Shown here: piece after piece, positions 1 through 64,000 of the stretch | How positions within the stretch are numbered: position 1 is the first letter of the stretch | Layout of the letters: each line of letters starts with the position of its first letter | Virus record (IMG/VR): IMGVR_UViG_3300025723_000013 | Length of the DNA: 64,000 nucleotides | Strand: one strand, 5' to 3' | DNA from: a virus | Lineage: Duplodnaviria; Caudoviricetes | Notes under the pieces: generated by a model | What the model was told of the DNA's origin: nothing | Database searches by the model: none | Seen by the model: the letters and a program-made list of their open reading frames with translations, nothing else | Program-made: the position numbers and the translations under genes

Positions 1-2
1 AT

Positions 3-3000
3 AGCATATTGAATTCCTATCCTTGGAAGGGATGGGCAAGTAATTACACTTTAAGCGTTGATAGTATTATTGTTGAAAATCCAGGAAGTGGATATACTTC
101 TGTACCAACTGTTCAAATTATTCCTGCAATGGGTGATACCGGCGCTGGAGCAACTGCAGAAGCATCTATTTCTTTAGGAAAAGTGGTAGGTATAACTGTA
201 ACCAATGGCGGAAGCGGGTATACCTCTACGCCTACAGTTTTAGTCGTAGGAGGCGGCTCAACTAATTTAACTTTGGCTTCTGCATATCCTGTAATGATTA
301 ATAAAAAAGTAAGGAATGTTACCACAGAAATTAAATTTGATCGTGTTTCAGGAATTTCTGAAATCAGCACTTCTTCAGTGACTGATGTATTTTACTGTGA
401 TGGAAACACATTGAAATTTCCTTTATCCTGGGCTGCTGAAAACAAAAAATCTAATATATCAATTAATGTTAATGGGCTTAGAGTATTGGCCACTGAATAT
501 AATATAGTTACTTACAAACAATTAACTAACGGATATCAAAAGCTGTATTCAACCTTGATTTTAAATGTTGCTCCTCCTAACGCACATATATTAACAATAA
601 CTTATAATAAAAATGTTGATTTGTATTACGCTGCTGACAGAATATCAGCATTTTATAGTCCTACTCCTGGAATGCCGGCAAATAATATTGCACTACTAAT
701 GTCAGGAGTTGAATTTCCAGGAACGCAAATACAAGGTCTACCATTTTCTTATACAACAAACTGGGATGAAGCGCCGTTTGGTCAAACATTATATGGTGAT
801 GATTCCGATTATTATATCACTAGCGGAGTTGCTGTAACTGCTTCTTCAGGAACATATCAATTGCAGGTAAACAGTATTGCTGGAATAACGCCGGGACTAT
901 ATGTCAACACAGTTGCATTGACCACTTCAACGTTAAATGACAATAAATTTGGAATCAATAATGTCACTGTGATATCTGTCAATACAGCCGCATCAATAGT
1001 GACTTTTAGCACCTCCACTATTGAAACAATTATTGCCGGAACCGTAATGTTAGAATTCTGGGATTTTAACAAAACTTCAGGAATACTTGACACCGTTTTA
1101 GATGGCGGAGATCTAGGTTATACAACTGCTACCGGTACTGGGACTGCTGATATAATAGTTGACGCAGATAAATTTATCTCTGCTAATGTAAGCAACAGTC
1201 CTGAAGAACTAATCAATGGCAGTGTAAGTGACACATTGGGAATCAGTATTTTTACTAGAGATAATCCTGGAGTACCGTTAGTTACACAAACCTTCGATCA
1301 AATTAATCAGATAACGTCTACTTCTATTTTTAATTTGATAACACTTCCTCCCAATACTTCTTCGGTACTTGTTTCGTTTAATAATCGAGTATTAAACTAC
1401 GGCAATGATTACACTATTAATTTTAATAATCAAACATTAATTATTAATACACAAACCACCACCGGGTTGGTAGGTATTACTGCAATAAGTGCAGGAGGAA
1501 ATGGATATATTAATTTTAATTACATAGAGGCATCTAACACCAACACAATTAGTCTCAGTATTGGAATACCCAGCGAAATTGGCAGTTTATATGTTAGCCT
1601 AAACGGCGTGACATTAACTTCTTCGCAATATAGCTTAAATTCTCAAGGAGAGATAGTTGTAACAGGCCTGGATCCTGCGTCAGTTAATGTATTGCAGGCC
1701 TATGCGTTCTTGGGATCCTCATACAGTGTGGTGCATCAACAAACACATATTTTTAACGGTAGAGATACTGCGTTTGCAGTTTTGGCCTATCCAGGAAATA
1801 CATGGTCTCCAAATTCTCAGGCTATCGTGGAATATAATAACAGTATAATTCTAACTCCTCCTAATACTGTATACTATTCAATTAACAGTAATCAAACAAT
1901 ATTTTTAATTGACCCAAATAACAATTATCCTTCAGGCGCTTTTAGCTTAGGATCGCTCGAGGTATATGTAAATGGAGTTCAACTTAGAAACGGAATAGAT
2001 TTTATATTGAATCAAAGCGCCGATAGTATTCAGTTTAATAATGGATTTTTGCATACCGGTGATGTAATGGCCATCACTAACTATTCGTTTAGTGATTATT
2101 ATTTCAAATATGGAGGAATTGACATTACCAATCCTGCATATCACGGATATGGTAGTCAAATTAAAGTTGTTACATTTACAGATGCCACAGGATCATTGAT
2201 TAGAACAGAGGTATTTAAGAGCCATTCTTCTAGGCAATATAAAATAAGCAGAATCGCACTTAATCAAAATTATCTTTGGGTAACTATCGGCGGCTATCCT
2301 TTGATAAATGGGGTAGATTTTTATGTGGGTACTGATAATCAAACGATTATTATTAGAGATACATATCCGTTTGATGGTTCTCAAATGGTTTCTATAATGA
2401 GTATGGCCAATGTCACAGACACAGTGTCTTTAGGATATAGAGTTTTTACTGATCTACTGAATAAAACGCAATACAAGAGATTGAGTCAAAATAACACAAC
2501 GCAATTGGCACAAGATTTACAAATTACAGCAACTAATATTGTTGTACAGAATATATCTGGTTTAACTCCGCCAAATCCTGCACTAAGAACCAGTGGACTG
2601 ATATTAATTGAGGGAGAATTAATACAGTTTAATGGAATTTCTGGCAATACATTAACTGGAATCACTAGAGGAAGTTTTGGAACAGGATCTAAATCTATAT
2701 ACTATGCTGGAACTACTGTTTTAGATCAAGGATATAGGCAAAATCTTCCATATTCAGAATCCATTGTTCGCCAAGTGCTAACAGCTACAAATACCACATC
2801 TTACAGTATAAATGGGATATTGTTAACTACCGCTACTTCTATTAATCAGGTATCCATTTATTATGGAGGACAGTTGTTAAACAAGCAAGGGTATTATCAA
2901 CAAGATGCATCAGTTTGTTATGACGCTATTACTTCAAACATTATCGGTACAGTATCTACTTCAACCCTTCTTCCAGCTACCACTGTGCTAGGAACAGCTT

Positions 3001-3335
3001 ATCTAGTTTCGGGATCAAATCAAGTTTGGACCTATACTGCATCTAAACTTGCATCAGCTACGACCACAAATGGATATGTTTATAGCGGACTTATGTACGT
3101 TAATCCGCAATTTACAATCACAAATGTTATATCAAATGGAACAATCAGTACCGCGACTTTGATATTGAATCTTCCATCAATAACTCCAGGAATTTCAATA
3201 TCTGTTGTACAACGAACGGCAATTAATAATTTTTATGCCTCAACTACTACCTCATTACTAAATGATACCGGAATCGTAGCTAAAATTTTACAACTAAGTC
3301 CGGCCTTGTTGCCTGATAAATATTACTATGAATAA
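3..3335 (+). CDS. Large virion structural protein (baseplate wedge/tail-associated), 5'-truncated by the window edge
   Basis: Frame is open from position 3 (track start at 9 is an internal TTG). Ser/Thr/Asn/Gly-rich beta-type sequence with '[14 protein letters not shown]' and '[12 protein letters not shown]' repeats. Heads an operon of tail-fibre-like genes. Confidence 0.7.
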
Positions 3336-3996
3336 TAATGAGAAAAATAAAATGACGGAAAACATGCAAAAAAATCCTAAAACTGCTGACAAACCTAATG
3401 AATTGGGGTCAATCAGAGTGCAAGGACACATTAAAATCTTTGATCCAGAAACCAAAGAAATATACGTAGATAAAAGAAACGCTATCAACTACGAAAATTT
3501 CTCAATAGCTTTGGCCAACGGCGTTGCGAATTTGAATCAAAGTTTTATCTCGGAAATGGCTTTTGGTAATGGAGGATCACGTATTGATCCTACTGGAATT
3601 ATTACCTATTTAACTCCAAACACAGTTGGATCTAATGCGGCACTTTATAATCAAACTTATTTCAAGGTAATTGATGCCAGTAACCCATTTGATATAGATC
3701 CGGCAAGAAATTTTATGGAAGTAAGACATACTCCCGGAACCTATTATTCTGATGTAATTGTAAGTTGTCTTTTAGATTTTGGAGAACCAAACGGTCAGTC
3801 AGCGTTTGACACAGCAGCCAATCAAAGTAGTCCTTATGTTTTTGACGAATTAGGACTTAGGGGTTACGGACCAAATGGGCAAAATACCGGTCCTTTATTA
3901 ACGCATGTAATTTTCCATCCAGTGCAAAAAGCATTAAACAGATTGATACAAATAGATTATACTGTCAGAATACAAAGTCTGACTAGCGGAAGTTAA
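3328..3996 (+). CDS. Conserved-type phage structural protein (tail/baseplate region), function unknown
   Basis: 222-aa ORF overlapping the upstream stop by 8 nt; TAAATA at 3317-3322; in the structural operon. Confidence 0.6.
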
Positions 3997-3998
3997 TT

Positions 3999-4775
3999 AT
4001 GCCATACGTTGTGAACAGATCAACATCCACTAATCCCCCAATCATCATTCCTGATGGAACTGCCAATGTTGCCGACACTAGTTTAACTTTGGTAGGTAGA
4101 AATTATCCAAATTATGGGCAGGCTTTTGCTCAAAATTTTGTTTATCTACTTGAAAATTTTGCAAGCCCTAACGCTCCTACAGATGCAATACAAGGACAAC
4201 TGTGGTATGATTCTGCACATGCAAAGTTAAGATATTTTGACGGATTGCTGTGGAATCCGGTTAATGTTGCTTATGTAACTACGTCAGCTGGGCGCGATGC
4301 ATCAATACCTAACCCTCAGTATGGCGATCTTGCTGTGCTATATGATACTGCTCAAATACAAGTTTTTACCAATTCCGGACCATACGGTAGTTGGCAGTCG
4401 CCGTCAACTGCTTTAAATGCCGGATCAATTACTTCGTTAAATCCTGAAAATGTTACCACTCAATTATCGGGTTTAATTCCTGTTGTAGATTTTGGTGGTC
4501 AAATTTTTAATACAACAAAATTAAATTTTTTAGGTGATGTTTATCCATCGCTGGTACAAACCGGTATGATAGTATTATGGCCAATGGCTATAAGTACGGT
4601 GCCGTCGGGATGGTTGCCTTGCAATGGATTATCATATCCATTTTCAAGTTACCTAAATTTGTACAATGTCATAGGAACAACGTATGGAAATCCGTATCCT
4701 AATTATTTCTCCGTTCCTAATTTAATCGGACCAACAACTGGTACCAACACTTTACTTTACATAATCAAGACCTAA
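3999..4775 (+). CDS. Tail-fibre-like protein with C-terminal phage tail collar domain
   Basis: Shared N-terminal module (TSLTLVGRNY..YGQ..NFVYLLENFA..GQLWYD). C-terminal 'TGMIVLWP..VPSGWLPCNG..Y.NLYNVIGTTYG..FSVPNL' is the tail collar pattern. Confidence 0.75.
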   Translation: MPYVVNRSTSTNPPIIIPDGTANVADTSLTLVGRNYPNYGQAFAQNFVYLLENFASPNAPTDAIQGQLWYDSAHAKLRYFDGLLWNPVNVAYVTTSAGRDASIPNPQYGDLAVLYDTAQIQVFTNSGPYGSWQSPSTALNAGSITSLNPENVTTQLSGLIPVVDFGGQIFNTTKLNFLGDVYPSLVQTGMIVLWPMAISTVPSGWLPCNGLSYPFSSYLNLYNVIGTTYGNPYPNYFSVPNLIGPTTGTNTLLYIIKT

Positions 4776-4779
4776 CACT

Positions 4780-6705
4780 ATGTCATATACAATAATTAAT
4801 TCAGATGGTACAGTTTTATTAACACTTGCTGATGGAACAATAGATCAGAACGCTACAAGTTTAACGTTGATTGGAAAAAATGTTAATTCTTATGGACAGT
4901 ATTACAATGATAATCTTGTGGCCATGCTTGAAAATTTTGCTACCAATGGAATACAACCTAGAAGTCCTTTAGTTGGTCAGCTGTGGTATAATAAGAGTAA
5001 TGGTCGACTCTATGCCTATACTCCTTTTAATACATTTAATCCGGTTGGCATCCCTGCTGTTTCCCCTAGTCAGCCTGTGGCTCCTAGTATTGGGGATTTT
5101 TGGATTGATAGCATAAACAAACAATTGTATTTTACAACAGATGGCTTAAATTTTACCTTGGCCGGACCACCTAATTCAATTAATTCAGCAACCATTAGGA
5201 ATGGATGGTATGTTGATTCAATTATAGACAATGCCAGTAATTCTAGGTTAGTGGCCAGTTTATACAACAATAACAGTTTATTAGCAGTAGCATCATCTGC
5301 AACATTTACCTTTGGCACAAATTTTAATGGGATGAATTCTACCAATGTGGGCATAACATTAAATCCCGCCATTCAAGGCAATATGTTTAATGGTATGGCT
5401 AGCAGTGCGCTTACTGCTAATACCGTGAACACAGTGAGTCAAAGTTATGTATTGCTGTCATCAAACAGTATAAATCAAACTATAACCGGCCCACTGACTC
5501 TTCAAGGACGACTGCAGGCTTTAGATTCTAACGGAATTAGTGCAGGAACCAGCGGCGAAATTTCGATCACTACGCTGCCAAATGGATATGCCTATCTAAG
5601 CAGCAACGCACAAGATAATCTATTATATGTTAGAGTCACTAGCAGTTTAGTAGGCGGATATATTAATGCCATGGTCGTTAATCCCAACGATAACTCTGCA
5701 AATACTGCCACAATTACATTTTTTCCAGGATCAAATAGTTCGCAAGTGACATTTGCAGGAAATGCAGTAGTTTCTGCAAATCTAACAGTAAATGGGACCT
5801 TGACCAATCTTAATTCCACAAATGTCAACATAAAAAGTAAAATACTATCGCTGGCCACAGGTCAATCGGTTCCTAGTGATAATTTTGCCAATGGTGGAGG
5901 AATTACGCTAGTTGGATCAACCAACCATACTATATCCTGGACCACTTCTTCCGGAAAAGCCTGGCAAGTGTCAGATAATTTTAATTTGATATCGTCAACC
6001 GGAACTTATCTAGTAGGCGGAAATCCGGTATTAACATCTTCAACATTAGCATCGGGGGTTTCTTCCGCTCCTGGGTTAACAAGTTTAGGAACACTAAAAT
6101 ATCTTACTGTAACAAATATAACCATTACCTCTAGCACCATCTCAACAACTTCGTCCGGTGCGGCGGCAAATTTGTATCTAAGTCCTGTAAATGGCGGAAC
6201 GGTTGATGTTTTAGGTAATAAAATAACTACCTTATCGACTTGTACCAATCCGTCTGATGCTGCCAATAAGTACTACGTTGATAATATTTTTGCCAAGGTA
6301 GGAGCCAGAGGATATGCATTTAGCATGGATATCACTGCCATGTCCAATCCGCCAAGAAATATCATAGGATATCTAAATGCTGTGTTGCCTATAACCAATA
6401 GTGATTCAACCTATAATTTAACCACAGGAACTTTTGCCAATGTCCTGTGTTCAACTAGTACTGCATATATTCCTAGTCAACCTATAACGGTAAATCAAAC
6501 CGGGGCAGTTACAGTGTTTGATACTAACGGAGTACAACAATCTGTATTAACTGGGGTAGGAGCAACTCTTCCTGCCATTAGTTCAACACAACAAAATCCA
6601 ATTATTACCATAGCATATAGTGTTTTAAAATTCCAAATTCTTGCAGGCCCGTCAGGATTGGCATGGACCTATCAGGGAGTAGTACCTGTAGTGCCAACAA
6701 ATTAA
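4780..6705 (+). CDS. Tail-fibre-like protein, paralog 2
   Basis: Same N-terminal module (TSLTLIGKN..SYGQ..NLVAMLENFA..GQLWYN); Ser/Thr/Asn-rich body. Confidence 0.7.
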   Translation: MSYTIINSDGTVLLTLADGTIDQNATSLTLIGKNVNSYGQYYNDNLVAMLENFATNGIQPRSPLVGQLWYNKSNGRLYAYTPFNTFNPVGIPAVSPSQPVAPSIGDFWIDSINKQLYFTTDGLNFTLAGPPNSINSATIRNGWYVDSIIDNASNSRLVASLYNNNSLLAVASSATFTFGTNFNGMNSTNVGITLNPAIQGNMFNGMASSALTANTVNTVSQSYVLLSSNSINQTITGPLTLQGRLQALDSNGISAGTSGEISITTLPNGYAYLSSNAQDNLLYVRVTSSLVGGYINAMVVNPNDNSANTATITFFPGSNSSQVTFAGNAVVSANLTVNGTLTNLNSTNVNIKSKILSLATGQSVPSDNFANGGGITLVGSTNHTISWTTSSGKAWQVSDNFNLISSTGTYLVGGNPVLTSSTLASGVSSAPGLTSLGTLKYLTVTNITITSSTISTTSSGAAANLYLSPVNGGTVDVLGNKITTLSTCTNPSDAANKYYVDNIFAKVGARGYAFSMDITAMSNPPRNIIGYLNAVLPITNSDSTYNLTTGTFANVLCSTSTAYIPSQPITVNQTGAVTVFDTNGVQQSVLTGVGATLPAISSTQQNPIITIAYSVLKFQILAGPSGLAWTYQGVVPVVPTN

Positions 6706-6723
6706 TATTAAAAGGAATTCAAC

Positions 6724-8136
6724 ATGCCATATACAATTACTTTAACCGACGGAGCGACACTTACAACAATTCCTGACGGACATTATGATAACACTACAAG
6801 TTTGACTCTTCCTGGAAAAAATCTTTCAGGGTATGGGCAAATACAAAATGAAAATTTTATATATTTGCTAGAAAATTTTGCAAATACCTCTGCACCGGCG
6901 GGTCAATTACTAACTGGACAACTTTGGTTTAATAAAACTACCAATTCCTTAAACGTATACAATAACAGCAACTGGCAGCCGTTGTCGGTGATATCGACCA
7001 ATCAATCTGTTGCTTCAAACTTTGGAAATTTTTGGTATGATACTGTAAATAATCAATTGTCAATCAATACAGGATCTGGTTTTACCGTAATTGGGCCGGA
7101 ACAAGTTCCTGGCTACGGAACAACACGATTGATTTCAACACAATTAACCGATATCAATAATAATAATTATGCTGTTATTGAATGTTTGGTTAATAATGTT
7201 GTTGTTGCCATTATTAGTCAACGCGCATTTACACTTAGTAATGCAGTTAATCCTATCGCAGGTTTCGCCAATATCTCAAATGGCATCACCTTATCGGCTA
7301 CTTCCATACTATCAGGATTGAGTTCGTCGGCTACCAATGCGTCTTTACTATTAAGTTCGGATCAAACTCAATACATTCCTGCATCAACTATAGCATATAG
7401 TAATACTATTGTACAAAGAGATACGCAAGGTAATATTTCAATAAATGGATTGGCTACAAACGCTACCAACGGCATTATATATGGATCCTGGCAGGCTGAT
7501 ACCGGAATATCTCCCACTGTAAATGGAGGATCTAATTTAGGATCATCTTCTTTACAATGGGGATCCGTTTACGCTCAAGCCGTTAATTCTACAGTTGTTA
7601 CTGCTGGAACAGTCAATGTAGGTACTGTTAATTTTTCAGCGTTGATTGATCAATTTTCTACTCTTGTGAATAAATTTGATAAAGATAAAACTCTTTCGGC
7701 AAATTCTGATGTAAATGTTCCTACACAAAAAGCAGTAAAAAATTATGTTGACACTCAAATCAGCCAGGTCAGCTTGCAACAAGGACCTACTGGATATACT
7801 GGATCAGTTGGTCAACCCGGAAATACTGGATATACACAAAGTTTATCTCCAAATGGATACACTAAACTTCCTAATGGTATGATTATGCAATGGGGCACCG
7901 CCAATAATTTATCCAATCCTATATTAGGAAATAGCAATTATGGTCCTTTTACTTTTTATACTCCGTTTACTACAGCTTGTGTTCATGTAGGCGTAAGTTT
8001 GCTGTTGAGCAATGGAAAACCTGCACAAATCGCAGCCAGTGCATCTGCTTTTGGTACAAATCAATTTTATGTTGCTACAGGAACAGGCAGTGGAGCAAAT
8101 GCAAATGGGTATACCTACTTTGCAATTGGATACTAA
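6724..8136 (+). CDS. Tail-fibre-like protein, paralog 3
   Basis: Same N-terminal module; short GYTGS collagen-like linker; C-terminal 'GYTKLPNGMIMQWG' motif typical of tail fibre C-terminal domains; SD AAGGA upstream. Confidence 0.72.
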   Translation: MPYTITLTDGATLTTIPDGHYDNTTSLTLPGKNLSGYGQIQNENFIYLLENFANTSAPAGQLLTGQLWFNKTTNSLNVYNNSNWQPLSVISTNQSVASNFGNFWYDTVNNQLSINTGSGFTVIGPEQVPGYGTTRLISTQLTDINNNNYAVIECLVNNVVVAIISQRAFTLSNAVNPIAGFANISNGITLSATSILSGLSSSATNASLLLSSDQTQYIPASTIAYSNTIVQRDTQGNISINGLATNATNGIIYGSWQADTGISPTVNGGSNLGSSSLQWGSVYAQAVNSTVVTAGTVNVGTVNFSALIDQFSTLVNKFDKDKTLSANSDVNVPTQKAVKNYVDTQISQVSLQQGPTGYTGSVGQPGNTGYTQSLSPNGYTKLPNGMIMQWGTANNLSNPILGNSNYGPFTFYTPFTTACVHVGVSLLLSNGKPAQIAASASAFGTNQFYVATGTGSGANANGYTYFAIGY

Positions 8137-8154
8137 AAGGAGTAAATATAGCTA

Positions 8155-9675
8155 ATGCCTTATATATTAAAAAATTCAAACGGAACTACGTTGACTACGG
8201 TTGCTGATGGATCAGTAAACAATAGTACCTCATTGACGTTTGTGGGCAGAAATTATGCAGGATATGGTCAAATTTTAGATCAAAATCTTCTATACCTATT
8301 ACAAAATTTTTCAAATAATACCAGCCCTAATAATCCCATACAAGGTCAGTTATGGTTTAATTCGTCTGCTGCTAATGAAAATCTAAATGTTTACGATGGC
8401 AGCAAATTTAGACAAATTCCAATAATTGATTTGCAACCGGGTACAAATGCCATTGGCAATTTTTATTTCAATACTGCTACCAATACCTTAAATATTATAG
8501 ATCCAGGCGGTTTGTCTCAGACTATTCAATATGCGGCTTCAAGCGGAAATATTGGATCGGCAGTAGTCACAATATCAGATAGCGCAAATACAGTTCATTC
8601 GGTTTTAGCAACACAATTTAATGGATTAATTGTGTCTGTACAATCCGCTAATTCATTTTTAGTTAACACCTCTGATCCTTTATATGCGGCTTTTCCTTAC
8701 GTTACTTCTGGAATTACCTTAGCAAACGCACCCTTGGCTTCTAATTTAGGAATTATGATTCCTTATTCAGGAAATCTCATTTGGGGATCAGCATCAAATT
8801 CAATTACTGCTAATAAATTGCAAGTTACCTCAAACGGCGCGATATCATATCTATCAGCATCAGTAAACACATCAACCAACAGTATTGCAGCCAGAGACAG
8901 TAGTGGTAATTTATATGCTAACACATTCGTTGGAAATTTAATAGGAACAGTAATAAATGGTCAAGGCGGTGTAGCTGCCAATTCCGTACAAAACGGAGTA
9001 AATTCAATGATCTTTAATTGGGTGGGTGGAACTAATGGCAGCCCATCATACATATGGGGATCAAATACCAGCACATCTGCATATGCCTGGCCGGCTGGTA
9101 ATACCACAGTTGGTTTTGCAAATACAGCTTCGTATGCACTTTCAGTCAATCAAAATGCAAGTAACAGTTGGGCTGCTCCGCAGATATTTTACAACTCTGC
9201 AAATTTTATATCAGCAGTAACTTTTCAAAATTCTTCAAATGTTGCATTTACAGGGCAAACAATTTTTAGCAATCAAACACAGTTTGCTCCAAGTAAATTT
9301 ACGCTTATCAACGATGGAGCTGCCACGAATCCCACATACTACGGAATAGGATTTAAAGAAATTCCTCAGAATGTAAAATTAAATAATTATTCAACTGTGT
9401 CAAGCGATTCTGGAAAACATCTTCTTTTCTCCGCAAACATCGCAGCGACATTTACTATAGACGATGCAACAGTGAATTATAATTTTGGCACAGTGATTAC
9501 ATTTGTTAATATGGGTACCGCTAATCTTACCATTGTGTTAAATGGTACCGGATCTGCTCTTTATCTAACCGGTGCAGGCACGCCAGGATCAAGAACTCTT
9601 GCGCCATATGGTGTAGCTACCGCTATGAAAATTGGCACACTTCAATGGATCATGTCTGGATCAGGATTGAGTTAA
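8155..9675 (+). CDS. Tail-fibre-like protein, paralog 4
   Basis: Same N-terminal module; C-terminus 'GSRTLAPYGVAT..W..SGSGLS' resembles the C-terminus of 60732-61772; SD AGGAG at 8138-8142. Confidence 0.72.
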   Translation: MPYILKNSNGTTLTTVADGSVNNSTSLTFVGRNYAGYGQILDQNLLYLLQNFSNNTSPNNPIQGQLWFNSSAANENLNVYDGSKFRQIPIIDLQPGTNAIGNFYFNTATNTLNIIDPGGLSQTIQYAASSGNIGSAVVTISDSANTVHSVLATQFNGLIVSVQSANSFLVNTSDPLYAAFPYVTSGITLANAPLASNLGIMIPYSGNLIWGSASNSITANKLQVTSNGAISYLSASVNTSTNSIAARDSSGNLYANTFVGNLIGTVINGQGGVAANSVQNGVNSMIFNWVGGTNGSPSYIWGSNTSTSAYAWPAGNTTVGFANTASYALSVNQNASNSWAAPQIFYNSANFISAVTFQNSSNVAFTGQTIFSNQTQFAPSKFTLINDGAATNPTYYGIGFKEIPQNVKLNNYSTVSSDSGKHLLFSANIAATFTIDDATVNYNFGTVITFVNMGTANLTIVLNGTGSALYLTGAGTPGSRTLAPYGVATAMKIGTLQWIMSGSGLS

Positions 9676-10106
9676 TGGCCGGAATCTTAAATGCAGGATT
9701 TTTTGGATCTTTTAATCCCATAAAATTAAATAATCATACTTTAAGTAATCGACTAAGTGTTGGCTATTCTCTACTCAATACCGGACAGGCGGTAGGACTC
9801 ATCGGTGCTCAAGGAGGTCAAACATCACAATTTTATCCAGGAGAATGGTTAGTGGCAGGAAATGCTGCAAATTATGATGTCTATGCCACGTTCTCGTTAA
9901 ATCCTCCAACTAGCGGAATAACAAATACATGGCTAAATTTAGGCACTTCACAAACGTGGACCAATTACGGCAGTGGAATCGGCGGTGAAGTTATCTGCGT
10001 GCTGTCGATCAAAATCGCGGCTACCAATAATCATTCAAAAATTTTATCTACTGCAACCATAACATTAGACAACCTTGGTGTAGGAGCCGGCAATATATTC
10101 CGTTAA
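9675..10106 (+). CDS. Small putative tail-tip/adhesin partner protein (143 aa)
   Basis: ATG at 9675 overlaps the TAA of the upstream fibre gene (TAATG), a better start than the track's 9645; begins MAGILNAGFFGS. Confidence 0.55.
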   Translation: MAGILNAGFFGSFNPIKLNNHTLSNRLSVGYSLLNTGQAVGLIGAQGGQTSQFYPGEWLVAGNAANYDVYATFSLNPPTSGITNTWLNLGTSQTWTNYGSGIGGEVICVLSIKIAATNNHSKILSTATITLDNLGVGAGNIFR

Positions 10107-10975
10107 ACTGACATTGGGGCTGGAATGATTTCGTAGCAATTATATCCAATTAGTTCAATATCCAACATTGTAAAATCTGTTATTACATCGATATCTTGAT
10201 TAAGTTGAATCCGAGGCAAGTCAAACGGTTTACGACCTAGCTGTTCTTTCACTTGTGCCACATGATTGTTGTAGATATGGGCATCACCCAATGTCAATAT
10301 CAATTCACCTACTTCTAGATTACAAACCTGTGCAATCATGTGTGTAAATAATGCATAACTGGCAATATTGAAAGGCACTCCTAAAAACATATCTGCAGAT
10401 CTTTGGTATGTCTGGCAACTTAGTTTGCCATTATTGACATAAAATTGACTCATCATATGGCAAGGAGGCAAAGCCATGAGATCTAATTCTCCAGGATTCC
10501 AAGCAGTTATAATATGTCTACGGCTGTAAGGATCTTGCTTGATACCATTGATCAATTCAATCAATTGATCATGATTTTGTAAAATAACCTTGTTTACTCG
10601 AACCAGTGGTTTACGCCATTTGCGCCATTGTACGCCATAGATACGCCCCAAATCACCTGCATGGCGTTTCATGCGCTTTTCAACCCAATACTCAGCATTG
10701 GCATTATCTGTCCAGATAGTTTTTTTATCGCTGTATCTATGACCATGTAAAATTTCTTTTAGTCTATTTTCATCTCCGCTGCCCTCAATAAACCAAAGTA
10801 ATTCGCTCACCACTGCCCGCCATGCTAGTTTTTTGGTAGTTATCGCAGGAAATCCTTCGGCAAGATCAAATCTCATTTGTAAACCAAATTTACTAATGGT
10901 ACCTGTTCCGGTTCGATCTGGACGCTGCTCACCATTTTCTAAAACATCACGAAGCGCGGATAGATATTGTTTCAT
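10103..10975 (-). CDS. thyA: Thymidylate synthase
   Basis: Motifs ELLWF, GRIYGVQWR, PPCH (catalytic Cys), YQRSADMFLGVPFNIASY, GDAHIY. Confidence 0.97.
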   Translation of the reverse strand: MKQYLSALRDVLENGEQRPDRTGTGTISKFGLQMRFDLAEGFPAITTKKLAWRAVVSELLWFIEGSGDENRLKEILHGHRYSDKKTIWTDNANAEYWVEKRMKRHAGDLGRIYGVQWRKWRKPLVRVNKVILQNHDQLIELINGIKQDPYSRRHIITAWNPGELDLMALPPCHMMSQFYVNNGKLSCQTYQRSADMFLGVPFNIASYALFTHMIAQVCNLEVGELILTLGDAHIYNNHVAQVKEQLGRKPFDLPRIQLNQDIDVITDFTMLDIELIGYNCYEIIPAPMSV

Positions 10976-11115
10976 TTTTTTAATATTCTTTTATTTTGTA
11001 TTTGTGAGTGGTTTTTCTTGAACCATGATAGATCTTCTTTGAAGGTTGGCCAAGGCATTGAATCATTAAATCCAACACCTTGGCTTTTGTCAACAGCAAC
11101 AATACATGAGATCAT
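10972..11115 (-). pseudogene. folA: Internally deleted dihydrofolate reductase remnant (47-aa minigene), absent from the ORF track
   Basis: Hand translation MISCIVAVDKSQGVGFNDSMPWPTFKEDLSWFKKNHSQIQNKRILKK* matches the DHFR N-terminus (E. coli [35 protein letters not shown]). ATGA overlaps with both neighbours. Confidence 0.85.
11065..11093 (-). promoter_or_regulatory. sigma70-like promoter inside the DHFR remnant, pointing at thyA
   Basis: TTGACA (11093-11088), 17-nt spacer, TTTAAT (11070-11065). Confidence 0.5.
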
Positions 11116-11699
11116 TCAACTTCGATCTGCGGAACTTTTTTCTTAGATTTTGGAGGATCTAATTTATCTGCTTCCTTGCGTAAATGGGTAGCCTCTGTGT
11201 AAAGTGCATCAGCTCTAGCTCGCATCTCTTCTGGTGTCAAGTCAAACTTAGCTTTATCGCTTGATACCGATTCGTTAACAGGGCTTTTCTTCTTATTACG
11301 TGAAGGCTTTTCCGCATTTTCGTCTTTGACTGCTAAATCTTCAACGCTAACGCCTTTTTGTTGAGCAATAATCTTGTTGAGCTCATCCAAAGGAATTTGA
11401 GATTGGCTGTCAGGAGTCATAAGAACCATGTGGGTAGGTACTTTTTTTAAATGACCCTGACTATGCAAATATCCTAACATAACACTGCCGTCTGGAAATC
11501 TCCTAGTGGCCAAAACATCGGCCAGTTCGTTAGACTGCTGAGCAGTTTCACTTTCAATCAAACTCATCAAGCTGTCATGAAATGCATCTGCCAATCCCTG
11601 AGTACCCACTACCAGAGCAGAAGTTGCATCTCCTGGTAGAGTTCTATAAACCACAGCTAATCTCGCTGAGTTATTTTTCATTTTACCAACATGTTTCAT
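11112..11699 (-). CDS. Hypothetical phage protein
   Basis: 195-aa ORF with SD AAGGA; charged helical C-terminus. Confidence 0.75.
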   Translation of the reverse strand: MKHVGKMKNNSARLAVVYRTLPGDATSALVVGTQGLADAFHDSLMSLIESETAQQSNELADVLATRRFPDGSVMLGYLHSQGHLKKVPTHMVLMTPDSQSQIPLDELNKIIAQQKGVSVEDLAVKDENAEKPSRNKKKSPVNESVSSDKAKFDLTPEEMRARADALYTEATHLRKEADKLDPPKSKKKVPQIEVE

Positions 11700-11711
11700 A
11701 TAATATCCTTA

Positions 11712-11924
11712 TTAAGCTACTGATTTTTCAGTTGTAGCTGTCTCAAGAGCATTAACAAATGTATCTAATTTTGAGAAAACTGTGCCAACTGCCAACATTT
11801 CCGATGCAGCAAACGCGCCTCGACGAGACGCCATATCAACCACGGCGCGAAGGTTCTTTAAATCGCTCAATTCCAACGAAACTGGCGTCTGCTGTTGTGA
11901 AACATTTTCTGTATTCTCTGTCAT
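11712..11924 (-). CDS. Hypothetical phage protein
   Basis: 70-aa ORF, SD AAGGAG, TAAATA upstream at 11986-11981. Confidence 0.75.
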   Translation of the reverse strand: MTENTENVSQQQTPVSLELSDLKNLRAVVDMASRRGAFAASEMLAVGTVFSKLDTFVNALETATTEKSVA

Positions 11925-11992
11925 AATATCTCCTTTATTTTTGTAATGTGTATAGACTACGGTTAATTTTATACCTATATTATTTACGCCAA

Positions 11993-12016
11993 TTTAGTCG
12001 CTTGGCTAAATTTTTT
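11993..12016 (+). terminator. Intrinsic terminator-like hairpin on the + (antisense) strand
   Basis: TTTAGTC-GCTT-GGCTAAA stem (one G.U pair) followed by TTTTTT. Confidence 0.45.
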
Positions 12017-12299
12017 AATCTCTTTTATTTAAATAAGGACACGCTAAACTAAACATAGTAAGTTCTCTCGGATCTTCCAATCCAATTTCACATACATCTA
12101 CTGTTTTTCGCTTTTCATCAAGTCCGTGTACAATGCTAACGCAATATCTACTATTTAGATTAAAATAAATCCACTGATCAATTTTTTCAACTTCTTGAAT
12201 CGATGAGATTTTTATAATTTCAAAATGAATAGGAATGTAGGGCAATCTTCTTTGCCCTACAATGTTAAGTGGATTCACAGTTCCTTTTATTAGAGACAT
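12015..12299 (-). CDS. Hypothetical phage protein
   Basis: 94-aa ORF abutting the VWA gene stop. Confidence 0.65.
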   Translation of the reverse strand: MSLIKGTVNPLNIVGQRRLPYIPIHFEIIKISSIQEVEKIDQWIYFNLNSRYCVSIVHGLDEKRKTVDVCEIGLEDPRELTMFSLACPYLNKRD

Positions 12300-13547
12300 T
12301 TACTTGTAATGCGCGGTTTGACCAAATGGAGCAGTAATAGAATCACTGCCGTGAATGATGAATAAAGTTTCGCAATAATCTTCATCACCCCACCCGCCGC
12401 CGGGTTGACCGTCGGTAAACATGATAAAACGTTTGGGTTCGATTCCATGTTCTTTCATAAATTCCCAATTGGCTTCAAACAAAGTACCGCCGCCGCCTTT
12501 GACTTCATACTCTAAAATTTCATCAGCATTATCACCAGTAAATTTGGCATAATTATAAACTCGTGTATCAAAACACCATAGATCCAATTTAAAATCAACG
12601 TATTCGTCCATGATGCCTTTGACTTCGCTAATCATTTCTTTGGCCTGAGTGTTGGTAATACTGCCACTCATATCAAAAGCCACTGCAACATCGATTGTTT
12701 CTTCGTTCATCATACCGGGCAATATTGCACCACTGTGCTGACTTTTACGATTGGGTCGAGAAAAACTGAAATTATTTTTTATGATGCTTTGAATATTCAT
12801 GCGCAACATCTGCCGCCAATCCATTTTAGGTTCAGTAAAATCTGAAATCATGCGACGTATACCTTCGGGAATCTTACCAGCACCCGCACTTTGCGCAGCG
12901 GCTACCATGGCTTCTTTAATTTCATCTCGAATTTGTTTACGTTCTTCGGCGGTTAGTTTAGGACGACCTCCGGATCCATCTGTACTACCGTCATCGCCGC
13001 CGCCACTATTTTCACCATCTAGATGTTCATCTAATAGCTCGCCCAATTGTTCAAAATCAATCTTTGGAGCTTTTTGATATAATTCATCATAGACCTGTTC
13101 ATAACTCCAGCCTCTATATTTGTTATCTTGGAAAATTTTGATAAAAGAAGGTACTTCGCCAATACGTTCATCTTTGCAGATTTGATTAACAGTATAATCT
13201 GCTGCGATGTTTGAAAGTACCGGATCTCGACTACTTCGTCGACCAAGATGATCAAATACATTATGCAGTACTTCATGAGCAAAACAAAATTCTGCTTCTT
13301 TTGGTTTGATTTTATTAACAAATTCATTGTTGTAATAAAACTTACGTCCATCCGTGGCCACAGTTGACAGCCATTCGCTGGCATCAATCAGTGTAAGACG
13401 GGTGGCCATATTGCCAAAGAATGGATGTCTTAGCAATAGACCGATACGTGCAGTTACAAGTTTTTCAACGATTTTATTTTTTTCTGCATTGGAAAATTCT
13501 CTCGTCTTGGTTTTTTTAACCTTTTCTTGTTTCATAATAGTGGTCAT
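12300..13547 (-). CDS. Metallopeptidase-like plus VWA domain protein (DUF2201-type partner of the AAA+ ATPase)
   Basis: HEXXH (AHEVLH) in the N-terminal half; Gly-rich linker; MIDAS-like DMSGS, GGGGT and FTDG motifs. Start could be a few codons downstream. Confidence 0.85.
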   Translation of the reverse strand: MTTIMKQEKVKKTKTREFSNAEKNKIVEKLVTARIGLLLRHPFFGNMATRLTLIDASEWLSTVATDGRKFYYNNEFVNKIKPKEAEFCFAHEVLHNVFDHLGRRSSRDPVLSNIAADYTVNQICKDERIGEVPSFIKIFQDNKYRGWSYEQVYDELYQKAPKIDFEQLGELLDEHLDGENSGGGDDGSTDGSGGRPKLTAEERKQIRDEIKEAMVAAAQSAGAGKIPEGIRRMISDFTEPKMDWRQMLRMNIQSIIKNNFSFSRPNRKSQHSGAILPGMMNEETIDVAVAFDMSGSITNTQAKEMISEVKGIMDEYVDFKLDLWCFDTRVYNYAKFTGDNADEILEYEVKGGGGTLFEANWEFMKEHGIEPKRFIMFTDGQPGGGWGDEDYCETLFIIHGSDSITAPFGQTAHYK

Positions 13548-13581
13548 AAAATTACCTATTCTTGTTTATAAAGTTATTAAT

Positions 13582-13608
13582 GATAAAAGGGGCTTTGCCC
13601 CTTTTATC
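13582..13608. terminator. Bidirectional terminator-like hairpin between the AAA+ and VWA genes
   Basis: Perfect 12-bp inverted repeat GATAAAAGGGGC-TTT-GCCCCTTTTATC directly after the ATPase stop. Confidence 0.75.
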
Positions 13609-14691
13609 TTATCCTTCCATTGCTTGGATAATAAATTTTCCATATTTGGCATGAAACTCATCAAAGTTTTTAAGTTTACTGGCATCAAACGGCAAGTTAT
13701 AATTGGTCAATGCAATTTTTGCGCCCATCACTGTTAATTCGGTTGGAAAATTGTCCATCATAAAACGAAAGAAATTATCGGCCATTACATCCCAATTTTT
13801 TACTTTCTTTTTATCGGATTCTTGCAGTTCATAGCACATGCTGATATTCAAAGAATACATAGCAGATACTTCTTTGATAGAGCATTTTTGCACCTTGCCT
13901 AATAAAATATCTGTTGGATTAGGCATCTGTTTAGCAACTTTTCGATGTGCCATAAATTTAACAGCAAGTCCTTCGCCCACTGCTCCTGCAATCAAATCAG
14001 TTAGTGTGCCTTCGTCAAGATCGTCATCCTCGAGAAGATTGCTCACAAAAGTCCAACTACGCGGAGTTGCAAATGCTCGACTTGCACTTTTTGGTTCAAA
14101 ATCATAAAGATCCTGTTTGGCAAAGCTGAGATATCCAACCACTTGCTCGTGAATCTTGTTATTGGTCGCCCAATTGAGATAATCCTCAAAATCAGTACGA
14201 AGTTCCACGTGCAAGAAACGATTTGCCAACGGAGCCGGCATACGATATGTAACACCTTTATCAGTTTCTCGATTACCAGCAGCAACAATGCTAACACCGT
14301 CGGGTAACTTATAGGTACCAACACGGCGGTTAAGAATTAATTGATAAGCAGCAGCCTGTGTGGCAGGAGCTGCAGAGTTCAGCTCGTCTAAAAATAAAAT
14401 TGCTGTACTATCAGGATCTGTAGGAAGTTCTACAGGTGGAGCCCAACACATCGTGCCTAGTTTGGAATTAAAGTAAGGAATTCCTTTAACATCAGTGGGT
14501 TCCCACAGACTCAAACGAACATCAATCACTTCTCGACCTTGTTCTTCGCCTACCTGTTGAACAATTTCGCTTTTACCGATACCAGGAGGTCCCCATAAAA
14601 ATACTGGACGTTTGATTTTGATACATTTACGAATGCTTTTTTTAGCTTCGTTAGGGCTAACTGTGCGATTTGCGGAAATTTTTTCTGCCAT
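13609..14691 (-). CDS. MoxR/dynein-related AAA+ ATPase
   Basis: Walker A GPPGIGKS, Walker B LFLDELN, AAGNR, arginine finger PLANRF, FATPRSW. Confidence 0.9.
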   Translation of the reverse strand: MAEKISANRTVSPNEAKKSIRKCIKIKRPVFLWGPPGIGKSEIVQQVGEEQGREVIDVRLSLWEPTDVKGIPYFNSKLGTMCWAPPVELPTDPDSTAILFLDELNSAAPATQAAAYQLILNRRVGTYKLPDGVSIVAAGNRETDKGVTYRMPAPLANRFLHVELRTDFEDYLNWATNNKIHEQVVGYLSFAKQDLYDFEPKSASRAFATPRSWTFVSNLLEDDDLDEGTLTDLIAGAVGEGLAVKFMAHRKVAKQMPNPTDILLGKVQKCSIKEVSAMYSLNISMCYELQESDKKKVKNWDVMADNFFRFMMDNFPTELTVMGAKIALTNYNLPFDASKLKNFDEFHAKYGKFIIQAMEG

Positions 14692-14764
14692 GTGACACCT
14701 TTGAAATGAGTTTCGATTAAAAATTACTACTGAAGCGTTATTTTATTAGATTTTTAATTCAGTG

Positions 14765-15145
14765 TCAATGAATTTTTGAAAGAGTATTTTTGGATTTACC
14801 AAATTTGTATAAATCGCCGCCAAACAATATCATTTGTACCGCTACTTTTTCTCGAGAAACATAGATGGCAGTTTTATTAATATACCATGGACAATCTATA
14901 AACTTATCTAGCCAAATAACCAATTGACTTGTCCAAACTGTATTTCCTGGTAAATCAATTTTATAAAATTTTAAAAAGTTACTGAATGATTTAAATCCTT
15001 CCGAGGTTAAACGCAGACTTCTTTCACCATTTGTTCTTATATTAAACCACCAAGATTTATAGTTTTTTCGTATCAAGACATCGTCGGGTGTTTGGCCCAA
15101 GGAATCTTTTAATGTTTCCAAGGTTAATTTATATTTGGTATCCAT
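14765..15145 (-). CDS. Hypothetical phage protein
   Basis: 126-aa ORF in the - strand operon. Confidence 0.7.
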   Translation of the reverse strand: MDTKYKLTLETLKDSLGQTPDDVLIRKNYKSWWFNIRTNGERSLRLTSEGFKSFSNFLKFYKIDLPGNTVWTSQLVIWLDKFIDCPWYINKTAIYVSREKVAVQMILFGGDLYKFGKSKNTLSKIH

Positions 15146-15157
15146 GATGCATTGTAC

Positions 15158-15442
15158 TTATGCGACCTTTTGGCCGGTTACTAATTTATAAACAGAAAAA
15201 TCATTGGTATTGAATAATTTGTTTAATTTTTCTGACAAATTTAATGCGTGACCAACATTGGAAAAGGATACCTTTTTGTATTTAGGTCCTACTTGTTGTG
15301 CAACAATTGAGTTGGTTTTAAGATTAATAGGGCTATCTTTATAAAAAACTGCCCAAATTGCCTCGGCTTCTAACACCTGTTCGGTTTTAAAATTTTTTTT
15401 ATTAGTGATTTCTAATAAAATATTAGGTTTTGGACGTGACAT
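15158..15442 (-). CDS. Hypothetical phage protein
   Basis: 94-aa ORF preceded by a TAAATA motif and a leader hairpin. Confidence 0.7.
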   Translation of the reverse strand: MSRPKPNILLEITNKKNFKTEQVLEAEAIWAVFYKDSPINLKTNSIVAQQVGPKYKKVSFSNVGHALNLSEKLNKLFNTNDFSVYKLVTGQKVA

Positions 15443-15487
15443 AGTGTGTTCCCTATTGAATTACACACTTATTTATTCAAACTTTTT

Positions 15488-15715
15488 TTAAAACAGCCCT
15501 CCGTCCATTTTTATGGACAATGATGCAGGCTGATTTTGTGAATTTTGTAATTTTTCGTCTAATTCACCTGCAAGCCTAGTCATTACTACAGCTAGACTGT
15601 CTGACAACATTTGCACATCTTTTATATCTAAAATTAATTTTTTTTGATTATTTTTGATAGCGATTCTTGCCTTTTCGAGATAATTTTCAATAGGTAATGT
15701 ATTGAGTTGATTCAT
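15488..15715 (-). CDS. Hypothetical phage protein
   Basis: 75-aa ORF with ATGA overlap to the upstream gene. Confidence 0.65.
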   Translation of the reverse strand: MNQLNTLPIENYLEKARIAIKNNQKKLILDIKDVQMLSDSLAVVMTRLAGELDEKLQNSQNQPASLSIKMDGGLF

Positions 15716-16194
15716 TGTTTATTGACCACATTTAATTGAATTTTCATTTCTTGTTCGGTCTTAAATGGTCCTTGATAAGGATATCGTTCTAGTGTAATCA
15801 ATTTTGGACAAAAACTTTTTGCCCACCTTTTACGGAATTTAATTATATAATATCCTGCGCAGTATAAACTTTTACTTTTTGAATTCTTAGAATAAATTGG
15901 TAATTTTTTCTTTATATTGTACACAGAATTAAATGGACGACAGCTACAAGGAAAGTCATAGATTGAGTTAATATCATTATTTTTCAAGTTTGACTTGATA
16001 TTATTGAGACTTTCTTTAAAAAGTTCTTCGCCAAATTTTGATTTTACCGCAGATATGTCTTTTAACTCTATTTTCTTTCCTTTGGTAAAAAATGCATATC
16101 CTTTTTCTTGTTTATTTAGAGTTCCAAGTTTACTTCCATGTTCTTCTAAAATCCATGCTTTATTAGGAATTAATACTTTTGCGTTGGTATTCAT
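15712..16194 (-). CDS. Hypothetical phage protein
   Basis: 160-aa basic ORF in the operon. Confidence 0.7.
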   Translation of the reverse strand: MNTNAKVLIPNKAWILEEHGSKLGTLNKQEKGYAFFTKGKKIELKDISAVKSKFGEELFKESLNNIKSNLKNNDINSIYDFPCSCRPFNSVYNIKKKLPIYSKNSKSKSLYCAGYYIIKFRKRWAKSFCPKLITLERYPYQGPFKTEQEMKIQLNVVNKQ

Positions 16195-16212
16195 ATATAT
16201 CTTCTTTATTAT

Positions 16213-17202
16213 TTAATATGATTGATATTTGGCATTTAATGCTTCAACATAGCTGTCAATTTGCTCTGTTATTTTTACTAAACTATAAGAATTACAAAAC
16301 TTCAATAATCGTATTCCTACCTGACCAACATTTTTATTTTGATTTCGAGCATTATCTATTGTCTCTTTGATAACTGCTTTAATTTCTTCGGGCTGTGCGG
16401 TTAGATCGCACAATTGAACATTTCTTTGATAATCTTTAATCACCTGATGCTCAACTCCTTCGTGATCAGTCCAGCGTTGGAGCATTAAATTATTCCAATT
16501 GTATCCTTTAGAATTCCTATCTGCATACGCCTCTTGCAATCCAACTTTATTTTTAGTGCCTTTGGTTCTTACGCCGGGATATGCGCTAAAGATATTGTCG
16601 CTGGTGTCTCCGCGCATGCATTTTTCAAAAAGTAACCACTCTGGATCCGGCGCTGTTTTTTCCGCATTGGTTTTCTTATCTACAACGGGCTTGCCTTTTT
16701 CGTCAAAATAACCTTCATGAGTAATAGTTACTCCGCTTATTCCGTTATACTGACGAACATTAGGCGCCACTAATTGTGCAAAATCACCATCGGTACTAAT
16801 GATAACATGATCCTTGTCTGGATGTGACTGTATCCATCCAGCAATGAGATCATCGGCTTCCAATTGTGGATGCTGTAACACAGTACAATTCGTTTTATCT
16901 TTAACAAAGTCTTTAAATTGATCAAATGTTTCCCAAAAAATACGATCTTCTTCGGCTTCTTTGGGACTTTGTGCGGCACGCGCTTCGGTACGCTGTCTTT
17001 TATAAGGCGGGTAAATATCTTTACGCCAAGATCTTCCTTCTAGACAAAAAACCACATGACTTCCATTAAAATCTTTCCAACTTTTCCTAATACTGGTCAA
17101 GATGGTGTGTATGCTCATGCCAACTTTGTCATCCAAACTTCCCCATGTGGCGTGTCTGGCGCGAAAGAATGTGTTAGCTGTATCTACAAGAATATATGTC
17201 AT
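16213..17202 (-). CDS. rnh: 5'-3' exonuclease / T4 RNase H-like flap nuclease
   Basis: Motifs LVDTAN, SWRKDIYPPYK, LEADDLIA, STDGDFAQL, GDTSDNI. Confidence 0.9.
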   Translation of the reverse strand: MTYILVDTANTFFRARHATWGSLDDKVGMSIHTILTSIRKSWKDFNGSHVVFCLEGRSWRKDIYPPYKRQRTEARAAQSPKEAEEDRIFWETFDQFKDFVKDKTNCTVLQHPQLEADDLIAGWIQSHPDKDHVIISTDGDFAQLVAPNVRQYNGISGVTITHEGYFDEKGKPVVDKKTNAEKTAPDPEWLLFEKCMRGDTSDNIFSAYPGVRTKGTKNKVGLQEAYADRNSKGYNWNNLMLQRWTDHEGVEHQVIKDYQRNVQLCDLTAQPEEIKAVIKETIDNARNQNKNVGQVGIRLLKFCNSYSLVKITEQIDSYVEALNAKYQSY

Positions 17203-17681
17203 TAGCTGATTTCTGACCTTCCGTCCCCTAGATTTTGGACGTTAATGTAACCACTGCCTCTACGGTCCATTTCAACTCCGGTTTCTGATGCCACATTTTT
17301 ACAGATTTCTCTAAACCATGCATCAACCACTTCTTCGTCACTGTCGCCGTAGTACCCTTCAGCCTTCAATTGTACAACAAAATGATCATTCCAGTCAAGC
17401 TCAAAGAACCCGTTGCGGATATTTTGATCATTGATGTGAGTTTGCAGCACATTGATATAGGGTTCTTTTTTGGAATTGGCGATTTCTTTAGGAGTCATCC
17501 TAGCAAATGCTTCGGATACCCGACGCTCTTCGTCGGCACGCGCAGCAGCAGCCGTGGCTTCTTCGGCTTTTTGAAATGCCTGTTGTGTTAAACTGTCTAG
17601 TTTTTCTTTAAGTTGTTTTGCTGTTTCTACCTCAGCTTCGATCTTGTCAATACCAAATAACTTTTTAATAAATTTTTTCAT
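17202..17681 (-). CDS. Hypothetical phage protein (coiled-coil N-half)
   Basis: Likely start at 17681 (MKKFIKK, SD AGGA) rather than the track's 17720. Confidence 0.65.
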   Translation of the reverse strand: MKKFIKKLFGIDKIEAEVETAKQLKEKLDSLTQQAFQKAEEATAAAARADEERRVSEAFARMTPKEIANSKKEPYINVLQTHINDQNIRNGFFELDWNDHFVVQLKAEGYYGDSDEEVVDAWFREICKNVASETGVEMDRRGSGYINVQNLGDGRSEIS

Positions 17682-17688
17682 AAATTTC

Positions 17689-17940
17689 CTATCGATGAAA
17701 TCGACCTTTGCTATGATCAACCATTTTGTGCACTTCAGGACCCTGACTCACAAAGTCCATGCCGGCAGATCTACCTTCATAAATCCTGCCATTCCACGTC
17801 ATGGGTAATTTAATAGTGTTATTGATAATAACCGTCATCTTATCTTGATGTTTAAAAAAGATAACTTCTGCATCAACAGCTTTTCCGTTCTTTTCCTGAG
17901 TAACTTTACAATTTTTGTCGTGCCGATAAGAATCCATCAT
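17689..17940 (-). CDS. Hypothetical small phage protein
   Basis: ATG at 17940 overlaps the queE stop (ATGA); about 83 aa. Confidence 0.6.
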   Translation of the reverse strand: MMDSYRHDKNCKVTQEKNGKAVDAEVIFFKHQDKMTVIINNTIKLPMTWNGRIYEGRSAGMDFVSQGPEVHKMVDHSKGRFHR

Positions 17941-18809
17941 GTTCCCCAAGCATTTCCAAATAGATCGCATTGCAGTCTTGGACTATAACGCCAGCCTTGA
18001 CTCATGGCATATTCTGCCACTTGACGATTATTCATTTCATATGTTTCCACAGTTCCGCCTACTGGCATCAAGTAGACTGGGCACAAAACATCAGCTTGGC
18101 GATAAGCTTCCACAGCACGATTAACATCGACCAAATCATCAGTATTGGCAACAACAAACTTAAGATACAGATTGCTACCACCATTAATAGATAAATCATA
18201 GTAAGATTTAACAACGTAAGGCTGAATCGCTTCCTCCCAATTCTCACCGCTAACCGTGAGTTTCGGGCTGCAGGACCAGGTGATGTGTAAATTGTTTCTT
18301 TGTTGTAGATAATCGGAAAAATCCTTGTGAAGCTTTTGAGTTGCATTTGTTTCAAATGTGAGATTTTTTAGATCTCGCATGCCTTCGTGTTCTAATAGGT
18401 CAATATAACTGCGTTGCCAGCCCAATAAAGGTTCGCCTCCGGTTATAACCAAGTGTATATCTTGACCGTTTGGTTGTGTCCACTGATTATTTGGTATCAA
18501 TTGTAATAAGCGTTCTACAATGGCGTCCGTATCATTTTTAATTGCAAATTTTTTAAATTCTGAATATACACTTGAATATGAATCACATCCGGTTTTAACT
18601 AGCGGAAGATCATCAAATGTTTTATATTGATCAATATTTTCAATTATTTTCTCAACTTCAGGATTTTTATCTTGGATAACTTTTGAAGAACGACCAAATG
18701 ATTTACATTTAAAATTGCAACCAAAGGTTCTAAAAAAAACACTAGGAATACCGGTCCATACTCCTTCACCTTGCAATGAATAAAATGTCTCTGTATAATG
18801 TATTTTCAT
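17937..18809 (-). CDS. queE: 7-carboxy-7-deazaguanine synthase (radical SAM)
   Basis: ETFYSLQGEG, FFRTFGCNFKC...GCDS (split CxxxC..C), VITGGEP, FETN, SPK, LMPVGG, SPRLQ. Likely start MKIHY at 18809. Confidence 0.92.
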   Translation of the reverse strand: MKIHYTETFYSLQGEGVWTGIPSVFFRTFGCNFKCKSFGRSSKVIQDKNPEVEKIIENIDQYKTFDDLPLVKTGCDSYSSVYSEFKKFAIKNDTDAIVERLLQLIPNNQWTQPNGQDIHLVITGGEPLLGWQRSYIDLLEHEGMRDLKNLTFETNATQKLHKDFSDYLQQRNNLHITWSCSPKLTVSGENWEEAIQPYVVKSYYDLSINGGSNLYLKFVVANTDDLVDVNRAVEAYRQADVLCPVYLMPVGGTVETYEMNNRQVAEYAMSQGWRYSPRLQCDLFGNAWGT

Positions 18810-18813
18810 TTTT

Positions 18814-19587
18814 TTACCTTTTAACTGTTTTAATTCCGTATTCTTCAAAAGTTAGTCCGACAAAATCTGTAAATTCTGGATGAATTAATACAAATATTTT
18901 ACTAATTATAGCATTTCTATTAATTACAATCAACGTATTTTTTGAAAATGTCGGATATAATTTTAACAAATCTATACTTCCTTCGCAGTATCCTTTTGGA
19001 GTTTCATATGCGTATTTTGATGCTGCTAAACTCCTAATTCTTGATCCTTTTTTAACATTTCTTTTTTTCCGAGCAGCAAGTGTTTTTTTTAATTTTGTTT
19101 CGATAGAATCTTTTCTTCCCTTTGCAATTGCTGCATAAAGCACACCGTTATATTTTTCAAATAGTTTTTTAGGTATTCTTGCAACTTCTTCTGTGATTAA
19201 ATGTTTTGCTACTACTGTATTTTTACTATATTGGCTAACTATTTTTGAGTGTTTTTCTCTGATATAGGAGTACACTCTATTAGTAATTTTATAATTTCTT
19301 CCAGAATGAATAGAATAAATCATTTTATGCAATGCCTTTATCATTTTAGGATTATTGGTAGCTTTTGCTAATAAAAGATGTGCGATAAAATGATGTCTAG
19401 CACTTAATTTAATTAAATTAGTTCCTTCTGTTCCTCCAATAGATCGAGGAACAATATGATGCATTTCGGTATATCCGGAAAAATTAATAGTTTTACAGAT
19501 TTCTATGAATTTAATATATCGTTCAATTAAAAGTATTTTAGGATTATGAGAATATTTTAACAAATATATTTTAAGGTCGTTAGACAT
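18814..19587 (-). CDS. Free-standing HNH homing endonuclease-like protein
   Basis: TEMHHIVPRSIGG..NLIKLSARHHFIAHLLL; Lys-rich NUMOD-like tail; SD GGAG at 19600-19597. Confidence 0.85.
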   Translation of the reverse strand: MSNDLKIYLLKYSHNPKILLIERYIKFIEICKTINFSGYTEMHHIVPRSIGGTEGTNLIKLSARHHFIAHLLLAKATNNPKMIKALHKMIYSIHSGRNYKITNRVYSYIREKHSKIVSQYSKNTVVAKHLITEEVARIPKKLFEKYNGVLYAAIAKGRKDSIETKLKKTLAARKKRNVKKGSRIRSLAASKYAYETPKGYCEGSIDLLKLYPTFSKNTLIVINRNAIISKIFVLIHPEFTDFVGLTFEEYGIKTVKR

Positions 19588-19596
19588 TAGATTTTA

Positions 19597-19670
19597 CTCC
19601 AGTAAAGTAGTAGAAGGCTATCTGTGTTACTGGTACAGAAGGATGATCAGTCCTTTCGCCTTCTACCACT
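19597..19670 (-). ncRNA. Putative structured RNA leader (three-way junction plus SD-pairing pseudoknot) of the HNH gene
   Basis: 13-bp P1 (one G.U), two inner hairpins, and loop CCAGUAA complementary to UUACUGG overlapping the SD. See findings. Confidence 0.6.
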
Positions 19671-20088
19671 TATTTATTTTAACATTATCTAAATTTGGAT
19701 CATGATAATTTCCTTTTCCTGGGATAACGTGCCTTACTCCACCTCTAGGATTGTCTACATCGCCAAATTTCCTTGGAATAAGATGCACATGCGGCCACAT
19801 CACAGTTTGTCCTGCAGCCTCGCCATAATTAATTCCTATATTGAATCCATCCCATACTTGATTTGTTACTTGATCTTTTCCATAACGAACAGCATCTTCA
19901 AATGCGTCATTTAGAATGTAGATACTATTATATCTTGGAACAAAAAGCAAATGTCCTTCACTTACCGGAAATTTATCTCGATATATGATCACATGAAAAT
20001 CTTCACGGAAAACATCTTTCCAAGGAACGTTTGCATCCTCAATCACTGCTGGTCCATCAAAAATCCTATCTACATCGATATTTGTCAT
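19663..20088 (-). CDS. HIT family nucleotide hydrolase
   Basis: DKFPVSEGHLLFVPR, GFNIGIN.GEAAGQTV, histidine triad WPHVHLIPR. Likely start at 20088. Confidence 0.92.
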   Translation of the reverse strand: MTNIDVDRIFDGPAVIEDANVPWKDVFREDFHVIIYRDKFPVSEGHLLFVPRYNSIYILNDAFEDAVRYGKDQVTNQVWDGFNIGINYGEAAGQTVMWPHVHLIPRKFGDVDNPRGGVRHVIPGKGNYHDPNLDNVKINKW

Positions 20089-20089
20089 G

Positions 20090-20620
20090 CTATTTCCACC
20101 ATACTTCGTAAGGAAATTCAATCCAAACATTGTCGTTGGATTTGTTGATCTCCATTCCCACAAAATCCATACTTACTTTACATTTGCTATCAAGATTATC
20201 TACTATCACTGCAAATTTAACATTGTTATTCCAAATATTATCCCATCGCTCAACAGAGCATATTCCCGTCTGCCAGTCGTTTATAATCCAATTAAACGTA
20301 GCACCACTATCGTTAATGTCATCCACGATCAGCATGTTTTTTGGAGCATCCATGTCGTAGCCATATGCGTCCTCGGCCATGGCACCATGACTGACACAGA
20401 TTCCTCCGTCGCGCAAACTGACTTCTAGAGGCTGCATAGGGATATCAAAATAATGACTGATCATGGTAGCGGCCATTAGTCCTCCGCGGCTGATTCCTAC
20501 CACGTAGTCAGGACGCCAACTGCTGTTTACAATTTGCCGGCATAGATCCGATACCAAATTTTCATATTGATCGTAAGTTAATCTTAATTTTTTAGTATTA
20601 GCCGACGACATTTTAGCCAT
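20090..20620 (-). CDS. Type I phosphoribosyltransferase (Gpt/xanthine-guanine PRT-like)
   Basis: PDYVVGISRGGL and PRPP-binding loop LIVDDINDSGAT; C-terminal WIEFPYE. Confidence 0.88.
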   Translation of the reverse strand: MAKMSSANTKKLRLTYDQYENLVSDLCRQIVNSSWRPDYVVGISRGGLMAATMISHYFDIPMQPLEVSLRDGGICVSHGAMAEDAYGYDMDAPKNMLIVDDINDSGATFNWIINDWQTGICSVERWDNIWNNNVKFAVIVDNLDSKCKVSMDFVGMEINKSNDNVWIEFPYEVWWK

Positions 20621-21305
20621 GTCCTTTCATGGAAAGACAAATATCATAAAATTCTTTTTTCAATGCAGGATCACTGTTAAACGCACCCAACATGATAGCA
20701 GTAGTCATGTCGCTTTCATGTTCTCGAACTCCTCGCTGTGTCATGCAGTGATGTTCTGCCTTTACTACCACTGCAATATGCTCTGTCTTGGCATACTCTC
20801 GCAACGCATCTGCGATTTGTGTAGTCATTTCTTCTTGTATCTGCGGACGTTCACAGATATGATGCACCAGTCTATTGAATTTACTGAGACCAATAACATC
20901 ATCTTGTGGAACAATGCCAACCCAACATTTTCCAACGATATTTTGAAAATGATGCGCACATGTTGAACGGATGCTGATAGGACCAGTGGTATATAAACTT
21001 TTGTAACCCATGTTGGGAAAAGCAGTGATTTTAGGAACTGCTCGATAACGTCCGCTAAAAGTTTCCTTGATAAACATTTTGGCCACACGACGCGCAGTGT
21101 CTTTGGTATTATGATCATTGTCAATGTCGATCACCAAAGATTTTAACACGCCCTGCATCTTTTCTGCCACTTCTTTTACTAATTGTTCAAGTTCTTCGTC
21201 GTCCTTGATAAACTCAGAAATGTTATCATTGCTGTGATAACGAGCGCCAGAGAGTTCAACTCGATTTCTAATAATATCGCTTATGTTTTGCATTTTTTCC
21301 TCCAT
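20613..21305 (-). CDS. folE: GTP cyclohydrolase I
   Basis: STCAHHF, GLSKFNR, RPQIQEEMT, AEHHCMTQRGV. Confidence 0.96.
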   Translation of the reverse strand: MEEKMQNISDIIRNRVELSGARYHSNDNISEFIKDDEELEQLVKEVAEKMQGVLKSLVIDIDNDHNTKDTARRVAKMFIKETFSGRYRAVPKITAFPNMGYKSLYTTGPISIRSTCAHHFQNIVGKCWVGIVPQDDVIGLSKFNRLVHHICERPQIQEEMTTQIADALREYAKTEHIAVVVKAEHHCMTQRGVREHESDMTTAIMLGAFNSDPALKKEFYDICLSMKGHG

Positions 21306-21310
21306 TGCCT

Positions 21311-21353
21311 ATAATAGCAAAGATATTTAGGCAAAGTCAAATCTGCCTAAATA
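21311..21353 (-). promoter_or_regulatory. Composite folE upstream element: sigma70-like promoter, TAAATA motif and 10-bp inverted repeat
   Basis: TTGACT (21340-21335), 18 nt, TATTAT (21316-21311); inverted repeat TATTTAGGCA (21324-21333) / TGCCTAAATA (21344-21353). Confidence 0.5.
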
Positions 21354-21360
21354 AATTGTG

Positions 21361-22548
21361 TTAAAATTTGTGTTCTCTATTATGTTTACGATAATCGGTA
21401 GACATGCGTAACCACTGTTCGCCGTTGCCTTCAATGATATCAACAATTCGATCAATGGTTTTATCAGTCCAATCGCTAATCTTGCCCATACCGGTGTGAG
21501 GATTTTGCAGCAGGATTTTTAATTTATCAATTGCGTCATCAATGGACCAGGGCGTGTACAAACGTGTATAATCATTGGAAAAAGTTTCTGGAAAACTGCG
21601 ATAAGCAGGATACAGCACATTGCATCCTAGGGTATCTGCTTCAGATACAGTATTAGATACCCAATCTTGCAACGCACAATTAAATAGAACACGAGTATCA
21701 TTGAGCAAATCATAGTAAGAATTCTTTTCTAAGTCCTCGTAAACAGTGAGCAAGTTTCGCTGTTGCAATTCGCGTGTGCGAGACATATAACTTTCATTAT
21801 TAGATCTAAGTTTAGAACCAGAAAAAACTGCAAACTCTACACTAGGCAAACTCATTGAATGCCATTTTTCAATCAAATCCATATAGAAGTCTGGCTGTTT
21901 TTCTTGATCCCAACGGGCAGCAAATCCAACTCGCATGGTTCGCTCATGGAAAGGTTTGATTTGATTGTTGACTCTTTCAAGCACCTCTGTTTTACCAAAA
22001 GCCAGTCCTGAAATGTTATAGATTGGAGCCGTCCATCCTGCAACCTTCATGTGCATGACCATTTCTTCGTTGGATGCAAGGACCGCTCCTTTGGAAATGC
22101 TAACAATTTCGTTAACCATGCGCTCGTAATCGCCCATCCATTTCTGCAATCCCCAGACATGAACAAAATCATCAGGATCAATTGATTGCGCAAGACAACG
22201 TACAAAAATACGAGGACGCATATTTTCAGGAATTTGGTTGATAATATATCCCAAACTTTCAAAGCCGGGTTGAAACATATCTTCAAAGTAAATAACATCG
22301 TCGCTGTTAACTTCACCCTGCTGCATCAGTCGTACAAGATTCATCATTTGACTCATACTAAAATAAGATCGACCGTGTGCATCAAGCACTTGCCCGACAA
22401 CGATTTTTTGACTGCTATCCAGGGTAAGACCCGGAACATATGACACAGTAAGTCCGCGTCGGTTAAAAACTCTGGTGTTCCATTCACTTAATTGTAAAGT
22501 ATAACGGGCTTGATAGGATTCAAGCCCCATATAATATAATTGTCTCAT
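21361..22548 (-). CDS. GT-B fold glycosyltransferase embedded in the 7-deazaguanine cluster
   Basis: RVGFAARWDQEKQP (donor-binding R...K), DWVSNTVSEADTLGCNVLYP (E-x7-E-like region of retaining GT-B enzymes), PWSIDDAIDKL; 395 aa. Confidence 0.85.
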   Translation of the reverse strand: MRQLYYMGLESYQARYTLQLSEWNTRVFNRRGLTVSYVPGLTLDSSQKIVVGQVLDAHGRSYFSMSQMMNLVRLMQQGEVNSDDVIYFEDMFQPGFESLGYIINQIPENMRPRIFVRCLAQSIDPDDFVHVWGLQKWMGDYERMVNEIVSISKGAVLASNEEMVMHMKVAGWTAPIYNISGLAFGKTEVLERVNNQIKPFHERTMRVGFAARWDQEKQPDFYMDLIEKWHSMSLPSVEFAVFSGSKLRSNNESYMSRTRELQQRNLLTVYEDLEKNSYYDLLNDTRVLFNCALQDWVSNTVSEADTLGCNVLYPAYRSFPETFSNDYTRLYTPWSIDDAIDKLKILLQNPHTGMGKISDWTDKTIDRIVDIIEGNGEQWLRMSTDYRKHNREHKF

Positions 22549-22550
22549 TG

Positions 22551-22832
22551 TTAATTCTTCTTGATATAAGATTTACGATCTTGATTATTGGAAAACTTTG
22601 CATCTGAACGATCCTTATTGTGAGATCGATCTCGATAATCTCTATTTGATTTTCCAGACTGAGATTTTTGAAAGTAACGGTATTCCTTGGATCTATATAA
22701 ATCCGAAGGATTGAATGGAAGTAGATTAAATCTACAGTGATCATGCCATGCTTCGAGATCTTCGAAGATCCTGGTTACTTCCGGTTTCATACGCGAAGAT
22801 TTATAGTTATTGTTGTAATTGCTGTTTGACAT
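22551..22832 (-). CDS. Hypothetical protein with basic/polar low-complexity tail
   Basis: 93-aa ORF, SD AAGGA, tightly packed in the cluster. Confidence 0.65.
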   Translation of the reverse strand: MSNSNYNNNYKSSRMKPEVTRIFEDLEAWHDHCRFNLLPFNPSDLYRSKEYRYFQKSQSGKSNRDYRDRSHNKDRSDAKFSNNQDRKSYIKKN

Positions 22833-22855
22833 TTTTACTTCCTTATTTTTAAGGT

Positions 22856-23227
22856 TTATAGATGTGTTGGAAATTGAATGAAGCAGCCATTCTCGCCATC
22901 TTCACTCACGGAAATCCAAACCTCACGGATTGGATATCGTGCGTTAATTGTGTGATAAAGATCACGTGCAATCATTTCGCAGGATTTATAGTTAAGCTCA
23001 AGTGTGCCATTGGAGTAGCAGCTCTCAAGCCAACGTTTAAACTGGATAAATTCTAAGTCTCGATCATCATGATACACCTCAATCCATACCTTGAAATGAA
23101 AGATATGACGATGTGGATAACTTAGAAAACTAACATCCTCTAATTCCGGGGAGGTAGCCGCGCCGGGATATCGATGTATACCTTCTTTTTGGAAGGTTAC
23201 CCAAATCATTGATTTTTCTTTATTCAT
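22856..23227 (-). CDS. T-fold QueD/PTPS-like protein with LxxxHRHxF motif (DpdL-like or atypical QueD)
   Basis: EGIH...FLSYPHRHIF...SCEMIA...VSEDGENG; lacks the QueD CxxxHGH signature. Confidence 0.75.
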   Translation of the reverse strand: MNKEKSMIWVTFQKEGIHRYPGAATSPELEDVSFLSYPHRHIFHFKVWIEVYHDDRDLEFIQFKRWLESCYSNGTLELNYKSCEMIARDLYHTINARYPIREVWISVSEDGENGCFIQFPTHL

Positions 23228-23732
23228 TGACTGTTTCTCGCAAAGTGTCTGAAATATAAAAACTTAATTCTTCGTAGTTAAAAGCGGTATCAAAATTATT
23301 TAAAATTAAATTTTTAAGATACGGGTATGCAATTTTTTCTCCAGGAATATTGAGTGTACAACATTTGCTGTTCGGCGATGAATACTTTTCTGGCAATTTA
23401 ATTTTTTTAATTTTCAGTTTGTATTCTGAAATAATAGCATTTACTATGACAACTATATGACTTTCGGATATATTATATAATTCTGTGGCACTACTTCCTA
23501 ATAAAAATTTTGCCGATCTTGTGTATGCAAAATTTTTAAAAACTCTTTCAAGCATTGTTATATCAGTAAATTCGCCAAAGTAAAGATGACTCAAATAAAA
23601 ATATTTTGATGTATATTTTTGCCTGGCTCTTACCACCGAGTGAGGAGTTATTCCTACTCCTATTTTATTCCACGACGTGTCCCCTGCCATATCCGGATGG
23701 ATATAGAAAAAGGGACTTACATTCTTTTTCAT
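23220..23732 (-). CDS. Putative GIY-YIG-superfamily (T5orf172-like) nuclease
   Basis: FFYI-x10-NKIG, downstream R and LERVFK glutamate; AT-rich; overlaps both neighbours. Confidence 0.5.
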   Translation of the reverse strand: MKKNVSPFFYIHPDMAGDTSWNKIGVGITPHSVVRARQKYTSKYFYLSHLYFGEFTDITMLERVFKNFAYTRSAKFLLGSSATELYNISESHIVVIVNAIISEYKLKIKKIKLPEKYSSPNSKCCTLNIPGEKIAYPYLKNLILNNFDTAFNYEELSFYISDTLRETVNE

Positions 23733-24253
23733 TTAATTACCTCATCGTTTTTATATTGAAACCAATTGGTGAATGTATCTCTGCTCATCAAACTCTGCAG
23801 ACTGTGTGTCCAAACGCCGGGATTTGTAGAATCAAAATCTTTATCATCAATTTTGATCATGGTATTATAATTCCACAGCTTGAGATAAGGTATTGGAATA
23901 CGAATTTGTGGAATAAAATTATTATAGTTGTTTAACCCGCCGTCGTTGAATTCTTCTACAGCCGACAGTGGGATATCTAAAGTGCACCAAAAATCTTTTT
24001 CAAGAAAGGCAGAAATCATTTTCTCCCATGCACGCCATTCGTCGGCATTGTTATAGGCAGGATTAAAACTGTGATTGGCACCAAAGAAAATATGCTTGCA
24101 GCCATTGAATAGTGTTTTTTCATATATGGATTCAAATGAATGTAACCCTACTACAAACAATGTTTTCATTCCGTAGGCAGGAGTTTTTTCAACTTCTATT
24201 CCTACAAAAAACATCACGTCATCGGATTCGCCGGATTCATAATATCTTTTCAT
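23729..24253 (-). CDS. Uncharacterised protein of the deazaguanine cluster
   Basis: 174-aa ORF next to the DpdA-like gene; motifs FFVGIEVEKTP, HIFFGANHSF, KIDDKDFDSTNPGVW. Confidence 0.75.
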   Translation of the reverse strand: MKRYYESGESDDVMFFVGIEVEKTPAYGMKTLFVVGLHSFESIYEKTLFNGCKHIFFGANHSFNPAYNNADEWRAWEKMISAFLEKDFWCTLDIPLSAVEEFNDGGLNNYNNFIPQIRIPIPYLKLWNYNTMIKIDDKDFDSTNPGVWTHSLQSLMSRDTFTNWFQYKNDEVIK

Positions 24254-24258
24254 TATTT

Positions 24259-24287
24259 AATATACTATCTTTAATATTAATTGTCAA
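24259..24287 (-). promoter_or_regulatory. sigma70-type promoter giving a probably leaderless mRNA for the 174-aa gene
   Basis: TTGACA (24287-24282), 17 nt, TATATT (24264-24259); predicted +1 falls about at the ATG (24253). Confidence 0.65.
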
Positions 24288-25833
24288 CACTATTTTCCAA
24301 GGCTCTCAAGGCGTCATCCTCGGGATTATTTAAATCTATTTCTTCAACCTTGGTAACTTCGTCGATTTGAAATAAATTGCTAAAAGCATTATCACTTTTT
24401 CCGTCTGTAGTGTTTCTTGCACCTGCTAGATTAATTAAAAATGCCTTAGCAGTGGGATGTTCCAGCATTTCCATAGCCTCACTTAAATTTTTAGTTGCAA
24501 ATAATTCTTCTACAAAACGATCAAAATAAAGAATGTTTCTTGGAACCCATTCGCTATATTGATCACTGGAAAGATCTTTATCCTTTAATTTTTTCCAATG
24601 ACGCCAATCGGGACGGAATCTAGCGCGTTCAATATCCATCAATTGATTGGCACGTTGGACCGCAGCTATATGACAATAAACGTTGTGTCCCATCATTAGT
24701 GCATAGGAAAAACTATCCCATGACGTTTTTCCTTCTTTGCCAATTTTATTCAGCATCCCTGGGGCGTAATGACAAATATCTCCAATAGTTAATCTGCGTC
24801 CAAATTCGCTTTCAAAAGGAAAAGGAATATCAGATTTTGACAATGCTTTGTTATCAGGAGCTTTATCCATTACTACTCCAAATTTCTTGGCAGTATGGCG
24901 TGCGTTTGTATAAACCAGTCCGTGTGCGGTAGCTACAAAGGGACTGGCACAGTCAAAACTAATTGTGAGATTTTCATTGACAGTCTGTCTAATCTGTCTT
25001 TGTATAGAAGTTAAAAAACAAGCCCAGTCTAGCTGTGCTGTACCTAGGCAGTGTATCCAATTTTTATCTTGTAAAAATCCTTCTTCTCTCATGATCATCA
25101 AGCGTTTGAGAGTAATGTCCATTTTGCTCATATTAACACCGCCAAATGCCCACCCTTCGGCAGCACGATCTCCCCAAACTTTTGGATCACTGAATTCTTT
25201 TACTCCTTCGTACCAAGTTTGTGCACTGATCCAGTCACTGCCTTGTAGTACATTGAGCCATTTTGTTTTACCCGATGAATTTTTTAAAAAATATTCATTG
25301 TTGTATCTTGTTTTTTCCAAGCAATCCTGTGGACTTGTTAGCCCGGTTCTGGCAGTATTGTTTTTATCACATGCCCAAATAGGTACATCCAACATCATGG
25401 ACCAATCGGCGGTAAGCTCTAACCATGCGATAATATCATCTCTTACTTTATTGGCAGCAGGACCCTGGAAATTTAACCAATCAAATTTTAGAATTCCTTT
25501 TCCAATTTGATATCCGCCAGAGTCTCCTAGGATCATGGTGTTATTACGATCTCGTTTCTGTATCATGGATTCCTGGACTAGGCTTTTTTTGAGATCCAAT
25601 TGAGCATGCCCTGCAGAATATAATGCATACTTGTAGGTAAAATAGCCTTCTTCTGGATTGAGAAAATTCATGCCTTCAATTCCTCGATCAAAATCCTTAG
25701 GAATACGATCTAGAGGCACAAATTCCTCCAAACGCTGCTTGGCAATATATGTGCTATAAAAACTACTAATTGCTGGAAGATATACAGAATAGTCTTTTTG
25801 TAGTGGTGTTAAATCTACTGGTGGTCTTTTCAT
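24277..25833 (-). CDS. dpdA: TGT-fold guanine transglycosylase, DpdA-like (7-deazaguanine insertion into DNA)
   Basis: TGT motifs in order: GDSGGYQ, MMLDVP, VLQG, WAFGG, WIHCLG, SFDCASP, GHNV. 518 aa; clustered with folE/queE and adjacent to the clamp and polymerase. Confidence 0.8.
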   Translation of the reverse strand: MKRPPVDLTPLQKDYSVYLPAISSFYSTYIAKQRLEEFVPLDRIPKDFDRGIEGMNFLNPEEGYFTYKYALYSAGHAQLDLKKSLVQESMIQKRDRNNTMILGDSGGYQIGKGILKFDWLNFQGPAANKVRDDIIAWLELTADWSMMLDVPIWACDKNNTARTGLTSPQDCLEKTRYNNEYFLKNSSGKTKWLNVLQGSDWISAQTWYEGVKEFSDPKVWGDRAAEGWAFGGVNMSKMDITLKRLMIMREEGFLQDKNWIHCLGTAQLDWACFLTSIQRQIRQTVNENLTISFDCASPFVATAHGLVYTNARHTAKKFGVVMDKAPDNKALSKSDIPFPFESEFGRRLTIGDICHYAPGMLNKIGKEGKTSWDSFSYALMMGHNVYCHIAAVQRANQLMDIERARFRPDWRHWKKLKDKDLSSDQYSEWVPRNILYFDRFVEELFATKNLSEAMEMLEHPTAKAFLINLAGARNTTDGKSDNAFSNLFQIDEVTKVEEIDLNNPEDDALRALENSVDN

Positions 25834-25835
25834 TT

Positions 25836-26570
25836 TTACGCCTGTGCTGGAATAATATATTTGTAAGTTGCTAAACCGCTATCCATTGTGATCTGCAAAG
25901 CCCCGGCATCGCTGATGCTTAATTTACAGTTATTGACATCGGCAATTTTTAACACGCTTAGGATGGCAGCAATTGGCCATGTGTGAGAACGTGACAGCTT
26001 TCCTGTAACGTTGTTTGCAAATACAAACTCACCGCCGTGTGTGCTATGATCGCCAAAAATAAATTTTAAGTTATTTCCTTCAATTTTAGGAAGAAATGTT
26101 GTATGCTCGCTATTAGCACCGGCCTGAAAGCTAAACCGCTGCACGGATTGCAAGGTAGGAGTTACTTCAACATCCCAATTAGCTCCGCGGAATTTTACTG
26201 TTTTTAATTTTTCATTAATAATTTCGGTATTCATAAATCGATAGTCATTTTTAAAATCGCCATTTTTATTTTCAAAATGAATGCCAACAGGCACTTTTAC
26301 TCCATTACGATTGTCTGTAATAATATCAAGTTTGGCATCTTCTTTATATTCATCGCCGTCAAGCAGATATTTAAGTTTGTTAAGTTGAGGCATACCAAAC
26401 ACACCAATCATTTCCGGATATGGATTGTTGGTTTCTCCATACATGATAAGAGATCTGTCGTCGCTCATGGCATCGATCTTGGTAGATGTTTTATCTCCAG
26501 TAATTTTTACAATGTTTAAAAAACCTAAACTATGAGTATGACTCACGATATCTTGTAGAATTTCTTTCAT
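25836..26570 (-). CDS. Probable DNA sliding clamp (gp45/PCNA-like)
   Basis: 244 aa, clamp-like beta/alpha periodicity, ends 'GALQITMDSGLATYKYIIPA', immediately downstream of polB; clamp loader elsewhere in the window. Inference from size, position and pattern. Confidence 0.6.
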   Translation of the reverse strand: MKEILQDIVSHTHSLGFLNIVKITGDKTSTKIDAMSDDRSLIMYGETNNPYPEMIGVFGMPQLNKLKYLLDGDEYKEDAKLDIITDNRNGVKVPVGIHFENKNGDFKNDYRFMNTEIINEKLKTVKFRGANWDVEVTPTLQSVQRFSFQAGANSEHTTFLPKIEGNNLKFIFGDHSTHGGEFVFANNVTGKLSRSHTWPIAAILSVLKIADVNNCKLSISDAGALQITMDSGLATYKYIIPAQA

Positions 26571-26588
26571 TTTATTATCCTTTTTTTA

Positions 26589-26617
26589 ATTATATTTAGA
26601 AAACTTTTTTTTGTCAA
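26589..26617 (-). promoter_or_regulatory. Consensus sigma70 promoter for the clamp-dpdA unit
   Basis: TTGACA (26617-26612), 17 nt, TATAAT (26594-26589); TAAATA also at 26598-26593. Confidence 0.85.
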
Positions 26618-26624
26618 TAATTTT

Positions 26625-29327
26625 TTATTCAAAGCTAAACAAACTGCTAAACGTATTTTCTTGAGTGGTAGATTCTAGATCCCAATCCAGTACACCGATC
26701 AAATTGTCTAGTTTATTATTAATGATAGCCGATTCCATGGCAGAATGATCAAATGGCAGTTCTTGAAACCACTTGGGTAATCTCAATTCGTCAACCGGAT
26801 ACGCAACGCTGGTAAAGCCAATGGGATTATCTTTAAGTTTGCAAACAATCACCTTCATTCCGTCCACGATTTGCATTGAATACTTGTCGCCATTCATGCG
26901 TCTTAGCGTATTCCAATTGATAGATGCTCTAACATGTCCGGGCATGTTTGCTTTACCTGCTTTTTCTTCCTTGATTTGATATTCAGCAATGTTGTTGGCA
27001 CGTTTAGGACTACCTTTTTCCCAACCCGGGCGTGCCTTGAACTCTGTGCGAAATTCTGAAATCATGTCTAAGATTTCTTTTTCTCCAGAACCGTTCAATA
27101 CTTTATTTAGAATTTCACTAAGGAAGTTTTGCATAAATTCTGGAGTGTCACTTCTTTTAAGATCCAACCCCATGGCTTTGATCTTGCCAGGTTTTCCATC
27201 AATGTCTTGACGTTTTCCGTCTTTGTCATAATAAAGCACAGCATATCTTTTCTTGGTAATGAATAGCCCTTTAATAGCAACGATTTCTCTGCCTGCCCGT
27301 ATAACATCTCCTCGCTTTTTGGGTGTATGAAAGGCATCCAACATCATTTGCGGAAATGTTGAATTAACTTCTTCAGCCACTGTATTATACAGTTGTATCA
27401 CCGTGTCCTTATCCCAAGGCAACAGTCCTTTTTGTATTTCATTTTTTAAGGTAGTGTAGGCAGTAAAATAGGCACTGTCAGTGTCGCCGTAAATAATAGC
27501 CTTGCCAACATGATCATATTCACCGGTGATTATTTCGTTGATCTTGGCCGCCATGTGTTTTGCGATTCTACGACCCGTGAGCGTGGTAGATTGTCCGATC
27601 CTGTTATCAAAAAATCTGCATCCAGCATTGAGAATAGCTCCGTATAGGCTGTTGAGATTGATCTTTTTCACTAGCTGACGTTTATCCCAATATTCCTCTT
27701 GGATTTTATTTCCAGCATCAATGGCTTCTTTGAGCTTTTTCTGCATTTCTTTACGTTCTTTATACCAACGCGCAAGCAAGCCTGGAATAATTCCTTCTTT
27801 TTCAAACGTAAAAATAGTGCCGTTAGCACTTAGTACCCAGGGGTTATTGCTTTCAAAAATCAATTCGTAAATTTGTGCGCCACTCAGCATGTCATGCCGC
27901 CCATCTTCCCAGTCGATGATGATTTCTTTTACTCGATCCTTGGACATGACCAGTTCATATTCATTGCTGCCGAATTTTCCTTCCCAAGCCAGAGCAAATT
28001 TACCACCATTTTTTGCCATCTTGGTTTCAATTTCTAACTTGGTATACTGTTGTCGCAATTGGCCTATAATGGTTTCTGGGCCCATGTTTAATGCGCGAAT
28101 TACGGAAGGATATAGACTGTTGATGTCCATGGATCCAATCCAATCATGTAATCCTTTTTTAGGATAGGCTACATATGCGCCCGCAGCTTTATCATCTGTT
28201 GAACTATTTTCTTCGTCATCATCGATAGATTCTTTGTCTTTTTTTGCTCGACTTGGGACGATTAATCCCAAGTGATGTGCTTCGTTGATAATTGCCTGTT
28301 CGGTCACTGCCACGGCGCCCATGGTAGTTTTGAGTAGCACAGTGTTTTCGTGAGCAATGCTGTTGGCCAAATCAATAAATTTTAATTTTTTATCTAGTTT
28401 ATCTAGCAGTGCGCAGTCTTGCCTATTATATTCAATAAATTTGCGAAAATCATTATTATAAAGTTGATCAAGTGTACCTTCATAGACCGTTTTAGTTTCA
28501 CCTAATTCATAGTCTGCAATGGCATCGAGACGATAACTGTGACGTTCTTCGTATGTGTACTTTCTATAAAGCTCTAGGCTGTCCAGATGTACCCGGCCTA
28601 CCAAATCATATGTCATGGCTGCCTTGCCGTATTTTTCATATTCTCGCTTTTTAGGCATTTGATCCCATAGACAAAATCTACGTGTATCTTCTTTACTAAG
28701 TACCTTGATTACTCGATTAACGGTATAAGGTATATCAAACCCTTCGCTGTTCCATCCGCTGAGTACATCAGCATCGTCGATGAGATTTAAAAACGTGTCC
28801 AACATTTCATATTCTGTTTCAAACAGCATGGTGTTAGGAAATTCTTTTACCTGCTCTTCGGCCTCTGCCATGGTTAATGTTTTAGGCGGTACAGCAAGAC
28901 ATACCAGAGTATCCAACCATTGTAAATGCACAGCGATCGCGGTGATTGGCATAAATGCATCGCTTGGACTAGCATATCCACGTTCTGGATCAAAATCTAC
29001 CTCAATATCAAAGAACGCTACGTTAAGTTTTGGAGCATCTTTTCCTAGATAGTTTTCTTCAAGACATCGAAAAATGGGATTCATATCGCTTTCAAAAAGT
29101 TTGCGATTTCCATGTATGCGTTGTTCCTTGGTATGCTCTTTCCAACTCTTAGATACAACCTTGACCAATGACTGACCAAAGATACTTGTGTATTTGCCTT
29201 TGGGATCTGGATAATAGAAAAGATATCTTGCTGGATATGTTTGATATATTCGACCTTTGATAGGATCACGTTCAACGACATTGACAATATCGCTGTCACG
29301 ATCCCATAAGGAATCTACGTAACTCAT
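26625..29327 (-). CDS. Family B DNA polymerase (T4 gp43-like) with 3'-5' exonuclease
   Basis: Exo FDIEVD, GWNSEGFD, YNRQD; polymerase DINSLYPS, KINLNSLYG, YGDTDS, KKRY, GLDLKRSD. Confidence 0.97.
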   Translation of the reverse strand: MSYVDSLWDRDSDIVNVVERDPIKGRIYQTYPARYLFYYPDPKGKYTSIFGQSLVKVVSKSWKEHTKEQRIHGNRKLFESDMNPIFRCLEENYLGKDAPKLNVAFFDIEVDFDPERGYASPSDAFMPITAIAVHLQWLDTLVCLAVPPKTLTMAEAEEQVKEFPNTMLFETEYEMLDTFLNLIDDADVLSGWNSEGFDIPYTVNRVIKVLSKEDTRRFCLWDQMPKKREYEKYGKAAMTYDLVGRVHLDSLELYRKYTYEERHSYRLDAIADYELGETKTVYEGTLDQLYNNDFRKFIEYNRQDCALLDKLDKKLKFIDLANSIAHENTVLLKTTMGAVAVTEQAIINEAHHLGLIVPSRAKKDKESIDDDEENSSTDDKAAGAYVAYPKKGLHDWIGSMDINSLYPSVIRALNMGPETIIGQLRQQYTKLEIETKMAKNGGKFALAWEGKFGSNEYELVMSKDRVKEIIIDWEDGRHDMLSGAQIYELIFESNNPWVLSANGTIFTFEKEGIIPGLLARWYKERKEMQKKLKEAIDAGNKIQEEYWDKRQLVKKINLNSLYGAILNAGCRFFDNRIGQSTTLTGRRIAKHMAAKINEIITGEYDHVGKAIIYGDTDSAYFTAYTTLKNEIQKGLLPWDKDTVIQLYNTVAEEVNSTFPQMMLDAFHTPKKRGDVIRAGREIVAIKGLFITKKRYAVLYYDKDGKRQDIDGKPGKIKAMGLDLKRSDTPEFMQNFLSEILNKVLNGSGEKEILDMISEFRTEFKARPGWEKGSPKRANNIAEYQIKEEKAGKANMPGHVRASINWNTLRRMNGDKYSMQIVDGMKVIVCKLKDNPIGFTSVAYPVDELRLPKWFQELPFDHSAMESAIINNKLDNLIGVLDWDLESTTQENTFSSLFSFE

Positions 29328-29339
29328 TTTATTCTCCCT

Positions 29340-29385
29340 GTGATTTATGGCTCACGTACCTTGATGCGATCATTTGTGGCTGATC
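29340..29385 (-). promoter_or_regulatory. Tandem hairpins with GCCAYAAA loops just upstream of the polymerase SD (putative translational operator)
   Basis: GATCA-GCCACAAA-TGATC (29385-29368) and GTGA-GCCATAAA-TCAC (29355-29340); SD GGAG at 29337-29334. Confidence 0.65.
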
Positions 29386-29411
29386 AAACCTTTCTCTTGG
29401 TATATTTATTT

Positions 29412-29681
29412 TTATTCGTCGCGTCGTGCAGCATGCCCGGTAATATCAAGGATAGTTTCCAATGTATCAAAACTATTCCAAACTTTATCCCAGTTGCCTT
29501 TTAATGCGATGTTGATGGCTTTTTTGATATCTGCGGCAGAAATATCTAGTTCTTCTGCGATAGCTTTGATCGTATCGTTAAGTCCTTCGTTGAGAACTTG
29601 AATTTCTTGTTTAACTGTCACACCTTCGGATACGATCTGTTTAAGTTTTGCCTTTTCCGGTTCGCCAAATACTTTACTCAT
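29412..29681 (-). CDS. Small helical DNA-binding protein (T4 DsbA/GapR-like)
   Basis: 89 aa, 'LKQIVSEG..EI..LNEGL.DTIKAIAEELDI..ADIKKAI' pattern; own sigma70 promoter. Confidence 0.55.
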   Translation of the reverse strand: MSKVFGEPEKAKLKQIVSEGVTVKQEIQVLNEGLNDTIKAIAEELDISAADIKKAINIALKGNWDKVWNSFDTLETILDITGHAARRDE

Positions 29682-29705
29682 TGTAATTATTCTCCTTGTA
29701 GAGAT

Positions 29706-29734
29706 AATATACTGTATTTGTCATTAACAGTCAA
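29706..29734 (-). promoter_or_regulatory. sigma70-type promoter for the DsbA-like gene and polymerase
   Basis: TTGACT (29734-29729), 17 nt, TATTAT (29711-29706). Confidence 0.7.
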
Positions 29735-30243
29735 CGATGGTTTCGGTTGATTGATTCTCTTGTGTGATGGATTTCGCCTTCTTCATGATTGCTAATTATA
29801 TAATCAACCACATTTACCAACATTCCTTTGGCTTGCGCGATTTTTTCAATTACCCATACCGGAAGTTTTTCATTTGGCTCTAGTGTATCACTTAACTCGG
29901 TTGAAACTCTCACAATGGTGTCAAGATCATTATGTATCATGCCAACTTCGTCATCGTATTCGCCATCATAATTATCTCTTTGATGCATTAGATCATCCAA
30001 TGCTTCTGATAATCCATTAATTTTTTTGGTAAGATGTGAAATTTCATCACGATAAACATTATTTTTTTCTTCCTGTAGTTTCTGATTCAAAGAAACTTCT
30101 AGATGTTCAGCAAAACTGAGAGAATTTTTATACTTGGATTCTCCTCTTTTTTCAGCTGCTTTTTTATCTTTATGCGGTCCAGATCCTGACGATCTTGAAT
30201 TTTTAGCTACAGGATTGTTTTTAGTTGGTGTTTTCTTTTTCAT
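29731..30243 (-). CDS. Hypothetical protein, probable internal head protein
   Basis: Lys-rich N-terminus, LQEE/HLE Glu motifs, helical C-domain; in the head-protein-like cluster. Confidence 0.6.
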   Translation of the reverse strand: MKKKTPTKNNPVAKNSRSSGSGPHKDKKAAEKRGESKYKNSLSFAEHLEVSLNQKLQEEKNNVYRDEISHLTKKINGLSEALDDLMHQRDNYDGEYDDEVGMIHNDLDTIVRVSTELSDTLEPNEKLPVWVIEKIAQAKGMLVNVVDYIISNHEEGEIHHTRESINRNHR

Positions 30244-30249
30244 AATTTT

Positions 30250-30750
30250 TTATCTCTTTATTGGAGCGCCAAAAATACTGCCCTTCATATCTAATCCATT
30301 TTTCGCAGTTCCATCTTTGTTTTTGGGTTGAATCGCTTTGGGCTGCGGAGGCGCTTTGGTTCCGCTATGTCCCGGAGTTCCTGTGTAGGATTTCTTACCT
30401 CTAGCGGAGCCAGGACTCAGTTGAGGATTTGGTACACTGGCAATACTGCCGGAGCTGGTAGCGCCAGCTGTGGCTGATTCGGTAACCGTATGCTCGTAGT
30501 TTTGTAACCAATTTTTAAATTGTTCAAAATTAAATTTACCACTTTGTATCAATCGAAAAATTTCTTCAAGACTCAATGCGGATTGATCCTCATTGCCTGA
30601 TCCTGATGCCCAGGCAGGAGTTCTTCTTGAAGGATAAGAATCTGTGCCATGATTGACTTTGGTTCCTAAACCAGTTCCGGGACCAGCAAGACTGTTGGCG
30701 TTGTATAATTCCGTTAACTCTGCACGGCTGATGATATTTTCAATCTTCAT
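30250..30750 (-). CDS. Hypothetical protein, probable internal head protein
   Basis: Likely start MKIENI at 30750; VTE-SATAGATSSG motif; Lys/Pro-rich tail. Confidence 0.6.
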   Translation of the reverse strand: MKIENIISRAELTELYNANSLAGPGTGLGTKVNHGTDSYPSRRTPAWASGSGNEDQSALSLEEIFRLIQSGKFNFEQFKNWLQNYEHTVTESATAGATSSGSIASVPNPQLSPGSARGKKSYTGTPGHSGTKAPPQPKAIQPKNKDGTAKNGLDMKGSIFGAPIKR

Positions 30751-31105
30751 TTTTATTCCATTGATTAACAGGACTGACTTTATGTACATCGCCGGCTTCT
30801 TTGCTGCCTTTATTAGACAATGTTTTTTGTTTGTAACCAAATTTCTTAATACTTTTATCAATAATTACATTATCGGCCGGAGAATATCCTACCATGACCA
30901 TGTCATCAACAAATTGACCGGTTGGAGGATAATCAAATTCGTCATCCGGAGCTCCTGCCATCATCACTCCTAATCTATATTTGTGATAATAGTTGTGAGG
31001 TCCATTGGGATCGGCCGGAACTCCCACGCTTGATACATTGGGGATGGCTTCTTTTTGATCCGATGCCCATGTTTGAGATTCTGTTAAAAGTTCGGAGATT
31101 TTCAT
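30740..31105 (-). CDS. Probable internal head protein, paralog A
   Basis: N-terminus MKISELLTE; paralogous to 31102-31527. Confidence 0.65.
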   Translation of the reverse strand: MKISELLTESQTWASDQKEAIPNVSSVGVPADPNGPHNYYHKYRLGVMMAGAPDDEFDYPPTGQFVDDMVMVGYSPADNVIIDKSIKKFGYKQKTLSNKGSKEAGDVHKVSPVNQWNKNED

Positions 31106-31527
31106 TTCTTTTTCTTTTTAACTGTATTTTTAGGTAGGCCCGGATTCCAATTATTTACAGGACTTTTGGTATGCACCTGTTTATGTTCGGAGCTTTTATT
31201 AGCAGTCACATTGATCATGCGCCCGGCTCCTACCATGTCAGCTGCATTTTTAACCATGCCTACTTCGTGATCCGAGTAGGTGGTTATCATGGGATCACCT
31301 GCCATGGCACTTGCCGGCGGAGTAGGATAACTTTTATTTTTATCGCTGTGCGCTCCTGCCAGAGCCAAACCAAATCGATATTGAGTGTATGCACTGCCGC
31401 TGCTATTGTTCATGCTGATATCGGGCAAACTAATGTACCCTTTAATGGCAGTTTCGTGACCCGGAGGTAATGTCTTGGCGCTTGCTGTAGTATCTTTTAT
31501 CTCGTTTATAAATTCTCTGGCTCGCAT
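31102..31527 (-). CDS. Probable internal head protein, paralog B
   Basis: N-terminus MRAREFINE (T4 capsid-targeting-like); paralogous to 30740-31105. Confidence 0.65.
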   Translation of the reverse strand: MRAREFINEIKDTTASAKTLPPGHETAIKGYISLPDISMNNSSGSAYTQYRFGLALAGAHSDKNKSYPTPPASAMAGDPMITTYSDHEVGMVKNAADMVGAGRMINVTANKSSEHKQVHTKSPVNNWNPGLPKNTVKKKKK

Positions 31528-31530
31528 AAT

Positions 31531-31971
31531 TTATCCTTGTTTAATACTGCTTCTCAAGAACCATTCGTGTTTGAGATGAGCGTTTATTCTTTCAGCAAGG
31601 AAATTGCTTAATCCATGTTCACCTGCAGCCTCTGCGGCATCATAATTTTTCTTTAATATAATCTGCATTTTTTGACTGTCCAAAACAAGTTCTTCAACCA
31701 TTTCTTCCTTGCTAGGAACACGTCCTTCGTCATCAATTTTTGTCAATATATTCATATTGTAATAATTAGCAGGTACATAAGCACCTAATTTGCGGATGTT
31801 TTCGGCATAGGGATCTACAGCTTCATACACTTCTTCATATATTTTTTGGAAAAGTTTGTGAAATTCATAAAAATCAGGTCCTTCCACATTCCAATGAAAT
31901 CCGTGAACTTTTGTATAAAAATTAAAAGTAGCAGCAAGCCCAATACGGGTCAATTGAATAAGTTCGTTCAT
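31531..31971 (-). CDS. dps: Dps (ferritin-like DNA protection protein)
   Basis: HGFHWNVEGPDFYEFHKLF, D..AENIRKLG, HLKHEWFLRS ferroxidase-centre motifs. Confidence 0.92.
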   Translation of the reverse strand: MNELIQLTRIGLAATFNFYTKVHGFHWNVEGPDFYEFHKLFQKIYEEVYEAVDPYAENIRKLGAYVPANYYNMNILTKIDDEGRVPSKEEMVEELVLDSQKMQIILKKNYDAAEAAGEHGLSNFLAERINAHLKHEWFLRSSIKQG

Positions 31972-31972
31972 A

Positions 31973-34255
31973 TTAGGTCTCTTTATCTATAGGTTTTTCA
32001 CCGGTCATAAAAGGCAGGCTGAACCATAATCTAAACCATTCCGGAGTTCCGGGCTGAATATTATTTTCTTTCATAATTTTAGCCTTTTCCTCAGCGGTAA
32101 CAGATATATTACTACCTTTATTTATTTGTTTTTGATGCTCTCGATATTCTGCCAATCTTGATTCGGCATTTAATCCTGCAAGATATTGTATGATTTTTAA
32201 TTCATTGATAGGATCGTCTGGCGAAATGTATGCATCTGCAACATCGGATTTGTCAATATTTTCCGAGGTGATTTTATACTGTTTTAGAAATCTCTGCGAT
32301 TCGTTGAGTATATTTTTTCCTTTATCACTTTGTGCGGTATCTTCCGACATGCCTTGATTTTTGGGTTTTTTATGATGCTTTTTCATATTGATAGCAATCG
32401 CAGCCTGCTGTGCCGGACTGCTGGCTTCTTTGGTGGCAACGTTAATTGCTTTACCCTTGCGCTCAGGATTGGGATCTTGGTCACGTTTTCTCTTAGCAGC
32501 GGATGCACGCCCTTTTGGCCCCAAACTGTGTGCCTTGCTTTGGGGCAGACATTTGGGCTTGCCTTCGCTGCTGCTGCCTCTAGCGCAGTCACCGCGAATT
32601 TTTCCATCGGGTCCAAATCGGACCCATTTGTCTTTGAACCATTGATGCAAATTTTCATCTAAATTTTTACGATTAATTTCTGTACTTTCGTTTTTGGTTC
32701 CCCAGTTTTTAGCGCCTTTCTTGCGGCACTTGACCAAAGCACCGCTGGCATACGCACTGGGCCAAACTTTGTATCGACTTTTGACCTTGTAATAGCAGGC
32801 ATCTTGTTTTTCATGCAGCATTGTTTCGGGATACATAGCATCCCCGCACTCTGGACATTGTTCCACTTTATGCAGTGTTGTGTTGCCGTGTGTTTCGCAC
32901 ATGCCACAATCGGGACAAGTCATTTCCATTTCTATGCTTTCCGAGTGTTTTTTCTTACCTGCACAATGAGCTTTTTGACTGAATCCTTTGGGATGACTGC
33001 AATTGATACTGCGTTTGTATTTTTGACTCCATTTTTCTTCAAGTGTTTCTACATTTTCATTATAGTGATCATATTTGTCGCGTATATTATCTAATCGCTT
33101 TTCACTTGCACCTTCTCTGCCAGCTTTGGCCAATGCCTTCATGCCTTTCTTGCCGTATTTCATTATGCCTTTAGCAGCTCGACTCATGGATCCTTCGTCG
33201 ACTTCTTTTTTGTCGGTTAAAGGACCGCCAGTTACCCAGGCATCGCATGTTCTACGACTGGCGCATTTGAATTTTAAAAATCTGCAATAGCCCAAATCGC
33301 CTGCATCTATGGTGGGATCTTTGGATCCTTGAGTTGATCCTATGCCTTTGGCGATACAATCTAGGGTGGCTTTGCGTTGATCAAATGCTGCGCAGTTGCC
33401 GCATAAACTTTGCTTGGCTTCATCTGGTGAATCCAAATTCCACTCTTCCACTTTCATCATCCAAAATTTCTTGTTAGGAAGATCTGGATTGAGCGGACCA
33501 TAACCGTATTGATCTATGGCTTTTTGTCTATTCTCAAGATTAATGGATATATCCTGTGTGGCAGGAGGACATTTATTTTCAGTGGCCTCGGTTACCTTTT
33601 GCTGTTTAATCCAGTTGTCTGGAACTGCATGATGCTTTTTGACAAAATCGTCATGCAATTTATCTCCAGTGAGATGGTATTTGTGACATATATTTTGCAT
33701 TATCTTATCTATTCTACTATAGCTTAGTTTTTCATTTGCATCTTTAGCTGCTAATAATGCTTTTTCTAATGCATTAACAGCTCCGGGCTTTTCTGCTCCT
33801 GATGCATGTTTAGGATTCATGATATCTTCATCTCTATCCTCTGGGATTCCCTTGGATAGATCTACATATTTGTTTTTTTTACTTTGACCCATGACGTTGA
33901 CTTTGTTAGGAAATTTGTCTGAAAATTCATCTTTAACAGGAAACCAAAACATCCTTGCAGGGTGAGGATCTCCTCGTGTAGCTTCAGCAGGATCTCCTTC
34001 GTCAAGTGCTTGAGACATTTCAGCGGTTTTCTTTTCTAACAATGCGATCATTTTGGCCATTTCTACCTCTAATGATTCCTCAAGATTGACATAACGATCA
34101 GGAGTTTTGGCATTTTCTAAACGATAATGGCCGCCGTTGACTGGTCCTCTATTGTACGGACTATCTGGCATGGAAGGAGGAGACATTTGAGACTGACCAA
34201 CTTCCTTGATCTTTTTTTCTTTTTTTGTTCTGTTTTTTTGAGATTTATTACTCAT
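31973..34255 (-). CDS. Mosaic basic/Cys-rich multi-module protein, probable internal head polyprotein
   Basis: 760 aa of short Lys/Cys-rich modules separated by Glu-rich linkers. Confidence 0.6.
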   Translation of the reverse strand: MSNKSQKNRTKKEKKIKEVGQSQMSPPSMPDSPYNRGPVNGGHYRLENAKTPDRYVNLEESLEVEMAKMIALLEKKTAEMSQALDEGDPAEATRGDPHPARMFWFPVKDEFSDKFPNKVNVMGQSKKNKYVDLSKGIPEDRDEDIMNPKHASGAEKPGAVNALEKALLAAKDANEKLSYSRIDKIMQNICHKYHLTGDKLHDDFVKKHHAVPDNWIKQQKVTEATENKCPPATQDISINLENRQKAIDQYGYGPLNPDLPNKKFWMMKVEEWNLDSPDEAKQSLCGNCAAFDQRKATLDCIAKGIGSTQGSKDPTIDAGDLGYCRFLKFKCASRRTCDAWVTGGPLTDKKEVDEGSMSRAAKGIMKYGKKGMKALAKAGREGASEKRLDNIRDKYDHYNENVETLEEKWSQKYKRSINCSHPKGFSQKAHCAGKKKHSESIEMEMTCPDCGMCETHGNTTLHKVEQCPECGDAMYPETMLHEKQDACYYKVKSRYKVWPSAYASGALVKCRKKGAKNWGTKNESTEINRKNLDENLHQWFKDKWVRFGPDGKIRGDCARGSSSEGKPKCLPQSKAHSLGPKGRASAAKRKRDQDPNPERKGKAINVATKEASSPAQQAAIAINMKKHHKKPKNQGMSEDTAQSDKGKNILNESQRFLKQYKITSENIDKSDVADAYISPDDPINELKIIQYLAGLNAESRLAEYREHQKQINKGSNISVTAEEKAKIMKENNIQPGTPEWFRLWFSLPFMTGEKPIDKET

Positions 34256-34258
34256 TTT

Positions 34259-34675
34259 TTATAATCCTAGATCGTATTCGCCTTTGGCGATATCTTCGTG
34301 ATGTTGATCAGCTAATCTTTTGCAAAGTTCCAATCGCATTTCTCGAGTGAACAAATCATCCGGATGTCCTTGCAATTGACTTTTTTTATAAAATTCTTTG
34401 CAGCCTGCCTTGACCATGGGCATCCATTTTTTGACATAATCGCCGTGATTGAATTCTTTGTTTTTTTGTTTACTATAGATTTCTTGTGCCAGCGGCATAA
34501 AATGTTCTTTATGTAAGTCGTCGTTATCCAAAATAAACCAATATAGTTCATCCATAAGATGTTCGTCGGCAATTTTGGTTTTTCCGTTTAGATCATCACG
34601 TGGATCGTGGTTATCTTTGGATTTTTTAACTTGATGCTTGGTATCTATATTACCAAAAAATTCATTTAGATTCAT
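34259..34675 (-). CDS. Hypothetical protein, possible internal head protein
   Basis: Likely start MNLNEFFG at 34675, just after the upstream stop. Confidence 0.6.
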   Translation of the reverse strand: MNLNEFFGNIDTKHQVKKSKDNHDPRDDLNGKTKIADEHLMDELYWFILDNDDLHKEHFMPLAQEIYSKQKNKEFNHGDYVKKWMPMVKAGCKEFYKKSQLQGHPDDLFTREMRLELCKRLADQHHEDIAKGEYDLGL

Positions 34676-34682
34676 ATAGTTC

Positions 34683-35105
34683 TCACTTGTCACATTTTCC
34701 GCAGCACTGTGGAGTTCCGCAATTTTCATGCACACTTTCGCGAAGATCTGTGTCGTGTAATTGTTCAAGTTGATTGTGTATTTCTCTCAGTTCTTCTTTG
34801 AAAACCTCGTCCAATCTATATATTTCCGCTTCCAAACTGTTAGTGATATTTCTTATTTGATCAGATTGATCGATAAATTTATATTCTTCTAGTCCAACTT
34901 GTGCACCAATTTTTTTAACATTGGCAACAATGTCTGTTGGAACGGTATAATATCTAATTTCTTTAATAACAGATTTAGCGCGATTTCTAGCATCGGTTAT
35001 ATCGCTAACTCTTTTTTCTAATTCTCTAATCTGTTTTTTAGTTTCGGAAAGAGCCTCGGAAACGACAGGTTTTGATTCTTTTAATTTTAAATCACGCATC
35101 TTCAT
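34683..35105 (-). CDS. Hypothetical coiled-coil protein
   Basis: Start MKMRDLKLKE at 35105 with SD GGAG and TAAATA (35134-35129); Cys-rich C-tip. Confidence 0.6.
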   Translation of the reverse strand: MKMRDLKLKESKPVVSEALSETKKQIRELEKRVSDITDARNRAKSVIKEIRYYTVPTDIVANVKKIGAQVGLEEYKFIDQSDQIRNITNSLEAEIYRLDEVFKEELREIHNQLEQLHDTDLRESVHENCGTPQCCGKCDK

Positions 35106-35156
35106 AAAATACTCCAACGATTTTGTAGTATTTATGTGATTAGATTGGTTAGCAAA

Positions 35157-35609
35157 CTAGTGATTGTAATTGATAAATTCTACCGTACCATTGGGTTGAT
35201 CGGTAGTTCGATTGACCACAGCGCGTACCCAAACAAAATTGCCTGTAAAATTAACATAATTGGTAGTGGTGGTAGCGGGAATAATGGGATAAAGATAGGT
35301 CACAGCGGTATTTGTAACCGGAAACCAATCACTGGGACCAGGCAAAGTGGCCAATGTGGCCTGCATACTCAATGTGCCTGCAAAGTTGGGAGTAACGGTG
35401 TATGTTACGGTGTGTAATCCGTCAGCCATGCTGTAGTATCCGTCGCCGTGTTGCGGAATCGAATAAAAATTGGTTGAACCGTCAGCAGCATAGTATGCAG
35501 AAGGAATAGCTACAGAAGTAGCTGTCAAATATGAAGGCTGCATGGGAGGAACACAGGTTGCTGTTCCTAGCATAATCACAAATTGAAATTGAGAACTTAG
35601 TGCTGTCAT
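35157..35609 (-). CDS. Small beta-sandwich structural-type protein
   Basis: 150 aa, Thr-rich, 'NFTGNFVWVRA'; TAAATA 6 nt upstream. Confidence 0.55.
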   Translation of the reverse strand: MTALSSQFQFVIMLGTATCVPPMQPSYLTATSVAIPSAYYAADGSTNFYSIPQHGDGYYSMADGLHTVTYTVTPNFAGTLSMQATLATLPGPSDWFPVTNTAVTYLYPIIPATTTTNYVNFTGNFVWVRAVVNRTTDQPNGTVEFINYNH

Positions 35610-35610
35610 G

Positions 35611-36252
35611 TCAAGTATTTATGCTACTTCTCAGTATATACTCTTCAATTTTTTTAAGATTGTCCCCTAGATACATACTTACTAGTGACAGCATGGCTCC
35701 GTCGCTGACATATAAAAAAGGATTTTGAGTCCAAAAAACACTACCTTGAAGCCATTGTTCACTGATTCTTGATACATTTAATTTGCTTTGATCATAACGA
35801 TTCAACCATTCTAAAAATAAACGTCTGGTCTCCAATTTCATATTAATTTTAATATATATTTTATACTGATAGATATTTTTAGGATATCTATCGCATACAA
35901 TTTTTTTAGTTCCATTGGCCAATAAAAAATCAAATTCTTTTTGACTATTGGGTCTATGAACCGTTAGGATATAAGTATTCAAATCTCTAATAATTTTTTC
36001 AAGTAAGGATTCATCGTTGCAAAAAATACTGCAAAAATGTCCTTCATTGCGGATTTGCACGTCTTTGTTGATAAATTTATCCAATAGAAATCTAAATTTA
36101 ATCAAATACGGAGTTTTATTGGCAGTAGACGAAGACAGTAAAAGTTTTTCGTAACCAATGCTCTGGCGTAGTTCTTGAAGCTTATAACATTCCACTTTAT
36201 AAACCCATTTTTTATAAAATAGCTTATTGGTTTTCAGATTCTTGATCGTCAT
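35611..36252 (-). CDS. Hypothetical phage protein
   Basis: 213-aa ORF overlapping the clpA 3' end. Confidence 0.65.
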   Translation of the reverse strand: MTIKNLKTNKLFYKKWVYKVECYKLQELRQSIGYEKLLLSSSTANKTPYLIKFRFLLDKFINKDVQIRNEGHFCSIFCNDESLLEKIIRDLNTYILTVHRPNSQKEFDFLLANGTKKIVCDRYPKNIYQYKIYIKINMKLETRRLFLEWLNRYDQSKLNVSRISEQWLQGSVFWTQNPFLYVSDGAMLSLVSMYLGDNLKKIEEYILRSSINT

Positions 36253-38500
36253 TGGCCTCTACTTGTTTAACTAAAAGAACATCAACATATTTCAGGATTA
36301 ATTCATCTTCCGCAGAATCTACCTCAACCACTCCTCCGTTGGTTAATTTTCCAAACAAAATTTCCTTGCTGAGCGGCTTCTTGATATGCTCGTCGATCAC
36401 ACGCTGCAATGGTCTAGCACCCATTTTACTGTTAAATCCTTTCTTGACAAGAAATTCAGTTGCTTCATTAGTGAGTTGTACAAAAACATTACGATCTTTG
36501 ATCAAACTATTAAGATCATTAATAAACTTCTTGATGACCTTGATCATGGTGGCATGATCCAACTTACCAAATTTGATTATACCATCTAACCGATTACGGA
36601 ATTCGGGTGCAAAAAATCTATTGACAGCATCTTTAGGATCACTGTCTCGTTCTAGACTACCGAAGCCTACTGAATTTTTCTCCGCGTCTGCTGCTCCTAA
36701 ATTGCTGGTCATGATGATAATAGCGTTTCTTCCATCGGCCTTCTTGCCATTGCTGCCGGTTACAAATCCATTATCCATCAGCTGAAGTAGTACTGTCAAC
36801 ACACCGGGATGAGCCTTTTCAACTTCGTCAAACAACAAAATGCCATTTGGATGCTCTTGTAACTTGGTAATCAATTGACCTGCATTGTCCTCAAAGCCCA
36901 CATATCCTGGAGGACTGCCTATAAATTTTGCCACAGAATGCTGTTCTTGGTATTCGCTCATGTCAAATCGTATTAATTCAACACCCATATTGGCAGACAA
37001 TTGTTTGGCTGCCTCGGTTTTACCTACTCCGGTTGGACCAACAAACAAAAAATTACCCACTGGACGATTGATAGATTTTAATCCAGCCTGGGCTATAAAA
37101 ATCTTATCCAAAAGTGCTTCAATGGCGCTTTCTTGTCCGTAAACCTTTGATCTCATATTTTTTTCAAGATCTCTTAGATTGTTGTTTTCCTTGGCAGCGA
37201 TTTGATCTAATGGTAAACCTGTAGCTTTAGCCACTTCGAACACGATTTCGTCATGATCCACTAAACCGTTTTCTTCGTCTCGCAACTTAAATCTTGCACT
37301 GGCACAGTCAATAAGATCCAGCGCCTTATCGGGCAATTTCTTATCACTGATGTATTTGATACTGTACTTGACACTGTCTATGACAGCTTGCTTGGTAATT
37401 TTTACATTGTGATGTTTTTCGTAGTATTTTTTCACTCCGCTTACAATTTTGATAGCTGTAGATTCGTCGGGTTCGTTTATAACCACACGCTGGAATCGGC
37501 GCATCAAGGCACGATCTTTTTCAAAATGCTTACGAAACTCTTCCCAAGTAGTACTAGCAATTACCTTGATACCGCCTTTGGACAACGCCGGCTTGAGCAT
37601 GTTGCTCATGTCATTGCTGCCGCCACTGACCGCACCAGCACCGCTCATCATATGTGCTTCGTCAATGAACAAAATACAGTTTTTCTTCTTTTCAAGAGCA
37701 GCTAGAACATTTTTTAAACGTTCCTCAAAGTCGCCGCGATATTTGCTTCCAGCCAACATTGAAGAAATATCCAAAGAATATACCGAATGATTTTGTATGA
37801 ATTTGGGAACATTACCTTCAACTATTTTTTTAGCAACTCCTTCAGCAATGGCAGTTTTTCCCACGCCCGGATCACCAATTAGCATCACGTTGCTTTTGGT
37901 TCGGCGCGCTAAAATAAGTGTGAGATCTTCGATTTCTTTTTCTCGACCAATAACTGGATCAATTTGTTTGTTTTTGGCCTTAGAAGTTAGATTCACACAA
38001 TACTGCACTAGAAACTTTTCCAGCTGTCGTTCATTTGATTCAATGGCTTCTTTTTCTTCGATAATGCTGCCATCTTTCACGATAAATTCTAAAAACTTGT
38101 CTTTTTCGATGCCGGCTTTGCGCATAAAATAATTTGCATGACTGTTTTTTTCCGAAAACAAACTTATCAAGCAATCTACCGGTTCAATCTGCTGCCGGCC
38201 ACTGAACAACACCTGTGTAAATGCTCGATTTAACATTCTTTCTACAGTATTGGTCTTTCTTGGTTTTTCACCTCCAACCAATGTGGAAATCTCTAAAAGT
38301 TCACTGGTGATATATTTTTCTAAATTGGATCTTAGATCCACAACATCGGCACCATATGTAATCAACATATCGGAAAAAGCTTCGTTAGAAATCATGCCGT
38401 ATAAAAAGTGCTCGAGAGTGATGTATTCATGATTATTTTGAACAGCCAGCAAAATTGATTGCTCAAACATCTCAGATAAATCTTTATTTGGTTCTAGCAT
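36224..38500 (-). CDS. clpA: ClpA-like ATP-dependent Clp protease ATPase subunit
   Basis: Clp N-domain; AAA1 GDPGVGKT/FIDEAH, pore loop KYRGDFE; AAA2 GPTGVGKT/LFDEVEKAH; ClpP-docking-like SVGF loop; PEFRNRLD, MGARPL; no ClpB M-domain. Confidence 0.93.
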   Translation of the reverse strand: MLEPNKDLSEMFEQSILLAVQNNHEYITLEHFLYGMISNEAFSDMLITYGADVVDLRSNLEKYITSELLEISTLVGGEKPRKTNTVERMLNRAFTQVLFSGRQQIEPVDCLISLFSEKNSHANYFMRKAGIEKDKFLEFIVKDGSIIEEKEAIESNERQLEKFLVQYCVNLTSKAKNKQIDPVIGREKEIEDLTLILARRTKSNVMLIGDPGVGKTAIAEGVAKKIVEGNVPKFIQNHSVYSLDISSMLAGSKYRGDFEERLKNVLAALEKKKNCILFIDEAHMMSGAGAVSGGSNDMSNMLKPALSKGGIKVIASTTWEEFRKHFEKDRALMRRFQRVVINEPDESTAIKIVSGVKKYYEKHHNVKITKQAVIDSVKYSIKYISDKKLPDKALDLIDCASARFKLRDEENGLVDHDEIVFEVAKATGLPLDQIAAKENNNLRDLEKNMRSKVYGQESAIEALLDKIFIAQAGLKSINRPVGNFLFVGPTGVGKTEAAKQLSANMGVELIRFDMSEYQEQHSVAKFIGSPPGYVGFEDNAGQLITKLQEHPNGILLFDEVEKAHPGVLTVLLQLMDNGFVTGSNGKKADGRNAIIIMTSNLGAADAEKNSVGFGSLERDSDPKDAVNRFFAPEFRNRLDGIIKFGKLDHATMIKVIKKFINDLNSLIKDRNVFVQLTNEATEFLVKKGFNSKMGARPLQRVIDEHIKKPLSKEILFGKLTNGGVVEVDSAEDELILKYVDVLLVKQVEANDDQESENQ

Positions 38501-38997
38501 TATCCCATCCTTTGTAAACGTTTTTTAACGGCCAACGACCATTTGAGATCACTTGCACGATCTTGAAATGTTATACCTTCCAAGTGATCTAATTCATGAA
38601 GAAAGCATTTACAATCGTAATTGCGGAATTCACTTTCTTCCCATTCTCCTTTGACATTTTGCCAGCGTGCCTTGATGGCCACTGGTCTTTTAATTTTAAC
38701 ATAGATATCAGGAAAGCTCAAACATCCTTCATCCAGGTCCGCTATGTCGTCGGTATTGGCAATTACCAAGGGATTAAACAAGGCAAAACCTTTGTCCGGT
38801 GCTGACGGATTGCCCATCACAAACATTCTTATGCGTTTTCCAACTTGATTGGCGCTGAGTCCGATACCTTCGTGCGCGTACATGGTTTCCAACATTGCTT
38901 TTTCCAATTGAACAGGATCTTCTGTGGGATTGGAGAAATCAAATTCTGGCATTTTTTCCCTTAGGATAGGATCTGGAAATTTTATTATTTTTAACAT
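38500..38997 (-). CDS. def: Peptide deformylase
   Basis: GIGLSANQVG, EGCLS, HELDH. Confidence 0.96.
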   Translation of the reverse strand: MLKIIKFPDPILREKMPEFDFSNPTEDPVQLEKAMLETMYAHEGIGLSANQVGKRIRMFVMGNPSAPDKGFALFNPLVIANTDDIADLDEGCLSFPDIYVKIKRPVAIKARWQNVKGEWEESEFRNYDCKCFLHELDHLEGITFQDRASDLKWSLAVKKRLQRMG

Positions 38998-39005
38998 ACT
39001 GATAT

Positions 39006-39830
39006 TTAATTCCTTAGCTGTCTAACCAATTCCTTTTGATCATCAGTCAAATTGGTAGGAACCGTGAGATTAATTTTCAAAATCAAACGTCCCTTGAATC
39101 TTTGATCATTGATGTTGGGCATGCCCTGGCCCTGAGCACTGAGTAAAGTGCCATGCTGTGTGCCAGGAGCGATGTTGATGTTTAAGATTCTATCATCAAT
39201 TGTGTTCACAGGCATGATTGTACCTAGAATGGCGTCAAATACCGATATGTTGACTTCTTTGATCAAATCATCGCCTTGACGGGCGAACACTGGGTGAGGT
39301 TGTACCTGCACAGTGAGATGTACATCTCCTCTAGGAAGATGTTGGAACATGTCATCACCTATTTCCTTCAATCTCAGAGTATTCCCGTCATTTACTCCGG
39401 CAGGAATTTTTACGTTTATAATTTGCTCTCGTCCGCTAGGTAGAGAGATATTGGCCACTAATTCTTTGCCTCTATAAGCTTCTTCCAGCGTGATGCTGGT
39501 TTGTAAATTCAATGTTCTATTGCGTTGTGGCTGCTGCTGTTGACCAAACATGTTTCCAAATGGACTATGACCACCAAAGGCATGAGAAAAAATATCCTCA
39601 AAGCCTGGTGGAAATCCGCCTCTTTGAAACTGAGGTTGCGGATTATCATATTGTTGTCTTTTTTGTGGGTCACTGAGAACTGCATAAGCCTCTTGGACCT
39701 TTTGAAATTCAGATTGATCGCCGCCTCTGTCAGGATGGTGCCTCATGGCCAGTTTACGATAGGCTTTTTTTATATCCTCTTCTGAGGCGTTTTTTTCAAC
39801 ACCCAATGTCTGATAATGACTCATACTCAC
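39006..39830 (-). CDS. dnaJ: Class B J-domain co-chaperone (DnaJ/CbpA-like, no zinc finger)
   Basis: J-domain with HPD, G/F region, C-terminal substrate domain (IPAGV, GDVHL, G.GMP). Confidence 0.93.
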   Translation of the reverse strand: MSMSHYQTLGVEKNASEEDIKKAYRKLAMRHHPDRGGDQSEFQKVQEAYAVLSDPQKRQQYDNPQPQFQRGGFPPGFEDIFSHAFGGHSPFGNMFGQQQQPQRNRTLNLQTSITLEEAYRGKELVANISLPSGREQIINVKIPAGVNDGNTLRLKEIGDDMFQHLPRGDVHLTVQVQPHPVFARQGDDLIKEVNISVFDAILGTIMPVNTIDDRILNINIAPGTQHGTLLSAQGQGMPNINDQRFKGRLILKINLTVPTNLTDDQKELVRQLRN

Positions 39831-39852
39831 CTATAATATTGTTATGATAACA

Positions 39853-39881
39853 ATTATAATTTATTTTAGAATAAATGTCAA
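39853..39881 (-). promoter_or_regulatory. Consensus sigma70 promoter of the dnaJ-def-clpA operon
   Basis: TTGACA (39881-39876), 17 nt, TATAAT (39858-39853). Confidence 0.85.
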
Positions 39882-39886
39882 ATCAG

Positions 39887-40411
39887 TTATTGCGGATGAT
39901 CAAACGACGGCGGTGGAGCTTTTTTTCCATTAAACCCGATCACAACCGTTGCCGATGATGTGGTTACTGTGGCAAGTGGAGGGGTGACTGTAGGCGGCTC
40001 AGGCGCCGCTGCTGGAGCAGGTGTATTAGGTGGCGTAGGCACAGTGGCAGTGATTGGCTGCGTGGGAGGTTGATAGGCGGTTCCTACTCCTGGTCCATAT
40101 CCTGGACCAAAAATTGCTGACGGATTGGTCGGTGGCAAATCTGTAGGATCTATTCCACTTATTTTTTCTCTGGTTCGCCCATATGATGTAACACCCACAA
40201 TGGCTCCCATCGCCAAATGGAATAATCCTGCTCCTTGGAGAGTCAAAGGTTGCCACTGAGAGTTGATAGCTCCTTTAAAATATGCTTGTAAACCACTCCA
40301 AAATATGGGAGCTATTATAAAATCAAAAATGCAAACCCCAAAGTACATCCACCCCATCATGGGTCGCCAGTGCGAATGTACCCAGTGTGTTTTTTTTGCT
40401 TTGTCGTCCAT
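39887..40411 (-). CDS. Putative holin (GTA 3TM-holin-like) with Pro/Thr-rich tail
   Basis: WRPMMGW motif, two hydrophobic segments, GRTREK; directly downstream of the endolysin. Confidence 0.6.
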   Translation of the reverse strand: MDDKAKKTHWVHSHWRPMMGWMYFGVCIFDFIIAPIFWSGLQAYFKGAINSQWQPLTLQGAGLFHLAMGAIVGVTSYGRTREKISGIDPTDLPPTNPSAIFGPGYGPGVGTAYQPPTQPITATVPTPPNTPAPAAAPEPPTVTPPLATVTTSSATVVIGFNGKKAPPPSFDHPQ

Positions 40412-40414
40412 ATT

Positions 40415-41035
40415 TTATGATAGTATCGACATTGCTCGCTGATACCTTTCGGTACGATCGGCTATACCGATAATTCCTCCATTTATAAGTTTTGTCATTT
40501 TTTCTACATTGCCTGCATCTGCGGCGCTATTGATATTGCGTGTTTTCCAAAACCAACAAGCGCTTTGTAGGGCTCCTTCAAAAGTAGCAAGATATTCGGG
40601 CATGTCATCAATATTCATTTTGAGACTATCTGCCAATGATTGATAATTTGATCGACCTGTTATCTGTATAAGGCCTCTGCCACAGAATCTATATCCGTCA
40701 CCGCTGTTTTCGGAACCATTTCCCAAACGATTGGCATAAACGTTATTGGCAATGGCTTGAGCATTGTGTGCATACTGTGTGGCAATTTCCATGTTAGGAA
40801 AATGTCTAGGCCACACTTTGATCAAGGTAGCAGCTTTATAATTTAAATTTTCTTTTATTAAATTAAACTCACTGCTTTCATGAGCACACTGTGATAAAAA
40901 ACCAGCCAATCGCAATGGCGAGTTGATCTCATAAGATGGCAATAGTTGAGTCATGACTTCGTACCATTCATGTACAAATTTGTTACTAGGAATGATTTGA
41001 GCCAACTGATCTTGACTTAAAATTAGATCATCCAT
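40415..41035 (-). CDS. GH19 chitinase-like endolysin
   Basis: FLSQCAHES, ENLNY, GRGLIQITGRSNY, SACWFW, TKLINGG. Confidence 0.93.
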   Translation of the reverse strand: MDDLILSQDQLAQIIPSNKFVHEWYEVMTQLLPSYEINSPLRLAGFLSQCAHESSEFNLIKENLNYKAATLIKVWPRHFPNMEIATQYAHNAQAIANNVYANRLGNGSENSGDGYRFCGRGLIQITGRSNYQSLADSLKMNIDDMPEYLATFEGALQSACWFWKTRNINSAADAGNVEKMTKLINGGIIGIADRTERYQRAMSILS

Positions 41036-41093
41036 ATGAATACCTTATTAACAAAGTATTTAATGGATTGTTTTTGCTTATTAAGTAGTCAGT

Positions 41094-41369
41094 TTAAGGT
41101 AAAACACCGTATATTGCTATAATGGTATTGAGAATGCTGTTGACCTTTAACACTTCGGAGATTTCATCGGCATCATGTTGAATGTTTAGTTTTCTCTGTG
41201 TATCTTTTACCAATTCTAAATATTCAGCGGCAGTAATCGAGCCTGCATTAACCATGTCCGTGTACTGTTTCAACGACTGAGCCACACTGACTATATTGGG
41301 ATTTTGACTGGATACATCGGACAGCAAGTTTTGAATAGTTTGTGTATTTTTTAAATCTTGTATACTCAT
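41094..41369 (-). CDS. Small helical protein in the lysis cassette
   Basis: 91 aa, ATGA-coupled to the upstream lipoprotein, hydrophobic C-tip. Confidence 0.6.
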   Translation of the reverse strand: MSIQDLKNTQTIQNLLSDVSSQNPNIVSVAQSLKQYTDMVNAGSITAAEYLELVKDTQRKLNIQHDADEISEVLKVNSILNTIIAIYGVLP

Positions 41370-41761
41370 TTTGGTTCACTTCCGATAATTTTTTGTATTA
41401 TTTCTGCACTTTGCTGGATATTTTCAAATTTTATCCTGCAAAATGTTGTACTTACTTTTCCTGTTTGATATTGATCATTAAGCCCTTTTGCTATACTGGA
41501 CAATTCAGACGAAGCATCTGCAATTTTTCCAACATGAGGAAGATATTGTACATAGTTTTTAAAGGACACAGTGTTAGCATATATCTGATTTGCTTGCGCC
41601 GCAGCATAAGACGTATCTTCACATTTTGTCTTGGCTATTTCAGCAGAAGTCCTGATGTCGGATATGGAACGATATTGATTCAAATCAAATTTTATTTGAT
41701 ATTCGTCGATCAGTGTGCATGCGTTTACAAAAAAAACCAATAAAAAAATTATTTTTTTCAT
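41366..41761 (-). CDS. Lipoprotein in the lysis cassette
   Basis: Signal peptide MKKIIFLLVFFVNA-C (lipobox-like); helical periplasmic domain with 2 further Cys. Confidence 0.7.
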   Translation of the reverse strand: MKKIIFLLVFFVNACTLIDEYQIKFDLNQYRSISDIRTSAEIAKTKCEDTSYAAAQANQIYANTVSFKNYVQYLPHVGKIADASSELSSIAKGLNDQYQTGKVSTTFCRIKFENIQQSAEIIQKIIGSEPK

Positions 41762-42024
41762 TTGACTGACTCAAATATTTTCTTTTGACTAGAATACCAA
41801 TCGATCCATTCATTTAATTTGATTTGACATTCGTGATATTGTCCATAATTGCCTGACACCACAACAAGCACATCGCTTAATTTGGTAGTTTTTGTGTCCA
41901 ATGATTGTAAATCCGGGCAAGGCTGCATTAGTATCGACGGAGCTTCAGGGAATTTTCTTTCAATGGGCACAAATTGAGCGCATCCGGTCAACCCTACAAA
42001 TAGAAATAAAATAAGTTTTTTCAT
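41758..42024 (-). CDS. o-spanin (Rz1-like lipoprotein)
   Basis: Lipobox LTGC, Pro-rich FPEAP..MQPCPDL, second Cys; follows the i-spanin. Confidence 0.8.
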   Translation of the reverse strand: MKKLILFLFVGLTGCAQFVPIERKFPEAPSILMQPCPDLQSLDTKTTKLSDVLVVVSGNYGQYHECQIKLNEWIDWYSSQKKIFESVK

Positions 42025-42482
42025 TTGTTGTTGCTCACTGTGTTGGTAGCTGCTTCGTTTAATATGTTGATTGCTTCAGGATCAACAGTGCAGTCCTTAT
42101 CTATTGTGGGTTCAGCTGTTTGTATCTGAGTTTTAATCACAGTTTGAACATCATGCACCACCTGCGTTTCTTTATCAACCTGGGTAACTATTTGAACGTT
42201 GACGTGATTGCTTTTTTCTACTGCGTCTGCTATTTTGATTTTGAGATCGGCAATTTCATTTTTTATTATAGATTGCGAATAACTGAATCCTTCTAGATAT
42301 GAGCCCGAAAGCAACAATATCATGCTTAATAGTCCCAAAGCTAGTCCATAATTGGCAATGGGCGGAATTCTTTTAGCCACTATTCCTAAAACAAATAATA
42401 CAACGCCGGATATCATAACACCGTGCGTAATAAACTGAAATATCCCGGGTGGAATGATGCCTAGCACATCCATGATCCACAT
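42021..42482 (-). CDS. i-spanin (Rz-like inner membrane protein)
   Basis: N-terminal TM helices then coiled coil and C-terminal Cys; ATGA overlap with the o-spanin. Confidence 0.75.
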   Translation of the reverse strand: MWIMDVLGIIPPGIFQFITHGVMISGVVLFVLGIVAKRIPPIANYGLALGLLSMILLLSGSYLEGFSYSQSIIKNEIADLKIKIADAVEKSNHVNVQIVTQVDKETQVVHDVQTVIKTQIQTAEPTIDKDCTVDPEAINILNEAATNTVSNNK

Positions 42483-42484
42483 GT

Positions 42485-43408
42485 TTAACTACCTCTGCTT
42501 ACTATAATCGCCTTGATTCCATTCTTTATTAAAAATTTATTGTTAATTTTATAGATATCTGTATTGCCCAGATATTTCTCTAAAAATAAAATTTCACTAT
42601 TTGAAGTTTCGTCCAGTTGTATTGCACCAGGCAGCTGATTTATCACATCTGTATAAAAACCCAATGATTCCAATTTGAGATTGAGAGATCCTGCAAATGG
42701 TTTGGTCAAGATCAAATTGTTGCTCTCGTCAATGTCCGCCACTTTGACGGTGCCTTGATTAAGAATATCTCCAACTTCGGTCATCTTTTTTTCTTTGATT
42801 CTAAGTTTATAGGAATCTTGATCCAATGGAACAAATTTCTTAATTGATTCTTTTGAAAATTGATGACTGTCGATGTCCTTGAAATAGGTAAAACGCCAGT
42901 TATCAAAGTCACACAATTGTGATAAATCCTTGAGTATTTCATCCAACTCATCGGGCACGCGGCGATTACGTTCCAGTTCTACAAATACAGAATATTGCCC
43001 GTCGTTTTCCTCTCCGGTGCTCATGGCCGAATCCAACACAAATAGATAACCTTTCTCAATAAACTCCATTAAGTCAGTGGCAGGAAATTTATCTTTGACC
43101 TTGAACGCAATAACCATGATATCTTCGTCATTGCCCATTTTGCTTTTGTATTGATCAATGGTGAATCTATTAGATACCATGTCTTTGAGATCATGGGATC
43201 TTAAACCTTCGTATAGTCTGCCTTCTTTGACTTTTTTAGGAGCATGATCATACGGGTTATATCCTTTATTGGTGTCTTGAGCAGAATCTTTATTTTTTTT
43301 ACCTAATACTTTATCAGCAACTGACAGCTGATCCGGAGTCAAGGTTTTATCCTTACGCAGCATCATTGCTGCCTCGCGTTCATTTCTAGGATTCTTAGGT
43401 TGGCGCAT
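42485..43408 (-). CDS. Hypothetical phage protein
   Basis: 307 aa; basic N-terminus ending in VKE/LYE motifs. Confidence 0.7.
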   Translation of the reverse strand: MRQPKNPRNEREAAMMLRKDKTLTPDQLSVADKVLGKKNKDSAQDTNKGYNPYDHAPKKVKEGRLYEGLRSHDLKDMVSNRFTIDQYKSKMGNDEDIMVIAFKVKDKFPATDLMEFIEKGYLFVLDSAMSTGEENDGQYSVFVELERNRRVPDELDEILKDLSQLCDFDNWRFTYFKDIDSHQFSKESIKKFVPLDQDSYKLRIKEKKMTEVGDILNQGTVKVADIDESNNLILTKPFAGSLNLKLESLGFYTDVINQLPGAIQLDETSNSEILFLEKYLGNTDIYKINNKFLIKNGIKAIIVSRGS

Positions 43409-43916
43409 TGGGTTCAGTCTCTGGAGTTATCTGAGCAGGAGTCATTTCACCTGCTTCTTTTTCAAATCTCATTAGATCAGCTATACGTATGTTGTCTCTT
43501 TCTTCATATCCGTTGTAGATATCTTGCATTAACTTTTTAGGCATTTCGATAGTGACCACCCAGACAGGGTGCGCATCAATCTTGCCTTTTTTAGTGCCTG
43601 GTCTGAAATCGCTGGGTTTGTGAACCTTGCGGGGAATCATGATGTGAGTTTTATCATATTTGATATTGCAACCATAGTCGTCCAATCTTTTAGCAGCAGC
43701 TGGATCAGGCATGTGTTTGTAAGGCCACATAAATTTGCAGGTGACAAAATATCTGCCTACATCGGGTCCTGCTAGCAATTCTCCATCGATCCAATTTTTA
43801 TATACATAGATATCTAACTCGTCGATAACTCGTTCAAAATCTTTTAGTATTTTAAACGCCGAATCGTCTACAGTCAGTGTTTGTAGGTTTTTAATAATGT
43901 CAACAATGTCGTGCAT
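43395..43916 (-). CDS. Hypothetical late phage protein
   Basis: 173 aa; TATAAATA 19 nt upstream. Confidence 0.7.
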   Translation of the reverse strand: MHDIVDIIKNLQTLTVDDSAFKILKDFERVIDELDIYVYKNWIDGELLAGPDVGRYFVTCKFMWPYKHMPDPAAAKRLDDYGCNIKYDKTHIMIPRKVHKPSDFRPGTKKGKIDAHPVWVVTIEMPKKLMQDIYNGYEERDNIRIADLMRFEKEAGEMTPAQITPETEPNAPT

Positions 43917-43935
43917 GATGGTTCTCTTCTCAATA

Positions 43936-43943
43936 TATTTATA
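43936..43943 (-). promoter_or_regulatory. T4-type late promoter TATAAATA
   Basis: Exact T4 late consensus upstream of 43916. Confidence 0.7.
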
Positions 43944-44035
43944 CGATCCAAAATAAAGGCATTTGAATAGCTTTTTAAGATTAGTACTTAAATATTTGGC
44001 AGGTGTAGTAATTATTGTTCCATAAGGAGTATAAT

Positions 44036-44788
44036 TTGCCTAGAACAAGAAGAAGAGACCGTGCAAATCGACAGGAACACGATCCAAGATTTGCTCAAGA
44101 AAGTAGAAGTTTATTAGAATTTAAACCAAAATCTCGTAAAAATGCACAAGTAAACATCGTCCCCCGCAATTTAAGCCAGGAAAAATACCTAGATTTACTA
44201 AAAAATCCCAAAAAATATATTATTTTTGCTGTTGGACCGGCAGGCACTGGTAAAACCATGCTTGGAGTTCAAATGGCAATTAAGATGTATAAAGAAGGAA
44301 TGATTAGCAAAATAGTTATCACACGTCCTGCCGTCAGTGTTGATGAAGAACATGGATTTTTGCCTGGTGACTTAAATCAAAAGATGGCACCGTGGACTCG
44401 TCCAATAATGGATGTGTTTGAGGAATACTACCATCCTCGAGAAATTAAAGATATGTTAGATGACGGAGTTATTGAAATCAGTCCTCTCGCTTACATGAGA
44501 GGAAGGAATTTCAAAAATTCTTTCATTGTGGCAGATGAAATGCAAAATGCTACACCTAGTCAAATGAAAATGTTGTTAACTAGATTGGCAGAAGGCAGCA
44601 GAATGGTGGTTACAGGAGACTTAAATCAAGCAGATCGACCTAGAGAAAATGGACTTCTTGATTTTGTCACACTTTACGAAGCATTTAAAAACAATCGTCT
44701 GATAGATATGATCTGGTTTGAGGCCAGAGATATCGAAAGACATCCGGTAGTCAAGGAAGTTTTATCGATTTATAAAGAAACAGAATAA
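44036..44788 (+). CDS. phoH: PhoH-like ATPase
   Basis: GPAGTGKT, ITRP, GFLPGDL, PLAYMRGRNF, DEMQN, TGDLNQ. True start likely TTG 44036 after SD AAGGAG; TAAATA at 43989-43994. Confidence 0.95.
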   Translation: MPRTRRRDRANRQEHDPRFAQESRSLLEFKPKSRKNAQVNIVPRNLSQEKYLDLLKNPKKYIIFAVGPAGTGKTMLGVQMAIKMYKEGMISKIVITRPAVSVDEEHGFLPGDLNQKMAPWTRPIMDVFEEYYHPREIKDMLDDGVIEISPLAYMRGRNFKNSFIVADEMQNATPSQMKMLLTRLAEGSRMVVTGDLNQADRPRENGLLDFVTLYEAFKNNRLIDMIWFEARDIERHPVVKEVLSIYKETE

Positions 44789-44793
44789 AAAAC

Positions 44794-44833
44794 AAGCGGT
44801 GCAGGATTCACCTGCGCCCAAGCTGCACCGCTT
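44794..44833. terminator. Hairpin between the convergent phoH and clamp-loader genes
   Basis: 11-bp inverted repeat AAGCGGTGCAG (44794-44804) / CTGCACCGCTT (44823-44833) flanked by A/T tracts. Confidence 0.7.
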
Positions 44834-45755
44834 ATTTTTGAAGTCTGGCTAATTTTACGCAAACCGCAGCAAGATTGATTTCTGGATCAGCTATGATGGC
44901 GTGATCCACTAGTCCTTGTTTAATGATCAACAAAGCACTATCTTTGGTATCATCATCATCGCCGAACAAATCCAAATTATCATACATCCAGCGATATATA
45001 TCTTCAATTTCTTCCGGCCGTGCCTGACTACAGAGCAATATCCTTGCATTTAAGATATCACGCTTTTTAAACAATTCAACCATTTGTATTCGATAGTCGG
45101 ATCCACTGGCATCTGACATGACTGGAGGAACCAATTTTCCTTCAGATGTATTTTGTTGTACCGTGTTGATACACTTGCGTAAATCTGGATAAGTGACCTT
45201 GACGTAGGTGTCTAAATCATCAAGATCAAAATCAATGTTTTCTGATACCAAAATAGTGGCCACTCGGGCAGTGAACTCAATCTGATCTGTCTTGTCAACA
45301 TGAAAAGTTTGGCATCGACTGTGTATGGCCGGCATGATCCTGTTAGGAAGATTACAGGTCAAGATAAATCTCGCAGTTTCGTGATACTGTTCCATCACTC
45401 CTCTAAGTGCAGCCTGCGCGTTGTGTGTCAAGTAATCTGCTTCGTCAAGTAGCACAACCTTGAATGGTCCAAACGGAATCATGCTGACAAAATTTGTAAT
45501 AAGATCTCTAACTTCTTCCACTCCGTTGGTTCTACTGGCATTGATTTCCAACAAATCGTAGGGTTCAATTCCAATCTCGTTCAGCAACACTTTGGCCAGA
45601 GTGGTCTTGCCGATGCCAGGACTGCCACTCAGTAGCAAATGCGGAATGGATTTTTCATCAATCCATTGGGTAATTTGCCGACGTTGCTGCTCGTCACGGA
45701 ATACGTATCCGTCTATGCTGGCTGGTCGATAGGCCTCAACCCATAATTTCTTCAT
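44832..45755 (-). CDS. Clamp loader small subunit (RFC/gp44-like)
   Basis: LWVEAYRP, GSPGIGKT, LEINAS, LDEAD, AQAALR, ILTCN, SRC. Confidence 0.95.
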   Translation of the reverse strand: MKKLWVEAYRPASIDGYVFRDEQQRRQITQWIDEKSIPHLLLSGSPGIGKTTLAKVLLNEIGIEPYDLLEINASRTNGVEEVRDLITNFVSMIPFGPFKVVLLDEADYLTHNAQAALRGVMEQYHETARFILTCNLPNRIMPAIHSRCQTFHVDKTDQIEFTARVATILVSENIDFDLDDLDTYVKVTYPDLRKCINTVQQNTSEGKLVPPVMSDASGSDYRIQMVELFKKRDILNARILLCSQARPEEIEDIYRWMYDNLDLFGDDDDTKDSALLIIKQGLVDHAIIADPEINLAAVCVKLARLQK

Positions 45756-45793
45756 ATTTTAACCTTTTTTTTTTGATTTAACACTAGTACTAC

Positions 45794-45823
45794 ATTATAG
45801 CATTGATTCAAACATGCAGTCAA
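45794..45823 (-). promoter_or_regulatory. sigma70-type promoter of the clamp loader gene
   Basis: TTGACT (45823-45818), 18 nt, TATAAT (45799-45794). Confidence 0.7.
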
Positions 45824-45863
45824 TTTTGAATAGTTTACACAATCACCGTATAAATTACTTGAT

Positions 45864-46097
45864 TCAAGGTGGATCGTTTTTTAATATATTGATAATGCGC
45901 TGTTGTTCTTTGAACTTGAGCCACTCGTCCTCGTCCTCAAACTTGGGAATCTTTTTTAACTTATCTTCAATAAGCCACTTTAGAATGTACAAATCCTGTT
46001 TTGATCCCCATCCATAACACTGATTGTGTGTTTTTGCAGTTCTAGCTATATCCTCGATCGCGCTTATGATCGTTGAAATGTCTGGAATAGGATGCAT
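45864..46097 (-). CDS. Hypothetical phage protein
   Basis: 77-aa ORF in operon orientation. Confidence 0.55.
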   Translation of the reverse strand: MHPIPDISTIISAIEDIARTAKTHNQCYGWGSKQDLYILKWLIEDKLKKIPKFEDEDEWLKFKEQQRIINILKNDPP

Positions 46098-46106
46098 ACA
46101 GGATTG

Positions 46107-46475
46107 TTAGTTTTTTGACATATAAGGCTTGAGATCAGGAGGTGTCCATCCTAGGGGTTTTAATACTTTACCATCTTCACGCTTGCGCACCTTGCCAGTC
46201 TCGCGATCAATTTTGGCAAAATTGGTAGACATCACTTCCTTCCATGCGCCTTCGGCATCTGCTCCCATACTATGGATAGCACCGATTGTAACAACCAAGA
46301 TGTCGATCAATGCATCCAGCTGTTCCACATTATCTTTATTTTTTACCGCTGCTTGCAGTTCTTGTGTTTCTTCATTGATTAAATTTAAGTAAAGCTCATA
46401 TTGATCGGCATTTAATCGATCTACTGTTTGATCACATGATTTCATAAATTTAGATTGATCTCGAAAAGGATTCAT
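46107..46475 (-). CDS. MazG-like/all-alpha NTP pyrophosphohydrolase
   Basis: LINEE..EL, EQLDALIDI, EVMSTNFAKID, REDGKVLKP. Confidence 0.88.
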   Translation of the reverse strand: MNPFRDQSKFMKSCDQTVDRLNADQYELYLNLINEETQELQAAVKNKDNVEQLDALIDILVVTIGAIHSMGADAEGAWKEVMSTNFAKIDRETGKVRKREDGKVLKPLGWTPPDLKPYMSKN

Positions 46476-46858
46476 TAGGCACCTGGAATGTTAAAGTTGA
46501 AGTTTGAGCCGGGACCAACCGGAGTTGCTCTCATAGCACCGTCTGGTTTTTCATCGCTTACCAATAGAATAGCATCTTTGTCAGCGATTCGTATGGCAAG
46601 TTCTTGGCCATCGGGCGAAACATAATCAATACCACGACTCCAACGACCGTGTTCTAGTAAAATCCAGTCTCCTGGTTTGATATGTTTCTGATCTTTGCCT
46701 ACCGCGTATACCCGAGCCCATCTGGGATGTATTCCTTCGCTTTTACCATCGTCTGATCGCAATAGGATTCCGCCGGCAGTTTTTTCCATGCCAAATTCCA
46801 TATCACAAACAATAATTTTATCACCTAACGGATGAAATTCACCTGTTATTTTGTTCAT
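46475..46858 (-). CDS. groES: GroES-like co-chaperonin
   Basis: HPLGDKIIV, mobile loop KTAGGILL, VYAVG, KPGDWIL. Confidence 0.88.
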   Translation of the reverse strand: MNKITGEFHPLGDKIIVCDMEFGMEKTAGGILLRSDDGKSEGIHPRWARVYAVGKDQKHIKPGDWILLEHGRWSRGIDYVSPDGQELAIRIADKDAILLVSDEKPDGAMRATPVGPGSNFNFNIPGA

Positions 46859-47181
46859 GACTTTTTCTTAACCTCGATCCTGGAATCATGAGATACAGGT
46901 TCTGGCACTTTATTTGTCATAGAAGACACTGTATTTTCCACGGAGTCATTTACTGGAGTGGCAGTTTCAGTGTGCGCTGAGTAATTAGATGATTTAGCAG
47001 GACCTTGGTAATATTCCGCGGCTGTTTCTTCTCTTTTCTTGGCTATTTTACCGCCCGGTCCTAATAAATCCCCGCGAGCATTCATTTTAACATTTCCTAC
47101 GGCTAAAACTAACTCGTTTTTAGTTTTTAAAGCCTCCATATCAATAGTTTTTCCTCGAGCGGTCTCATACTGTTTCTTCAT
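46855..47181 (-). CDS. Hypothetical phage protein
   Basis: 108 aa; AVGNVKMNARGD motif; SD AGGAG. Confidence 0.7.
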   Translation of the reverse strand: MKKQYETARGKTIDMEALKTKNELVLAVGNVKMNARGDLLGPGGKIAKKREETAAEYYQGPAKSSNYSAHTETATPVNDSVENTVSSMTNKVPEPVSHDSRIEVKKKS

Positions 47182-47711
47182 TGTTTTTCTCCTTTAAGGA
47201 ATTCTCGTATATCTAACGAAAATTTTATTGAATTGATTTTGTGTACTCCGATTAGATACAAACAATAGCTGGCAACTGAACTACCTCGGCCTAATCCCCA
47301 AACTATGTTATTTGATCTCATAAAATCTACCAAGTATTTAAGGCAAACCAAAATGTTGATCATTTCATATTGAACAAACAATTGTAATTCGTCTAGAACT
47401 CTGTCGGTCTCGATTTGTGTTCGACACTGTGATAATAACCAACTGGAAATGTCAAAATCTTTATATGTGTCAGGAATGTACCATTCTGCTTGATTGTGTT
47501 TATCAAATTGTTGTATGCTGCAATCGGGCTCCGCATATAAAGACAACTTGTCTATATTGTCAGCATTGGATTCCACATGTTGATTAAATTGGGAAACTAG
47601 CGTTTGATCTGTTACATTTATATTTTTGAAAGATGTTATCTTTCCGGCATACAGTGCTTCAAAAATATCTTTACTGTCTAGTACAGTTTCACCAAATTTG
47701 TTTACTATCAT
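47178..47711 (-). CDS. Stand-alone fragment homologous to DNA polymerase III alpha (DnaE) palm-proximal region
   Basis: RVLDEL..YLVDFMRSNNIVWGLGRGSSVASYCLYLIGVHKINSIKF matches the DnaE 'E.L..I....Y...V.D....A....I..G.GRGS..GS.V.Y.LGIT..DP' segment. Likely start ATG 47711. Confidence 0.8.
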   Translation of the reverse strand: MIVNKFGETVLDSKDIFEALYAGKITSFKNINVTDQTLVSQFNQHVESNADNIDKLSLYAEPDCSIQQFDKHNQAEWYIPDTYKDFDISSWLLSQCRTQIETDRVLDELQLFVQYEMINILVCLKYLVDFMRSNNIVWGLGRGSSVASYCLYLIGVHKINSIKFSLDIREFLKGEKQ

Positions 47712-48255
47712 CTCGCCCACCTTTTAGCAGTTTAGGGGAGAATTTGTTTGCACCGGGTATGTTGAGATCCTCCCAACTGGGAAAATAGTCGCAATCATTG
47801 GTTCGCACATTGTCTTGATTCCACCATTTCGAAGAATCTGAAATTTCTGTTTGTGTTTCATTTATCTTATATAATAAACGATCGCCCAGTGTACTGTCAA
47901 TAGTCAGCTGGTATATTGAAAAATAGTTTGACGAAATTGAATTGAGTTTTTGAAATAGAATTGATCCAAACAGATAATCATTGGGTTCTTCTGGAATCTG
48001 TATGGTGTTGGTTTTGAGTTTGATCAATTGCGTAAGGAATTTGTGATTTTGATTAAGTATGATGGAATTTTGTATAAATCTATTTACAAATTCTTTTATT
48101 TTCTTTAGTCCGACCGAGGTTAACCCATTTTCAAACTTGTTTGGCATCATGCTAATGGTCAAATGATAGTCATTGGGTAAGATTGTGTCATCAATCAACA
48201 GCACGCATGTGAAATTGGTTGGCCATGTGAAATGATCCGTGGTATCAATTGACAT
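47689..48255 (-). CDS. Hypothetical phage protein (possible degenerate T-fold)
   Basis: 188 aa, overlaps both neighbours. Confidence 0.65.
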   Translation of the reverse strand: MSIDTTDHFTWPTNFTCVLLIDDTILPNDYHLTISMMPNKFENGLTSVGLKKIKEFVNRFIQNSIILNQNHKFLTQLIKLKTNTIQIPEEPNDYLFGSILFQKLNSISSNYFSIYQLTIDSTLGDRLLYKINETQTEISDSSKWWNQDNVRTNDCDYFPSWEDLNIPGANKFSPKLLKGGRDDSKQIW

Positions 48256-48490
48256 TTATTAAATCATCTAAATCTTTATCTTGATCTCTTACAGTGACTT
48301 TCTTGGATTTTTCATGGGATCTTCGGCGCTGTTCGTCTTTGTATTGCTCCAAAGTCATGGCTATTTGGCTGCATAATCCTCCGTTACCGGAACGCGCTGC
48401 CATAAAATATTTGTTTGACAGTTCATTGATTTTGGCCTCAATGTCAGCATCTTTGACTTCATTTAGACTGGGTAATAATGGATGGAACAT
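48245..48490 (-). CDS. Hypothetical small helical protein
   Basis: 81 aa in the operon. Confidence 0.65.
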   Translation of the reverse strand: MFHPLLPSLNEVKDADIEAKINELSNKYFMAARSGNGGLCSQIAMTLEQYKDEQRRRSHEKSKKVTVRDQDKDLDDLINVN

Positions 48491-48493
48491 GTT

Positions 48494-49531
48494 TTATACC
48501 AAACTGTAGCTAATGACAGCCCCGCCGTATAGTCCAGAGGTACCGGTAAATGCTCCTCTCTGATTTATGGACGGGTACAATCTAATATTGCCTGCGGTTG
48601 CACCTGCGCTATTGCTCGGCCCGTACACAAACATTTCGCCCAAGACCACGGTTCCACTGTTGAGGCAAGTGACCACAGCACTTTCTGTAGCACCAAATCC
48701 TCCTACCAATGTGGCCGCGGGCCAAAGATAGCTAGGAAGACCGGTATATTCAATATAATTGTTGGTATCGGTAGTATCCCAGGTTCCGTACAAGGCTTTG
48801 AAATCGATGGTTACAATATTATTTACCACGGACCATACTATGCCCCCTGAACCAGAGATAATTCCAGTTAAGCCAGAAACCACAGTGAGTCCATTAACTC
48901 CCAAGTTGATTCCTGAAGATACCGAAGTATTGGCCACATTGACTGAGCCATAATTTAGGCCCACTGTGGAAACAAATACATTGGCTCCACCGTCGGAACT
49001 GAACAAATCCCATGCGATAGTGGCAGTGGAAGTGCTGCTGTAGGAAATTGGTGAAATGTCATTTCGTATGGTTCCGGGAGGAGAGCTTTGGCTTGCATCA
49101 AATGATATCATGGTACCTGTATTTTTGGGTGAAACCAAAATCCTCAAGGCACCGTAATTGCCTGCAGGAGGCCAATTGGAAACCGACAGCAATGTATCTT
49201 TGCTTACTGATAATTGTTGTAATGATCCTGCAGTGTAGTCAACAACGGTTACTCCGTTGTTGGTAGATGTGGATGCACTGTTGTTTGCCACCAATGCACT
49301 GTTCTGCAGTACAACTCCGTTAAGGGTGACGTTAAAGTTATAGTTGGGATTGGGATTGTTAATGGGATCTATACTGTATAACTGTAGGTTTGAAATTTCA
49401 TTGGCAGCAACACCAAATGCATTTTGTATGCTGGCAGAGTTGGTCCTAAAAGTTTTACTGTCATTGTCAGCACCTGCTACTGGAAATGCTGTATTAATTT
49501 GATTGCTGTAATTGGTTATTGTGCTGGCCAT
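48494..49531 (-). CDS. Virion tail-associated protein
   Basis: N-terminal 'NTAFPVAGADNDS..FR.N...I..A..EIS.LQ' coiled segment, beta-rich body; TATAAATA 19 nt upstream. Confidence 0.6.
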   Translation of the reverse strand: MASTITNYSNQINTAFPVAGADNDSKTFRTNSASIQNAFGVAANEISNLQLYSIDPINNPNPNYNFNVTLNGVVLQNSALVANNSASTSTNNGVTVVDYTAGSLQQLSVSKDTLLSVSNWPPAGNYGALRILVSPKNTGTMISFDASQSSPPGTIRNDISPISYSSTSTATIAWDLFSSDGGANVFVSTVGLNYGSVNVANTSVSSGINLGVNGLTVVSGLTGIISGSGGIVWSVVNNIVTIDFKALYGTWDTTDTNNYIEYTGLPSYLWPAATLVGGFGATESAVVTCLNSGTVVLGEMFVYGPSNSAGATAGNIRLYPSINQRGAFTGTSGLYGGAVISYSLV

Positions 49532-49550
49532 GCTGGTTCTCTCTTTTTCT

Positions 49551-49558
49551 TATTTATA
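49551..49558 (-). promoter_or_regulatory. T4-type late promoter TATAAATA
   Basis: Exact consensus upstream of 49531. Confidence 0.7.
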
Positions 49559-49575
49559 ATTAATATATGCGTACA

Positions 49576-52500
49576 TTAATTTATTGTAAAGGTTGAGGTA
49601 GTTGACGGGTACACTGCTCCTGGGCTGGTCAATGTAATGGCCGCAGTGCCTGCTGATGCCAAATATGTTGATGGTATCACCGCGGTCACCTGTGTAGAAC
49701 TGTTATAGGTGGTAGATAGTGCAACGCCGTTCCAGTTTACAGTTGTGCCAGGTGGACCAGACACGAAAAATTTGCCAGTCACTGTGAGAGTGATATTGGT
49801 ACTTCCATGTGCTATATTAGTCGGTGATATGCCAAGCAGTTGCGGCGTTGGTACAGTAGCGGTTGTGTGATTGGTTAACCAGTTGTACACTGCAACGCCT
49901 GCTCCCTGTCCAGGAATATAGTTGCCCGATGCATCATACTGAGTTAGGCCAAAATTTACATTGTAGGCTGGGTTTTGTGGACTTGTCCAATTCCATGCAA
50001 CATATGAAGCATTGTTTTGATCCGCCCATTTGGTCATAAAATCTATATGAGGTTCGCCCTGCGTGGCTTGTGGACCAATAAGTCCTCCATCCTCAGTCAT
50101 GATCACAGGAATGTTGGCTGCTTGTAGTTGTTTGTACCAATAATCAAAATTACTAGTTCCTTGATACGCATCGCCGCCGGTTTTCCCATATATCCAAGAA
50201 GGATCGGCTGTATATGGATAACTCTGAGTTGGAAACCCACCACCGGGATAAGCATGCCATCCATGTGCCAATTGCGGATTAGATGCCACCTGTAAATTGC
50301 CTCCAACTAATATCTTATCGGTTGGGAACCATCCTTTGTAATTTTGAGCTTGTTGGGTAAATGTTGGTCCGTTTATAACACACACATTTTGAGCGCCCGT
50401 GGTTCGAATAGCATCAATAACTTGTTGATATCCTAAAACATTTATTGGAGCTTGAGAAACAACAGTTGCGGCAGTGTCAATGTCATATCCCCATTGGGTA
50501 TTCGCTGGCCAGCTGCCACCGTTAAGCATTAGATTTCTAACAAAAGGTTGATTACTAGAATTGCTATCCAAATATGGTTCATTGAATATTTCAAATATGA
50601 TTCCGTCGTTTTGAATTCCCGGAGCCACAGGAGGAGCCTGTGTGCCAAACGTGTTTGCTATGGATTTCCAAAAATCAAGATCCGTGTCAGCGTTCATGAA
50701 AGCCGATTGACCTATCGGGGTCGCCAACCGTCTCGATGGAGTTCCGGTCACTGGATCAGTCAATGTCAAATATGGAGCGCTCCAATGAATCTCTAGGATC
50801 ACTCGGCATCCCAAGGCCTGTGCTGCTTGAACAGCAGCAATAGTTGCTGCACGAGTAGATCCGTAAAGATCTGCGTTCCTAGAAGGTGCATTTGCCCATT
50901 GTGTAAAGAAGCCTTGACTGTTCCTAACTGTGGTATCAACATCCCAACATGTTATGCCCAACCAGGAACCTGCGTTCATAGGAATTCTCACTATGCTGCA
51001 TTTCCATTTGGCCAATACTGCGTATCGAGGAACAATGCCCTCCCATATGATTTCATTATTATTTCGAACTGCGTACTGTAATCCGCCCAAATTTACTCCG
51101 CGTAACTGTAGATAGTTATTGTTTGCGTCAACAAATATGCCACCGCTGCTGGCCACTTTTACAGTCAATGATGCTGTTGTTACTGGCTGAGCAACAAAAG
51201 TTTGTATAGGATAAATTTGAGGAATTTGTCCAATGCCATAAGCCCCAACTTGAATATCGACCGAGATAGGCGCGGCATTGGGTACCGAAAGCAAGTGGGC
51301 AGGTATTATTGCTTGTATTTGAGTAGGACTAATTTGCGTGCTAGATAAACTATGGGATTGATCTAGGGTATCGCCCGACCCATTCCAGGTTACACCTCTA
51401 TATGATGGAAATACTGTACCAGGTATGGATTGCAGTGTAACAGTGATGTCCGGAGATCCTACCGCTGCGCTGAGGCGTGACAGATAGTAACTGGAATAAA
51501 CGTTGCCGCTAACTGTAAATGTCAAGGGCAAAGACACTGTAGTGGCGCCCGGGGTAGATACAGTAACAGGAAAACTGCCAGGATTTATCAAATTGGTAGC
51601 AGTTACCGTCGCAGTTAGCCCAGTTGAACTTCCAAAGAATGTGGGCAATGCCACTCCATTCCAATTAATTACCGAATTTGAAGTGAAATTAGTTCCTGTT
51701 ACAGTCAGCGTTATAGAGCTTAAAGTGCTAGCAGTCTGAGTAGGCGACATGCTGAGCAATCTTGGGGTGGGCGCTGTGGGGTTGACGTGATTTTTCGTCC
51801 AATTGTAGACAGCTACTCCTGCTCCTTGGATAGGAACAACAGACGGAGGTGATGTGTTAGCAGCAGTTGCGTACTGTGTTAGATAATATTGGCAACTGGC
51901 AATATTGTAATTTTGATTTGCGGTATATTGCGAGGCAATATAAGATACATTATTTTGATCTGACCAGTTTTCCATAAATGTAATATGAGGTTCACCTTGT
52001 GAAGCACTGGTTCCACCTAAGCCTCCGTCCTCGGTAATAAGTACGGGAATTCCTGCATTTAAAATCTGTTGATACCAATGATCCCATCCCTGGCTGGTAT
52101 CATCTGTTCCTGTCTTTCCGTATATGCTACCTGTTATTGTATAAGGGTAGGCCGATTGTGGATTTCCTACTGGATACGCATGCCATCCATGGGCTAGTTG
52201 AGAACCGGAAGTGCCTGTTGATAATGAATCAGTAGGGAACCAGCTTGTGTAATTTTGTGCTGATTGTGTGCGGTAAGCTCCATTAATTATGCATACATTG
52301 TTGGCTCCATTGGCTCGAATGGCATTCACTACCTGTGTGTATCCTAAAATACCAATTGAAGTTGATGAGATTATTGAAATTCCATTATCGACGTCTACAC
52401 CAAATGGTAGATTCGGTGGGAATGATCCACCTTGCAACATCAATGAATATGCTGTGGCTGTGCTAACAGAACCATTGATATCAAGATATGGTTCATTGAA

Positions 52501-55500
52501 AATTTCAAATAGCACTGCTGCATTTGTAATACCAGGATACGGAGAAGGATTGTTTGTTCCAAAAGTTTGCGCCATGGATATCCAAAAGGATAGATCTGTA
52601 TTGGTATTCATAAATTCGGATTTACCAGTAGGAGTGAGTAAATGAGTCACTCCTCCTAATGTAATACTAGGAGCACTGCAATGCAAATCAAGTATTACAT
52701 AGCATCCTACAGCCTGCGCCGCTGCGATGGCTGTGTATACTGTTTGTTTATAATTTCCCCAGTAATCGCAGTTAAATGAATTAGCCCATGCTCCGTTGTT
52801 TTGATTGTAAGTTGTTAATCCCAACCACGCTGCGGCGTTGAGAGAGATTCTTGCAACGTTGGGTTTCCAGGTTTGGAATACGGACCAATCTGGTATTTGC
52901 CCGCCCCATTGTGATACGTAATTTGCAGTTGCAGTTGTTAACGCAGATACAGGCGCAAATGCCAAACTGGAAAAGTTAGCGCCGCGTAGCTGTACAAAAT
53001 TTCCATTTTGATCAACTAGAGTATTACCGGAAACCTTTGTACTTATTCCGTTTATGTATAAAGGCACTGCTGAACTTATGCCACCCCCCAATCCGGGACT
53101 CAGCACAGTAATGTTCAACACAGTGGCCGAGGACAAACTACTGGTAGGCAGTGCGAAAGTTAACTTATTTGTACTTGCGAAGTTAGTAGTTACTGGAACT
53201 CCGTTAATGCGGACTACAGAATTGGAAACAAAATTAGAGCCATTCACTGTCACTGTAGCAGTTGTACTACCTTGCAGCGCATTTGAAGGAGATAGATTAT
53301 TAATAACCGGAGATGCAACACTGGTCATTTGGAAAGGACCCAGTATGGCCGAATCTCCTTGTCTGCTCCACGGTGGTAATCTATAGTGTAGATATACAGC
53401 GCGGCCATCTTCAAACCTTCCACCGTTAACCTGTATGGTTATACTGGTACTGGTCCAGTTAATCCACGGCTGTATCTCGCGTATGGTGCTGTTTGACCAT
53501 GATGTGTTATCTGTTAAGTAGATGTCACCGTCGCCGACGTCTACAAAGCAATTGGCAAAATAGCGCCATGAGTTGCTGTTGAGAGGAGTACGATTGTATC
53601 CCCCCAACATCACCGCAGTGGACTGCGTATTGAGATTGGTTGCAGAAGTAATCACAGGCAAATAATTTGTCAACGAGTCGCCGTCGTAGGCCACTATGGT
53701 TCCACCGGCTCCTGTAAATTTAATATAAACTGTTTTCTGAGACCAACCAGATAATGTAGTACTCTGAGAAGGTATTGGAGTACCATAAGCACTGCCAGGC
53801 AGTGTTAAACTTGGATTGGGATAACTCTCGTCATTCACTGTCCATGATGTTGTGGTACTGTATTGTCCGTTAAATGGCGTTGCATATGCAAAATAAAAAC
53901 CAGTTCCCCCTTGGTTATTATAAAAGGAATTATTATAAACACCAAAATATTTGTAATTGTTATCGCTGGTTAAAATACCAACAGTGCCTGCGCTGCTGGA
54001 CGAAGCAGTAGAACTCACGGTAACTGTGCCTGCAGCCTGATTTATGTTGGTTATATAGGTATTTTGTGGGAAATACCCGTTGGAATTAGATATATAAAGT
54101 CCCGGATTAGCAAAAATAAATTGACTACAATTAGTGATAGTACTGCTATTATAGGTGATTTGTCCGCCAAATGTGGCTTGATAGAGCACAGCATTTGTTC
54201 CGTTGTTCAGTGCTTTGTTACTCAAAGTAAGTGTAGCAGTTGATCCGGATATGGCTATATTGGTAATGGTGGTACCTGATGGGAATAGGTTGCTTACAAT
54301 GTAAGATCCTGTGGTGTATCCGGAAGGAAGTGCACTGCTTGATACAAAGTTTACTGTGCTGGTGTTAGCAAAAACCAGTCCAACATACGACCCATTACTG
54401 ATGCCGCTGGATGAAGACCAATATGGATCTGCTCTTTCCCACCAAGTGGCCATCAAGGTGTGTGGAACTCCTAGATAGGGATATTTCACTGACAATAATT
54501 GATCATAGCCTCTATTGCCAGATCCAATACCCAATCCACCTATAATATTTTGGACTCTGTTATTTGGCCCATAAATTGTTGTTGGCGTGTCCACTGTCCC
54601 TGCAGGATAGTTGATTGATGGACGCACAAATGGCACGGCTCTGTAAGCCATGGCAGCTGATGTATTTGCTGCAATAACAGGATCTGATAGGTCTGGAAGA
54701 GCAGCATCTGTCCAAGTAGCAGTCAACACGCTGTTGATAGACCCATTATCCCATGCCACTGGCGACGATAACAGTTTGTTGGTAAACGTCATTCCTGTGG
54801 CTGTGCTGGTTATAACAAAAGTCTGATTGTGTGCCAATAGCGTCATAGACGCAGTCGACAATATGTTTACAGGAGTTGAATAAATTACACGTTCATTTTG
54901 ATCGTACACATACAGTGTTCGATTGGTTCCGGTACTTAGTTGCCCTTGATTGAACACGTATGAAATAGCAGTTCCGGACCAAGATACCAGGCACTGCGGC
55001 TCTGAATAGGTGCCGTCGCTGATTTCAACCCTAGCAGCGGTAAAGTCATAATAGATGTCGGCAAAGTTTGCGGTATAGGGATTGGTAAAGTAAACTTGGT
55101 TTTGACCATTCACGTTGAATAATTTTCCAAGGTAAGCCGAACTGTCCATTTCGCTGCCTAGGGTCATGCCTGCATTATTTTGATTTCCACTGGCGTCAGT
55201 ATAAGGAGCGTTCCACACGGGATTGATATCAAGCAGTCCGGCTGGATCTATAGCAGGAAGCACACTAAGGGGAGGTTTAATTGTGCTGTTGCCAAAATAC
55301 AGTGTTCCTGCTCCGGTAGCAGCATTGCCATTCACTCGGCTGAGCACAGTGCCAGTACTGCCCACTCGCCACTTTACTGCGTGTTCCCAACGATTCCACT
55401 GTGTAACATCGGGCACTTGATTAGAGGTTGATGTGCTCAGTGACCCGCTCACATTGCTGGCATTGTTATAACCCGGCCAATTTAAATTGGTCGCGCCAGT

Positions 55501-58500
55501 TAATCCTCCCGGCATGATAAAGCCAGCAGCGTTGTTGTAGGGCTTTTGTGTAAAATTAGTAGAATCAGTCAGTATTGTTTCAGTATCGTTGTTACTACCG
55601 AAATGATATGATCTACGAGTTCGTTTCTGGTCCGAGATCACATTGTTTACGCCGCCTTGACTTTGAAACTTGTATGACAAGTATTCTCCGGTGTAGCTTG
55701 CAGTGGTAATACCATTCACTGATACCACCAAACCTCCGCAATATCTATCGGTATACATGGTAGGATTGCCCATACCTCTCTGGAAATAATATCCCGATTG
55801 TGACACGCCTCCTGCCACTAGCCCAAAGCCTGTGAATGGAAAGCCATTCCAGATAGTGGCTGTGAATGGAGGACAAGTAATGTGTTTGGTTGAATTTGAA
55901 TAGAACGCAGTCATGCCGCCCAGTACTCGATTCCAGTCGGCGTCGGTATATGTGGTAGGCAAGCCCTGATCCATTTGTGCCCACACTAGATGCATGTGGT
56001 TATAGCCCTTCCAGCTATAGTTGCCAAAGTTGTAATTGGCTCTTGTGCCAAAATTGATACCACTAGGTGCCGACACTGATGCCAATTGACCATGCACCAA
56101 ATTGCTTGGCGGATTATTCTGCACCAGTGCTGAAAAGATCGCTCCAAGGGTAAGATAACTTGGATTTTGAGCCCCGCCTTCGATGGGATTAAATGTGGCC
56201 GTAAATGTGCCAACGGTTCCTACGGATTTGTATTCTGCAGTGGCTGCATTTTGATTGGGCTTATAGTAAAAATTCCACATGGCACCGTTTATCAAAGGCG
56301 CAGTGACAGAAGCGGTACCTTGGAAAAAAGTAGTTGAACTTGATAGTGTTAATCCGGTAAATCCTGTGCCTGGAGTCGGTGTGGTTGGAACCGTGGCATC
56401 GACTTCGTCAAATGTTACCGCTACAAATAATCCGTTGTTAGAAAGATTACTGGTTAATGTATTATTAGACACTGTGACGCTGATGGCATTGGTATTGGTA
56501 CCAGATGGCACGTTTCTTTGTAAATTTATAGCAGATGCAACTACAGGATTAGCAGCTACTCCTGTTATTTCAAACACACTAAAAGCAACCCAGTCTTCAA
56601 AAGCTCCCGATGTCGGGGCCATATTGACAGTATAGGTTCCGCTGGACACATTACTTGCTGCCCAATGTCCGACTGATTGAGTTCCTTGTATGCCTAAGTT
56701 AAGTCCGACAAGATCATCATATCTACCAAGAAAATTATAATTATTAACTCCGTCAGTAGCAGTCATAGTTGGATACAAACTATAATAATTTGGCCAAGTT
56801 CCTACCACATACAAAGTGCTGCCTGCCTGCACATTGTTTAGTGTCACGTTCCAGTTTGAACTGATAGCCCCTCCTTGCGGGTAATATCCATTGTACTGTG
56901 ACATCTGTCTTATTGTGGGATTATTATTGGCAACAACAACAAATGCGAAGAGAGACGTACCACCGCCGGGAGCAGGATTTACTACATCAAGTGAAATAGT
57001 GTTAGGCTGTGCCACAAATGAACTGGGAAGTACACAATTCAATGTTGAACTGCTGACATAGGTGGTTGCAGTCAGCAGTGTTGCATTGGCATAAATCTGA
57101 GATCCGGGGATGAATCCGCTGCCGAATAATGTCAAGTTAATAGAATTGCTACTGGTTGTGATGATACTGGGCGAAACTTGTGAAATACTTGGAAAAGGAT
57201 TTCCGCTGGGAATTGTGGATGTGGTAACATTAAAGACAGATGCGGCCGATACTCCCCCGCCGGGTGCAGGATTTGTCACGGTAATGGCCAGCGCGGCCAC
57301 ATTGGTCAATAGCAACGACGCCAATGTGGCTGTGAATAGACTGTTACCAACATAGGTGCTGGGAATATTGGATCCATTGACTTGCACAGTGGAACTAGAC
57401 ACATATCCATTACCGGTCAATGTTATAATGGTTGTAGAAGTACCTGCAACCACAGTGGATGGGTTGATACTGCTGATAGACGGAACTGGATTTACTGCAA
57501 CAACAGTAAAGATTGTTCCGTTGGATGTACCTCCGCCAGGTGATGGATTGACCACCGTGACGGTTGCGGTCGCTGCGTTGCTCAGTTGACCTGCAGGGAT
57601 CGTGGCCTGGATTTGTGTAGAAGTGTTAACATTAATTGCTAACGAACTGCTGTTATAATAAACTAAAGAACCGGCAACAAAACCTGTTCCTGATATGGTC
57701 AGTGTGGCGCCGGAAGCTCCGGCTATGGCTGTCAATGGAACTATAGAGCTTACCGAAGGAGTTGGATTTACTCCGCTAGATCCATTGATTGACAACGGTT
57801 CGTTGTAGAAATAGTAAGCACCCGCCGGTCCTAGGTTGCTGTAGATGACCGGCACGGTGCCCGAAGCGCCACCCGTGGCTCCCTGAACCACTTGATAGGC
57901 CTGGGTCACAGTGGATCCAGACCATGAACCATTTACCCAGTTATTGCCAAGGAATGTGGCATATGTTGGGACATTGCTATTCAAGGTTCCTGTTTGTGAA
58001 GGGGTTCCGGTAGTGGTTGAAACATAAGTTAAATCAGTACTGCCCACGTGCAGTATCGTGGCCGTTCCTTGGAACACTCCATTAAACCCAGTTCCTCCAG
58101 TGATGCCAGAAATATTAACGGTGGCCAGATATCCCGGCAAAAAACTTCCCTTGGTATATCCCACGGTCACTGTATTACCTGACACCTTGACACTGGTGAT
58201 TGGATTTATGATAGTGCCAACATACGCATCATTGCGGAAAGCTGCGTAGTTTAGAGGGGTTCCTTGTATTTCAATGTTGTTATTCTGTAGTGTGGCACCG
58301 CCTGTGCCCACGTCATATCCATAAACATCGCCAATCCAAAAATGCACTCTATTAGTGATCAATCTATTCCCGGTAAAACTCAGCCCTGTGCCGTTATTTG
58401 ATAAACCCAACACATAGCACAATGCCGTGGCATCTACGCCAGTAGCTGCAAACAAATTGCTGTTGTATGTGTTGTTGGTCACTGTGTTGGTAGCACCTTG

Positions 58501-60729
58501 ATAATACAATCCACGTGCTGTGCTATTTTGATAGGAGTTGCTCACAGGATTGAACACAGTGCCTTGCATGGCGTGTGTCCAAATAGTGTTGGTAGAAATG
58601 GTATTGTTTTGCGGATTGCCAAATTTCATGGTGAATCCGTCGGCATAGTTTTCATAATCGTCTAATTGACCGGTAGGCGACGGGAATTGATTTCCAATTC
58701 TAGTATACATGCCTTCAAACCAATTGTGATACACAGTGGTTGGCTGCCCTGCAGGACTGCTAACATTCATAAAACAAGACTGCGGATGGCAGCCGGTAAA
58801 GTACATGTTGTTGTTATAAATTTTTTGACTGTATGGTACCACCAATCGTCCACTAGTGGTACTGATCCAGGTAGCACTGGATGAGCCAATGAGCGGCATT
58901 ATTGATCCATTGGTCCACCAGGTGTCATGCCAAAATTCATTTTCGTATACGTTGGCCGAGATACCATTAATGGCAACATCTCTACCGGATATAAATCTAT
59001 TCCATCTAATTATTGGCCAACCTTCTTGTCCCACTATATTGGCCTGGAATTGACGATCTTGCACGGTCCACCCGTGATCTTCAAATGTGCAATATTCGAT
59101 CATGCTGGTGTAGGGATATGGAGTACCTTTGGTATTTTGATTATCGGTCAACAACACGCATTGTGCATCACAAATTGCTCCGCAGGAATAGGTATTCCAA
59201 TAGAAATACAGTCCTCGCAGTTGCAAGAACATGTAATAAGCATAGAATTTGATCGGAGAAGGACCAGTTCCATATAGTCCCTGTCGCATATTGGTCGAGC
59301 GACCTGCTCCGTTGCGAATTGTTCCATTGATAATTTCAATAAAGCCGTTGTACTGATATGATCCATATCCGCCAATGCCATATGCTTCTGCCGAATTGTC
59401 GCCGGTGGCAAATGTGTTGCTGGTTCCATACGTGACAGTGTGACCGTTGAGATCAATAACGATGTTACTGACACTGAGCGGAATGTTGATGCACCATGTT
59501 GGGCTGGTCAAATCGCAAGTTAGGGTATAATAGCAATTGCTGGCAGTACACACATATTGTTGACCATTGGTGTATCCGCCGTCCACGGCGTTGGAATTGG
59601 TATTTTGTATGGTGATTGAACGGGCTAGCCCGGTATTGAGAGCCGTTACTGTTTGCTTCCCTGCTGGTAATCTTAGTGGGCCCACTGCAGATAGATCATT
59701 TGGCGCGGCCAATCCTACCGATGTACCGGTAATCCATGCAGGAATGGCGGGGAAAAACCATGGTCTCAAACTGGTTTTATAGTATGTGGAACTGGTGAGT
59801 CCGGTGCCTACTCCGGACGGTGATACTCCCAATGCAAATCGACTCTGTATGGTTTGACCTTGTGAATCTCTAACTTGCACATACAATAAATTTCCTTCAG
59901 TGACTCCCGGAGTACCACTGACCATGCCGGTCGAACTGTTAATGGTCCACACATTTTGCGGAATAGCAGGCACAGTGGTGCCAGTGGTCCAAAAATTAAT
60001 AGGAACACCTGTATAATTACTGCTGGCAGTGGTAGTAGCCAATGGAGGCTGGTAAAACGAGTAATTGTACGGCGGGTATCCACCTTGAACCTGCACAGCG
60101 GCAGAAAATGCTGTGTTTTGCACAGGACTATTTCCATTTGCATCGGATAGCACATAGCAGTCAACTATGGTGGCCAGTGCATTGGATGAGAATGTGATTG
60201 GGGAGTTGGTATATCCTGAATTTGGAAATGGCTGTGATATTTGAACAGTGGAACTGTCGAGGATGGCTGTAACGTAAACTCCATTTATTGTGTATACCAA
60301 TACATTATTGAGATTGGGATCGGTTGAAGTAAGGAATTGACCCACTACTATTCCGGTAGTGGTTGTTAAATTGGTTATGGTTATACTGTTTTTGGTAAAT
60401 GTGCCCGAAGTAACAGTTTTAAATGAAGGTATTCCGCCTGTTTGGTTGGTATATTGGATGGTTCCTGATGCGCTTGATCCGCCGGTTATAATGAAAGTGC
60501 CATTGTAACCGATTAGGCCATTTCCTAGCATGCCAGTAACTACAACAGTGTTGCCGATTTTGGGATTTATTGGATTGAAAGGTTTAACGGTAATAGTCAC
60601 GGTGGTTCCGCTAACAGTTGCGGATGTTATGGAGTTTGTAGAACCGTTTTGTAGGTCATAGACCTGTTGGAATACCAACGGTCCTGGAACCGTTGTAGGA
60701 GACCCCATCATCATGTTGAGTAAACTCAT
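49576..60729 (-). CDS. Giant (3717 aa) multidomain receptor-binding/depolymerase protein: putative Ig, parallel beta-helix, about 7 IPT/TIG, two GH5 domains
   Basis: GH5 signatures twice (LRG.N, R..N, ILD.H, FEIFNEPY, HGWHAYP, (I/M)TEDGG); IPT repeats ending V.NP.PGGG.S; beta-helix-like Asn-ladder region at about 58250-59570. Confidence 0.85.
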   Translation of the reverse strand: MSLLNMMMGSPTTVPGPLVFQQVYDLQNGSTNSITSATVSGTTVTITVKPFNPINPKIGNTVVVTGMLGNGLIGYNGTFIITGGSSASGTIQYTNQTGGIPSFKTVTSGTFTKNSITITNLTTTTGIVVGQFLTSTDPNLNNVLVYTINGVYVTAILDSSTVQISQPFPNSGYTNSPITFSSNALATIVDCYVLSDANGNSPVQNTAFSAAVQVQGGYPPYNYSFYQPPLATTTASSNYTGVPINFWTTGTTVPAIPQNVWTINSSTGMVSGTPGVTEGNLLYVQVRDSQGQTIQSRFALGVSPSGVGTGLTSSTYYKTSLRPWFFPAIPAWITGTSVGLAAPNDLSAVGPLRLPAGKQTVTALNTGLARSITIQNTNSNAVDGGYTNGQQYVCTASNCYYTLTCDLTSPTWCINIPLSVSNIVIDLNGHTVTYGTSNTFATGDNSAEAYGIGGYGSYQYNGFIEIINGTIRNGAGRSTNMRQGLYGTGPSPIKFYAYYMFLQLRGLYFYWNTYSCGAICDAQCVLLTDNQNTKGTPYPYTSMIEYCTFEDHGWTVQDRQFQANIVGQEGWPIIRWNRFISGRDVAINGISANVYENEFWHDTWWTNGSIMPLIGSSSATWISTTSGRLVVPYSQKIYNNNMYFTGCHPQSCFMNVSSPAGQPTTVYHNWFEGMYTRIGNQFPSPTGQLDDYENYADGFTMKFGNPQNNTISTNTIWTHAMQGTVFNPVSNSYQNSTARGLYYQGATNTVTNNTYNSNLFAATGVDATALCYVLGLSNNGTGLSFTGNRLITNRVHFWIGDVYGYDVGTGGATLQNNNIEIQGTPLNYAAFRNDAYVGTIINPITSVKVSGNTVTVGYTKGSFLPGYLATVNISGITGGTGFNGVFQGTATILHVGSTDLTYVSTTTGTPSQTGTLNSNVPTYATFLGNNWVNGSWSGSTVTQAYQVVQGATGGASGTVPVIYSNLGPAGAYYFYNEPLSINGSSGVNPTPSVSSIVPLTAIAGASGATLTISGTGFVAGSLVYYNSSSLAINVNTSTQIQATIPAGQLSNAATATVTVVNPSPGGGTSNGTIFTVVAVNPVPSISSINPSTVVAGTSTTIITLTGNGYVSSSTVQVNGSNIPSTYVGNSLFTATLASLLLTNVAALAITVTNPAPGGGVSAASVFNVTTSTIPSGNPFPSISQVSPSIITTSSNSINLTLFGSGFIPGSQIYANATLLTATTYVSSSTLNCVLPSSFVAQPNTISLDVVNPAPGGGTSLFAFVVVANNNPTIRQMSQYNGYYPQGGAISSNWNVTLNNVQAGSTLYVVGTWPNYYSLYPTMTATDGVNNYNFLGRYDDLVGLNLGIQGTQSVGHWAASNVSSGTYTVNMAPTSGAFEDWVAFSVFEITGVAANPVVASAINLQRNVPSGTNTNAISVTVSNNTLTSNLSNNGLFVAVTFDEVDATVPTTPTPGTGFTGLTLSSSTTFFQGTASVTAPLINGAMWNFYYKPNQNAATAEYKSVGTVGTFTATFNPIEGGAQNPSYLTLGAIFSALVQNNPPSNLVHGQLASVSAPSGINFGTRANYNFGNYSWKGYNHMHLVWAQMDQGLPTTYTDADWNRVLGGMTAFYSNSTKHITCPPFTATIWNGFPFTGFGLVAGGVSQSGYYFQRGMGNPTMYTDRYCGGLVVSVNGITTASYTGEYLSYKFQSQGGVNNVISDQKRTRRSYHFGSNNDTETILTDSTNFTQKPYNNAAGFIMPGGLTGATNLNWPGYNNASNVSGSLSTSTSNQVPDVTQWNRWEHAVKWRVGSTGTVLSRVNGNAATGAGTLYFGNSTIKPPLSVLPAIDPAGLLDINPVWNAPYTDASGNQNNAGMTLGSEMDSSAYLGKLFNVNGQNQVYFTNPYTANFADIYYDFTAARVEISDGTYSEPQCLVSWSGTAISYVFNQGQLSTGTNRTLYVYDQNERVIYSTPVNILSTASMTLLAHNQTFVITSTATGMTFTNKLLSSPVAWDNGSINSVLTATWTDAALPDLSDPVIAANTSAAMAYRAVPFVRPSINYPAGTVDTPTTIYGPNNRVQNIIGGLGIGSGNRGYDQLLSVKYPYLGVPHTLMATWWERADPYWSSSSGISNGSYVGLVFANTSTVNFVSSSALPSGYTTGSYIVSNLFPSGTTITNIAISGSTATLTLSNKALNNGTNAVLYQATFGGQITYNSSTITNCSQFIFANPGLYISNSNGYFPQNTYITNINQAAGTVTVSSTASSSSAGTVGILTSDNNYKYFGVYNNSFYNNQGGTGFYFAYATPFNGQYSTTTSWTVNDESYPNPSLTLPGSAYGTPIPSQSTTLSGWSQKTVYIKFTGAGGTIVAYDGDSLTNYLPVITSATNLNTQSTAVMLGGYNRTPLNSNSWRYFANCFVDVGDGDIYLTDNTSWSNSTIREIQPWINWTSTSITIQVNGGRFEDGRAVYLHYRLPPWSRQGDSAILGPFQMTSVASPVINNLSPSNALQGSTTATVTVNGSNFVSNSVVRINGVPVTTNFASTNKLTFALPTSSLSSATVLNITVLSPGLGGGISSAVPLYINGISTKVSGNTLVDQNGNFVQLRGANFSSLAFAPVSALTTATANYVSQWGGQIPDWSVFQTWKPNVARISLNAAAWLGLTTYNQNNGAWANSFNCDYWGNYKQTVYTAIAAAQAVGCYVILDLHCSAPSITLGGVTHLLTPTGKSEFMNTNTDLSFWISMAQTFGTNNPSPYPGITNAAVLFEIFNEPYLDINGSVSTATAYSLMLQGGSFPPNLPFGVDVDNGISIISSTSIGILGYTQVVNAIRANGANNVCIINGAYRTQSAQNYTSWFPTDSLSTGTSGSQLAHGWHAYPVGNPQSAYPYTITGSIYGKTGTDDTSQGWDHWYQQILNAGIPVLITEDGGLGGTSASQGEPHITFMENWSDQNNVSYIASQYTANQNYNIASCQYYLTQYATAANTSPPSVVPIQGAGVAVYNWTKNHVNPTAPTPRLLSMSPTQTASTLSSITLTVTGTNFTSNSVINWNGVALPTFFGSSTGLTATVTATNLINPGSFPVTVSTPGATTVSLPLTFTVSGNVYSSYYLSRLSAAVGSPDITVTLQSIPGTVFPSYRGVTWNGSGDTLDQSHSLSSTQISPTQIQAIIPAHLLSVPNAAPISVDIQVGAYGIGQIPQIYPIQTFVAQPVTTASLTVKVASSGGIFVDANNNYLQLRGVNLGGLQYAVRNNNEIIWEGIVPRYAVLAKWKCSIVRIPMNAGSWLGITCWDVDTTVRNSQGFFTQWANAPSRNADLYGSTRAATIAAVQAAQALGCRVILEIHWSAPYLTLTDPVTGTPSRRLATPIGQSAFMNADTDLDFWKSIANTFGTQAPPVAPGIQNDGIIFEIFNEPYLDSNSSNQPFVRNLMLNGGSWPANTQWGYDIDTAATVVSQAPINVLGYQQVIDAIRTTGAQNVCVINGPTFTQQAQNYKGWFPTDKILVGGNLQVASNPQLAHGWHAYPGGGFPTQSYPYTADPSWIYGKTGGDAYQGTSNFDYWYKQLQAANIPVIMTEDGGLIGPQATQGEPHIDFMTKWADQNNASYVAWNWTSPQNPAYNVNFGLTQYDASGNYIPGQGAGVAVYNWLTNHTTATVPTPQLLGISPTNIAHGSTNITLTVTGKFFVSGPPGTTVNWNGVALSTTYNSSTQVTAVIPSTYLASAGTAAITLTSPGAVYPSTTSTFTIN

Positions 60730-60731
60730 TC

Positions 60732-61772
60732 TTAACTCAACCCTGCTCCGGACGCTATTCCTTCGGAGCCAGAATTAAACCAAATGGTACACAATCCATA
60801 TGCAGCCAGCGTCCGTGTACCAGTGCTGGCAGTACCCGCTAGGCGTAAAGTATTAATGCCCGAAGCAATAGCAATTGATGCAGTGGACACATTGTATATA
60901 CTGACAACATTTCCTTGACTAAACACTGCATTTGGAACAGTAATTGTGCCAGAGGCAACAACGCATTTGCCATTGTCGGTCAACGACAGTGTTGTACTTG
61001 TAGAAGCAGGTACCGAGTTTGATGCAGCGCTACCGATATAACCAAGAGATCCGGAATAACCAGTGGGAGGACCTTGAGATCCAGCATAACCTATGCCTGT
61101 AGATCCTATATATCCATAACTACCTACAAATCCAGTAGTACCTGTAGAACCCACTGAGCCAATGTATCCTGCACTGCCTACAAACCCAGATGCAGTGCTA
61201 GCTGATCCTGTATAGCCGACTGATCCTGTGTAGCCGATACTGCCTGTATAACCTGTTGCTGTGCTAGCTGATCCAGTATAACCAGTTGATCCGGTATAAC
61301 CGCGTGATCCTGTGTAGCCTGTAGCGGTACTAGCTGATCCAGTATAGCCGCCTGCAGGACCAAGAGATCCGGTATATCCAGTACTGCCGCTTCCAGTATA
61401 GCCAGTTGACCCAGCATATCCTATAGAACCAAGATATCCTGATGCTGTACTGGCTGATCCTGTGTATCCTATTGATCCCGCATAGCCAATTGAACCGGCA
61501 AATCCTAAGGATCCTGTGTATCCCGAGGCAGTGCTGGCAGATCCTGTATATCCTGCACTTCCTGCATATCCAACCGATCCAATATACCCCGAGGCAGTGC
61601 TGGCCGATCCTGTATAACCATTTCCATTAAATGTGGATCCTCTTGCTAATATATCGGCTACGGTGGCACGTTTGGTAACAGGAACATTGCCTGTTAAATC
61701 TACAACGGGCATAATGACATTTTGTAGATTAGTGCTTGTAGATAATCCAGGTAAATTTTCAATAGTTGGCAT
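60732..61772 (-). CDS. Collagen-like (Gly-X-Y) tail fibre protein
   Basis: N-terminal attachment-type motif, about 200 aa of GYTGSx repeats, C-terminal domain ending RTLAAYG..SGAGLS. Confidence 0.8.
   Translation of the reverse strand: MPTIENLPGLSTSTNLQNVIMPVVDLTGNVPVTKRATVADILARGSTFNGNGYTGSASTASGYIGSVGYAGSAGYTGSASTASGYTGSLGFAGSIGYAGSIGYTGSASTASGYLGSIGYAGSTGYTGSGSTGYTGSLGPAGGYTGSASTATGYTGSRGYTGSTGYTGSASTATGYTGSIGYTGSVGYTGSASTASGFVGSAGYIGSVGSTGTTGFVGSYGYIGSTGIGYAGSQGPPTGYSGSLGYIGSAASNSVPASTSTTLSLTDNGKCVVASGTITVPNAVFSQGNVVSIYNVSTASIAIASGINTLRLAGTASTGTRTLAAYGLCTIWFNSGSEGIASGAGLS
61029..61619 (-). repeat. Coding tandem repeat GY(T/A/I)GS(x), punctuated by ASTA(S/T)
   Basis: Visible at protein level and as GGATC/TATAC-rich repeats in the DNA. 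Confidence 0.9.
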
Positions 61773-61788
61773 TCAAATTCTCCATAAT

Positions 61789-63501
61789 TTAACTGAAAAG
61801 AGGAGTTCCGTCTTCGGTTAATAGATCTCCCGAAACTCCCAACACCGAACTGGTGAGAATTAGCGATGGACCATTTTCAATATTTATATTAGAACTGGTA
61901 GTTGAGGCAAATATTAGATAATTGGTTCCTGTGGTGGTAAGATTGTCATTGACAATCAATCTATCAATTTGGAAATTTATATTGGTAAAATCAAAATTGC
62001 TAGAATTAATATTGTTTAGAATCATAGATCCACTACCAGGCAAAGTGTAGCATAATGGAACCGCTAGTGTGTATCCAGGAGGAACCCCTCGGGAATCTTG
62101 TATAGTTCTCATCCATCTTGGCAATTGATAAAAATCAGTGTTGGCAAGATTATTTCCAATTTGATCAGATTCAAATGCTTTACGCATGTTAGCGATACTG
62201 TTAGGGTAGGTGACAATATTGCCTATGTCCACTGCCGAAAGAAAATATCCGGATGCATTTTCTAAAGGATCTATGATTTGAGCATATATCACATCATAAA
62301 CATGATTTCCGTAGTCATCATTTCCTTGACCAATCATGATATCGCCAAAAAATAATTGTTTTTTATAAAAACATTGGCTCATAACATAGGCGTATTGCAG
62401 CAACGTATCCTGTTGTATTCCATATTCTAGATATAATTTTATATTTTGTTGTATCCCAAAGTTTGGATCCGAAATTCGATATATTAATGCAGGATTAAAA
62501 ATTGAGAAATCATTTATAAATGAAGAATAATTATATCTTGTATTAAGACCCAAAAACGGCTGTGCATATATCTGGGTGTATAAACTGGTATCATACGCTG
62601 TTACTTCTATATAAAAATCTTTAGAAATAGACTGTTGATATTGATCAGTGGCAGTGACCACAAAATTGTATTGCCCTAGTGCTGATCCGTATAAAACTCT
62701 GCCTATAATTGATCCATCTAAACCCATTGTAAGACCAGGAGGAAGAGATCCTCCGGTTATATTGTATCTTATTGAAAGATTTCCACTGGAATGTGATGCC
62801 TGAACTGCTATCTCGCTTAGATAGCCTAAATTCAAATTGCCTAAATTTTGTGGAGATGTAAATGCTATTGTGTTATCAATAGATCCTTTAATGGTAAGAC
62901 TAAAATCTTGATTAATATATGAACTTATCGCATGTAAAACATCTTGTTTATCTATTCTGATGGTGAAATTATATGTGTTACTGTATATAGGCAAATATGG
63001 CAGATTACTGTAAAATACTCCTGACTGATTATCTAAATTAAAATACGGAGGCAGCTGATTTTGTCTCCAATAAGACGCTGTAAATGTTGCTGTGGATTGA
63101 TGAGCTGTTGTGCATATGTAGCTTATGCCGCTGCCTTGGATCCTACTCCAAGTTGATCCGTTATACACAACAAGATCACCCAATTGAAAATTGACCGGGC
63201 CGGCTCCTAGATTTTGTTTACCCGGAACATTTACAATATACATGGTATTGGTATTGAGAAATTGTCCATTGCTTAATTTTGGAATATTAGATAGAGCGTT
63301 CCATCCGCCATTGAAATTGAAATTTTGCGGGGAATAAACCACCCAGTCGCCGAGATTATAGCTAGTGAAAGGAGACCATAAATTTTCGCCAGCACAAGAG
63401 TAATTTGTAGGTCCAATAGCAGGATAAGGATCATAGCTTTTTAACTGAAAAATATGTTTATTGGCAGCTCTAATGGATCCTAAATTTATTGTAGATGACA
63501 T
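61789..63501 (-). CDS. Baseplate wedge-like protein with putative Ig domain
   Basis: GGSLPPGLTMGLDGSIIG Ig-type motif; C-terminal 'LPRWM..IQ..GY..AVPLCY..PG' and 'F.IDRLIV' region; SD GGAG. Confidence 0.65.
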   Translation of the reverse strand: MSSTINLGSIRAANKHIFQLKSYDPYPAIGPTNYSCAGENLWSPFTSYNLGDWVVYSPQNFNFNGGWNALSNIPKLSNGQFLNTNTMYIVNVPGKQNLGAGPVNFQLGDLVVYNGSTWSRIQGSGISYICTTAHQSTATFTASYWRQNQLPPYFNLDNQSGVFYSNLPYLPIYSNTYNFTIRIDKQDVLHAISSYINQDFSLTIKGSIDNTIAFTSPQNLGNLNLGYLSEIAVQASHSSGNLSIRYNITGGSLPPGLTMGLDGSIIGRVLYGSALGQYNFVVTATDQYQQSISKDFYIEVTAYDTSLYTQIYAQPFLGLNTRYNYSSFINDFSIFNPALIYRISDPNFGIQQNIKLYLEYGIQQDTLLQYAYVMSQCFYKKQLFFGDIMIGQGNDDYGNHVYDVIYAQIIDPLENASGYFLSAVDIGNIVTYPNSIANMRKAFESDQIGNNLANTDFYQLPRWMRTIQDSRGVPPGYTLAVPLCYTLPGSGSMILNNINSSNFDFTNINFQIDRLIVNDNLTTTGTNYLIFASTTSSNINIENGPSLILTSSVLGVSGDLLTEDGTPLFS

Positions 63502-63502
63502 A

Positions 63503-64000
63503 TTAATCTCCTAGCCAAACGGGTCTAACCAGATAGCTTGATTCTGCCGCAGACGGACCCGATGCATCTAGATAACTTGTGTCTGTTACTAGATTTGAAG
63601 GATCCACCACAAGTATTTTAAAATTTTGATTAGTAAAAGTAGTTCCATCAGTTGCAGTTACCGTAAATTGATATATTTTTGGAATATATTTTTCAATTAT
63701 TTGCACATACTGACCGTTAAATAATATGCCGTGATCATAGGGATAACCGTCATATGATTCTTCGTCATAACCTCCATTAGATGATATCAGTAGATCAACT
63801 CCTAAATTATCATCCACAGTGCCACTAAGCAATCCAGTGGATGATAAAGTTAATTTTGGAGGCAATTGTCCACTACCGTCGGCTAGATAATACCTAATAC
63901 TATTGCCAGGCGGTAAAGAATCGTAAAATATTATTTGAGATCCTGTTGATAAATTGGACATCAAAGGCAAACTAATTCCAACTGCATAACCTTGGAATGT
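63503..64000 (-). CDS. Baseplate wedge-like protein, 5'-truncated by the window edge; possibly the N-part of the same ancestral gene as 61789-63501
   Basis: Frame open to 64000; GSGQLPPKLTLSSTGLLSG Ig-type motif, GYDEESYDGYPYD repeat. Confidence 0.65.
   Translation of the reverse strand, partial: TFQGYAVGISLPLMSNLSTGSQIIFYDSLPPGNSIRYYLADGSGQLPPKLTLSSTGLLSGTVDDNLGVDLLISSNGGYDEESYDGYPYDHGILFNGQYVQIIEKYIPKIYQFTVTATDGTTFTNQNFKILVVDPSNLVTDTSYLDASGPSAAESSYLVRPVWLGD

Follow-up and report, generated by a model that had tools for sequence, protein, structure and literature searches.

What is a glycosyltransferase gene doing inside a 7-deazaguanine gene set, and might its product place a sugar on a purine of phage DNA? 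The question is raised by an uncultured giant/jumbo phage related to Pseudomonas phage PA5oct, analysed here as a stretch of 64,000 nucleotides (the window; IMG/VR record IMGVR_UViG_3300025723_000013). The gene set is found at positions 17937–25833 on the minus strand, beside the DNA polymerase gene, in a replication block whose order is DNA polymerase, clamp, deazaguanine module and then RNase H. A first-pass annotation had described eight genes at this place, coding for a TGT-fold enzyme, a 174-aa protein, a T-fold protein, a GT-B glycosyltransferase, FolE, a PRTase, a HIT protein and QueE. All eight are present and co-oriented on the minus strand, but the list had left out three ORFs, which encode an HNH homing endonuclease, a 170-aa ORFan and a 93-aa protein.

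FolE, a GTP cyclohydrolase I, is encoded at 20613–21305 (PF01227, E 1.8e-46; phrog_2197, E 3.8e-52). QueE, the radical SAM synthase of 7-carboxy-7-deazaguanine (CDG; 17937–18848), has the N-terminal QueE motif, a weak NCBIfam QueE match (E 2e-11 to 3e-8) and a Radical_SAM match (E 1.8e-5), and is 42% identical to the QueE of BUCT-ZZ01 and 33% to that of PA5oct. Its alignment displays C-x3-C, an insert of ~40 aa within the cluster-binding motif, then C-D-S; phiST QueE does not have this insertion. Neither QueC, QueF nor a canonical QueD was detected in the window (CxxxHGH motif scan and Pfam, most ORFs), as the first-pass annotation had stated, and QueC was found in neither PA5oct nor BUCT-ZZ01. 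QueD is nevertheless part of the phage lineage: a QueD-family gene lies ~7 kb past the right end of the window on a closely related 284-kb contig, two of whose encoded proteins are letter-identical to window proteins, and QueD is also present in PA5oct.

The T-fold protein, a QueD paralogue of 123 aa (22856–23227), is on its sequence DpdL, the proposed CDG decarboxylase. It matches phrog_17812 (1.8e-34), its motif LSYPHRHIF fits the LxxxHRHxF of DpdL (PMC10516641), and it is 35% identical to phiST CGPG_00067 (E 3.6e-14) and 54–62% identical to the copies of PA5oct, ACP17 and Phosso. DpdL was proposed as CDG decarboxylase in Cellulophaga phage phiST, an activity not reconstituted in E. coli, and has so far been reported only from DNA-modifying phages; in phiST DNA, dG is fully (100%) replaced by 2′-deoxy-7-deazaguanosine (dDG) (PMC10516641). 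The phiST system consists of FolE, QueD, QueE, DpdL and DpdA3 (Cui, Hutinet et al., NAR 2023, PMC10516641). It resembles the present module in its QueC-less CDG pathway, the DpdL motif, a transglycosylase of the TGT superfamily and a position beside replication genes. The core of the pathway is therefore already known, and by this likeness its product here would be 7-deazaguanine in DNA. This largely explains what had been annotated as an unknown C7 derivative made with the T-fold protein. The broader proposal, of a module that makes 7-deazaguanine without QueC and uses a TGT-fold transglycosylase, is supported.

The transglycosylase (24277–25833, 518 aa) is a divergent, DpdA-like member of the TGT superfamily. 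A Pfam search gave no match. Its AF2 model (pLDDT 91) has tRNA-guanine transglycosylases as all of its best 50 Foldseek matches in the PDB (E ~2e-7), while BFVD returned the phage DpdAs of nt-1 (2.9e-9), Motura (3.6e-13) and phiST (DpdA3, a remote relative of 259 aa, 6e-4). The DSGG Asp (D104, in LGDSGGYQ), the substrate Asp (D149) and the FDC nucleophile Asp (D294; SFDCA, equivalent to MFDCV of TGT) are invariant or nearly so in 53 homologues, in agreement with the TGT fold assigned at first pass; the canonical TGT zinc site is lost. The enzyme is 41% identical to EST35_0316 of PA5oct (Wroclawvirus), whose genes EST35_0311–0325, annotated as hypothetical, are syntenic with the block (polymerase, clamp, TGT-like, glycosyltransferase, DpdL, PRTase, QueE, RNase H), with 23% identity for the glycosyltransferase, 54% for DpdL and 53% for RNase H. 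Missing from the PA5oct block are the 174-aa and HIT genes and FolE, the last being encoded, like QueD, elsewhere in that genome. PA5oct DNA resists G-site restriction enzymes experimentally (PMC12191111). Modification of DNA with a 7-deazaguanine is very likely in the phage studied here.

The other genes of the cluster differ in how regularly they accompany this core. The conserved 174-aa gene (23729–24253) separates the TGT-like gene from DpdL in 30 of 80 related viral loci, a set that was chosen by glycosyltransferase similarity and represents one lineage, not independent cases. It is also found in five of six MAG-binned phage contigs, and a homologue lies immediately upstream of ACP17 DpdA (gp122, E 1.3e-16); Pfam, PHROG, a PDB profile search and Atlas gave nothing usable for its product. 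The type I purine PRTase (20090–20620; PF00156, E 4.3e-11) is Gpt/XGPRT-like, with xanthine PRTase as best NCBIfam match (1.6e-7) and the PRPP loop LIVDDINDSGAT present; homologues occur in the PA5oct and BUCT-ZZ01 clusters and in 15 of the 80 loci. The accessory HIT-family gene (19663–20163; PF01230, E 1.9e-9), whose histidine triad is shortened to HVHLIP, occurs in nine. The true starts of QueE and HIT are likely the ATG codons at 18809 and 20088, which abolish the overlaps with adjoining genes. Between the HIT gene and queE, the HNH homing endonuclease (18814–19587; phrog_655, E 1.8e-34; pI 10) is a selfish insertion, seen in only two of the 80 loci and at other positions. The basic 170-aa ORFan (23220–23732) had no match in family searches, PHROG and Pfam included, and is found in none of the loci; it is probably a lineage-specific insertion outside the pathway. 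A basic 93-aa protein (22551–22832), also without family match, is encoded between DpdL and the glycosyltransferase, a position it keeps in 14 of 80 loci.

The glycosyltransferase (21361–22548, 395 aa) matched none of the Pfam glycosyltransferase models. Foldseek searches of the PDB and AFDB with its AF2 model (pLDDT 74) gave PimA, BshA, MshA and SenB as best matches, and VIA Z scores ranged from 22.5 (BshA) to 20.2 (T4 alpha-glucosyltransferase with DNA), which amounts to a tie. The first-pass GT-B call is thus upheld and refined to a retaining, GT4-like enzyme. The model scores equally well against dozens of glycosyltransferases with small-molecule acceptors, so that its structure does not reveal what the enzyme glycosylates. 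The protein is acidic (pI 5.5). D295-x7-E303, R212 and K217 are invariant in 28 homologues, and together with the modelled retaining GT-B fold they suggest that the enzyme is apparently active.

Its association with the module is very regular. The gene adjoins DpdL in 79 of the 80 non-independent loci and is near the TGT-like gene in 74; in most of these glycosyltransferase-picked loci it is better conserved than the adjoining genes, with 69–88% identity as compared to 33–42% for the TGT-like protein and 55–65% for the polymerase. All six MAG-binned phage contigs have the same arrangement. In the cultured lineages PA5oct, ACP17, BUDD, BCSR5, Phosso and BUCT-ZZ01 (60% identical in the last) it is no more than 10 kb from DpdL and is single-copy in the genome, and all 12 phage records matched by tblastn were also DpdL-positive. 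No case of the glycosyltransferase apart from DpdL was found in anything searched. The converse does not hold: six DpdL-positive lineages (phiST, MA9V-3, RHph_I1_18, Ahp1, D479 and Bakedbeans) lack the glycosyltransferase genome-wide, and the core pathway therefore does not need it. A second candidate sugar gene, an SDR similar to NDP-sugar 4,6-dehydratases/epimerases, abuts QueD in the 284-kb contig, and QueD lies at most 4 kb upstream of the SDR in 59 of 80 SDR loci. A hydroxymethylated pyrimidine as acceptor had also been considered. No dCMP/dUMP hydroxymethylase, and no other sign of a hydroxymethyl-pyrimidine route, was found: the PF00303 protein of the window is a canonical ThyA (345 bits, PFNIASY), and BUCT-ZZ01, which has the same glycosyltransferase, carries no PF00303 gene at all.

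From this gene content we infer a set of reactions, their DNA target and the sugar. FolE, QueE and a QueD whose gene lies elsewhere in the genome would convert GTP to CDG, DpdL would strip its carboxyl to give 7-deazaguanine, and the transglycosylase, possibly assisted by the 174-aa protein, would insert this base into phage DNA in place of guanine. The guanine released in the exchange is most plausibly salvaged to GMP/GTP by the Gpt-like PRTase, feeding FolE. The glycosyltransferase most likely moves a sugar from an NDP-sugar onto the deazaguanine, which it could meet as a free base ahead of insertion or as a residue already in DNA. A DpdL-type module with an integral glycosyltransferase yielding a sugar-bearing purine is the reading that we favour, with our confidence evenly balanced; for the sugar-bearing 7-deazaguanine derivative itself we see about even odds. 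The T4 alpha- and beta-glucosyltransferases, which act on hydroxymethylcytosine DNA, are likewise phage GT-B enzymes that decorate an already modified base, although here there is no hydroxymethylase, no sequence similarity, and a purine analogue would serve as acceptor. Since a hydroxyl is absent from plain 7-deazaguanine, a sugar would have to be attached through N2, O6 or C7, and no such chemistry is known in DNA. N2 adducts sit in the minor groove and would impede polymerases. A comparable reaction is nevertheless carried out by HuiG of Kutzneria albida, encoded beside FolE, QueD and QueE, which N-glycosylates the 2-amino group of a 7-deazaguanine base with GlcNAc (PMC7439116). Its product, huimycin, is a free secondary metabolite made from preQ0 (which needs QueC) with an O6-methylated base, and no DNA is involved.

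The module might instead, like that of phiST, yield plain dDG, with the glycosyltransferase working on another acceptor, such as a cell-envelope component, a protein of phage or host, or a pathway intermediate from which the sugar is removed again; we consider this a possible but clearly less probable explanation. phiST reaches complete replacement without any glycosyltransferase (it also lacks the 174-aa, PRTase and HIT genes), no hydroxyl on deazaguanine suggests itself as acceptor, and the enzyme is acidic with nearest structural relatives that use small molecules or lipids. Against this stand the adjacency of a sole copy to DpdL in six cultured lineages with different backbones, the failure to find the gene outside the module, the SDR tied to QueD, and the attack on PA5oct by nucleases that sense hypermodified DNA. 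A route at the nucleotide level, ahead of replication, appears improbable. In it, the PRTase would couple PRPP to CDG or 7-deazaguanine, in the manner of TubE, for conversion to a dNTP used by the phage polymerase, leaving the TGT-like protein another role. Tubercidin clusters do combine QueC-less CDG synthesis, a PF00156 PRTase and a decarboxylation step, a purine PRTase is clustered in this phage, PA5oct and BUCT-ZZ01, and a MazG-like gene is present (46107–46475); the phiST cluster likewise includes MazG, together with a kinase-like gene. Tubercidin, however, is a free nucleoside made with a UbiD decarboxylase, in place of the T-fold DpdL, and no TGT-like enzyme. The PRTase, best matched to guanine/xanthine salvage, is scarce among the related loci and missing from that of ACP17, whereas the TGT-like enzyme is near-universal with its three catalytic/substrate Asp kept, and no dGTP-excluding enzyme was identified.

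Still less probable is a pterin glycoside, an auxiliary metabolite rather than a DNA base and similar to cyanobacterial tetrahydrobiopterin glucoside, made by FolE, a PTPS-family protein, the SDR and the glycosyltransferase. All of these are found in the phage lineage, the structural matches include tetrahydrobiopterin glucosyltransferases (5ze7, Z 20.9; 9v0l), and the host of BUCT-ZZ01, Synechococcus PCC 7942, produces biopterin glucoside. Yet those enzymes tie with ~50 other GT-B proteins below the top match, the SDR is of the extended NDP-sugar dehydratase/epimerase type and not of the sepiapterin reductase type, PA5oct DNA is G-modified, and the scheme leaves QueE, DpdL, the TGT-like enzyme and the placement within a replication block unaccounted for. 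That the TGT-fold enzyme modifies host or phage tRNA is the least probable of all: every solved structural relative is a tRNA enzyme, but its gene lies between those for the sliding clamp and RNase H and is paired with DpdL, the viral proteins nearest to it in structure include phage DpdA2 and DpdA3, and both the zinc site, which is not retained, and the restriction resistance of PA5oct DNA tell against tRNA.

A DpdL-type module that adds a sugar remains our preferred reading. The deazaguanine core has already been published; the new part is the glycosyltransferase, for which no publication was found, nor was a sugar-bearing deazaguanine purine in DNA found described in the literature. Since this enzyme travels with the deazaguanine gene set, the DNA of the phage may hold a sugar-bearing purine.

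The modification genes occupy positions 17937-25833 of the window and belong to a single co-oriented block on the minus strand (16.2-29.3 kb). The block begins with a family-B DNA polymerase (26625-29327) and a sliding-clamp-like protein (25836-26570) and ends, after the modification cluster and two small ORFs, with a 5′-3′ exonuclease/RNase H (16213-17202). The genes listed for this cluster in the first-pass annotation are confirmed, and three further ORFs were found within its span: an HNH homing endonuclease (18814-19587; phrog_655, E 1.8e-34), a basic 170-aa ORFan matching no family (23220-23732) and a basic 93-aa ORF (22551-22832). The endonuclease and the 170-aa ORFan are not at these positions in 80 related loci (the ORFan is missing in all 80) and look like insertions into the modification cluster. 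FolE (20613-21305) matches PF01227 with an E value of 1.8e-46, and family scans assigned the type I PRTase (20090-20620) and the HIT protein (19663-20163). No match to the cluster was found when 50,697 phage records were searched by megablast.

The remainder of the window has a varied content. Host-like proteostasis and stress genes are densely packed between 31531 and 47181, including those for ferritin-like (31531-31971), ClpB-like (36224-38500), peptide deformylase (38500-38997), DnaJ (39006-39830), PhoH (44015-44788), MazG/PRA-PH-like (46107-46475) and Cpn10-like (46475-46858) proteins. A MoxR-type AAA gene and a DUF2201 metallopeptidase/VWA gene form a pair at 12300-14691. A single ORF encoding 3717 aa, with TIG/Ig-like and cellulase-like matches, extends from 49576 to 60729, a region where the GC content climbs from ~0.38 to ~0.45.

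The T-fold protein of the cluster (123 aa; 22856-23227) carries the motif LSYPHRHIF within residues 35-43 and is thus a QueD-like protein with LxxxHRHxF replacing CxxxHGH. This is the hallmark of DpdL, a QueD paralogue encoded by phages that also have DpdA, FolE, QueD and QueE and from which QueC is absent (Cui, Hutinet et al., NAR 2023, PMC10516641). The window protein is 35% identical over 114 aa to CGPG_00067 of phage phiST (E 3.6e-14; tblastn E 9e-8) and 54-63% identical to the copies found in PA5oct, ACP17, Phosso and RHph_I1_18. In phiST DNA, dG is replaced by 2′-deoxy-7-deazaguanosine (dDG; 302,000 per 10^6 nucleotides). DpdL is co-encoded with the transglycosylase, FolE and QueE in the window, and with QueD in a closely related contig and in PA5oct. 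It would turn 7-carboxy-7-deazaguanine (CDG) into 7-deazaguanine, a decarboxylation that was proposed and is unproven, reconstitution with phiST and ACP17 genes having failed (PMC10516641). The first-pass annotation had assigned to the T-fold protein a role in making an unknown C7 derivative; because this protein is DpdL, its share of that suggestion is a step of the published pathway, with the decarboxylase activity still a proposal. DpdL is also found as the C-terminal domain of two larger proteins, the 383-aa gp176 of Vibrio phage Bakedbeans (L098:9227-10378) and a 293-aa protein of Chryseobacterium phage MA9V-3 (L101:9431-10312), whose N-terminal parts have no Pfam match. These fusions might point to the working partner of DpdL.

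QueE (303 aa; 17937-18848) has both the SLQGEG-type N-terminal motif (YSLQGEG) and the three-cysteine radical-SAM site, and is matched by NCBIfam QueE models at E values of 2e-11 to 3e-8, every one below the model's own cut-off. Its cysteine triad has the arrangement C-x3-C, ~40 aa, C(-D-S), a pattern kept in the alignment of its relatives. The ~40-residue insert between the second and third cysteines is present in the window lineage, PA5oct, BUCT-ZZ01, BUDD and Ahp1, and a compact C-x3-C-x2-C is found in QueE of phiST, ACP17, Phosso and MA9V-3. As first noted, the window appears devoid of QueC, QueF and canonical QueD: motif and family scans revealed none among the window ORFs scanned. QueC is likewise absent from PA5oct and BUCT-ZZ01. 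QueD was recovered outside the window, whose own contig measures 88 kb. A 284-kb contig from a close relative (L008; ERZ27271944:k141_40503), in which two proteins of the window are encoded with letter-for-letter identity, carries a PTPS/QueD-family gene ~7 kb past the right end of the window, and PA5oct encodes both FolE and QueD outside its syntenic block. The QueD-family protein of the 284-kb contig (L008:1974-3427, together with the adjacent SDR gene) has C-Y-L-L-H-G-Y replacing CxxxHGH. FolE, QueD and QueE would convert GTP to CDG, steps that have firm family support. The PRTase is Gpt-like and accessory, and most plausibly salvages excised guanine into GMP/GTP for FolE; alternatively, it may play a TubE-like role on CDG.

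Exchange of guanine in DNA for the 7-deazaguanine made by this route would be carried out by the TGT-fold enzyme (518 aa). Its AF2 model, built from an alignment of 53 sequences, has a pLDDT of 91, and the best 50 PDB matches of the model are all tRNA-guanine transglycosylases (E ~2e-7; TM by target ~0.5). BFVD matches include the phage DpdAs of nt-1 and Motura and, weakly, DpdA3 of phiST, the latter being reached by fold comparison only. Across the 53 TGT-like homologues, D104 (in GDSGGYQ) and D294 (in SFDCA) never vary, and D149 is kept in at least 90%. The profile-to-TGT alignment places the DSGG and LD motifs on D102 and D156 of Z. mobilis TGT, while D294 was equated with the nucleophile D280 by reading the FDC motif (SFDCA versus MFDCV). 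The TGT fold first perceived in the sequence is borne out by the model and its PDB matches, and these three residues correspond to the catalytic and substrate aspartates of TGT. As for the TGT zinc site, there is no CxCxxC in the sequence and only the histidine of the HN motif (H383) aligns. The enzyme has no Pfam, PHROG or NCBIfam match, none of the 53 family members matches a TGT (PF01702) or DUF6610 model at E≤0.01, and the PDB profile search with the family returned TGTs in 28 of 28 rows, yet with an E value of only ~0.8, which is why the family was settled by fold search. The family profile picks up ACP17 DpdA (gp123) at 9e-7. The family is large (870 clusters at 50% identity), and we class its window member as a putative, divergent transglycosylase of DpdA-like type that falls outside the Pfam model for TGT. 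Its context, namely the replication block, the presence of DpdL and the restriction resistance of PA5oct, suggests that it acts on DNA and not on tRNA. The gene for the 174-aa protein repeatedly lies next to that of the transglycosylase, also in ACP17. The protein has no match in Pfam, PHROG or NCBIfam; an Atlas feature search yielded nothing but glycosyltransferase-like rows below noise, at 0.77, and a PDB profile search gave one chance-level match (picornavirus VP2).

The glycosyltransferase (GT; 395 aa) was modelled with a pLDDT of only 74 as a two-Rossmann GT-B fold. PimA, BshA, MshA and SenB head its Foldseek matches, with E values of 1e-9 to the first three. The VIA-align scores against BshA (Z 22.5, rmsd 3.5, 328 aligned residues), tetrahydrobiopterin glucosyltransferase (Z 20.9) and DNA-bound T4 α-glucosyltransferase (Z 20.2) tie, which suggests a retaining GT-B enzyme and says nothing of its acceptor. 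In 28 homologues, D295-x7-E303, R212 and K217 never vary; by their place in the sequence they were assigned as the putative EX7E nucleotide-sugar motif of GT4 enzymes (with Asp for the first Glu) and the putative Arg/Lys pair for the diphosphate, and the GT therefore looks like an active enzyme. No match to Pfam (Glycos_transf_1, Glyco_transf_4), NCBIfam or PHROG was found at E≤0.01. No sign of a QTMAN-like identity (QTMAN_N, PF12038, plus Glycos_transf_1) was seen among the matches listed: the GT has no Pfam match, and QTMAN does not figure in the best 30 AFDB Swiss-Prot rows, a list that one large family fills.

Association of the GT with the deazaguanine genes was assessed in 80 IMG/VR loci chosen by GT similarity (69-88% identity). 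In these loci, which are one lineage and therefore count as roughly one observation, DpdL is found in 79, the TGT-like gene in 74, FolE in 68, QueE in 43, the 174-aa gene in 30, the PRTase in 15 and HIT in nine. Where DpdL or the TGT-like gene is missing, the gap is mostly at a contig end. The order polymerase, clamp, TGT-like, (174-aa), DpdL, GT, FolE, (PRTase), (HIT), QueE is found in nearly all. Metagenomes contain this lineage in abundance, with homologues of both proteins in the thousands and upwards of 500 contigs in IMG/VR. Independent phage lineages matter more than these 80 loci. A GT homologue is encoded within 10 kb of DpdL in PA5oct, ACP17, Xanthomonas phage BUDD, Burkholderia phage BCSR5, Sinorhizobium phage Phosso and the T4-like cyanophage BUCT-ZZ01 (60% identity). 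It lies between DpdA and DpdL in ACP17 (gp124), directly follows DpdL in Phosso, and is the sole copy in the BUDD, BCSR5 and ACP17 genomes. All 12 phage records with a tblastn match to the GT are DpdL-positive, and a scan of bacterial and archaeal genomes for close relatives of the GT retrieved six MAG contigs, all with the same phage module; at the sensitivity available, the family was thus not found apart from the dpdA module. Those six contigs (L186-L191, GTDB bins) come from Chitinophagales, Haliscomenobacter (two contigs), Rickettsiales, Phycisphaerae and Syntrophomonadaceae MAGs; phage sequence has probably contaminated these bins, and any indication of a host is weak at best. In phiST, MA9V-3, RHph_I1_18, Ahp1, D479 and Bakedbeans, DpdL is present and the GT was undetected anywhere in the genome. 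The GT is an add-on to the DpdL pathway and is not required for it. The BUCT-ZZ01 cluster has a second, weak group-1 glycosyltransferase match (L002:7010-8353; PF13692, E 3e-5) between FolE and the DpdL-GT pair, a hint that BUCT-ZZ01 may use more than one sugar.

The window block is syntenic with that of the Pseudomonas jumbo phage PA5oct (polymerase, clamp, TGT-like with 41% identity, GT, DpdL, PRTase, QueE, RNase H). PA5oct DNA resists five restriction enzymes that have G in their sites, and END nucleases, which respond to hypermodified DNA, target the phage (PMC12191111).

Glycosylation of a hydroxymethyl-pyrimidine by the GT was rejected because the PF00303 protein of the window is a full-length canonical ThyA (345 bits; ALPPCH and PFNIASY), located beside a DHFR remnant. 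A dCMP/dUMP hydroxymethylase, whose presence alongside the GT was first held to speak against a deazaguanine acceptor, was found neither in the 64 kb of the window nor by way of PF00303 in PA5oct and BUCT-ZZ01: PA5oct has one strong ThyA, and PF00303 is absent from BUCT-ZZ01. At 10103-11699 of the window, the canonical ThyA is followed by an apparently broken or split DHFR. The related contig has a 47-aa DHFR_1-like piece followed by a 195-aa ORF without family.

A second sugar gene accompanies QueD. In the 284-kb contig, QueD is directly followed, with a 1-nt overlap, by a 308-aa extended SDR whose best NCBIfam matches are dTDP-glucose 4,6-dehydratase (137 bits), LegB, UDP-xylose synthase and GalE. 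Of the 80 loci found with the SDR, 59 have a QueD homologue no more than 4 kb upstream. Each of these two genes of sugar-nucleotide type is thus linked to a deazaguanine gene, and each is far more conserved than its partner (GT 69-88% versus TGT-like 33-42%; SDR 72-81% versus QueD ~40%). Tailoring of the sugar might fall to the NDP-sugar dehydratase/epimerase linked to QueD.

To our knowledge, the glycosylated DNA bases known so far are all pyrimidines (glucosyl- and arabinosyl-hmC, glucosyl-hmU and base J), and the eight phage deazaguanines known to us all carry small C7 groups. Literature searches turned up no description of a phage deazaguanine bearing a sugar. The core pathway, that of DpdL-type dDG, is already known; the window cluster departs from it in the embedded GT, the PRTase, the 174-aa protein and the divergent DpdA. 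The interpretation in the first-pass annotation holds in part: a QueC-less deazaguanine module with an embedded GT linked to DpdL is present, while the supposedly unknown step of the T-fold protein belongs to published DpdL. In the proposed scheme, the GT would add a sugar. Chances are about even that the DNA of the window phage carries one. The fuller proposal is that in these phages a glycosylated 7-deazaguanine takes the place of guanine, which would make it the first purine in any natural DNA to bear a sugar, and that a retaining GT-B enzyme makes it by N2-, O6- or C7-glycosylation of a base without a hydroxyl group; this proposal is tentative and stands slightly short of an even chance. 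Huimycin and the dapiramicins offer a chemical precedent, as they bear a sugar on the 2-amino group of a 7-deazaguanine-type base, and the huimycin glycosyltransferase HuiG is encoded beside FolE, QueD and QueE homologues (PMC7439116). Alternative sites would be O6 or the nucleophilic C7 freed by decarboxylation. Attachment at C7, a speculation, would place the sugar on the major-groove side and account for the GT coming after DpdL.

If the proposal is true, deazapurines that bear a sugar would form a new class of DNA base, and their synthesis would call for glycosyltransfer chemistry of a new kind. Such a base could explain the failed reconstitution of ACP17 DpdL and DpdA in E. coli, as well as why PA5oct is recognised by defence nucleases that respond to hypermodified DNA. 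Its presence would bear on phage therapy with PA5oct-like phages and on restriction and defence evasion, and also on the sequencing and base-calling of these abundant environmental jumbo phages.

Follow-up and report, generated by a model that had tools for sequence, protein, structure and literature searches.

Homing endonucleases must be expressed, but only sparingly. In T-even phages, sequestration of the ribosome-binding site (RBS) is an established means of controlling their genes, and the late promoter is located inside the sequestering hairpin, so that the late RNA lacks the 5' strand and the hairpin forms only on read-through transcripts (PMC2988022). The same review counts translational regulation among the areas of ignorance (PMC2988022). 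A related arrangement was described by Dassa et al. in 2009 at marine "fractured gene" loci, where conserved 5'-UTR hairpins with TATAAATA precede free-standing endonucleases; the structure is common to GIY-YIG and Vsr-like genes residing at different host genes and was read as a translational control (PMC2677866).

Here we analyze the leader of a MobE-like HNH homing endonuclease gene located on the minus strand of the window, by which we mean the entire 64,000-nucleotide stretch of viral DNA (Caudoviricetes; IMG/VR record IMGVR_UViG_3300025723_000013) that was studied. An initial annotation of this DNA had proposed a structured RNA leader that separates the HNH gene from a late-promoter-like motif, and this was borne out, with covariation supporting the fold. 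The locus resembles the T-even leaders in that a late-promoter TATAAATA-type motif stands directly before a homing endonuclease ORF and in that the Shine-Dalgarno (SD) sequence is base-paired within a conserved leader structure, the presumed purpose of which is to restrain the nuclease. Unlike the single hairpin of the T-even genes, however, the structure found here combines a three-way junction with an SD hairpin secured by a loop-loop contact, and leaders of a single family stand before nucleases of at least five families. In this last respect, it resembles the hairpins of Dassa et al., which also associate one leader structure and a late-promoter motif with several nuclease families; by their published description, however, these are simple hairpins made of two complementary motifs with the promoter inside, and no junction or loop-loop pairing was reported (PMC2677866). 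Our literature searches yielded the T4 paradigm and the 2009 hairpins but no account of the present fold, and a 2023 catalogue of ~10,000 candidate viral RNAs (PMC10690425) might contain it unnamed.

Architecture of the leader in the window

The sequence features enumerated in the initial annotation (TAAATA, P1 to P3, the loop complementarity, GGAG, and the ATG) are all present on the minus strand. The elements of the leader and the gene that it precedes are given below in the order of the transcript.

19678-19671, minus strand: late-promoter-like octamer AATAAATA, with TAAATA at 19676-19671 inside the octamer (family consensus [T/G/C]ATAAATA)
19670-19658, minus strand: P1 5' arm, AGUGGUAGAAGGC (family core AGGC at 19661-19658)
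19657-19654, minus strand: junction J1/2, GAAA (family consensus RAAM, the central AA being invariant in the alignments)
19655-19639, minus strand: P2 hairpin, AAGGA, loop CUGAUCA, UCCUU (family core of 3 bp, GGA/UCC)
19638-19622, minus strand: P3 hairpin, CUGU/ACAG around ACCAGUAAC (with the sixth pair, UCUGU(A)/(C)ACAGA, 19639-19621)
19633-19627, minus strand: loop L3, CCAGUAA, the exact complement of UUACUGG
19620-19619, minus strand: junction J3/1, UA (kept in the members obtained from the 5'-half pattern alone)
19618-19606, minus strand: P1 3' arm, GCCUUCUACUACU, the last four bases of which (UACU, 19609-19606) double as the P4 5' strand
19605-19599, minus strand: L4, UUACUGG, the 3' strand of the pseudoknot, forming 7 bp with L3 and including the first GG of the SD
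19600-19597, minus strand: Shine-Dalgarno sequence GGAG, with GG in the kissing helix and AG in the P4 3' strand
19598-19595, minus strand: P4 3' strand, AGUA, pairing with UACU at 19609-19606
18814-19587, minus strand: gene of the MobE-like HNH homing endonuclease, 257 aa (phrog_655, E = 1.8e-34), with its ATG at 19587-19585

Read on the minus strand, the arms of P1 form 13 bp in the window, including one G.U pair, and the stop codon of the upstream HIT gene (TAG, 19665-19663) lies inside the 5' arm, an overlap that had been correctly noted. The outer 5 to 6 nt of this arm are located upstream of the predicted late start discussed below. U19639, the 3' end of P2, also provides the first pair of P3; this sixth P3 pair, U19639-A19621, is replaced by G-C in L254. 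The closing position of P3 is an A.C mismatch in the window, an A-U pair in the related leader L004, and a G-C pair elsewhere. The strands that join the three helices are 4, 1, and 2 nt long. No intrinsic terminator was found at the element, and the window holds no second copy of the leader, the only other match of the model corresponding to a plain late promoter followed by an SD.

Folding of the minus strand with ViennaRNA gave the three-way junction as the minimum-free-energy structure (-27.7 kcal/mol, z = -3.9, with 0 of 200 shuffles as good), and folding of the plus strand was weaker (z = -2.7). The favorable z-score results mostly from the unusual length of P1, whose 13 bp are specific to the window. 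Indeed, in typical family members, the nested fold is no more stable than their own shuffles (z from -0.3 to -0.9), and the weight of the evidence is therefore carried by covariation and not by energy.

Covariation in homologous leaders

Homologous leaders were gathered by two DNA pattern scans, covering viral contigs and metagenome contigs, and by a protein-guided search, a scan that constrained the 5' half only, and a covariance model (R1) trained on the first 19 sequences. In total, we obtained 42 distinct leaders from viral and metagenome contigs. Two homologs of the HNH protein of the window, at 64% identity and in unrelated upstream contexts, carry a recognizably homologous leader, and one of them displays a G-C to A-U change in the loop-SD pairing.

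Over the 42 leaders, 99.5% of the cells pair, compared to 38 to 51% when the 3' partners are slid by 1 to 3 columns, and, as the sequences are related, shuffle counts are not to be read as probabilities. Compensatory changes were observed in 12 of the 19 pairs, which answers favorably the covariation check that the initial annotation had called for. They concern two of the four pairs of the P1 core, which is 100% paired, and two of the three core pairs of P2 (97.6% of cells paired), one alternating between A-U and G-C and another between G-C and A-U. Four of the six P3 pairs also show compensatory changes, a count that includes members recovered without any constraint on P3 (L254, L255, L256, and L258). 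The helix between L3 and L4, hereafter the loop-SD helix, is paired in 100% of the cells, with compensatory changes in four of its six pairs; six L3 variants (CCAGUAA, CCAGUA, CCAAUA, CCGAAU, CCGAUU, and CCAACU) each occur with a matching L4. The three-way junction drawn in the initial annotation, with its pairing of the P3 loop to the SD region, is thus supported. L004 has kept the extended P1, with two compensatory changes in this helix and others in P2 and P3, and P1 comprises 4 bp in the 40 leaders other than those of the window and L004. Furthermore, U.G pairs are present in P1 (8 sequences) and in P3 (10 sequences), in the sense orientation only. As the opposite strand would have A.C in their place, it is the sense RNA, the minus strand in the window, that folds, as had been deduced earlier from P1 of the window.

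The invariance of some positions has to be read with the search strategy in mind. The viral and metagenome pattern scans fixed P3 and J3/1, the 5'-half scan fixed P1 and J1/2, and part of the sequence invariance was thus imposed by the search patterns. Each region was nevertheless free in at least one scan, and there P3 covaried, whereas RAAM and UA stayed conserved. The CC/GG pairs that cover the SD are invariant, so that covariation tests only the four adjoining pairs of the loop-SD helix. Based on these alignments, we are highly confident that the fold exists.

The leaders constitute a well-supported RNA family that is absent from Rfam. No Rfam family overlapped the element at E values up to 10 in the 2.5 kb around it, and nothing relevant appeared at E values up to 1 in four other members; the Rfam search suggested in the initial annotation thus matched no known aptamer model at these thresholds. 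RF02996 (int-alpA; gathering threshold, 35.8 bits) gave no match in the window, in four members, or in five contigs, four of which contain the leader, and the leader is not a member of this family.

Three further candidate elements were rejected. Pairing of the P2 loop with the linker, which would make a second pseudoknot, looks good in the AGUAAUUA/AGUAGCUA subgroup, but family-wide it amounts to 61%, the same as the shuffled mean. In the linker, a decoy ("parking") site for L3 exists only in some variants and is not conserved, and neither is the resemblance of the P2 3' strand, GAUC(A/C)UCCUU, to a mimic of the 16S 3' end, which is lost in the GGG/CCC subgroup.

A fourth helix at the Shine-Dalgarno sequence

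The alignments point to an additional helix, P4, that had been missed. In the window, it consists of 4 bp between UACU (19609-19606) and AGUA (19598-19595), and it turns the SD-side strand into a hairpin loop. By our own count over 38 distinct leaders, P4 is paired in 99.3% of cases, versus 30 to 77% when slid. The second pair is C-G, or U-A in L109, where the SD reads GGAA; the third is A-U, U-A, or C-G; and the helix reaches 6 to 7 bp in the subgroup of L160 and L189. Because P4 is short and mostly invariant, we consider that the sequence support for it is moderate.

The presence of P4 bears on how the occlusion of the SD is described. The initial annotation had proposed an SD-occluding pseudoknot, and the pairing between L3 and L4 on which it relied stands, but the drawing was incomplete: with P4, the structure would be an intramolecular kissing complex between the P3 loop and the loop of the SD hairpin. 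The kissing helix would contain GG and the P4 stem AG, so that the whole GGAG would be paired. Fully paired loop-loop helices of 6 to 7 nt are sterically established, as in ColE1 RNA I/RNA II and HIV TAR-TAR*. The UACU strand of P4 is also engaged, in the window only, by the four outermost pairs of the 13-bp P1, and there the two are mutually exclusive.

Association of the leader with nuclease genes

A nuclease ORF is located downstream of the leader in 42 of 42 cases, 5 to 9 nt after GGAG. The nucleases are of diverse types: MobE-like HNH, HNH_3 (175 to 203 aa), two GIY-YIG/NUMOD3 types, and endonuclease VII-like. At least seven gene contexts were recorded for the leader, with upstream genes encoding HIT, another HNH protein, dCMP deaminase, a Rad50/SbcC-like ATPase, a 5'-3' exonuclease, a glycosyltransferase, or a small protein before DNA polymerase B. 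The HNH ORF of L179 is unrelated to the GIY-YIG ORFs of L118 and L183, yet their leaders are identical from P1 to the SD. Likewise, the same site upstream of DNA polymerase B is held by HNH_3 or by GIY-YIG genes, in both cases behind this leader. At the level of sequence comparison, our results thus show that the leader is a module exchanged between unrelated nuclease ORFs and, among the 42 leaders, exclusively tied to nuclease genes.

Each contig that carries the leader has a single copy of it, and related nuclease genes also exist without one. This is the case for close HNH homologs with 59 to 62% identity (L197 and L199 to L205), and more distant MobE-like genes have a late promoter 5 to 10 nt before the ATG and no leader. 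The leader is also missing from five related large contigs, of which three reach at least 90% completeness according to CheckV. The nearest cultured phages, as judged from the 5'-3' exonuclease, are jumbo phages of the PA5oct and CBB types (49 to 53% identity). The phage record collection held no close relative of the locus, the only similarity being 71 to 74% identity over ~100 nt of T-even endonuclease genes.

The genes surrounding the leader in the window had suggested a riboswitch-like element tied to a purine/deazaguanine operon. The gene order in the window and in L004 is HIT, leader, HNH, and queE, whereas in the relatives L002 and L003 HIT is directly followed by queE, with neither leader nor HNH. 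These empty sites indicate that the leader and the HNH gene were inserted as one cassette. Furthermore, HNH homologs with 57 to 65% identity always lie directly upstream of queE. The position of the cassette in the deazaguanine cluster reflects the homing site of the nuclease (queE) and not a function of the leader. Together with the occurrence of the leader before other nuclease families elsewhere and the lack of an Rfam match, this argues against the proposed metabolic riboswitch.

Putative late promoter and predicted transcript start

In the main group of leaders, [T/G/C]ATAAATA is found 4 to 5 nt before the first G of P1. The word ATAAATA is depleted in the window, with 10 occurrences for 28 expected; 9 of the 10 are on the coding strand, and several are placed 15 to 30 nt before a start codon. 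Such depletion, strand bias, and position before genes are as expected of a functional promoter word. In T4, TATAAATA occupies positions -13 to -6, a spacing that sets the predicted +1 on one of the first two Gs of P1 in the main group and, in the window, at about 19665-19664. The promoter thus probably fires late and initiates at P1. With a start on the first base or bases of P1, a late transcript would carry the whole fold, with no escape from it; unlike in T-even phages, the late RNA predicted here from the T4 spacing is not truncated so as to lose the structure. The initial annotation had expected that a transcript from the adjacent promoter would have a shortened P1 and a different fold. 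A start near 19665 does reduce P1 from 13 bp to ~8 bp, but the leader is still predicted to fold into the three-way junction. The subgroup formed by L115, L148, L160, L167, and L189 has no ATAAATA and presumably uses another promoter.

The same phage also provides an example of a plain late leader, at 35140-35100, composed of a promoter, UUGGAGUAU, and AUG, without the fold of ~55 nt. That an ordinary late gene of this phage shares the promoter and SD context but has no such fold was counted in favor of a translational role of the latter.

Discussion

Our results suggest that the leader is probably a portable, cis-acting brake on the translation of the nuclease, the explanation that we favor. 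The free-standing homing endonuclease cassette would consist of a T4-type late promoter, an RNA of ~75 nt, and a nuclease ORF, the unit being self-contained upstream of the ATG. In the RNA, a three-way junction (P1, P2, and P3) would be followed by the small hairpin P4 holding the SD, and the 6- to 7-nt loop of P3 would pair with the loop of P4 to form an intramolecular kissing complex in which the RBS is fully paired. Initiation would then depend on the rare opening of the kissing complex and of P4, and we infer that the fold lowers translation, so that a potentially genome-damaging nuclease would be held low on every transcript, whether read-through or late. The pyrimidine-rich unpaired linker might serve as a stand-by site for 30S subunits. 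A kinship with the RBS-sequestering restraint of T4 homing endonucleases had been proposed for the locus, and the paired SD and the nuclease ORF behind 42 of 42 leaders agree with it.

Some properties of the leader were counted against the brake, namely, the shortness of P4, the invariance of the CC/GG pairs over the SD, and the unremarkable fold energies of ordinary members. It should also be mentioned that a simple hairpin would suffice for a plain brake and that the conserved junction (RAAM, U, and UA) and the elaborate fold hint at more than passive occlusion.

This elaborateness, which exceeds what RBS occlusion needs, is one argument for a sensor, in which a ligand of the junction (a small molecule, an ion, or a protein of the phage or of its host) would lock or open the kissing complex on the SD. 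The conservation of the junction strands and of the helix-proximal bases, while the helices covary, is typical of ligand-binding RNAs, although much of the sequence conservation may stem from recent spread and from the search patterns. A trans factor, if one exists, would need to be shared across the nuclease families, which differ too much for each to be regulated by its own product. We consider a sensor unlikely, given that the Rfam searches (E values up to 10 for the window and up to 1 for four members) were without match, that no metabolic gene class is linked to a leader present in at least seven unrelated contexts, and that we found no conserved anti-sequester pairing, neither the L3 decoy site nor the helix between L2 and the linker being conserved. 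In preQ1-II and SAM-II riboswitches, a hairpin loop forms a tertiary helix that incorporates the SD. The leader shares this trait but, unlike these riboswitches, it has no indicated ligand, no Rfam match, and no association with metabolic genes. If the sensor were nonetheless true, unrelated selfish nucleases would share one portable sensor of when cutting is safe or useful, and late infection, active replication, and co-infection would be candidate common signals. 

A temporal gate of the T4 kind, in which read-through (early/middle) and late transcripts fold differently and only one class of messages is translated, is established for I-TevI, I-TevII, I-TevIII, segB, and Aeh1 mobE (PMC2988022). 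Its transposition to our leaders is quite improbable: in the 40 leaders with a 4-bp P1 beginning at the predicted +1, both transcript classes hold every strand, and in all members the two strands of the kissing helix are downstream of +1. A gate is conceivable only for the lineage of the window and L004, where the outer P1 precedes the predicted late start and competes with P4 for UACU. There, a read-through RNA with a 13-bp P1 and a late RNA with an 8-bp P1 plus P4 should differ around the SD, but of the two forms in the window, it is the late one that would be more closed, contrary to the T4 logic. We regard as more doubtful still the proposal that the element acts on RNA fate with little effect on initiation, either because a 5'-end helix protects the late transcript from decay or because the fold marks a processing site. 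P1 does begin at the predicted first transcribed base, and 5'-terminal stem-loops stabilize bacterial mRNAs such as ompA; this proposal leaves unexplained, however, a covarying loop-loop helix and a P4 placed exactly on the SD, as well as an occurrence restricted to nuclease genes, ordinary late genes of the same phage being without the element. Finally, the compactness of the three-way junction, its tertiary loop contact, and the conservation of its junction bases might evoke a small self-cleaving ribozyme or some other element acting by catalysis or at the DNA level, for instance, a site of recombination or recognition. This is very improbable, as no ribozyme family matches and the junction strands of 4, 1, and 2 nt do not contain a hammerhead core, and as the strand-specific U.G pairs and a covariation centered on the SD favor a regulatory RNA of the sense strand over a site in duplex DNA.

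As a translational brake, the leader would depart from the textbook logic of a late promoter inside a hairpin. The RNA family, which is absent from Rfam, can be used to annotate such cassettes. Moreover, since the sequence of the loop-loop helix varies freely on a fixed scaffold, the leader represents a compact programmable part and a candidate brake for toxic genes. Together, our results identify, in uncultured large freshwater phages, one control module of ~90 nt that is common to at least five unrelated nuclease families. The module associates a promoter, a three-way junction, and an SD hairpin locked by the kissing contact. It is exchanged among ORFs and among insertion sites, and it raises the question of whether a common trans signal governs these selfish nucleases.

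Association of the cassette with queE

The deazaguanine gene queE lies directly downstream of the MobE-like HNH gene in every case, and the N-terminus of its product reads MSKLHYTELFYSIQGEGRY in the majority of loci that carry the cassette (the late-promoter-like ATAAATA, the folded leader and the endonuclease ORF). Compared with window positions 17937-18848, three loci hold a second, truncated queE start of 19-22 codons just 5' of the cassette:

L163:5477-5542, truncated queE start
L178:6178-6234, truncated queE start
L180:405-464, truncated queE start

The truncated copies end in ...FYSIQGEGR or ...FYSIQ and then run into stop codons of the cassette promoter. This arrangement suggests that the homing site lies near codon 19 of queE and that the 5' end of the gene is co-converted.

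Upstream of the leader, the ORF encoding the HIT protein was listed as follows:

19663-20163, - strand, HIT ORF, TTG start, overlapping the phosphoribosyltransferase gene

Since relatives align only from about residue 28-31 of this ORF, translation probably begins at the ATG (about 20088) that opens MTNIDVDRIF, which would give a protein of about 141 aa.

ATAAATA and leader elements

Across the window, ATAAATA is much rarer than expected (10 copies versus 28), with at least 10 copies in 100 of 100 shuffles, and 9 of the 10 copies are on the - strand; this depletion and strand bias fit a late-promoter word purged from other positions. A further leader preceded by ATAAATA is found on the - strand at 15436-15476, just upstream of an ATG, where AAGUGUGU ... 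ACACACU can fold into a hairpin whose loop or stem contains the SD-like AGGGA.

Most P2 loops of the leader family contain a 6-nt palindrome, UGAUCA, UAGCUA or UAAUUA (window 19644-19650; columns 30-37 of the family alignment). The change from UAGCUA to UAAUUA involves two substitutions and preserves the palindrome, which is broken in the variants UGAUCC and UCGCUA. The palindrome could serve RNA dimerization through the loop or be a DNA-level site.

Direct tandem repeats at 61040-61625, with a period of 66 nt (5-6 copies, 62-75% identity), fall within a coding region and may be part of a repetitive fiber-like protein.

Other arrangements of endonuclease genes

In contig L135, two endonuclease genes occur in tandem (7596-8711 and 6733-7515), a 372-aa HNH+NUMOD3 protein being encoded immediately 5' of a MobE-like HNH gene with leader. 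In distant MobE-like endonuclease genes (L222-L227 and L238, inspected upstream of the match at 1201), [G/T]ATAAATA stands merely 5-10 nt 5' of the ATG, a spacing from which the late mRNA would be leaderless or almost leaderless. Unlike the folded leader, such an mRNA would represent an alternative solution within the MobE-like gene family.

Follow-up and report, generated by a model that had tools for sequence, protein, structure and literature searches.

In the literature consulted, autogenous translational control of a replicative DNA polymerase is described only for phage T4 and a few close relatives (PMC3014915). The T4 gene 43 operator comprises a hairpin of 18 nt, with 5 bp and a loop of 8 nt, and adjoining sequence as far as the ribosome-binding site; gene 43 operator loops contain -UAAC- or -UAAA-, and their 3' AC or AA bases are critical for polymerase binding (PMC3014915). 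No structure of the gene 43 RNA-polymerase complex exists, and some T4-related polymerases do without autoregulation (PMC3014915). In addition, gene 32 of T4 and T2 carries a 5' pseudoknot that is used for autogenous translational control by the SSB gp32 (PMC3014915, PMC535899). That operator comprises a single knot, followed by a long unstructured A/U-rich tract to which gp32 binds cooperatively. Small folded RNAs close to a Shine-Dalgarno (SD) sequence are also found among riboswitches: preQ1-I (Rfam RF00522) is a very small H-type pseudoknot at the SD whose A-rich loop runs along the helix groove, it sometimes occurs in tandem and it is linked to 7-deazaguanine genes. Guanidine-II (mini-ykkC) is built from a tandem pair of small hairpins that share one conserved loop and lie just 5' of the SD.

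Here, we analysed a window of 64,000 nucleotides of viral DNA (Duplodnaviria; Caudoviricetes; IMG/VR record IMGVR_UViG_3300025723_000013). Its polB gene lies on the minus strand and is preceded by the following features, given in the direction of transcription:

29412..29681, minus strand: gene of an 89-aa T4 DsbA-like small DNA-binding protein, the upstream neighbour (phrog_12534; phrog_639, 'transcriptional regulator')
29414-29412, minus strand: TAA stop codon of the 89-aa ORF
29403..29408, minus strand: TAAATA, a promoter-like, putative -10 box of T4 late type, kept in position in relatives
29388..29390, minus strand: GGU, predicted 5' strand of pseudoknot 1, its partner being the loop GCC at 29380-29378 (96-98% paired)
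29367..29386, minus strand: hairpin 1, stem UGAUCA/UGAUCG (5 bp plus a U.G pair), loop GCCACAAA at 29380-29373
29358..29360, minus strand: GGU, predicted 5' strand of pseudoknot 2, its partner being the loop GCC at 29351-29349
29340..29355, minus strand: hairpin 2, stem GUGA/UCAC, loop GCCAUAAA at 29351-29344
29334..29337, minus strand: GGAG, the polB SD (GGAG or AGGA in relatives)
29327-29325, minus strand: ATG start codon of polB
26625..29327, minus strand: polB, family-B DNA polymerase of 900 aa (Pfam DNA_pol_B and DNA_pol_B_exo1; phrog_262, E 6e-193)

TAAATA is followed by GAGAAAGGU, which contains the GGU at 29390-29388, and a second AAGGU, with its GGU at 29360-29358, stands between the two hairpins. 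In the window, 2 nt separate the end of hairpin 2 from GGAG, and 12 nt separate it from the polB ATG. A preliminary description of this DNA had proposed two hairpins with the 8-nt loops GCCACAAA and GCCAUAAA, a TAAATA at 29408-29403 and a distance of 2 nt between hairpin 2 and GGAG. We found the box, the distance and the hairpins, with their sequences, coordinates and spacing, exactly so on the minus strand. The phrog matches of the 89-aa protein agree with the DsbA-like label given there.

Relatives keep a TAAATA-type box at the same position, with TAAGTA and TAATTA as variants in some rows. Within the window, TAAATA is found 11-33 nt 5' of many minus-strand ORF starts, and the gene just downstream of polB has its own box at 26598. 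Further minus-strand boxes lie at 49556, 43941, 41062, 35134, 21329, 16215, 15475 and other positions, often in the form TATAAATA or NTAAATA. TAAATA is probably the general -10 promoter element of this phage, of the T4 late type, and used even by the polymerase gene. With 81 nt from TAAATA to ATG, versus 11-33 nt for most neighbouring genes, the polB leader is unusually long, its extra length being due to the two knots. Its transcript is predicted to start a few nt before GAGAAAGG, that is, a few bases before the first GGU. Another long leader was observed at 19587-19676 (minus strand), where 89 nt separate TAAATA from ATG and GC-rich complementary segments occur (GUAGAAGGC ... GCCUUCUAC).

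Analysed on its own, the window stays at chance level. The 8-mer GCCAYAAA is not enriched in it (5 found versus 7.4 expected), hairpins with a GCCNNAAN loop number 4 in the window versus 2.9 expected, and the single-sequence minimum-energy fold has a z-score of -1.2 and does not even retain hairpin 2. It is therefore the comparison with relatives that decides whether the hairpins are real. No DNA-level match to the region was found among 50,697 GenBank phage records, and the nearest named polymerases are those of Sinorhizobium phage Phosso (50%) and of Rak2-like jumbo phages (44%). IMG/VR holds hundreds of contigs with a PolB that is 79-84% identical, and alignment A1 comprises 61 non-redundant leaders of PolB relatives in this identity range. 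Both hairpins are kept in A1: 85.6% of the cells are paired, versus 22-41% when the 3' partner columns are slid, 176 cells are changed on both sides, and none of 500 shuffles reached the observed covariation. RNAalifold recovered the same two stems from A1, with compensatory changes in nine of nine predicted pairs. A 100-sequence alignment made with a covariance model (A3) gave 90.7% paired cells versus 19-45% slid. Changes on both sides were seen in five of the six stem pairs of hairpin 1, and all six stem pairs of hairpin 2 covary, many of them including G-U pairs.

About 130 distinct leaders of related phage contigs keep both hairpins, with heavily covarying stems and nearly fixed loops (GCC-A-Y-AA-D in hairpin 1, GCC-NN-AA-R in hairpin 2). 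The preliminary description had read compensatory stem pairs and near-identical loops from one sequence and had named loop conservation in related polB leaders as the check; the leader alignments show covarying stems and loops that are conserved in relatives. G-U pairs are frequent (24 of 100 at one hairpin 2 pair, for example), and since each would be an A-C mismatch on the other strand, the sense RNA is the molecule that folds. Judged from these alignments, the polB 5' leader is a structured, duplicated and conserved RNA element that adjoins the SD.

Other pairings within the leader were also considered. A helix of the window, UACGUGA/UUACGUA, which encloses SD and AUG, was rejected as not conserved across relatives. 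Duplexes between leader and coding sequence had energies no better for cognate pairs (-17.3 kcal/mol) than for non-cognate (-17.9 kcal/mol) or shuffled ones (-17.9 kcal/mol). The 3' strand of hairpin 1 in the window can also pair with GGGAUCG in polB codons 10-12, a pairing that is not conserved. At the DNA level, the commonest hairpin 1 stem, GAUCA/UGAUC, places two GATC sites 13 nt apart; they are not conserved across relatives.

The conserved loop bases have a partner outside the hairpins. GGU or GGC is conserved 5-9 nt 5' of each loop, and 5'-GGY-3' is complementary to 5'-GCC-3'. We assign each hairpin to a predicted H-type pseudoknot, formed when the upstream GGY pairs with GCC, the first three loop bases; as is characteristic of this class, the loop pairs with a strand outside the hairpin, and covariation supports the pairing. 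In A1 the three-pair GGY:GCC helix is 96% paired, and AGU stands upstream in four of the four rows with a GCU loop, GGU in the others. In the 100-row alignment the pseudoknot helix is 98% paired and its outer pair (17-29 in A3) is G-C in 82 rows and A-U in 15. Thus, the hairpins of the preliminary description survive as a conserved, structured and duplicated element, but their pseudoknot nature, which the GGY:GCC covariation reveals, had been missed.

Scanning the viral collection for GATCAGCTAYAANTGATC selects on loop and stem, not on the upstream triplet. AGU was nevertheless present in all 17 distinct polB leaders that were recovered; the other seven matches were unrelated coding DNA. Among 130 distinct leaders, loop and triplet of hairpin 1 combine as GCC/GGU in 96, GCC/GGC in 16, GCU/AGU in 16 and ACC/GGU in one, and a single UCC loop is without a matching triplet; the scan adds one more GCU/AGU leader, making 17. 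For hairpin 2, a complementary GGY was found 5-9 nt 5' of the loop in 130 of the 130 leaders, ACC loops always occurring with GGU. Discordant combinations, either AGU/GCC (a mismatch) or GGU/GCU (wobble only), were found in none of about 190 distinct leaders. Scanning with the commonest hairpin 2 in GCU-loop form returned unrelated DNA only, so that covariation of the SD-proximal pseudoknot was taken from a sister clade (see below).

The covariation fits pairing within a unit, not between units: locus L146, for example, combines GGC with GCC in unit 1 and GGU with ACC in unit 2, and leaders with AGU and GCU in unit 1 retain GGU and GCC in unit 2. In a tree of polB 5' ends the GCU state is scattered, with 11 changes, at least nine of them forced by well-supported branches. 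Because the triplet and loop columns are only 10 nt apart, leader modules may have recombined, and we put no figure on how often compensation arose independently.

A unit is thus made up of GGY, 1-4 nt, a stem of 4-6 bp, the loop GCC-NN-AA-R and the closing strand, roughly 20-25 nt in all, and the A-rich remainder of the loop would cross the 3-bp GGY:GCC helix. Between GGY and loop lies a spacer of 7 nt in 121 of the 130 first units; in second units it is almost always 5, 6 or 8 nt long. Loop starts of the two units are 27-31 nt apart (29-30 nt in 111 of the 130 leaders), and across relatives 8-17 nt lie between the end of hairpin 2 and the start codon.

These dimensions bear on the question of whether any protein is needed. 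A protein-independent cis element could act as a 5'-terminal stabiliser against 5'-end-dependent decay or as a tuner that sets ribosome loading at a fixed level. The first unit would begin about 5-7 nt from the predicted 5' end, judged from the position of TAAATA, and the hairpins alone are moderately stable (mean -4.3 and -4.8 kcal/mol), as such a role would have it. However, a stem would be enough for it; invariant loop bases, a covarying loop-tail pseudoknot and a fixed unit spacing would not be required, nor would restriction to one gene be expected, and we regard this explanation as distinctly unlikely. The pattern of substitutions also bears on a function of the DNA itself, as replication origin, protein-binding inverted repeat or methylation target. 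Although the commonest hairpin 1 stem does supply two GATC sites, the G-U pairs, including U.G in 85 of 100 pseudoknot pairs, are A-C mismatches on the other strand, and freely covarying stems with fixed loops are the pattern of a folded single strand. A DNA-level element is, in our judgement, extremely improbable.

We used a covariance model built from A1 to follow the element through genomes. In the window a single site scored strongly (79.7 bits, versus 15 bits for the runner-up), the contigs of three relatives (164, 230 and 327 kb) had one copy each, and 100 loci, together 876 kb, had exactly one apiece. Single hairpins of the leader type occur elsewhere in the 230-kb and 327-kb relatives at chance level (regex counts). 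When the commonest hairpin 1 sequence was used for scanning, almost only polB leaders were retrieved, including those of divergent polymerases that start with MYVD or have a TTG start. That is, the element is present once per genome and only with polB. A 7-bp GCCAGAAA hairpin before a ribosome-binding site in the 327-kb relative was rejected as a further candidate, as it precedes only a 6-codon ORF. Phosso, the Rak2-like phages and some close lineages lack the motif; in the polB leaders of Phosso, CBB and PBECO4 it was not found, and the latter two have an apparent terminator-type hairpin there.

In one lineage the element precedes a sulfotransferase-like gene of 209-218 aa, which we considered as a second regulated gene and rejected: polB starts at an ATGA overlap with the stop of this gene, so that the element is still the polB leader, with a gene inserted behind it. 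The order in this lineage is DsbA-like gene, 93-aa ORF, leader, sulfotransferase-like gene and polB. The inserted gene is found at L236:2400-3170 and also in L164, L216, L234-L238, L243 and L244; the polB behind it is 65% identical and keeps its own ribosome-binding site, AAGGAGAAAA. The sulfotransferase-like label derives from ESM Atlas neighbours (Sulfotransfer_2 on 43% of the members of the third-ranked cluster), and no Pfam or PHROG match was obtained for the gene.

Using a 65%-identity PolB as query, we assembled 75 distinct loci of a sister clade, 56 of which have a related but different leader (alignment A2). It begins with TATAAATA or TATAAGTA, identical to the T4 late-promoter consensus, TATAAATA, or one base off it. 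The promoter box is followed by a GAGUCG-hairpin-CAUG module whose loop is not of the GCC type, by a single pseudoknot unit (GGY, 3-5 nt, stem, GCCAYAAR, stem) and by the SD. Both stems covary in A2 (86.6% paired versus 17-37% slid). In the SD-proximal unit, loop and triplet combine as GCC/GGC in 38, GCC/GGU in 13 and GCU/AGU in five loci, with no discordant case; since five of five GCU loops occur with AGU, the pseudoknot is supported for the SD-proximal unit too. The stem of this unit is often CCG/CGG, and its 3' strand continues into the SD as CGGAGA, so that the first two G of GGAG become part of the fold. As for the upstream module, GAGUCG-hairpin-CAUG(A/U)A lies about 75 nt 5' of polB in L299-L375 and has a covarying stem and a semi-conserved loop (ACGUUAC, CGUAA), unrelated to the GCC-loop unit.

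Since the sister clade has the SD-proximal pseudoknot only, behind a different hairpin, the twin form is clade-specific. As predicted from both alignments, the conserved core is a single SD-side pseudoknot, of which the twin form of the window is a clade-specific duplication. The duplication that had been noted for this leader thus holds for the window clade, with its two units, but it does not extend to the sister clade, which has one.

In 19 of the 75 sister-clade loci the search directly before polB turned up no unit. Two of the 19 (L297 and L298) have polB behind a sulfotransferase-like gene, the region ahead of which lay outside the search. L354 has a unit with a broken stem, and in most of the remaining unit-less loci no gap separates polB from the upstream ORF, whose end it adjoins or overlaps. 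A leaderless polB directly after the DsbA-like gene or a 93-aa ORF was observed in L319, L336, L356, L361, L352 and L370. With several close relatives leaderless, the operator was lost or never gained more than once in the group, and its absence from sister-clade loci marks the element as a dispensable accessory. Loss of gene 43 autoregulation in some T4 relatives has likewise been reported (PMC3014915).

How does this leader compare with the operators described for T4-like phages? Like the gene 43 operators of T4, RB69 and RB49, the element resides in the 5' leader of a T4-type family-B polymerase gene, next to the ribosome-binding site. Its hairpins share the dimensions of the gene 43 operator (about 18 nt, made up of a stem of 5 bp and a loop of 8 nt), and their loops contain YAA(A/C/G). 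As with gene 43, the element occurs at no gene but that of the polymerase, and some related phages are without it (PMC3014915). In contrast to the single hairpin of T4 gene 43, there are two units here, each a predicted pseudoknot, which is not known for gene 43. The loops read GCCNNAAR here versus AAUAACUC in T4; they differ in register and are not alignable, the window loops containing AUAAA or ACAAA. The T4 and window leaders, compared by eye only, showed no similarity beyond AUAA. Thus, the parallel to the T4 gp43 operator that had been drawn before holds for the size of stem and loop and for the position on the SD side, but not for the sequence. With the gene 32 leader of T4 and T2, the element shares a small H-type knot near the leader 5' end of a T4-type replication gene. 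However, gene 32 and its protein are different ones, and the knots described here adjoin the SD directly instead of being followed by a long unstructured tract.

An Rfam search, also proposed in the preliminary description, was performed by cmscan with permissive filters; up to an E value of 10 the window leader matched no family. Sister-clade leaders were likewise without a match in Rfam, and a literature search retrieved no description of the motif. These results weigh on the possibility that the leader is a tandem small-molecule riboswitch, with each pseudoknot of about 25 nt serving as a tiny aptamer, for instance for a nucleotide or a 7-deazaguanine precursor. In outline the leader recalls known riboswitches: an H-type pseudoknot with an A-rich third loop stands beside the SD, as in preQ1-I, twin hairpins carry identical loops, as in guanidine-II, and the sister-clade stem includes the first two G of GGAG. 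But the 5' tail pairs with the loop here, not the 3' tail as in preQ1-I, whose model (RF00522) gave no match; there is no evident pocket, and the gene is that of a polymerase. Guanidine-II loops are ACGR tetraloops that kiss each other, whereas each 8-nt GCCNNAAR loop pairs with its own GGY; no ACGR tetraloops and no Rfam match were found that would place the leader in this class. Moreover, the fold accounts for nearly all conserved bases and leaves no spacer between stem and pseudoknot to form a pocket, the element is confined to one gene in one phage lineage, and the next downstream gene has its own TAAATA box. We consider a riboswitch very unlikely. In a specific version, the pseudoknots of about 20-25 nt would be ligand aptamers that sense a nucleotide or 7-deazapurine metabolite, the polymerase being made only when precursors of modified DNA are available; this is less probable again, and an aptamer of about 20-25 nt would, to our knowledge, be smaller than any known riboswitch.

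A folded, sequence-specific RNA that lies at, or partly over, the SD of a single gene and occurs once per genome carries the signature of a gene-specific translational operator. From the fold, its conservation and covariation and its exclusive link to polB we infer translational repression and the identity of the binder. We give roughly even chances to a translational operator whose likeliest binder is free polymerase, with autogenous repression as for gene 43 of T4, RB69 and RB49. That PolB specifically is the binder we hold to be quite possible, if somewhat short of even. The polB mRNA leader, about 80 nt long, would fold into two tandem H-type pseudoknots, the second adjoining the SD; a trans-acting factor would recognise the folded units and, once bound, keep the 30S subunit off the ribosome-binding site, so that polymerase synthesis is capped. 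The likeliest factor would be free DNA polymerase, which would then repress its own translation. PolB autogenous repression is favoured by the hairpins, which share the dimensions of the T4 operator, and by the loops, which end in YAAR with invariant AA; the tie of one element per genome to polB also fits an autogenous operator. Several points argue against this reading: the T4 operator, a single hairpin with no pseudoknot known, is not alignable with the element; T4-type polymerases act as monomers, so that a twin site is not obviously needed; autoregulation is missing from some T4-related polymerases (PMC3014915); in one lineage a gene is inserted between the element and polB; the element is dispensable; and in the window clade the SD is unpaired, so that repression would have to be steric.

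The twin site raises the alternative that the operator is bound by another phage or host protein, either a dimeric RNA-binding regulator, the phage SSB or the DsbA-like neighbour. The fixed spacing of the units, 29-30 nt, would suit a dimer or a two-site binder, and a DsbA-like gene stands just 5' of polB in most loci. A general regulator, however, would be expected to have several targets, whereas the element occurs only at polB, and three related contigs yielded no RegA-type general repressor (PF01818). The preliminary description had named the DsbA-like protein as a possible binder, a suggestion that the distribution of its gene does not support: 59 of 62 relatives with a leader have it 5' of polB, but so do 15 of 18 without one, and its presence does not track the leader. 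The gene is also kept in distant phages without the motif, and T4 DsbA has been described as a binder of double-stranded DNA. Taken together, an operator bound by a protein other than the polymerase seems to us unlikely.

Structurally, the element is, as far as alignments can define one, a new RNA family with two architectures, a one-unit and a two-unit form, and a clear candidate for a new Rfam family. Functionally, by analogy, it would be a leader operator at a T4-type polymerase gene, of a kind already known from gene 43. The polB twin-knot element provides a second example of a leader at this gene, independent in shape, and hundreds of contigs of uncultured, freshwater-type giant phages carry it. 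As a compact RNA defined by covariation, it lends itself to the study of RNA recognition by a family-B polymerase or another factor, and the one-unit, two-unit, leaderless and gene-inserted lineages provide natural variants as ready controls. With it one can also examine whether T4-like replication generally requires the dosage of its polymerase to be controlled.

Follow-up and report, generated by a model that had tools for sequence, protein, structure and literature searches.

A 3717-residue modular protein with a tailspike unit and two GH5 domains as a probable virion appendage of an uncultured jumbo phage

The window analyzed here is a stretch of 64,000 nucleotides of viral DNA (IMG/VR record IMGVR_UViG_3300025723_000013), in which a giant gene was found as a minus-strand frame of 11,154 nt without internal stops (Table 1). 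An identical protein with a start five residues later is present in ENA on a contig of 244,218 bp, the source metagenome being analysis ERZ27271978, and the source is an uncultured, soil-type jumbo phage of about 244 kb. The DNA polymerase of this phage shares 50% identity with its counterpart in Sinorhizobium phage Phosso and 44% with the enzymes of jumbo myophages, GAP32 and CBB among them. Blastn of the flanking DNA returned only short similarities to PhoH and polymerase genes. The giant protein contains two Pfam GH5 domains, seven TIG repeats, a right-handed beta-helix and a He_PIG-like N-terminal Ig part, and the beads-on-a-string organization of the original prediction, which had been made from the DNA letters alone, is borne out by this domain make-up. 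About 1,200 residues (aa 1267-2464) that were absent from that prediction were found to comprise an uncharacterised module (A) and two paralogous jelly rolls (B and C).

Table 1. Features of the giant gene and of its neighbours, with positions in the window.
Feature	Position	Strand	Basis or remark
Giant gene (P0001)	49576..60729	-	Single open frame, 3717 aa, ATG start
Tailspike-like unit, aa 1-980	57790..60729	-	Homology to stand-alone phage proteins
Putative Ig (He_PIG-like) part, aa ~191-335	59725..60159	-	Alignment A3, ESM features
Right-handed parallel beta-helix, aa ~356-935	57925..59664	-	AlphaFold model, Foldseek, VIA, ESM features
TIG repeats 1-3, aa 986-1260	56950..57774	-	Pfam TIG and TIG_SUH; own HMM, E about 1e-33 each
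Module A, uncharacterised domain, aa 1267-1534	56128..56931	-	Homology to C-terminal regions of metagenome proteins
Module B, ConA/LamG-like jelly roll, aa 1541-1956	54862..56109	-	Homology to P0135, model fold
Module C, ConA-like jelly roll, paralogue of B, aa 1972-2464	53338..54816	-	Homology to P0136, model fold
TIG repeat 4, aa 2468-2554	53068..53328	-	Pfam, own HMM
GH5 domain 1 (GH5#1), aa 2555-2983	51781..53067	-	Pfam PF00150; acid/base E2746, nucleophile E2900
TIG repeat 5, aa 2984-3066	51532..51780	-	Own HMM
TIG repeat 6, diverged, aa 3086-3157	51259..51474	-	Own HMM, E 2.7e-6
GH5 domain 2 (GH5#2), aa 3180-3623	49861..51192	-	Pfam PF00150, best stretch 3237-3583; acid/base E3384, nucleophile E3546
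TIG repeat 7, C-terminal, aa 3624-3706	49612..49860	-	Pfam, own HMM
Collagen-like fibre protein, 346 aa, upstream	60732..61772	-	PHROG tail-fibre and collagen-like minor-tail families
He_PIG protein, 570 aa, minor-tail-like, upstream	61789..63501	-	PHROG minor tail, Pfam He_PIG
Ser/Thr/Asn/Gly-rich fibre-like protein, 345 aa, downstream	48494..49531	-	Composition and GC resemble those of the giant gene
TATAAATA, T4 late-promoter-like	49551..49558	-	Before the downstream 345-aa fibre-like gene
TATAAATA, T4 late-promoter-like	61881..61888	-	109 nt before the collagen-like gene; consensus match only

The giant protein was compared with itself by BLAST in 200-aa windows and with several collections. 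No match was found for the protein in PHROGs or for any of its modules in NCBIfam. A search for full-length relatives among proteins of 2,044-6,505 aa retrieved only the protein itself and proteins sharing its TIG repeats, and no relative with the same fused architecture was found in any searched collection; conservation therefore cannot vouch for the architecture.

The neighbouring genes on the same strand are fibre-like. The collagen-like gene lies 2 nt upstream, so that the giant gene does follow directly behind it as was originally described, and its product also matches an NCBIfam collagen-like adhesin family, under the family cut-off. Further upstream than the minor-tail-like He_PIG gene, beyond the window, come another He_PIG protein, of 351 aa, and a fibre of 453 aa that bears a Peptidase_S74 chaperone domain. 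No PHROG or NCBIfam family match was found for the 345-aa protein downstream; by eye its N-terminus and the one of the S74 fibre look alike, and BLAST gives no similarity between the two. The T4 late-promoter-like motif TATAAATA occurs three times in the window, always on the minus strand and 19-109 nt ahead of a gene start, and it is weak evidence because the total count is not above chance. The giant gene adjoins replication genes, and about 45 kb separate it from the window's baseplate-like genes.

A phage tailspike unit makes up the N-terminal third of the giant protein; it comprises an anchor region, the He_PIG-like Ig part, the beta-helix and a C-terminal part ending in ...NEP. Stand-alone phage proteins of about 860-1,330 aa are 34-45% identical to aa 1-980, namely P0265 (998 aa), P0266 (1059 aa), P0267 (863 aa) and an ORF of contig L113 (1329 aa), and all four end at the equivalent of aa ~978-981, where the first TIG repeat of the giant protein starts. 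Two of the three homologues with a known gene context (P0265 and P0266) are found in phage structural modules. On contig L084 the relative lies between portal/Mu-F genes and capsid genes, and on contig L085 it lies a few genes past the portal. Family searches of the first 985 residues against Pfam (even at E <= 1), PHROG and NCBIfam gave no match, as did tblastn of the same residues against 50,697 GenBank phage records and phmmer of aa 330-990 against the PDB.

The Ig part is the most conserved N-terminal block in alignment A3, and its ESM features resemble those of viral He_PIG clusters (0.92, with 185 shared features), although Pfam gives no He_PIG (PF05345) match there at E <= 1; the N-terminal Ig domain proposed earlier thus stays putative. 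The long beta-helix-like segment of the original prediction was recovered in a structural model. Superposition with VIA places aa ~356-935 on right-handed beta-helices, namely the Sf6, CBA120 and HK620 tailspikes, RbmB and PL6 lyases, with Z 18-21 and rmsd 3.2-3.9 A over 300-330 residues of an AlphaFold model of low confidence (mean pLDDT 41). The best 50 Foldseek matches in the PDB are all beta-helix proteins and the ESM features concur, whereas the Pfam Beta_helix family has no match in the giant protein. Together with the surrounding fibre-like gene cluster, the phage homologues of aa 1-980 and their position in structural modules render the proposed virion appendage plausible.

The place of such an appendage on the particle deserves separate consideration, as the giant protein might instead be a head fibre, a whisker or a 'hairy' decoration that attaches reversibly to matrix polymers. 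This would suit the distance between the fibre cluster and the baseplate genes of the window, and also the contigs L084 and L087, on which relatives or GH5 genes occur among head genes (head-decoration-like, protease and capsid). We regard this alternative as quite unlikely, since the beta-helix unit is most like tailspikes, the S74-chaperone fibre and minor-tail-like proteins are among its neighbours, and a position on the particle is not deducible from gene order alone.

The part of the chain that follows the tailspike unit is punctuated by TIG repeats of about 85 residues. Their Pfam assignment is clear (PF01833, 44.8 bits against a cut-off of 20.9; PF20144, 36.7 bits), and with an HMM of the clear copies we detect six repeats strongly (E about 1e-30 to 1e-34) and a further, diverged one, in agreement with the roughly seven IPT/TIG domains counted originally. 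The first three repeats, delimited by this HMM at aa 986-1074, 1078-1167 and 1175-1260, are consecutive.

Modules A, B and C occupy the region between the third and fourth repeats, and Pfam has no match on aa 1260-2470 even at E <= 1, nor on the homologues of the three modules. Many metagenome proteins end in a region of ~235 residues that is 43-56% identical to module A, which is mostly C-terminal in other proteins; its partners elsewhere include a GH5 domain (P0031) and, in a bacterial context, TIG. Module B is 54-59% identical to the stand-alone 442-aa protein P0135 and occurs elsewhere as tandem stand-alone genes, and module C has a relative in the same sample, P0136 (808 aa), at 45-47% identity; a scan of viral contigs with module C found nothing. 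In the central-region alignment (A4, MAFFT), the row ends of B-type and C-type sequences are swapped between these two paralogous modules.

The folds of modules B and C were read from a model of moderate confidence (pLDDT 60.7). Module B (model residues 43-398) matches lectin domains with Z 11-12, including SasG/Aap, the lectin domain of the V. cholerae sialidase and a domain of the phi24B esterase, and its top AFDB match is a 'Polysaccharide lyase' by name (E 3.1e-12). Module C (model residues 452-868) is closest to TtX122A (Z 13.3) and PL20 glucuronan lyase (Z 12.6) and also matches Cip1, lectins and the PL7, PL14 and PL36 alginate lyases. For both modules the matches to polysaccharide lyases of families PL7, PL14, PL20 and PL36 reach Z 10.5-12.6, and lectins are equal in score.

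Two stretches of the protein match Pfam PF00150 (E 6.7e-36, 124.6 bits against a cut-off of 23.5), each half-domain doing so alone, and the two GH5 barrels of the original prediction (aa ~2563-2980 and ~3186-3620) agree with the domain limits in Table 1. The FNEPY motif is found at aa 2744 and 3382, HGWHAYP at aa 2847 and 3489, and TEDGG at aa 2899 and 3545. In a sequence-profile alignment of the family with the solved GH5 enzyme 6gjf, NEP falls on NEP and tEdG on TEWG (E228), so in both copies the two Glu residues align with the GH5 catalytic pair, as had been proposed. The claim that both domains are intact holds entirely for GH5#2, which keeps all eight signature residues (R3248, H3315, N3383, E3384, H3492, Y3494, E3546 and W3581). 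GH5#1 keeps both Glu and five of the other six signature residues (R2627, H2683, N2745, E2746, H2850, Y2852 and E2900 in all), but it has a Tyr (Y2935) where the canonical Trp, equivalent to W262 of 6gjf in the alignment, would stand, and a Ser in place of a second family-invariant Trp, so that the AWxW motif of the family reads ASQY.

This clade of GH5 has no close characterised or solved relative in the phmmer and profile searches of the PDB; phmmer of GH5#1 gave no match, and the best profile match (E 2.8e-19) is among enzymes annotated as endoglucanase, retaining beta-glycosidase and xyloglucanase. The digestion of several polysaccharides, or of cellulose in particular, that was originally proposed is therefore conjectural. 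In a quick IQ-TREE phylogeny in which all 56 rows were kept, both domains group with stand-alone GH5 genes of phage-like fibre clusters, and the bacterial members that were checked fall in a large group adjoining their clade.

The state of the signature residues bears on whether the protein cuts glycans at all. All 30 family members share the residues R, H, N, E, H, Y and E, which both copies keep even though they are only about 50% identical to each other, a pattern that argues for selection on catalysis. GH5#1 may nevertheless be weakened or only bind, because of its lost invariant Trp and the Tyr at the canonical Trp position. Extended to the whole chain, this would give a virion fibre in which the GH5 domains, GH5#1 especially, and the jelly rolls serve as lectins that recognise a glycan receptor but hardly cleave it, if at all. 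The equal similarity of modules B and C to lectin domains and to lyases would fit, and so would the lack of activity of TtX122 (PMC10916295), the protein that module C resembles best in structure. Such a purely binding fibre is nonetheless improbable in our judgement, given the catalytic Glu and the R/H/N/H/Y set kept in both diverged copies and the complete signature of GH5#2, and a fibre with enzymes at work is preferred.

The composition of the giant gene was found to be uniform along its length, with GC of 0.42-0.48 and GC3 of 0.31-0.46. This GC3 compares with 0.31 +/- 0.06 in the other phage genes, a comparison suggested together with the original prediction, and the bacterial relatives have GC of 0.65-0.70. 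Recent horizontal transfer from a high-GC bacterium was considered and rejected on these values. As the composition is phage-like, the modules are not a recent bacterial import.

Gene contexts of the module relatives point in the same direction. A low-GC contig of the same sample (L111) carries a TIG-GH5 gene (569 aa), whose product is 57% identical to aa 3079-3622 and thus spans the diverged sixth TIG repeat, followed directly by a module-C-like gene. The sister GH5 of the giant's domains (P0003) is a 418-aa gene beside collagen-like and LamG-rich genes on a phage-like contig, and on another viral contig the same GH5 clade is found beside a pectate-lyase-type protein and head genes. The nearest relatives of the GH5 domains, module B and module C are all separate genes on phage-like or low-GC contigs. 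Since a TIG-GH5 protein and a module-C-like protein are encoded by separate adjacent genes in the same metagenome, the giant gene seems to have arisen from a fibre cluster whose genes were fused, and we infer that fusion rather than fission was the order of events. The modules seem to have been drawn from the phage fibre-gene pool and then fused, rather than taken freshly from a bacterium, as their nearest relatives lie on phage-like or low-GC contigs, the N-terminal unit is of phage type and the GC3 is near the phage's own. The assembly from bacterial surface-protein modules suggested originally is therefore retained only in part: module A does occur in a bacterial protein and the GH5 clade adjoins a group with bacterial members, but the nearest relatives of GH5, B and C are on phage-like or low-GC contigs and the N-terminal third is of phage type.

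The fusion might also be an artefact, either of chimeric assembly or of a sequencing error that removed the stops between fibre genes, for the contig comes from a short-read metagenome assembly and related modules are separate genes in the same sample. We consider this very improbable. The frame stays open over its entire length with TIG repeats bridging every junction, GC and GC3 are uniform and near the phage's own, phage genes lie on both flanks, and the relative from the same sample, at 57% protein identity, is too distant for a mis-join.

A fused gene could still encode a soluble enzyme complex outside the virion, auxiliary metabolic or lysis-time, that would be produced inside the infected cell, be released at lysis and break down environmental or matrix polysaccharides, and so feed the host or free progeny from biofilm. 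On soil viral contigs, GH5 and other 'cellulase' genes are generally classed as auxiliary genes of carbon cycling (PMC6786970; 10.1101/2024.12.20.629349), and one GH5 was shown to be an active endomannanase. Bacterial members are present in the wider GH5 clade, two close relatives are in bacterial gene contexts, the genome matches of GH5 are from soil Gammaproteobacteria and Acidobacteriota, and the giant gene abuts replication genes. Against this, the GH5 domains are in frame behind a tailspike-type unit with relatives in phage structural modules, the gene is within a run of fibre genes, and the nearest GH5 relatives are also in phage fibre-like clusters. A soluble enzyme is accordingly an unlikely reading.

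The most probable product of the giant gene is a virion appendage of great length, carried by a jumbo myophage; the presence of the protein in the virion, its enzyme activity, its substrate and its oligomeric state are inferred. In the layout that we propose, aa ~1-980 would be a complete tailspike-type unit, with an attachment region, an Ig-like domain and a right-handed beta-helix, that would anchor the protein to the particle and probably bind or cut surface polysaccharide. A string of 2,740 residues would have been fused to the C-terminus of this unit, at the point where its relatives end. The TIG repeats would act as spacers, module A and the two ConA/LamG-like jelly rolls would be carbohydrate-binding and possibly lyase units, and the distal end would hold two retaining GH5 beta-glycanases with the acid/base Glu in NEP and the nucleophile Glu in TEDGG. 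The fibre may extend into the thick extracellular polysaccharide layer of a soil bacterium, where the lectin-like modules would hold the glycan layer and beta-linked glycans would be cut, so that the particle gains the cell surface.

Phage depolymerases normally have one enzyme per tailspike, and phages facing complex capsules carry many separate spikes. The tailspike depolymerases of P22, Sf6, HK620 and CBA120 (TSP1-4) share the beta-helix fold of the N-terminal unit and its presumed role in binding and cutting surface polysaccharide. The spike arrays of the RaK2/phiKp24 type (PMC9700779) are likewise fibre clusters of jumbo myophages, but these known arrays consist of many separate proteins with one enzymatic domain each, whereas the giant protein has several modules on one chain, C-terminal to the beta-helix. 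A close counterpart in enzyme type belongs to the N4-like Erwinia phage S6, infection by which needs bacterial cellulose of the host and whose gp095, a GH5 cellulase, degrades carboxymethylcellulose (Knecht et al. 2022, via PMC9544554). Like the giant protein, gp095 is a multi-domain phage protein with both catalytic Glu, encoded in a host-recognition region; it has a single, C-terminal GH5 and no beta-helix, whereas the giant has two GH5 domains in a chain of 3,717 aa behind a tailspike unit. By tblastn (E <= 1e-3), GH5#1 had no match in the 50,697 GenBank phage records, a set that may not include S6.

The viral endomannanase from Stordalen Mire (PMC6786970), likened here by its description, is also a GH5 encoded by an uncultured virus, and it has been read as a free carbon-degrading enzyme, whereas the GH5 domains of the giant are covalently joined to a virion-type scaffold. 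Bacterial relatives of these domains are largely from soil and peat metagenome bins. Secreted GH5-TIG proteins of about 670-700 aa from uncultured Gammaproteobacteria (Steroidobacteraceae, Nevskia) and Acidobacteriota belong to the same GH5 clade, often with TIG, at about 50% identity for metagenome proteins and about 33% for GTDB genomes. Their genes are chromosomal, have 65-70% GC and encode a single enzyme, whereas the phage copies form their own clade with genes in phage context. Modules B and C share their fold (Z 11-13) with the ConA-like CAZy modules X122 (TtX122A/B), Cip1, PL20, PL7/PL14/PL36 and lectins at a sequence identity of only about 10%, and ConA-type jelly rolls include proteins without detectable activity or binding, such as TtX122 (PMC10916295).

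A bolder reading, which we hold to be rather unlikely, is that this one polypeptide constitutes the whole receptor-binding cluster with four or five different glycan-cleaving activities (the beta-helix, two diverged GH5 and two jelly rolls as unrecognised polysaccharide lyases). If true, it would be a covalent, virus-borne counterpart of the cellulosome that tunnels through mixed soil-biofilm matrices, and much of the 'cellulase' signal of soil viromes would be infection machinery rather than auxiliary metabolism. The 'cellulosome-like' character stated originally is an analogy only, as no cohesin or dockerin Pfam match was found in any segment; the likeness is limited to several glycan-active modules sharing a scaffold.

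GH5 tail enzymes are already known from S6 gp095; here a tailspike unit, two GH5 domains and three further glycan-module candidates are combined in one chain. Because the same modules are separate neighbouring genes on related contigs, the giant gene is apparently a clear case in which gene fusion has enlarged a receptor-binding apparatus. Modules A, B and C and the GH5 clade, being uncharacterised families with many environmental members, are candidates for new carbohydrate-binding or carbohydrate-cleaving activities. The giant gene also bears on a live question of soil virology, namely whether viral GH5 genes represent auxiliary metabolism or infection machinery. The in-frame link to a virion scaffold and the clade relatives inside fibre clusters argue that at least this GH5 clade serves infection, which suggests that the 'carbon-cycling' enzymes of soil viruses can belong to the infection apparatus.

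The giant gene (49576-60729, minus strand) is a single open frame of 3,717 codons with an ATG start, and the same product, beginning five residues further in, is recorded for a metagenome contig of 244,218 bp. Pfam detects GH5 (PF00150, E = 6.7e-36, two stretches) as well as TIG domains in the protein, and an HMM built from the clear TIG copies recovered seven repeats, six of them strong and one weak, in agreement with the original prediction of about seven; the two barrels and the beta-helix also lie where they had been placed. The region absent from that description, aa 1267-2464, was divided into three modules (A, B and C) by an exhaustive HMMER search. Comparison of 200-aa windows with the whole protein revealed that the GH5-TIG module is duplicated (aa 2554-3073 and 3180-3717, about 50% identity). 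No protein of this architecture was found in the collections searched (full-length protein search, GenBank phage records and viral contigs). We consider the protein to be probably a long virion fibre, presumably trimeric. In such a fibre the tailspike-like unit would attach the chain to the particle, perhaps cutting a polysaccharide as well, the TIG repeats would act as spacers between modules, modules A, B and C would either grip or cleave glycan, and two retaining GH5 glycanases at the distal end would attack a beta-linked exopolysaccharide made by a soil bacterium.

Modules of the giant protein and genes flanking the giant gene
Feature	Position	Description
Tailspike-like unit	aa 1-980	
TIG 1-3	aa 986-1260	
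Module A	aa 1267-1534	
Module B	aa 1541-1956	
Module C	aa 1972-2464	
TIG 4	between module C and GH5#1	
GH5#1	aa 2555-2983	first GH5 domain
TIG 5 and TIG 6	between GH5#1 and GH5#2	TIG 6 diverged
GH5#2	aa 3180-3623	second GH5 domain
TIG 7	after GH5#2	
Upstream gene 1	outside the window, within L001:4796-7212	453-aa fibre with Peptidase_S74 intramolecular-chaperone domain
Upstream gene 2	outside the window, within L001:4796-7212	351-aa He_PIG protein
Upstream gene 3		570-aa He_PIG protein
Upstream gene 4	ends 2 nt ahead of giant gene	346-aa collagen-like fibre
Downstream gene	44-nt gap	345-aa Ser/Thr/Asn/Gly-rich protein, composition like that of the giant protein
Farther downstream		polymerase-related and clamp-loader genes

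Three protein matches were obtained with aa 1-985, namely P0265 (998 aa, 45% identity), P0266 (1,059 aa, 42% identity, covering 98% of the query) and P0267 (863 aa, 34% identity), and a 1,329-aa ORF on an IMG/VR contig (L113:8393-12382) is 44% identical to aa 149-981. All four relatives stop at about aa 978-981 of the giant protein, five to ten residues ahead of TIG 1, and judged by homology its first third is a complete phage protein. Two of the three relatives with genomic context sit in structural modules: P0266 (L084:10001-13180) lies on a 47-kb phage contig with portal/Mu-F genes on one side and capsid genes on the other, and P0265 (L085:10001-12997) lies on a 56-kb contig a few genes past the portal. 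These two contigs have 65-67% GC, compared with about 38% for the phage of the giant gene, and the tailspike-like unit has therefore moved between very different phages. Phages exchanging this unit perhaps have a host surface glycan in common. AlphaFold modelled aa 1-1000 with low confidence (mean pLDDT 41); all of the 50 best Foldseek matches of this model are nevertheless right-handed beta-helices. For its residues ~356-935, VIA gave Z scores of 18-21 (rmsd 3.2-3.9 A over 300-330 residues), again at low model confidence, with the Sf6, CBA120, HK620 and Det7 tailspikes, the K5A lyase, RbmB, PL6 lyases and AlgE epimerases as partners. Language-model features assign aa 330-985 to a beta-helix and aa 1-335 to viral He_PIG 'putative Ig' clusters.

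The GH5 domains were aligned with 28 relatives, and R, H, N-E(-P), H-x-Y and the second E do not vary across the 30 sequences. These correspond to R2627, H2683, N2745, E2746, H2850, Y2852 and E2900 in GH5#1, and to R3248, H3315, N3383, E3384, H3492, Y3494 and E3546 in GH5#2, where W3581 completes the signature. A profile of this alignment matched 89 solved GH5 chains (best 6gjf, E = 2.8e-19), and on 6gjf the family NEP falls on NEP, TE(D)G on TEWG (E228) and the second Trp on W262; because of this profile alignment, the glutamates proposed as the catalytic pair can be assigned as the canonical acid/base and nucleophile. A single-sequence search of the PDB with GH5 gave zero matches, and no NCBIfam model matched these domains. 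The prediction of two intact enzymes holds for GH5#2, which is complete, and for both glutamates in each copy, but not for the AWxW motif of the family, which reads ASQY in GH5#1. The canonical Trp is Tyr in this copy (Phe in two other family members), and another Trp, kept in 29 of the 30 sequences, is Ser. A fibre that binds without cleaving is quite unlikely, and both GH5 domains would be active in the fibre that we favour. The best-matching structures bear different annotated activities (endoglucanase, retaining beta-glycosidase and xyloglucan-specific endoglucanase), and cellulose as the substrate is a guess.

None of modules A, B and C, nor their relatives, belongs to a Pfam family. Module A resembles the C-terminal end (~235 residues) of many proteins at 43-56% identity, including P0031 (GH5 plus A) and one protein combining TIG with A in a bacterial neighbourhood. 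Module B is 54-59% identical to the stand-alone 442-aa P0135, encoded on a 3.9-kb contig (45% GC) next to a second B-type gene, and module C is 45-47% identical to the 808-aa P0136. Modules B and C appear to be paralogous; MAFFT aligned B-type sequences at their C-terminal ends with the end of C, and C-type sequences at their N-terminal starts with the start of B. In the model of aa 1535-2470 (mean pLDDT 60.7, C modelled better than B), structure comparison predicts both to be ConA/LamG-like jelly rolls. Module C matches TtX122A (Z 13.3) and PL20 glucuronan lyase (Z 12.6), as well as Cip1, legume and ERGIC lectins and PL7/PL14/PL36 alginate lyases, while module B matches the lectin domains of SasG/Aap and V. 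cholerae sialidase and the phi24B esterase domain (Z 11-12). The best AlphaFold-DB cluster is named 'Polysaccharide lyase' (E = 3.1e-12). The predicted fold is compatible with glycan binding and cleavage alike and does not decide between them; X122 domains themselves displayed neither (PMC10916295).

Around the giant gene, the gene content is that of a large T4-type phage and includes a family-B DNA polymerase (PHROG E = 6e-193), which is 50% identical to the enzyme of Sinorhizobium phage Phosso and 44% identical to the enzymes of jumbo myophages such as GAP32 and CBB. Also encoded are a clamp loader, a Lon-type protease, and baseplate-hub-like and virion proteins. The protease is a 758-aa ATP-dependent enzyme (36224-38500, minus strand; PHROG E = 7e-247). 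The giant gene lies directly behind the collagen-like fibre gene, as had been noticed, and BLAST of its product against the neighbouring fibre-cluster proteins found no similarity. The window contains three copies of the T4 late-promoter word TATAAATA (43936-43943, 49551-49558 and 61881-61888, all minus strand), each 19-109 nt ahead of a gene start on the coding strand and two of them inside the fibre cluster. This placement would fit T4-type late promoters and is a hint of late expression only, because the total count is not above, and in fact falls below, chance expectation. A soluble enzyme, acting at lysis or as an auxiliary enzyme, is rather unlikely; a fibre among fibre genes, present in the virion, remains our preferred reading. 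Ahead of the S74 fibre and 351-aa He_PIG genes, locus L001 carries SufBD-like, ABC ATPase, UvdE and sugar-epimerase genes. Elsewhere, the window encodes a 415-aa HNH endonuclease (12300-13547, minus strand) and a 257-aa ORF (18814-19587, minus strand; GC 0.27 versus about 0.38 in its neighbours, GC3 0.15), an outlier in composition that may be a recent insertion.

Relatives of the GH5 domains at ~50% identity are metagenome proteins of 400-700 aa, many bearing TIG, and the two checked have bacterial neighbourhoods of 65-70% GC. The best matches in species-representative genomes (~33%) occur in uncultured Steroidobacteraceae, Nevskia, other Gammaproteobacteria and Acidobacteriota, and many of these genomes were binned from bog, palsa and forest soil. 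In a quick maximum-likelihood tree (all 56 rows kept, midpoint root for drawing only), GH5#2 and P0022 are joined by GH5#1 (SH-aLRT 95), with P0003 as sister of the three (SH-aLRT 98). P0022 is a 569-aa TIG-GH5 gene, 57% identical to aa 3079-3622, from the same sample as the giant gene (ERZ27271978; contig k141_9881, L111:315-4461, 4.5 kb, GC 0.41), and is followed directly by the 808-aa module-C-like gene (45% identity). In this pair, part of the giant gene is present in unfused form, probably in a related phage. The 418-aa GH5 gene P0003 lies on a phage-like contig, in one run with a collagen-like gene and a LamG-rich gene of 1,635 aa. From these comparisons we read the two GH5 copies as a duplication in a lineage of phage-context genes predating the split from the owner of contig L111, and the modules as occurring elsewhere as separate, adjoining fibre-cluster genes; fusion rather than fission would then have produced the giant gene. 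On other viral contigs the GH5 clade occurs in ORFs of 444-1,712 aa. One is a 957-aa fn3-GH5 protein (L087:1144-8155, IMGVR_UViG_3300047494_000058), preceded by a 1,054-aa pectate-lyase-type protein and a head-decoration-like gene and followed by head protease and major capsid genes. Decoration of the particle elsewhere than on the tail is decidedly unlikely for the giant protein.

GC3 along the giant gene is 0.31-0.46 (mean 0.39), compared with 0.31 +/- 0.06 in the other window genes, and its higher overall GC comes mostly from codon position 2, i.e. amino-acid make-up. Nothing in the composition along the gene suggests recent import from a bacterium or a chimeric join; the lack of a chimeric signal speaks against an assembly artefact, which is highly improbable. 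For the predicted assembly from bacterial modules, GC3 near the phage's own argues that any import was not recent; GH5 and module A also occur in proteins from bacterial neighbourhoods.

GH5 enzymes in phage host-recognition regions are already known. Bacterial cellulose is required by Erwinia phage S6, whose GH5 protein gp095 degrades carboxymethylcellulose (PMC9544554). In jumbo phages of the RaK2/phiKp24 type, the many depolymerases are separate proteins (PMC9700779), whereas the modules here are covalently joined. The giant protein stands apart in its size, in carrying two GH5 domains and three uncharacterised modules on the same chain as a whole tailspike unit, and in the evidence for a fused fibre cluster. 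The giant gene would show how the receptor-binding apparatus can expand through gene fusion, and it is relevant to whether soil viral 'cellulases' should be counted as auxiliary metabolic genes (PMC6786970; 10.1101/2024.12.20.629349).
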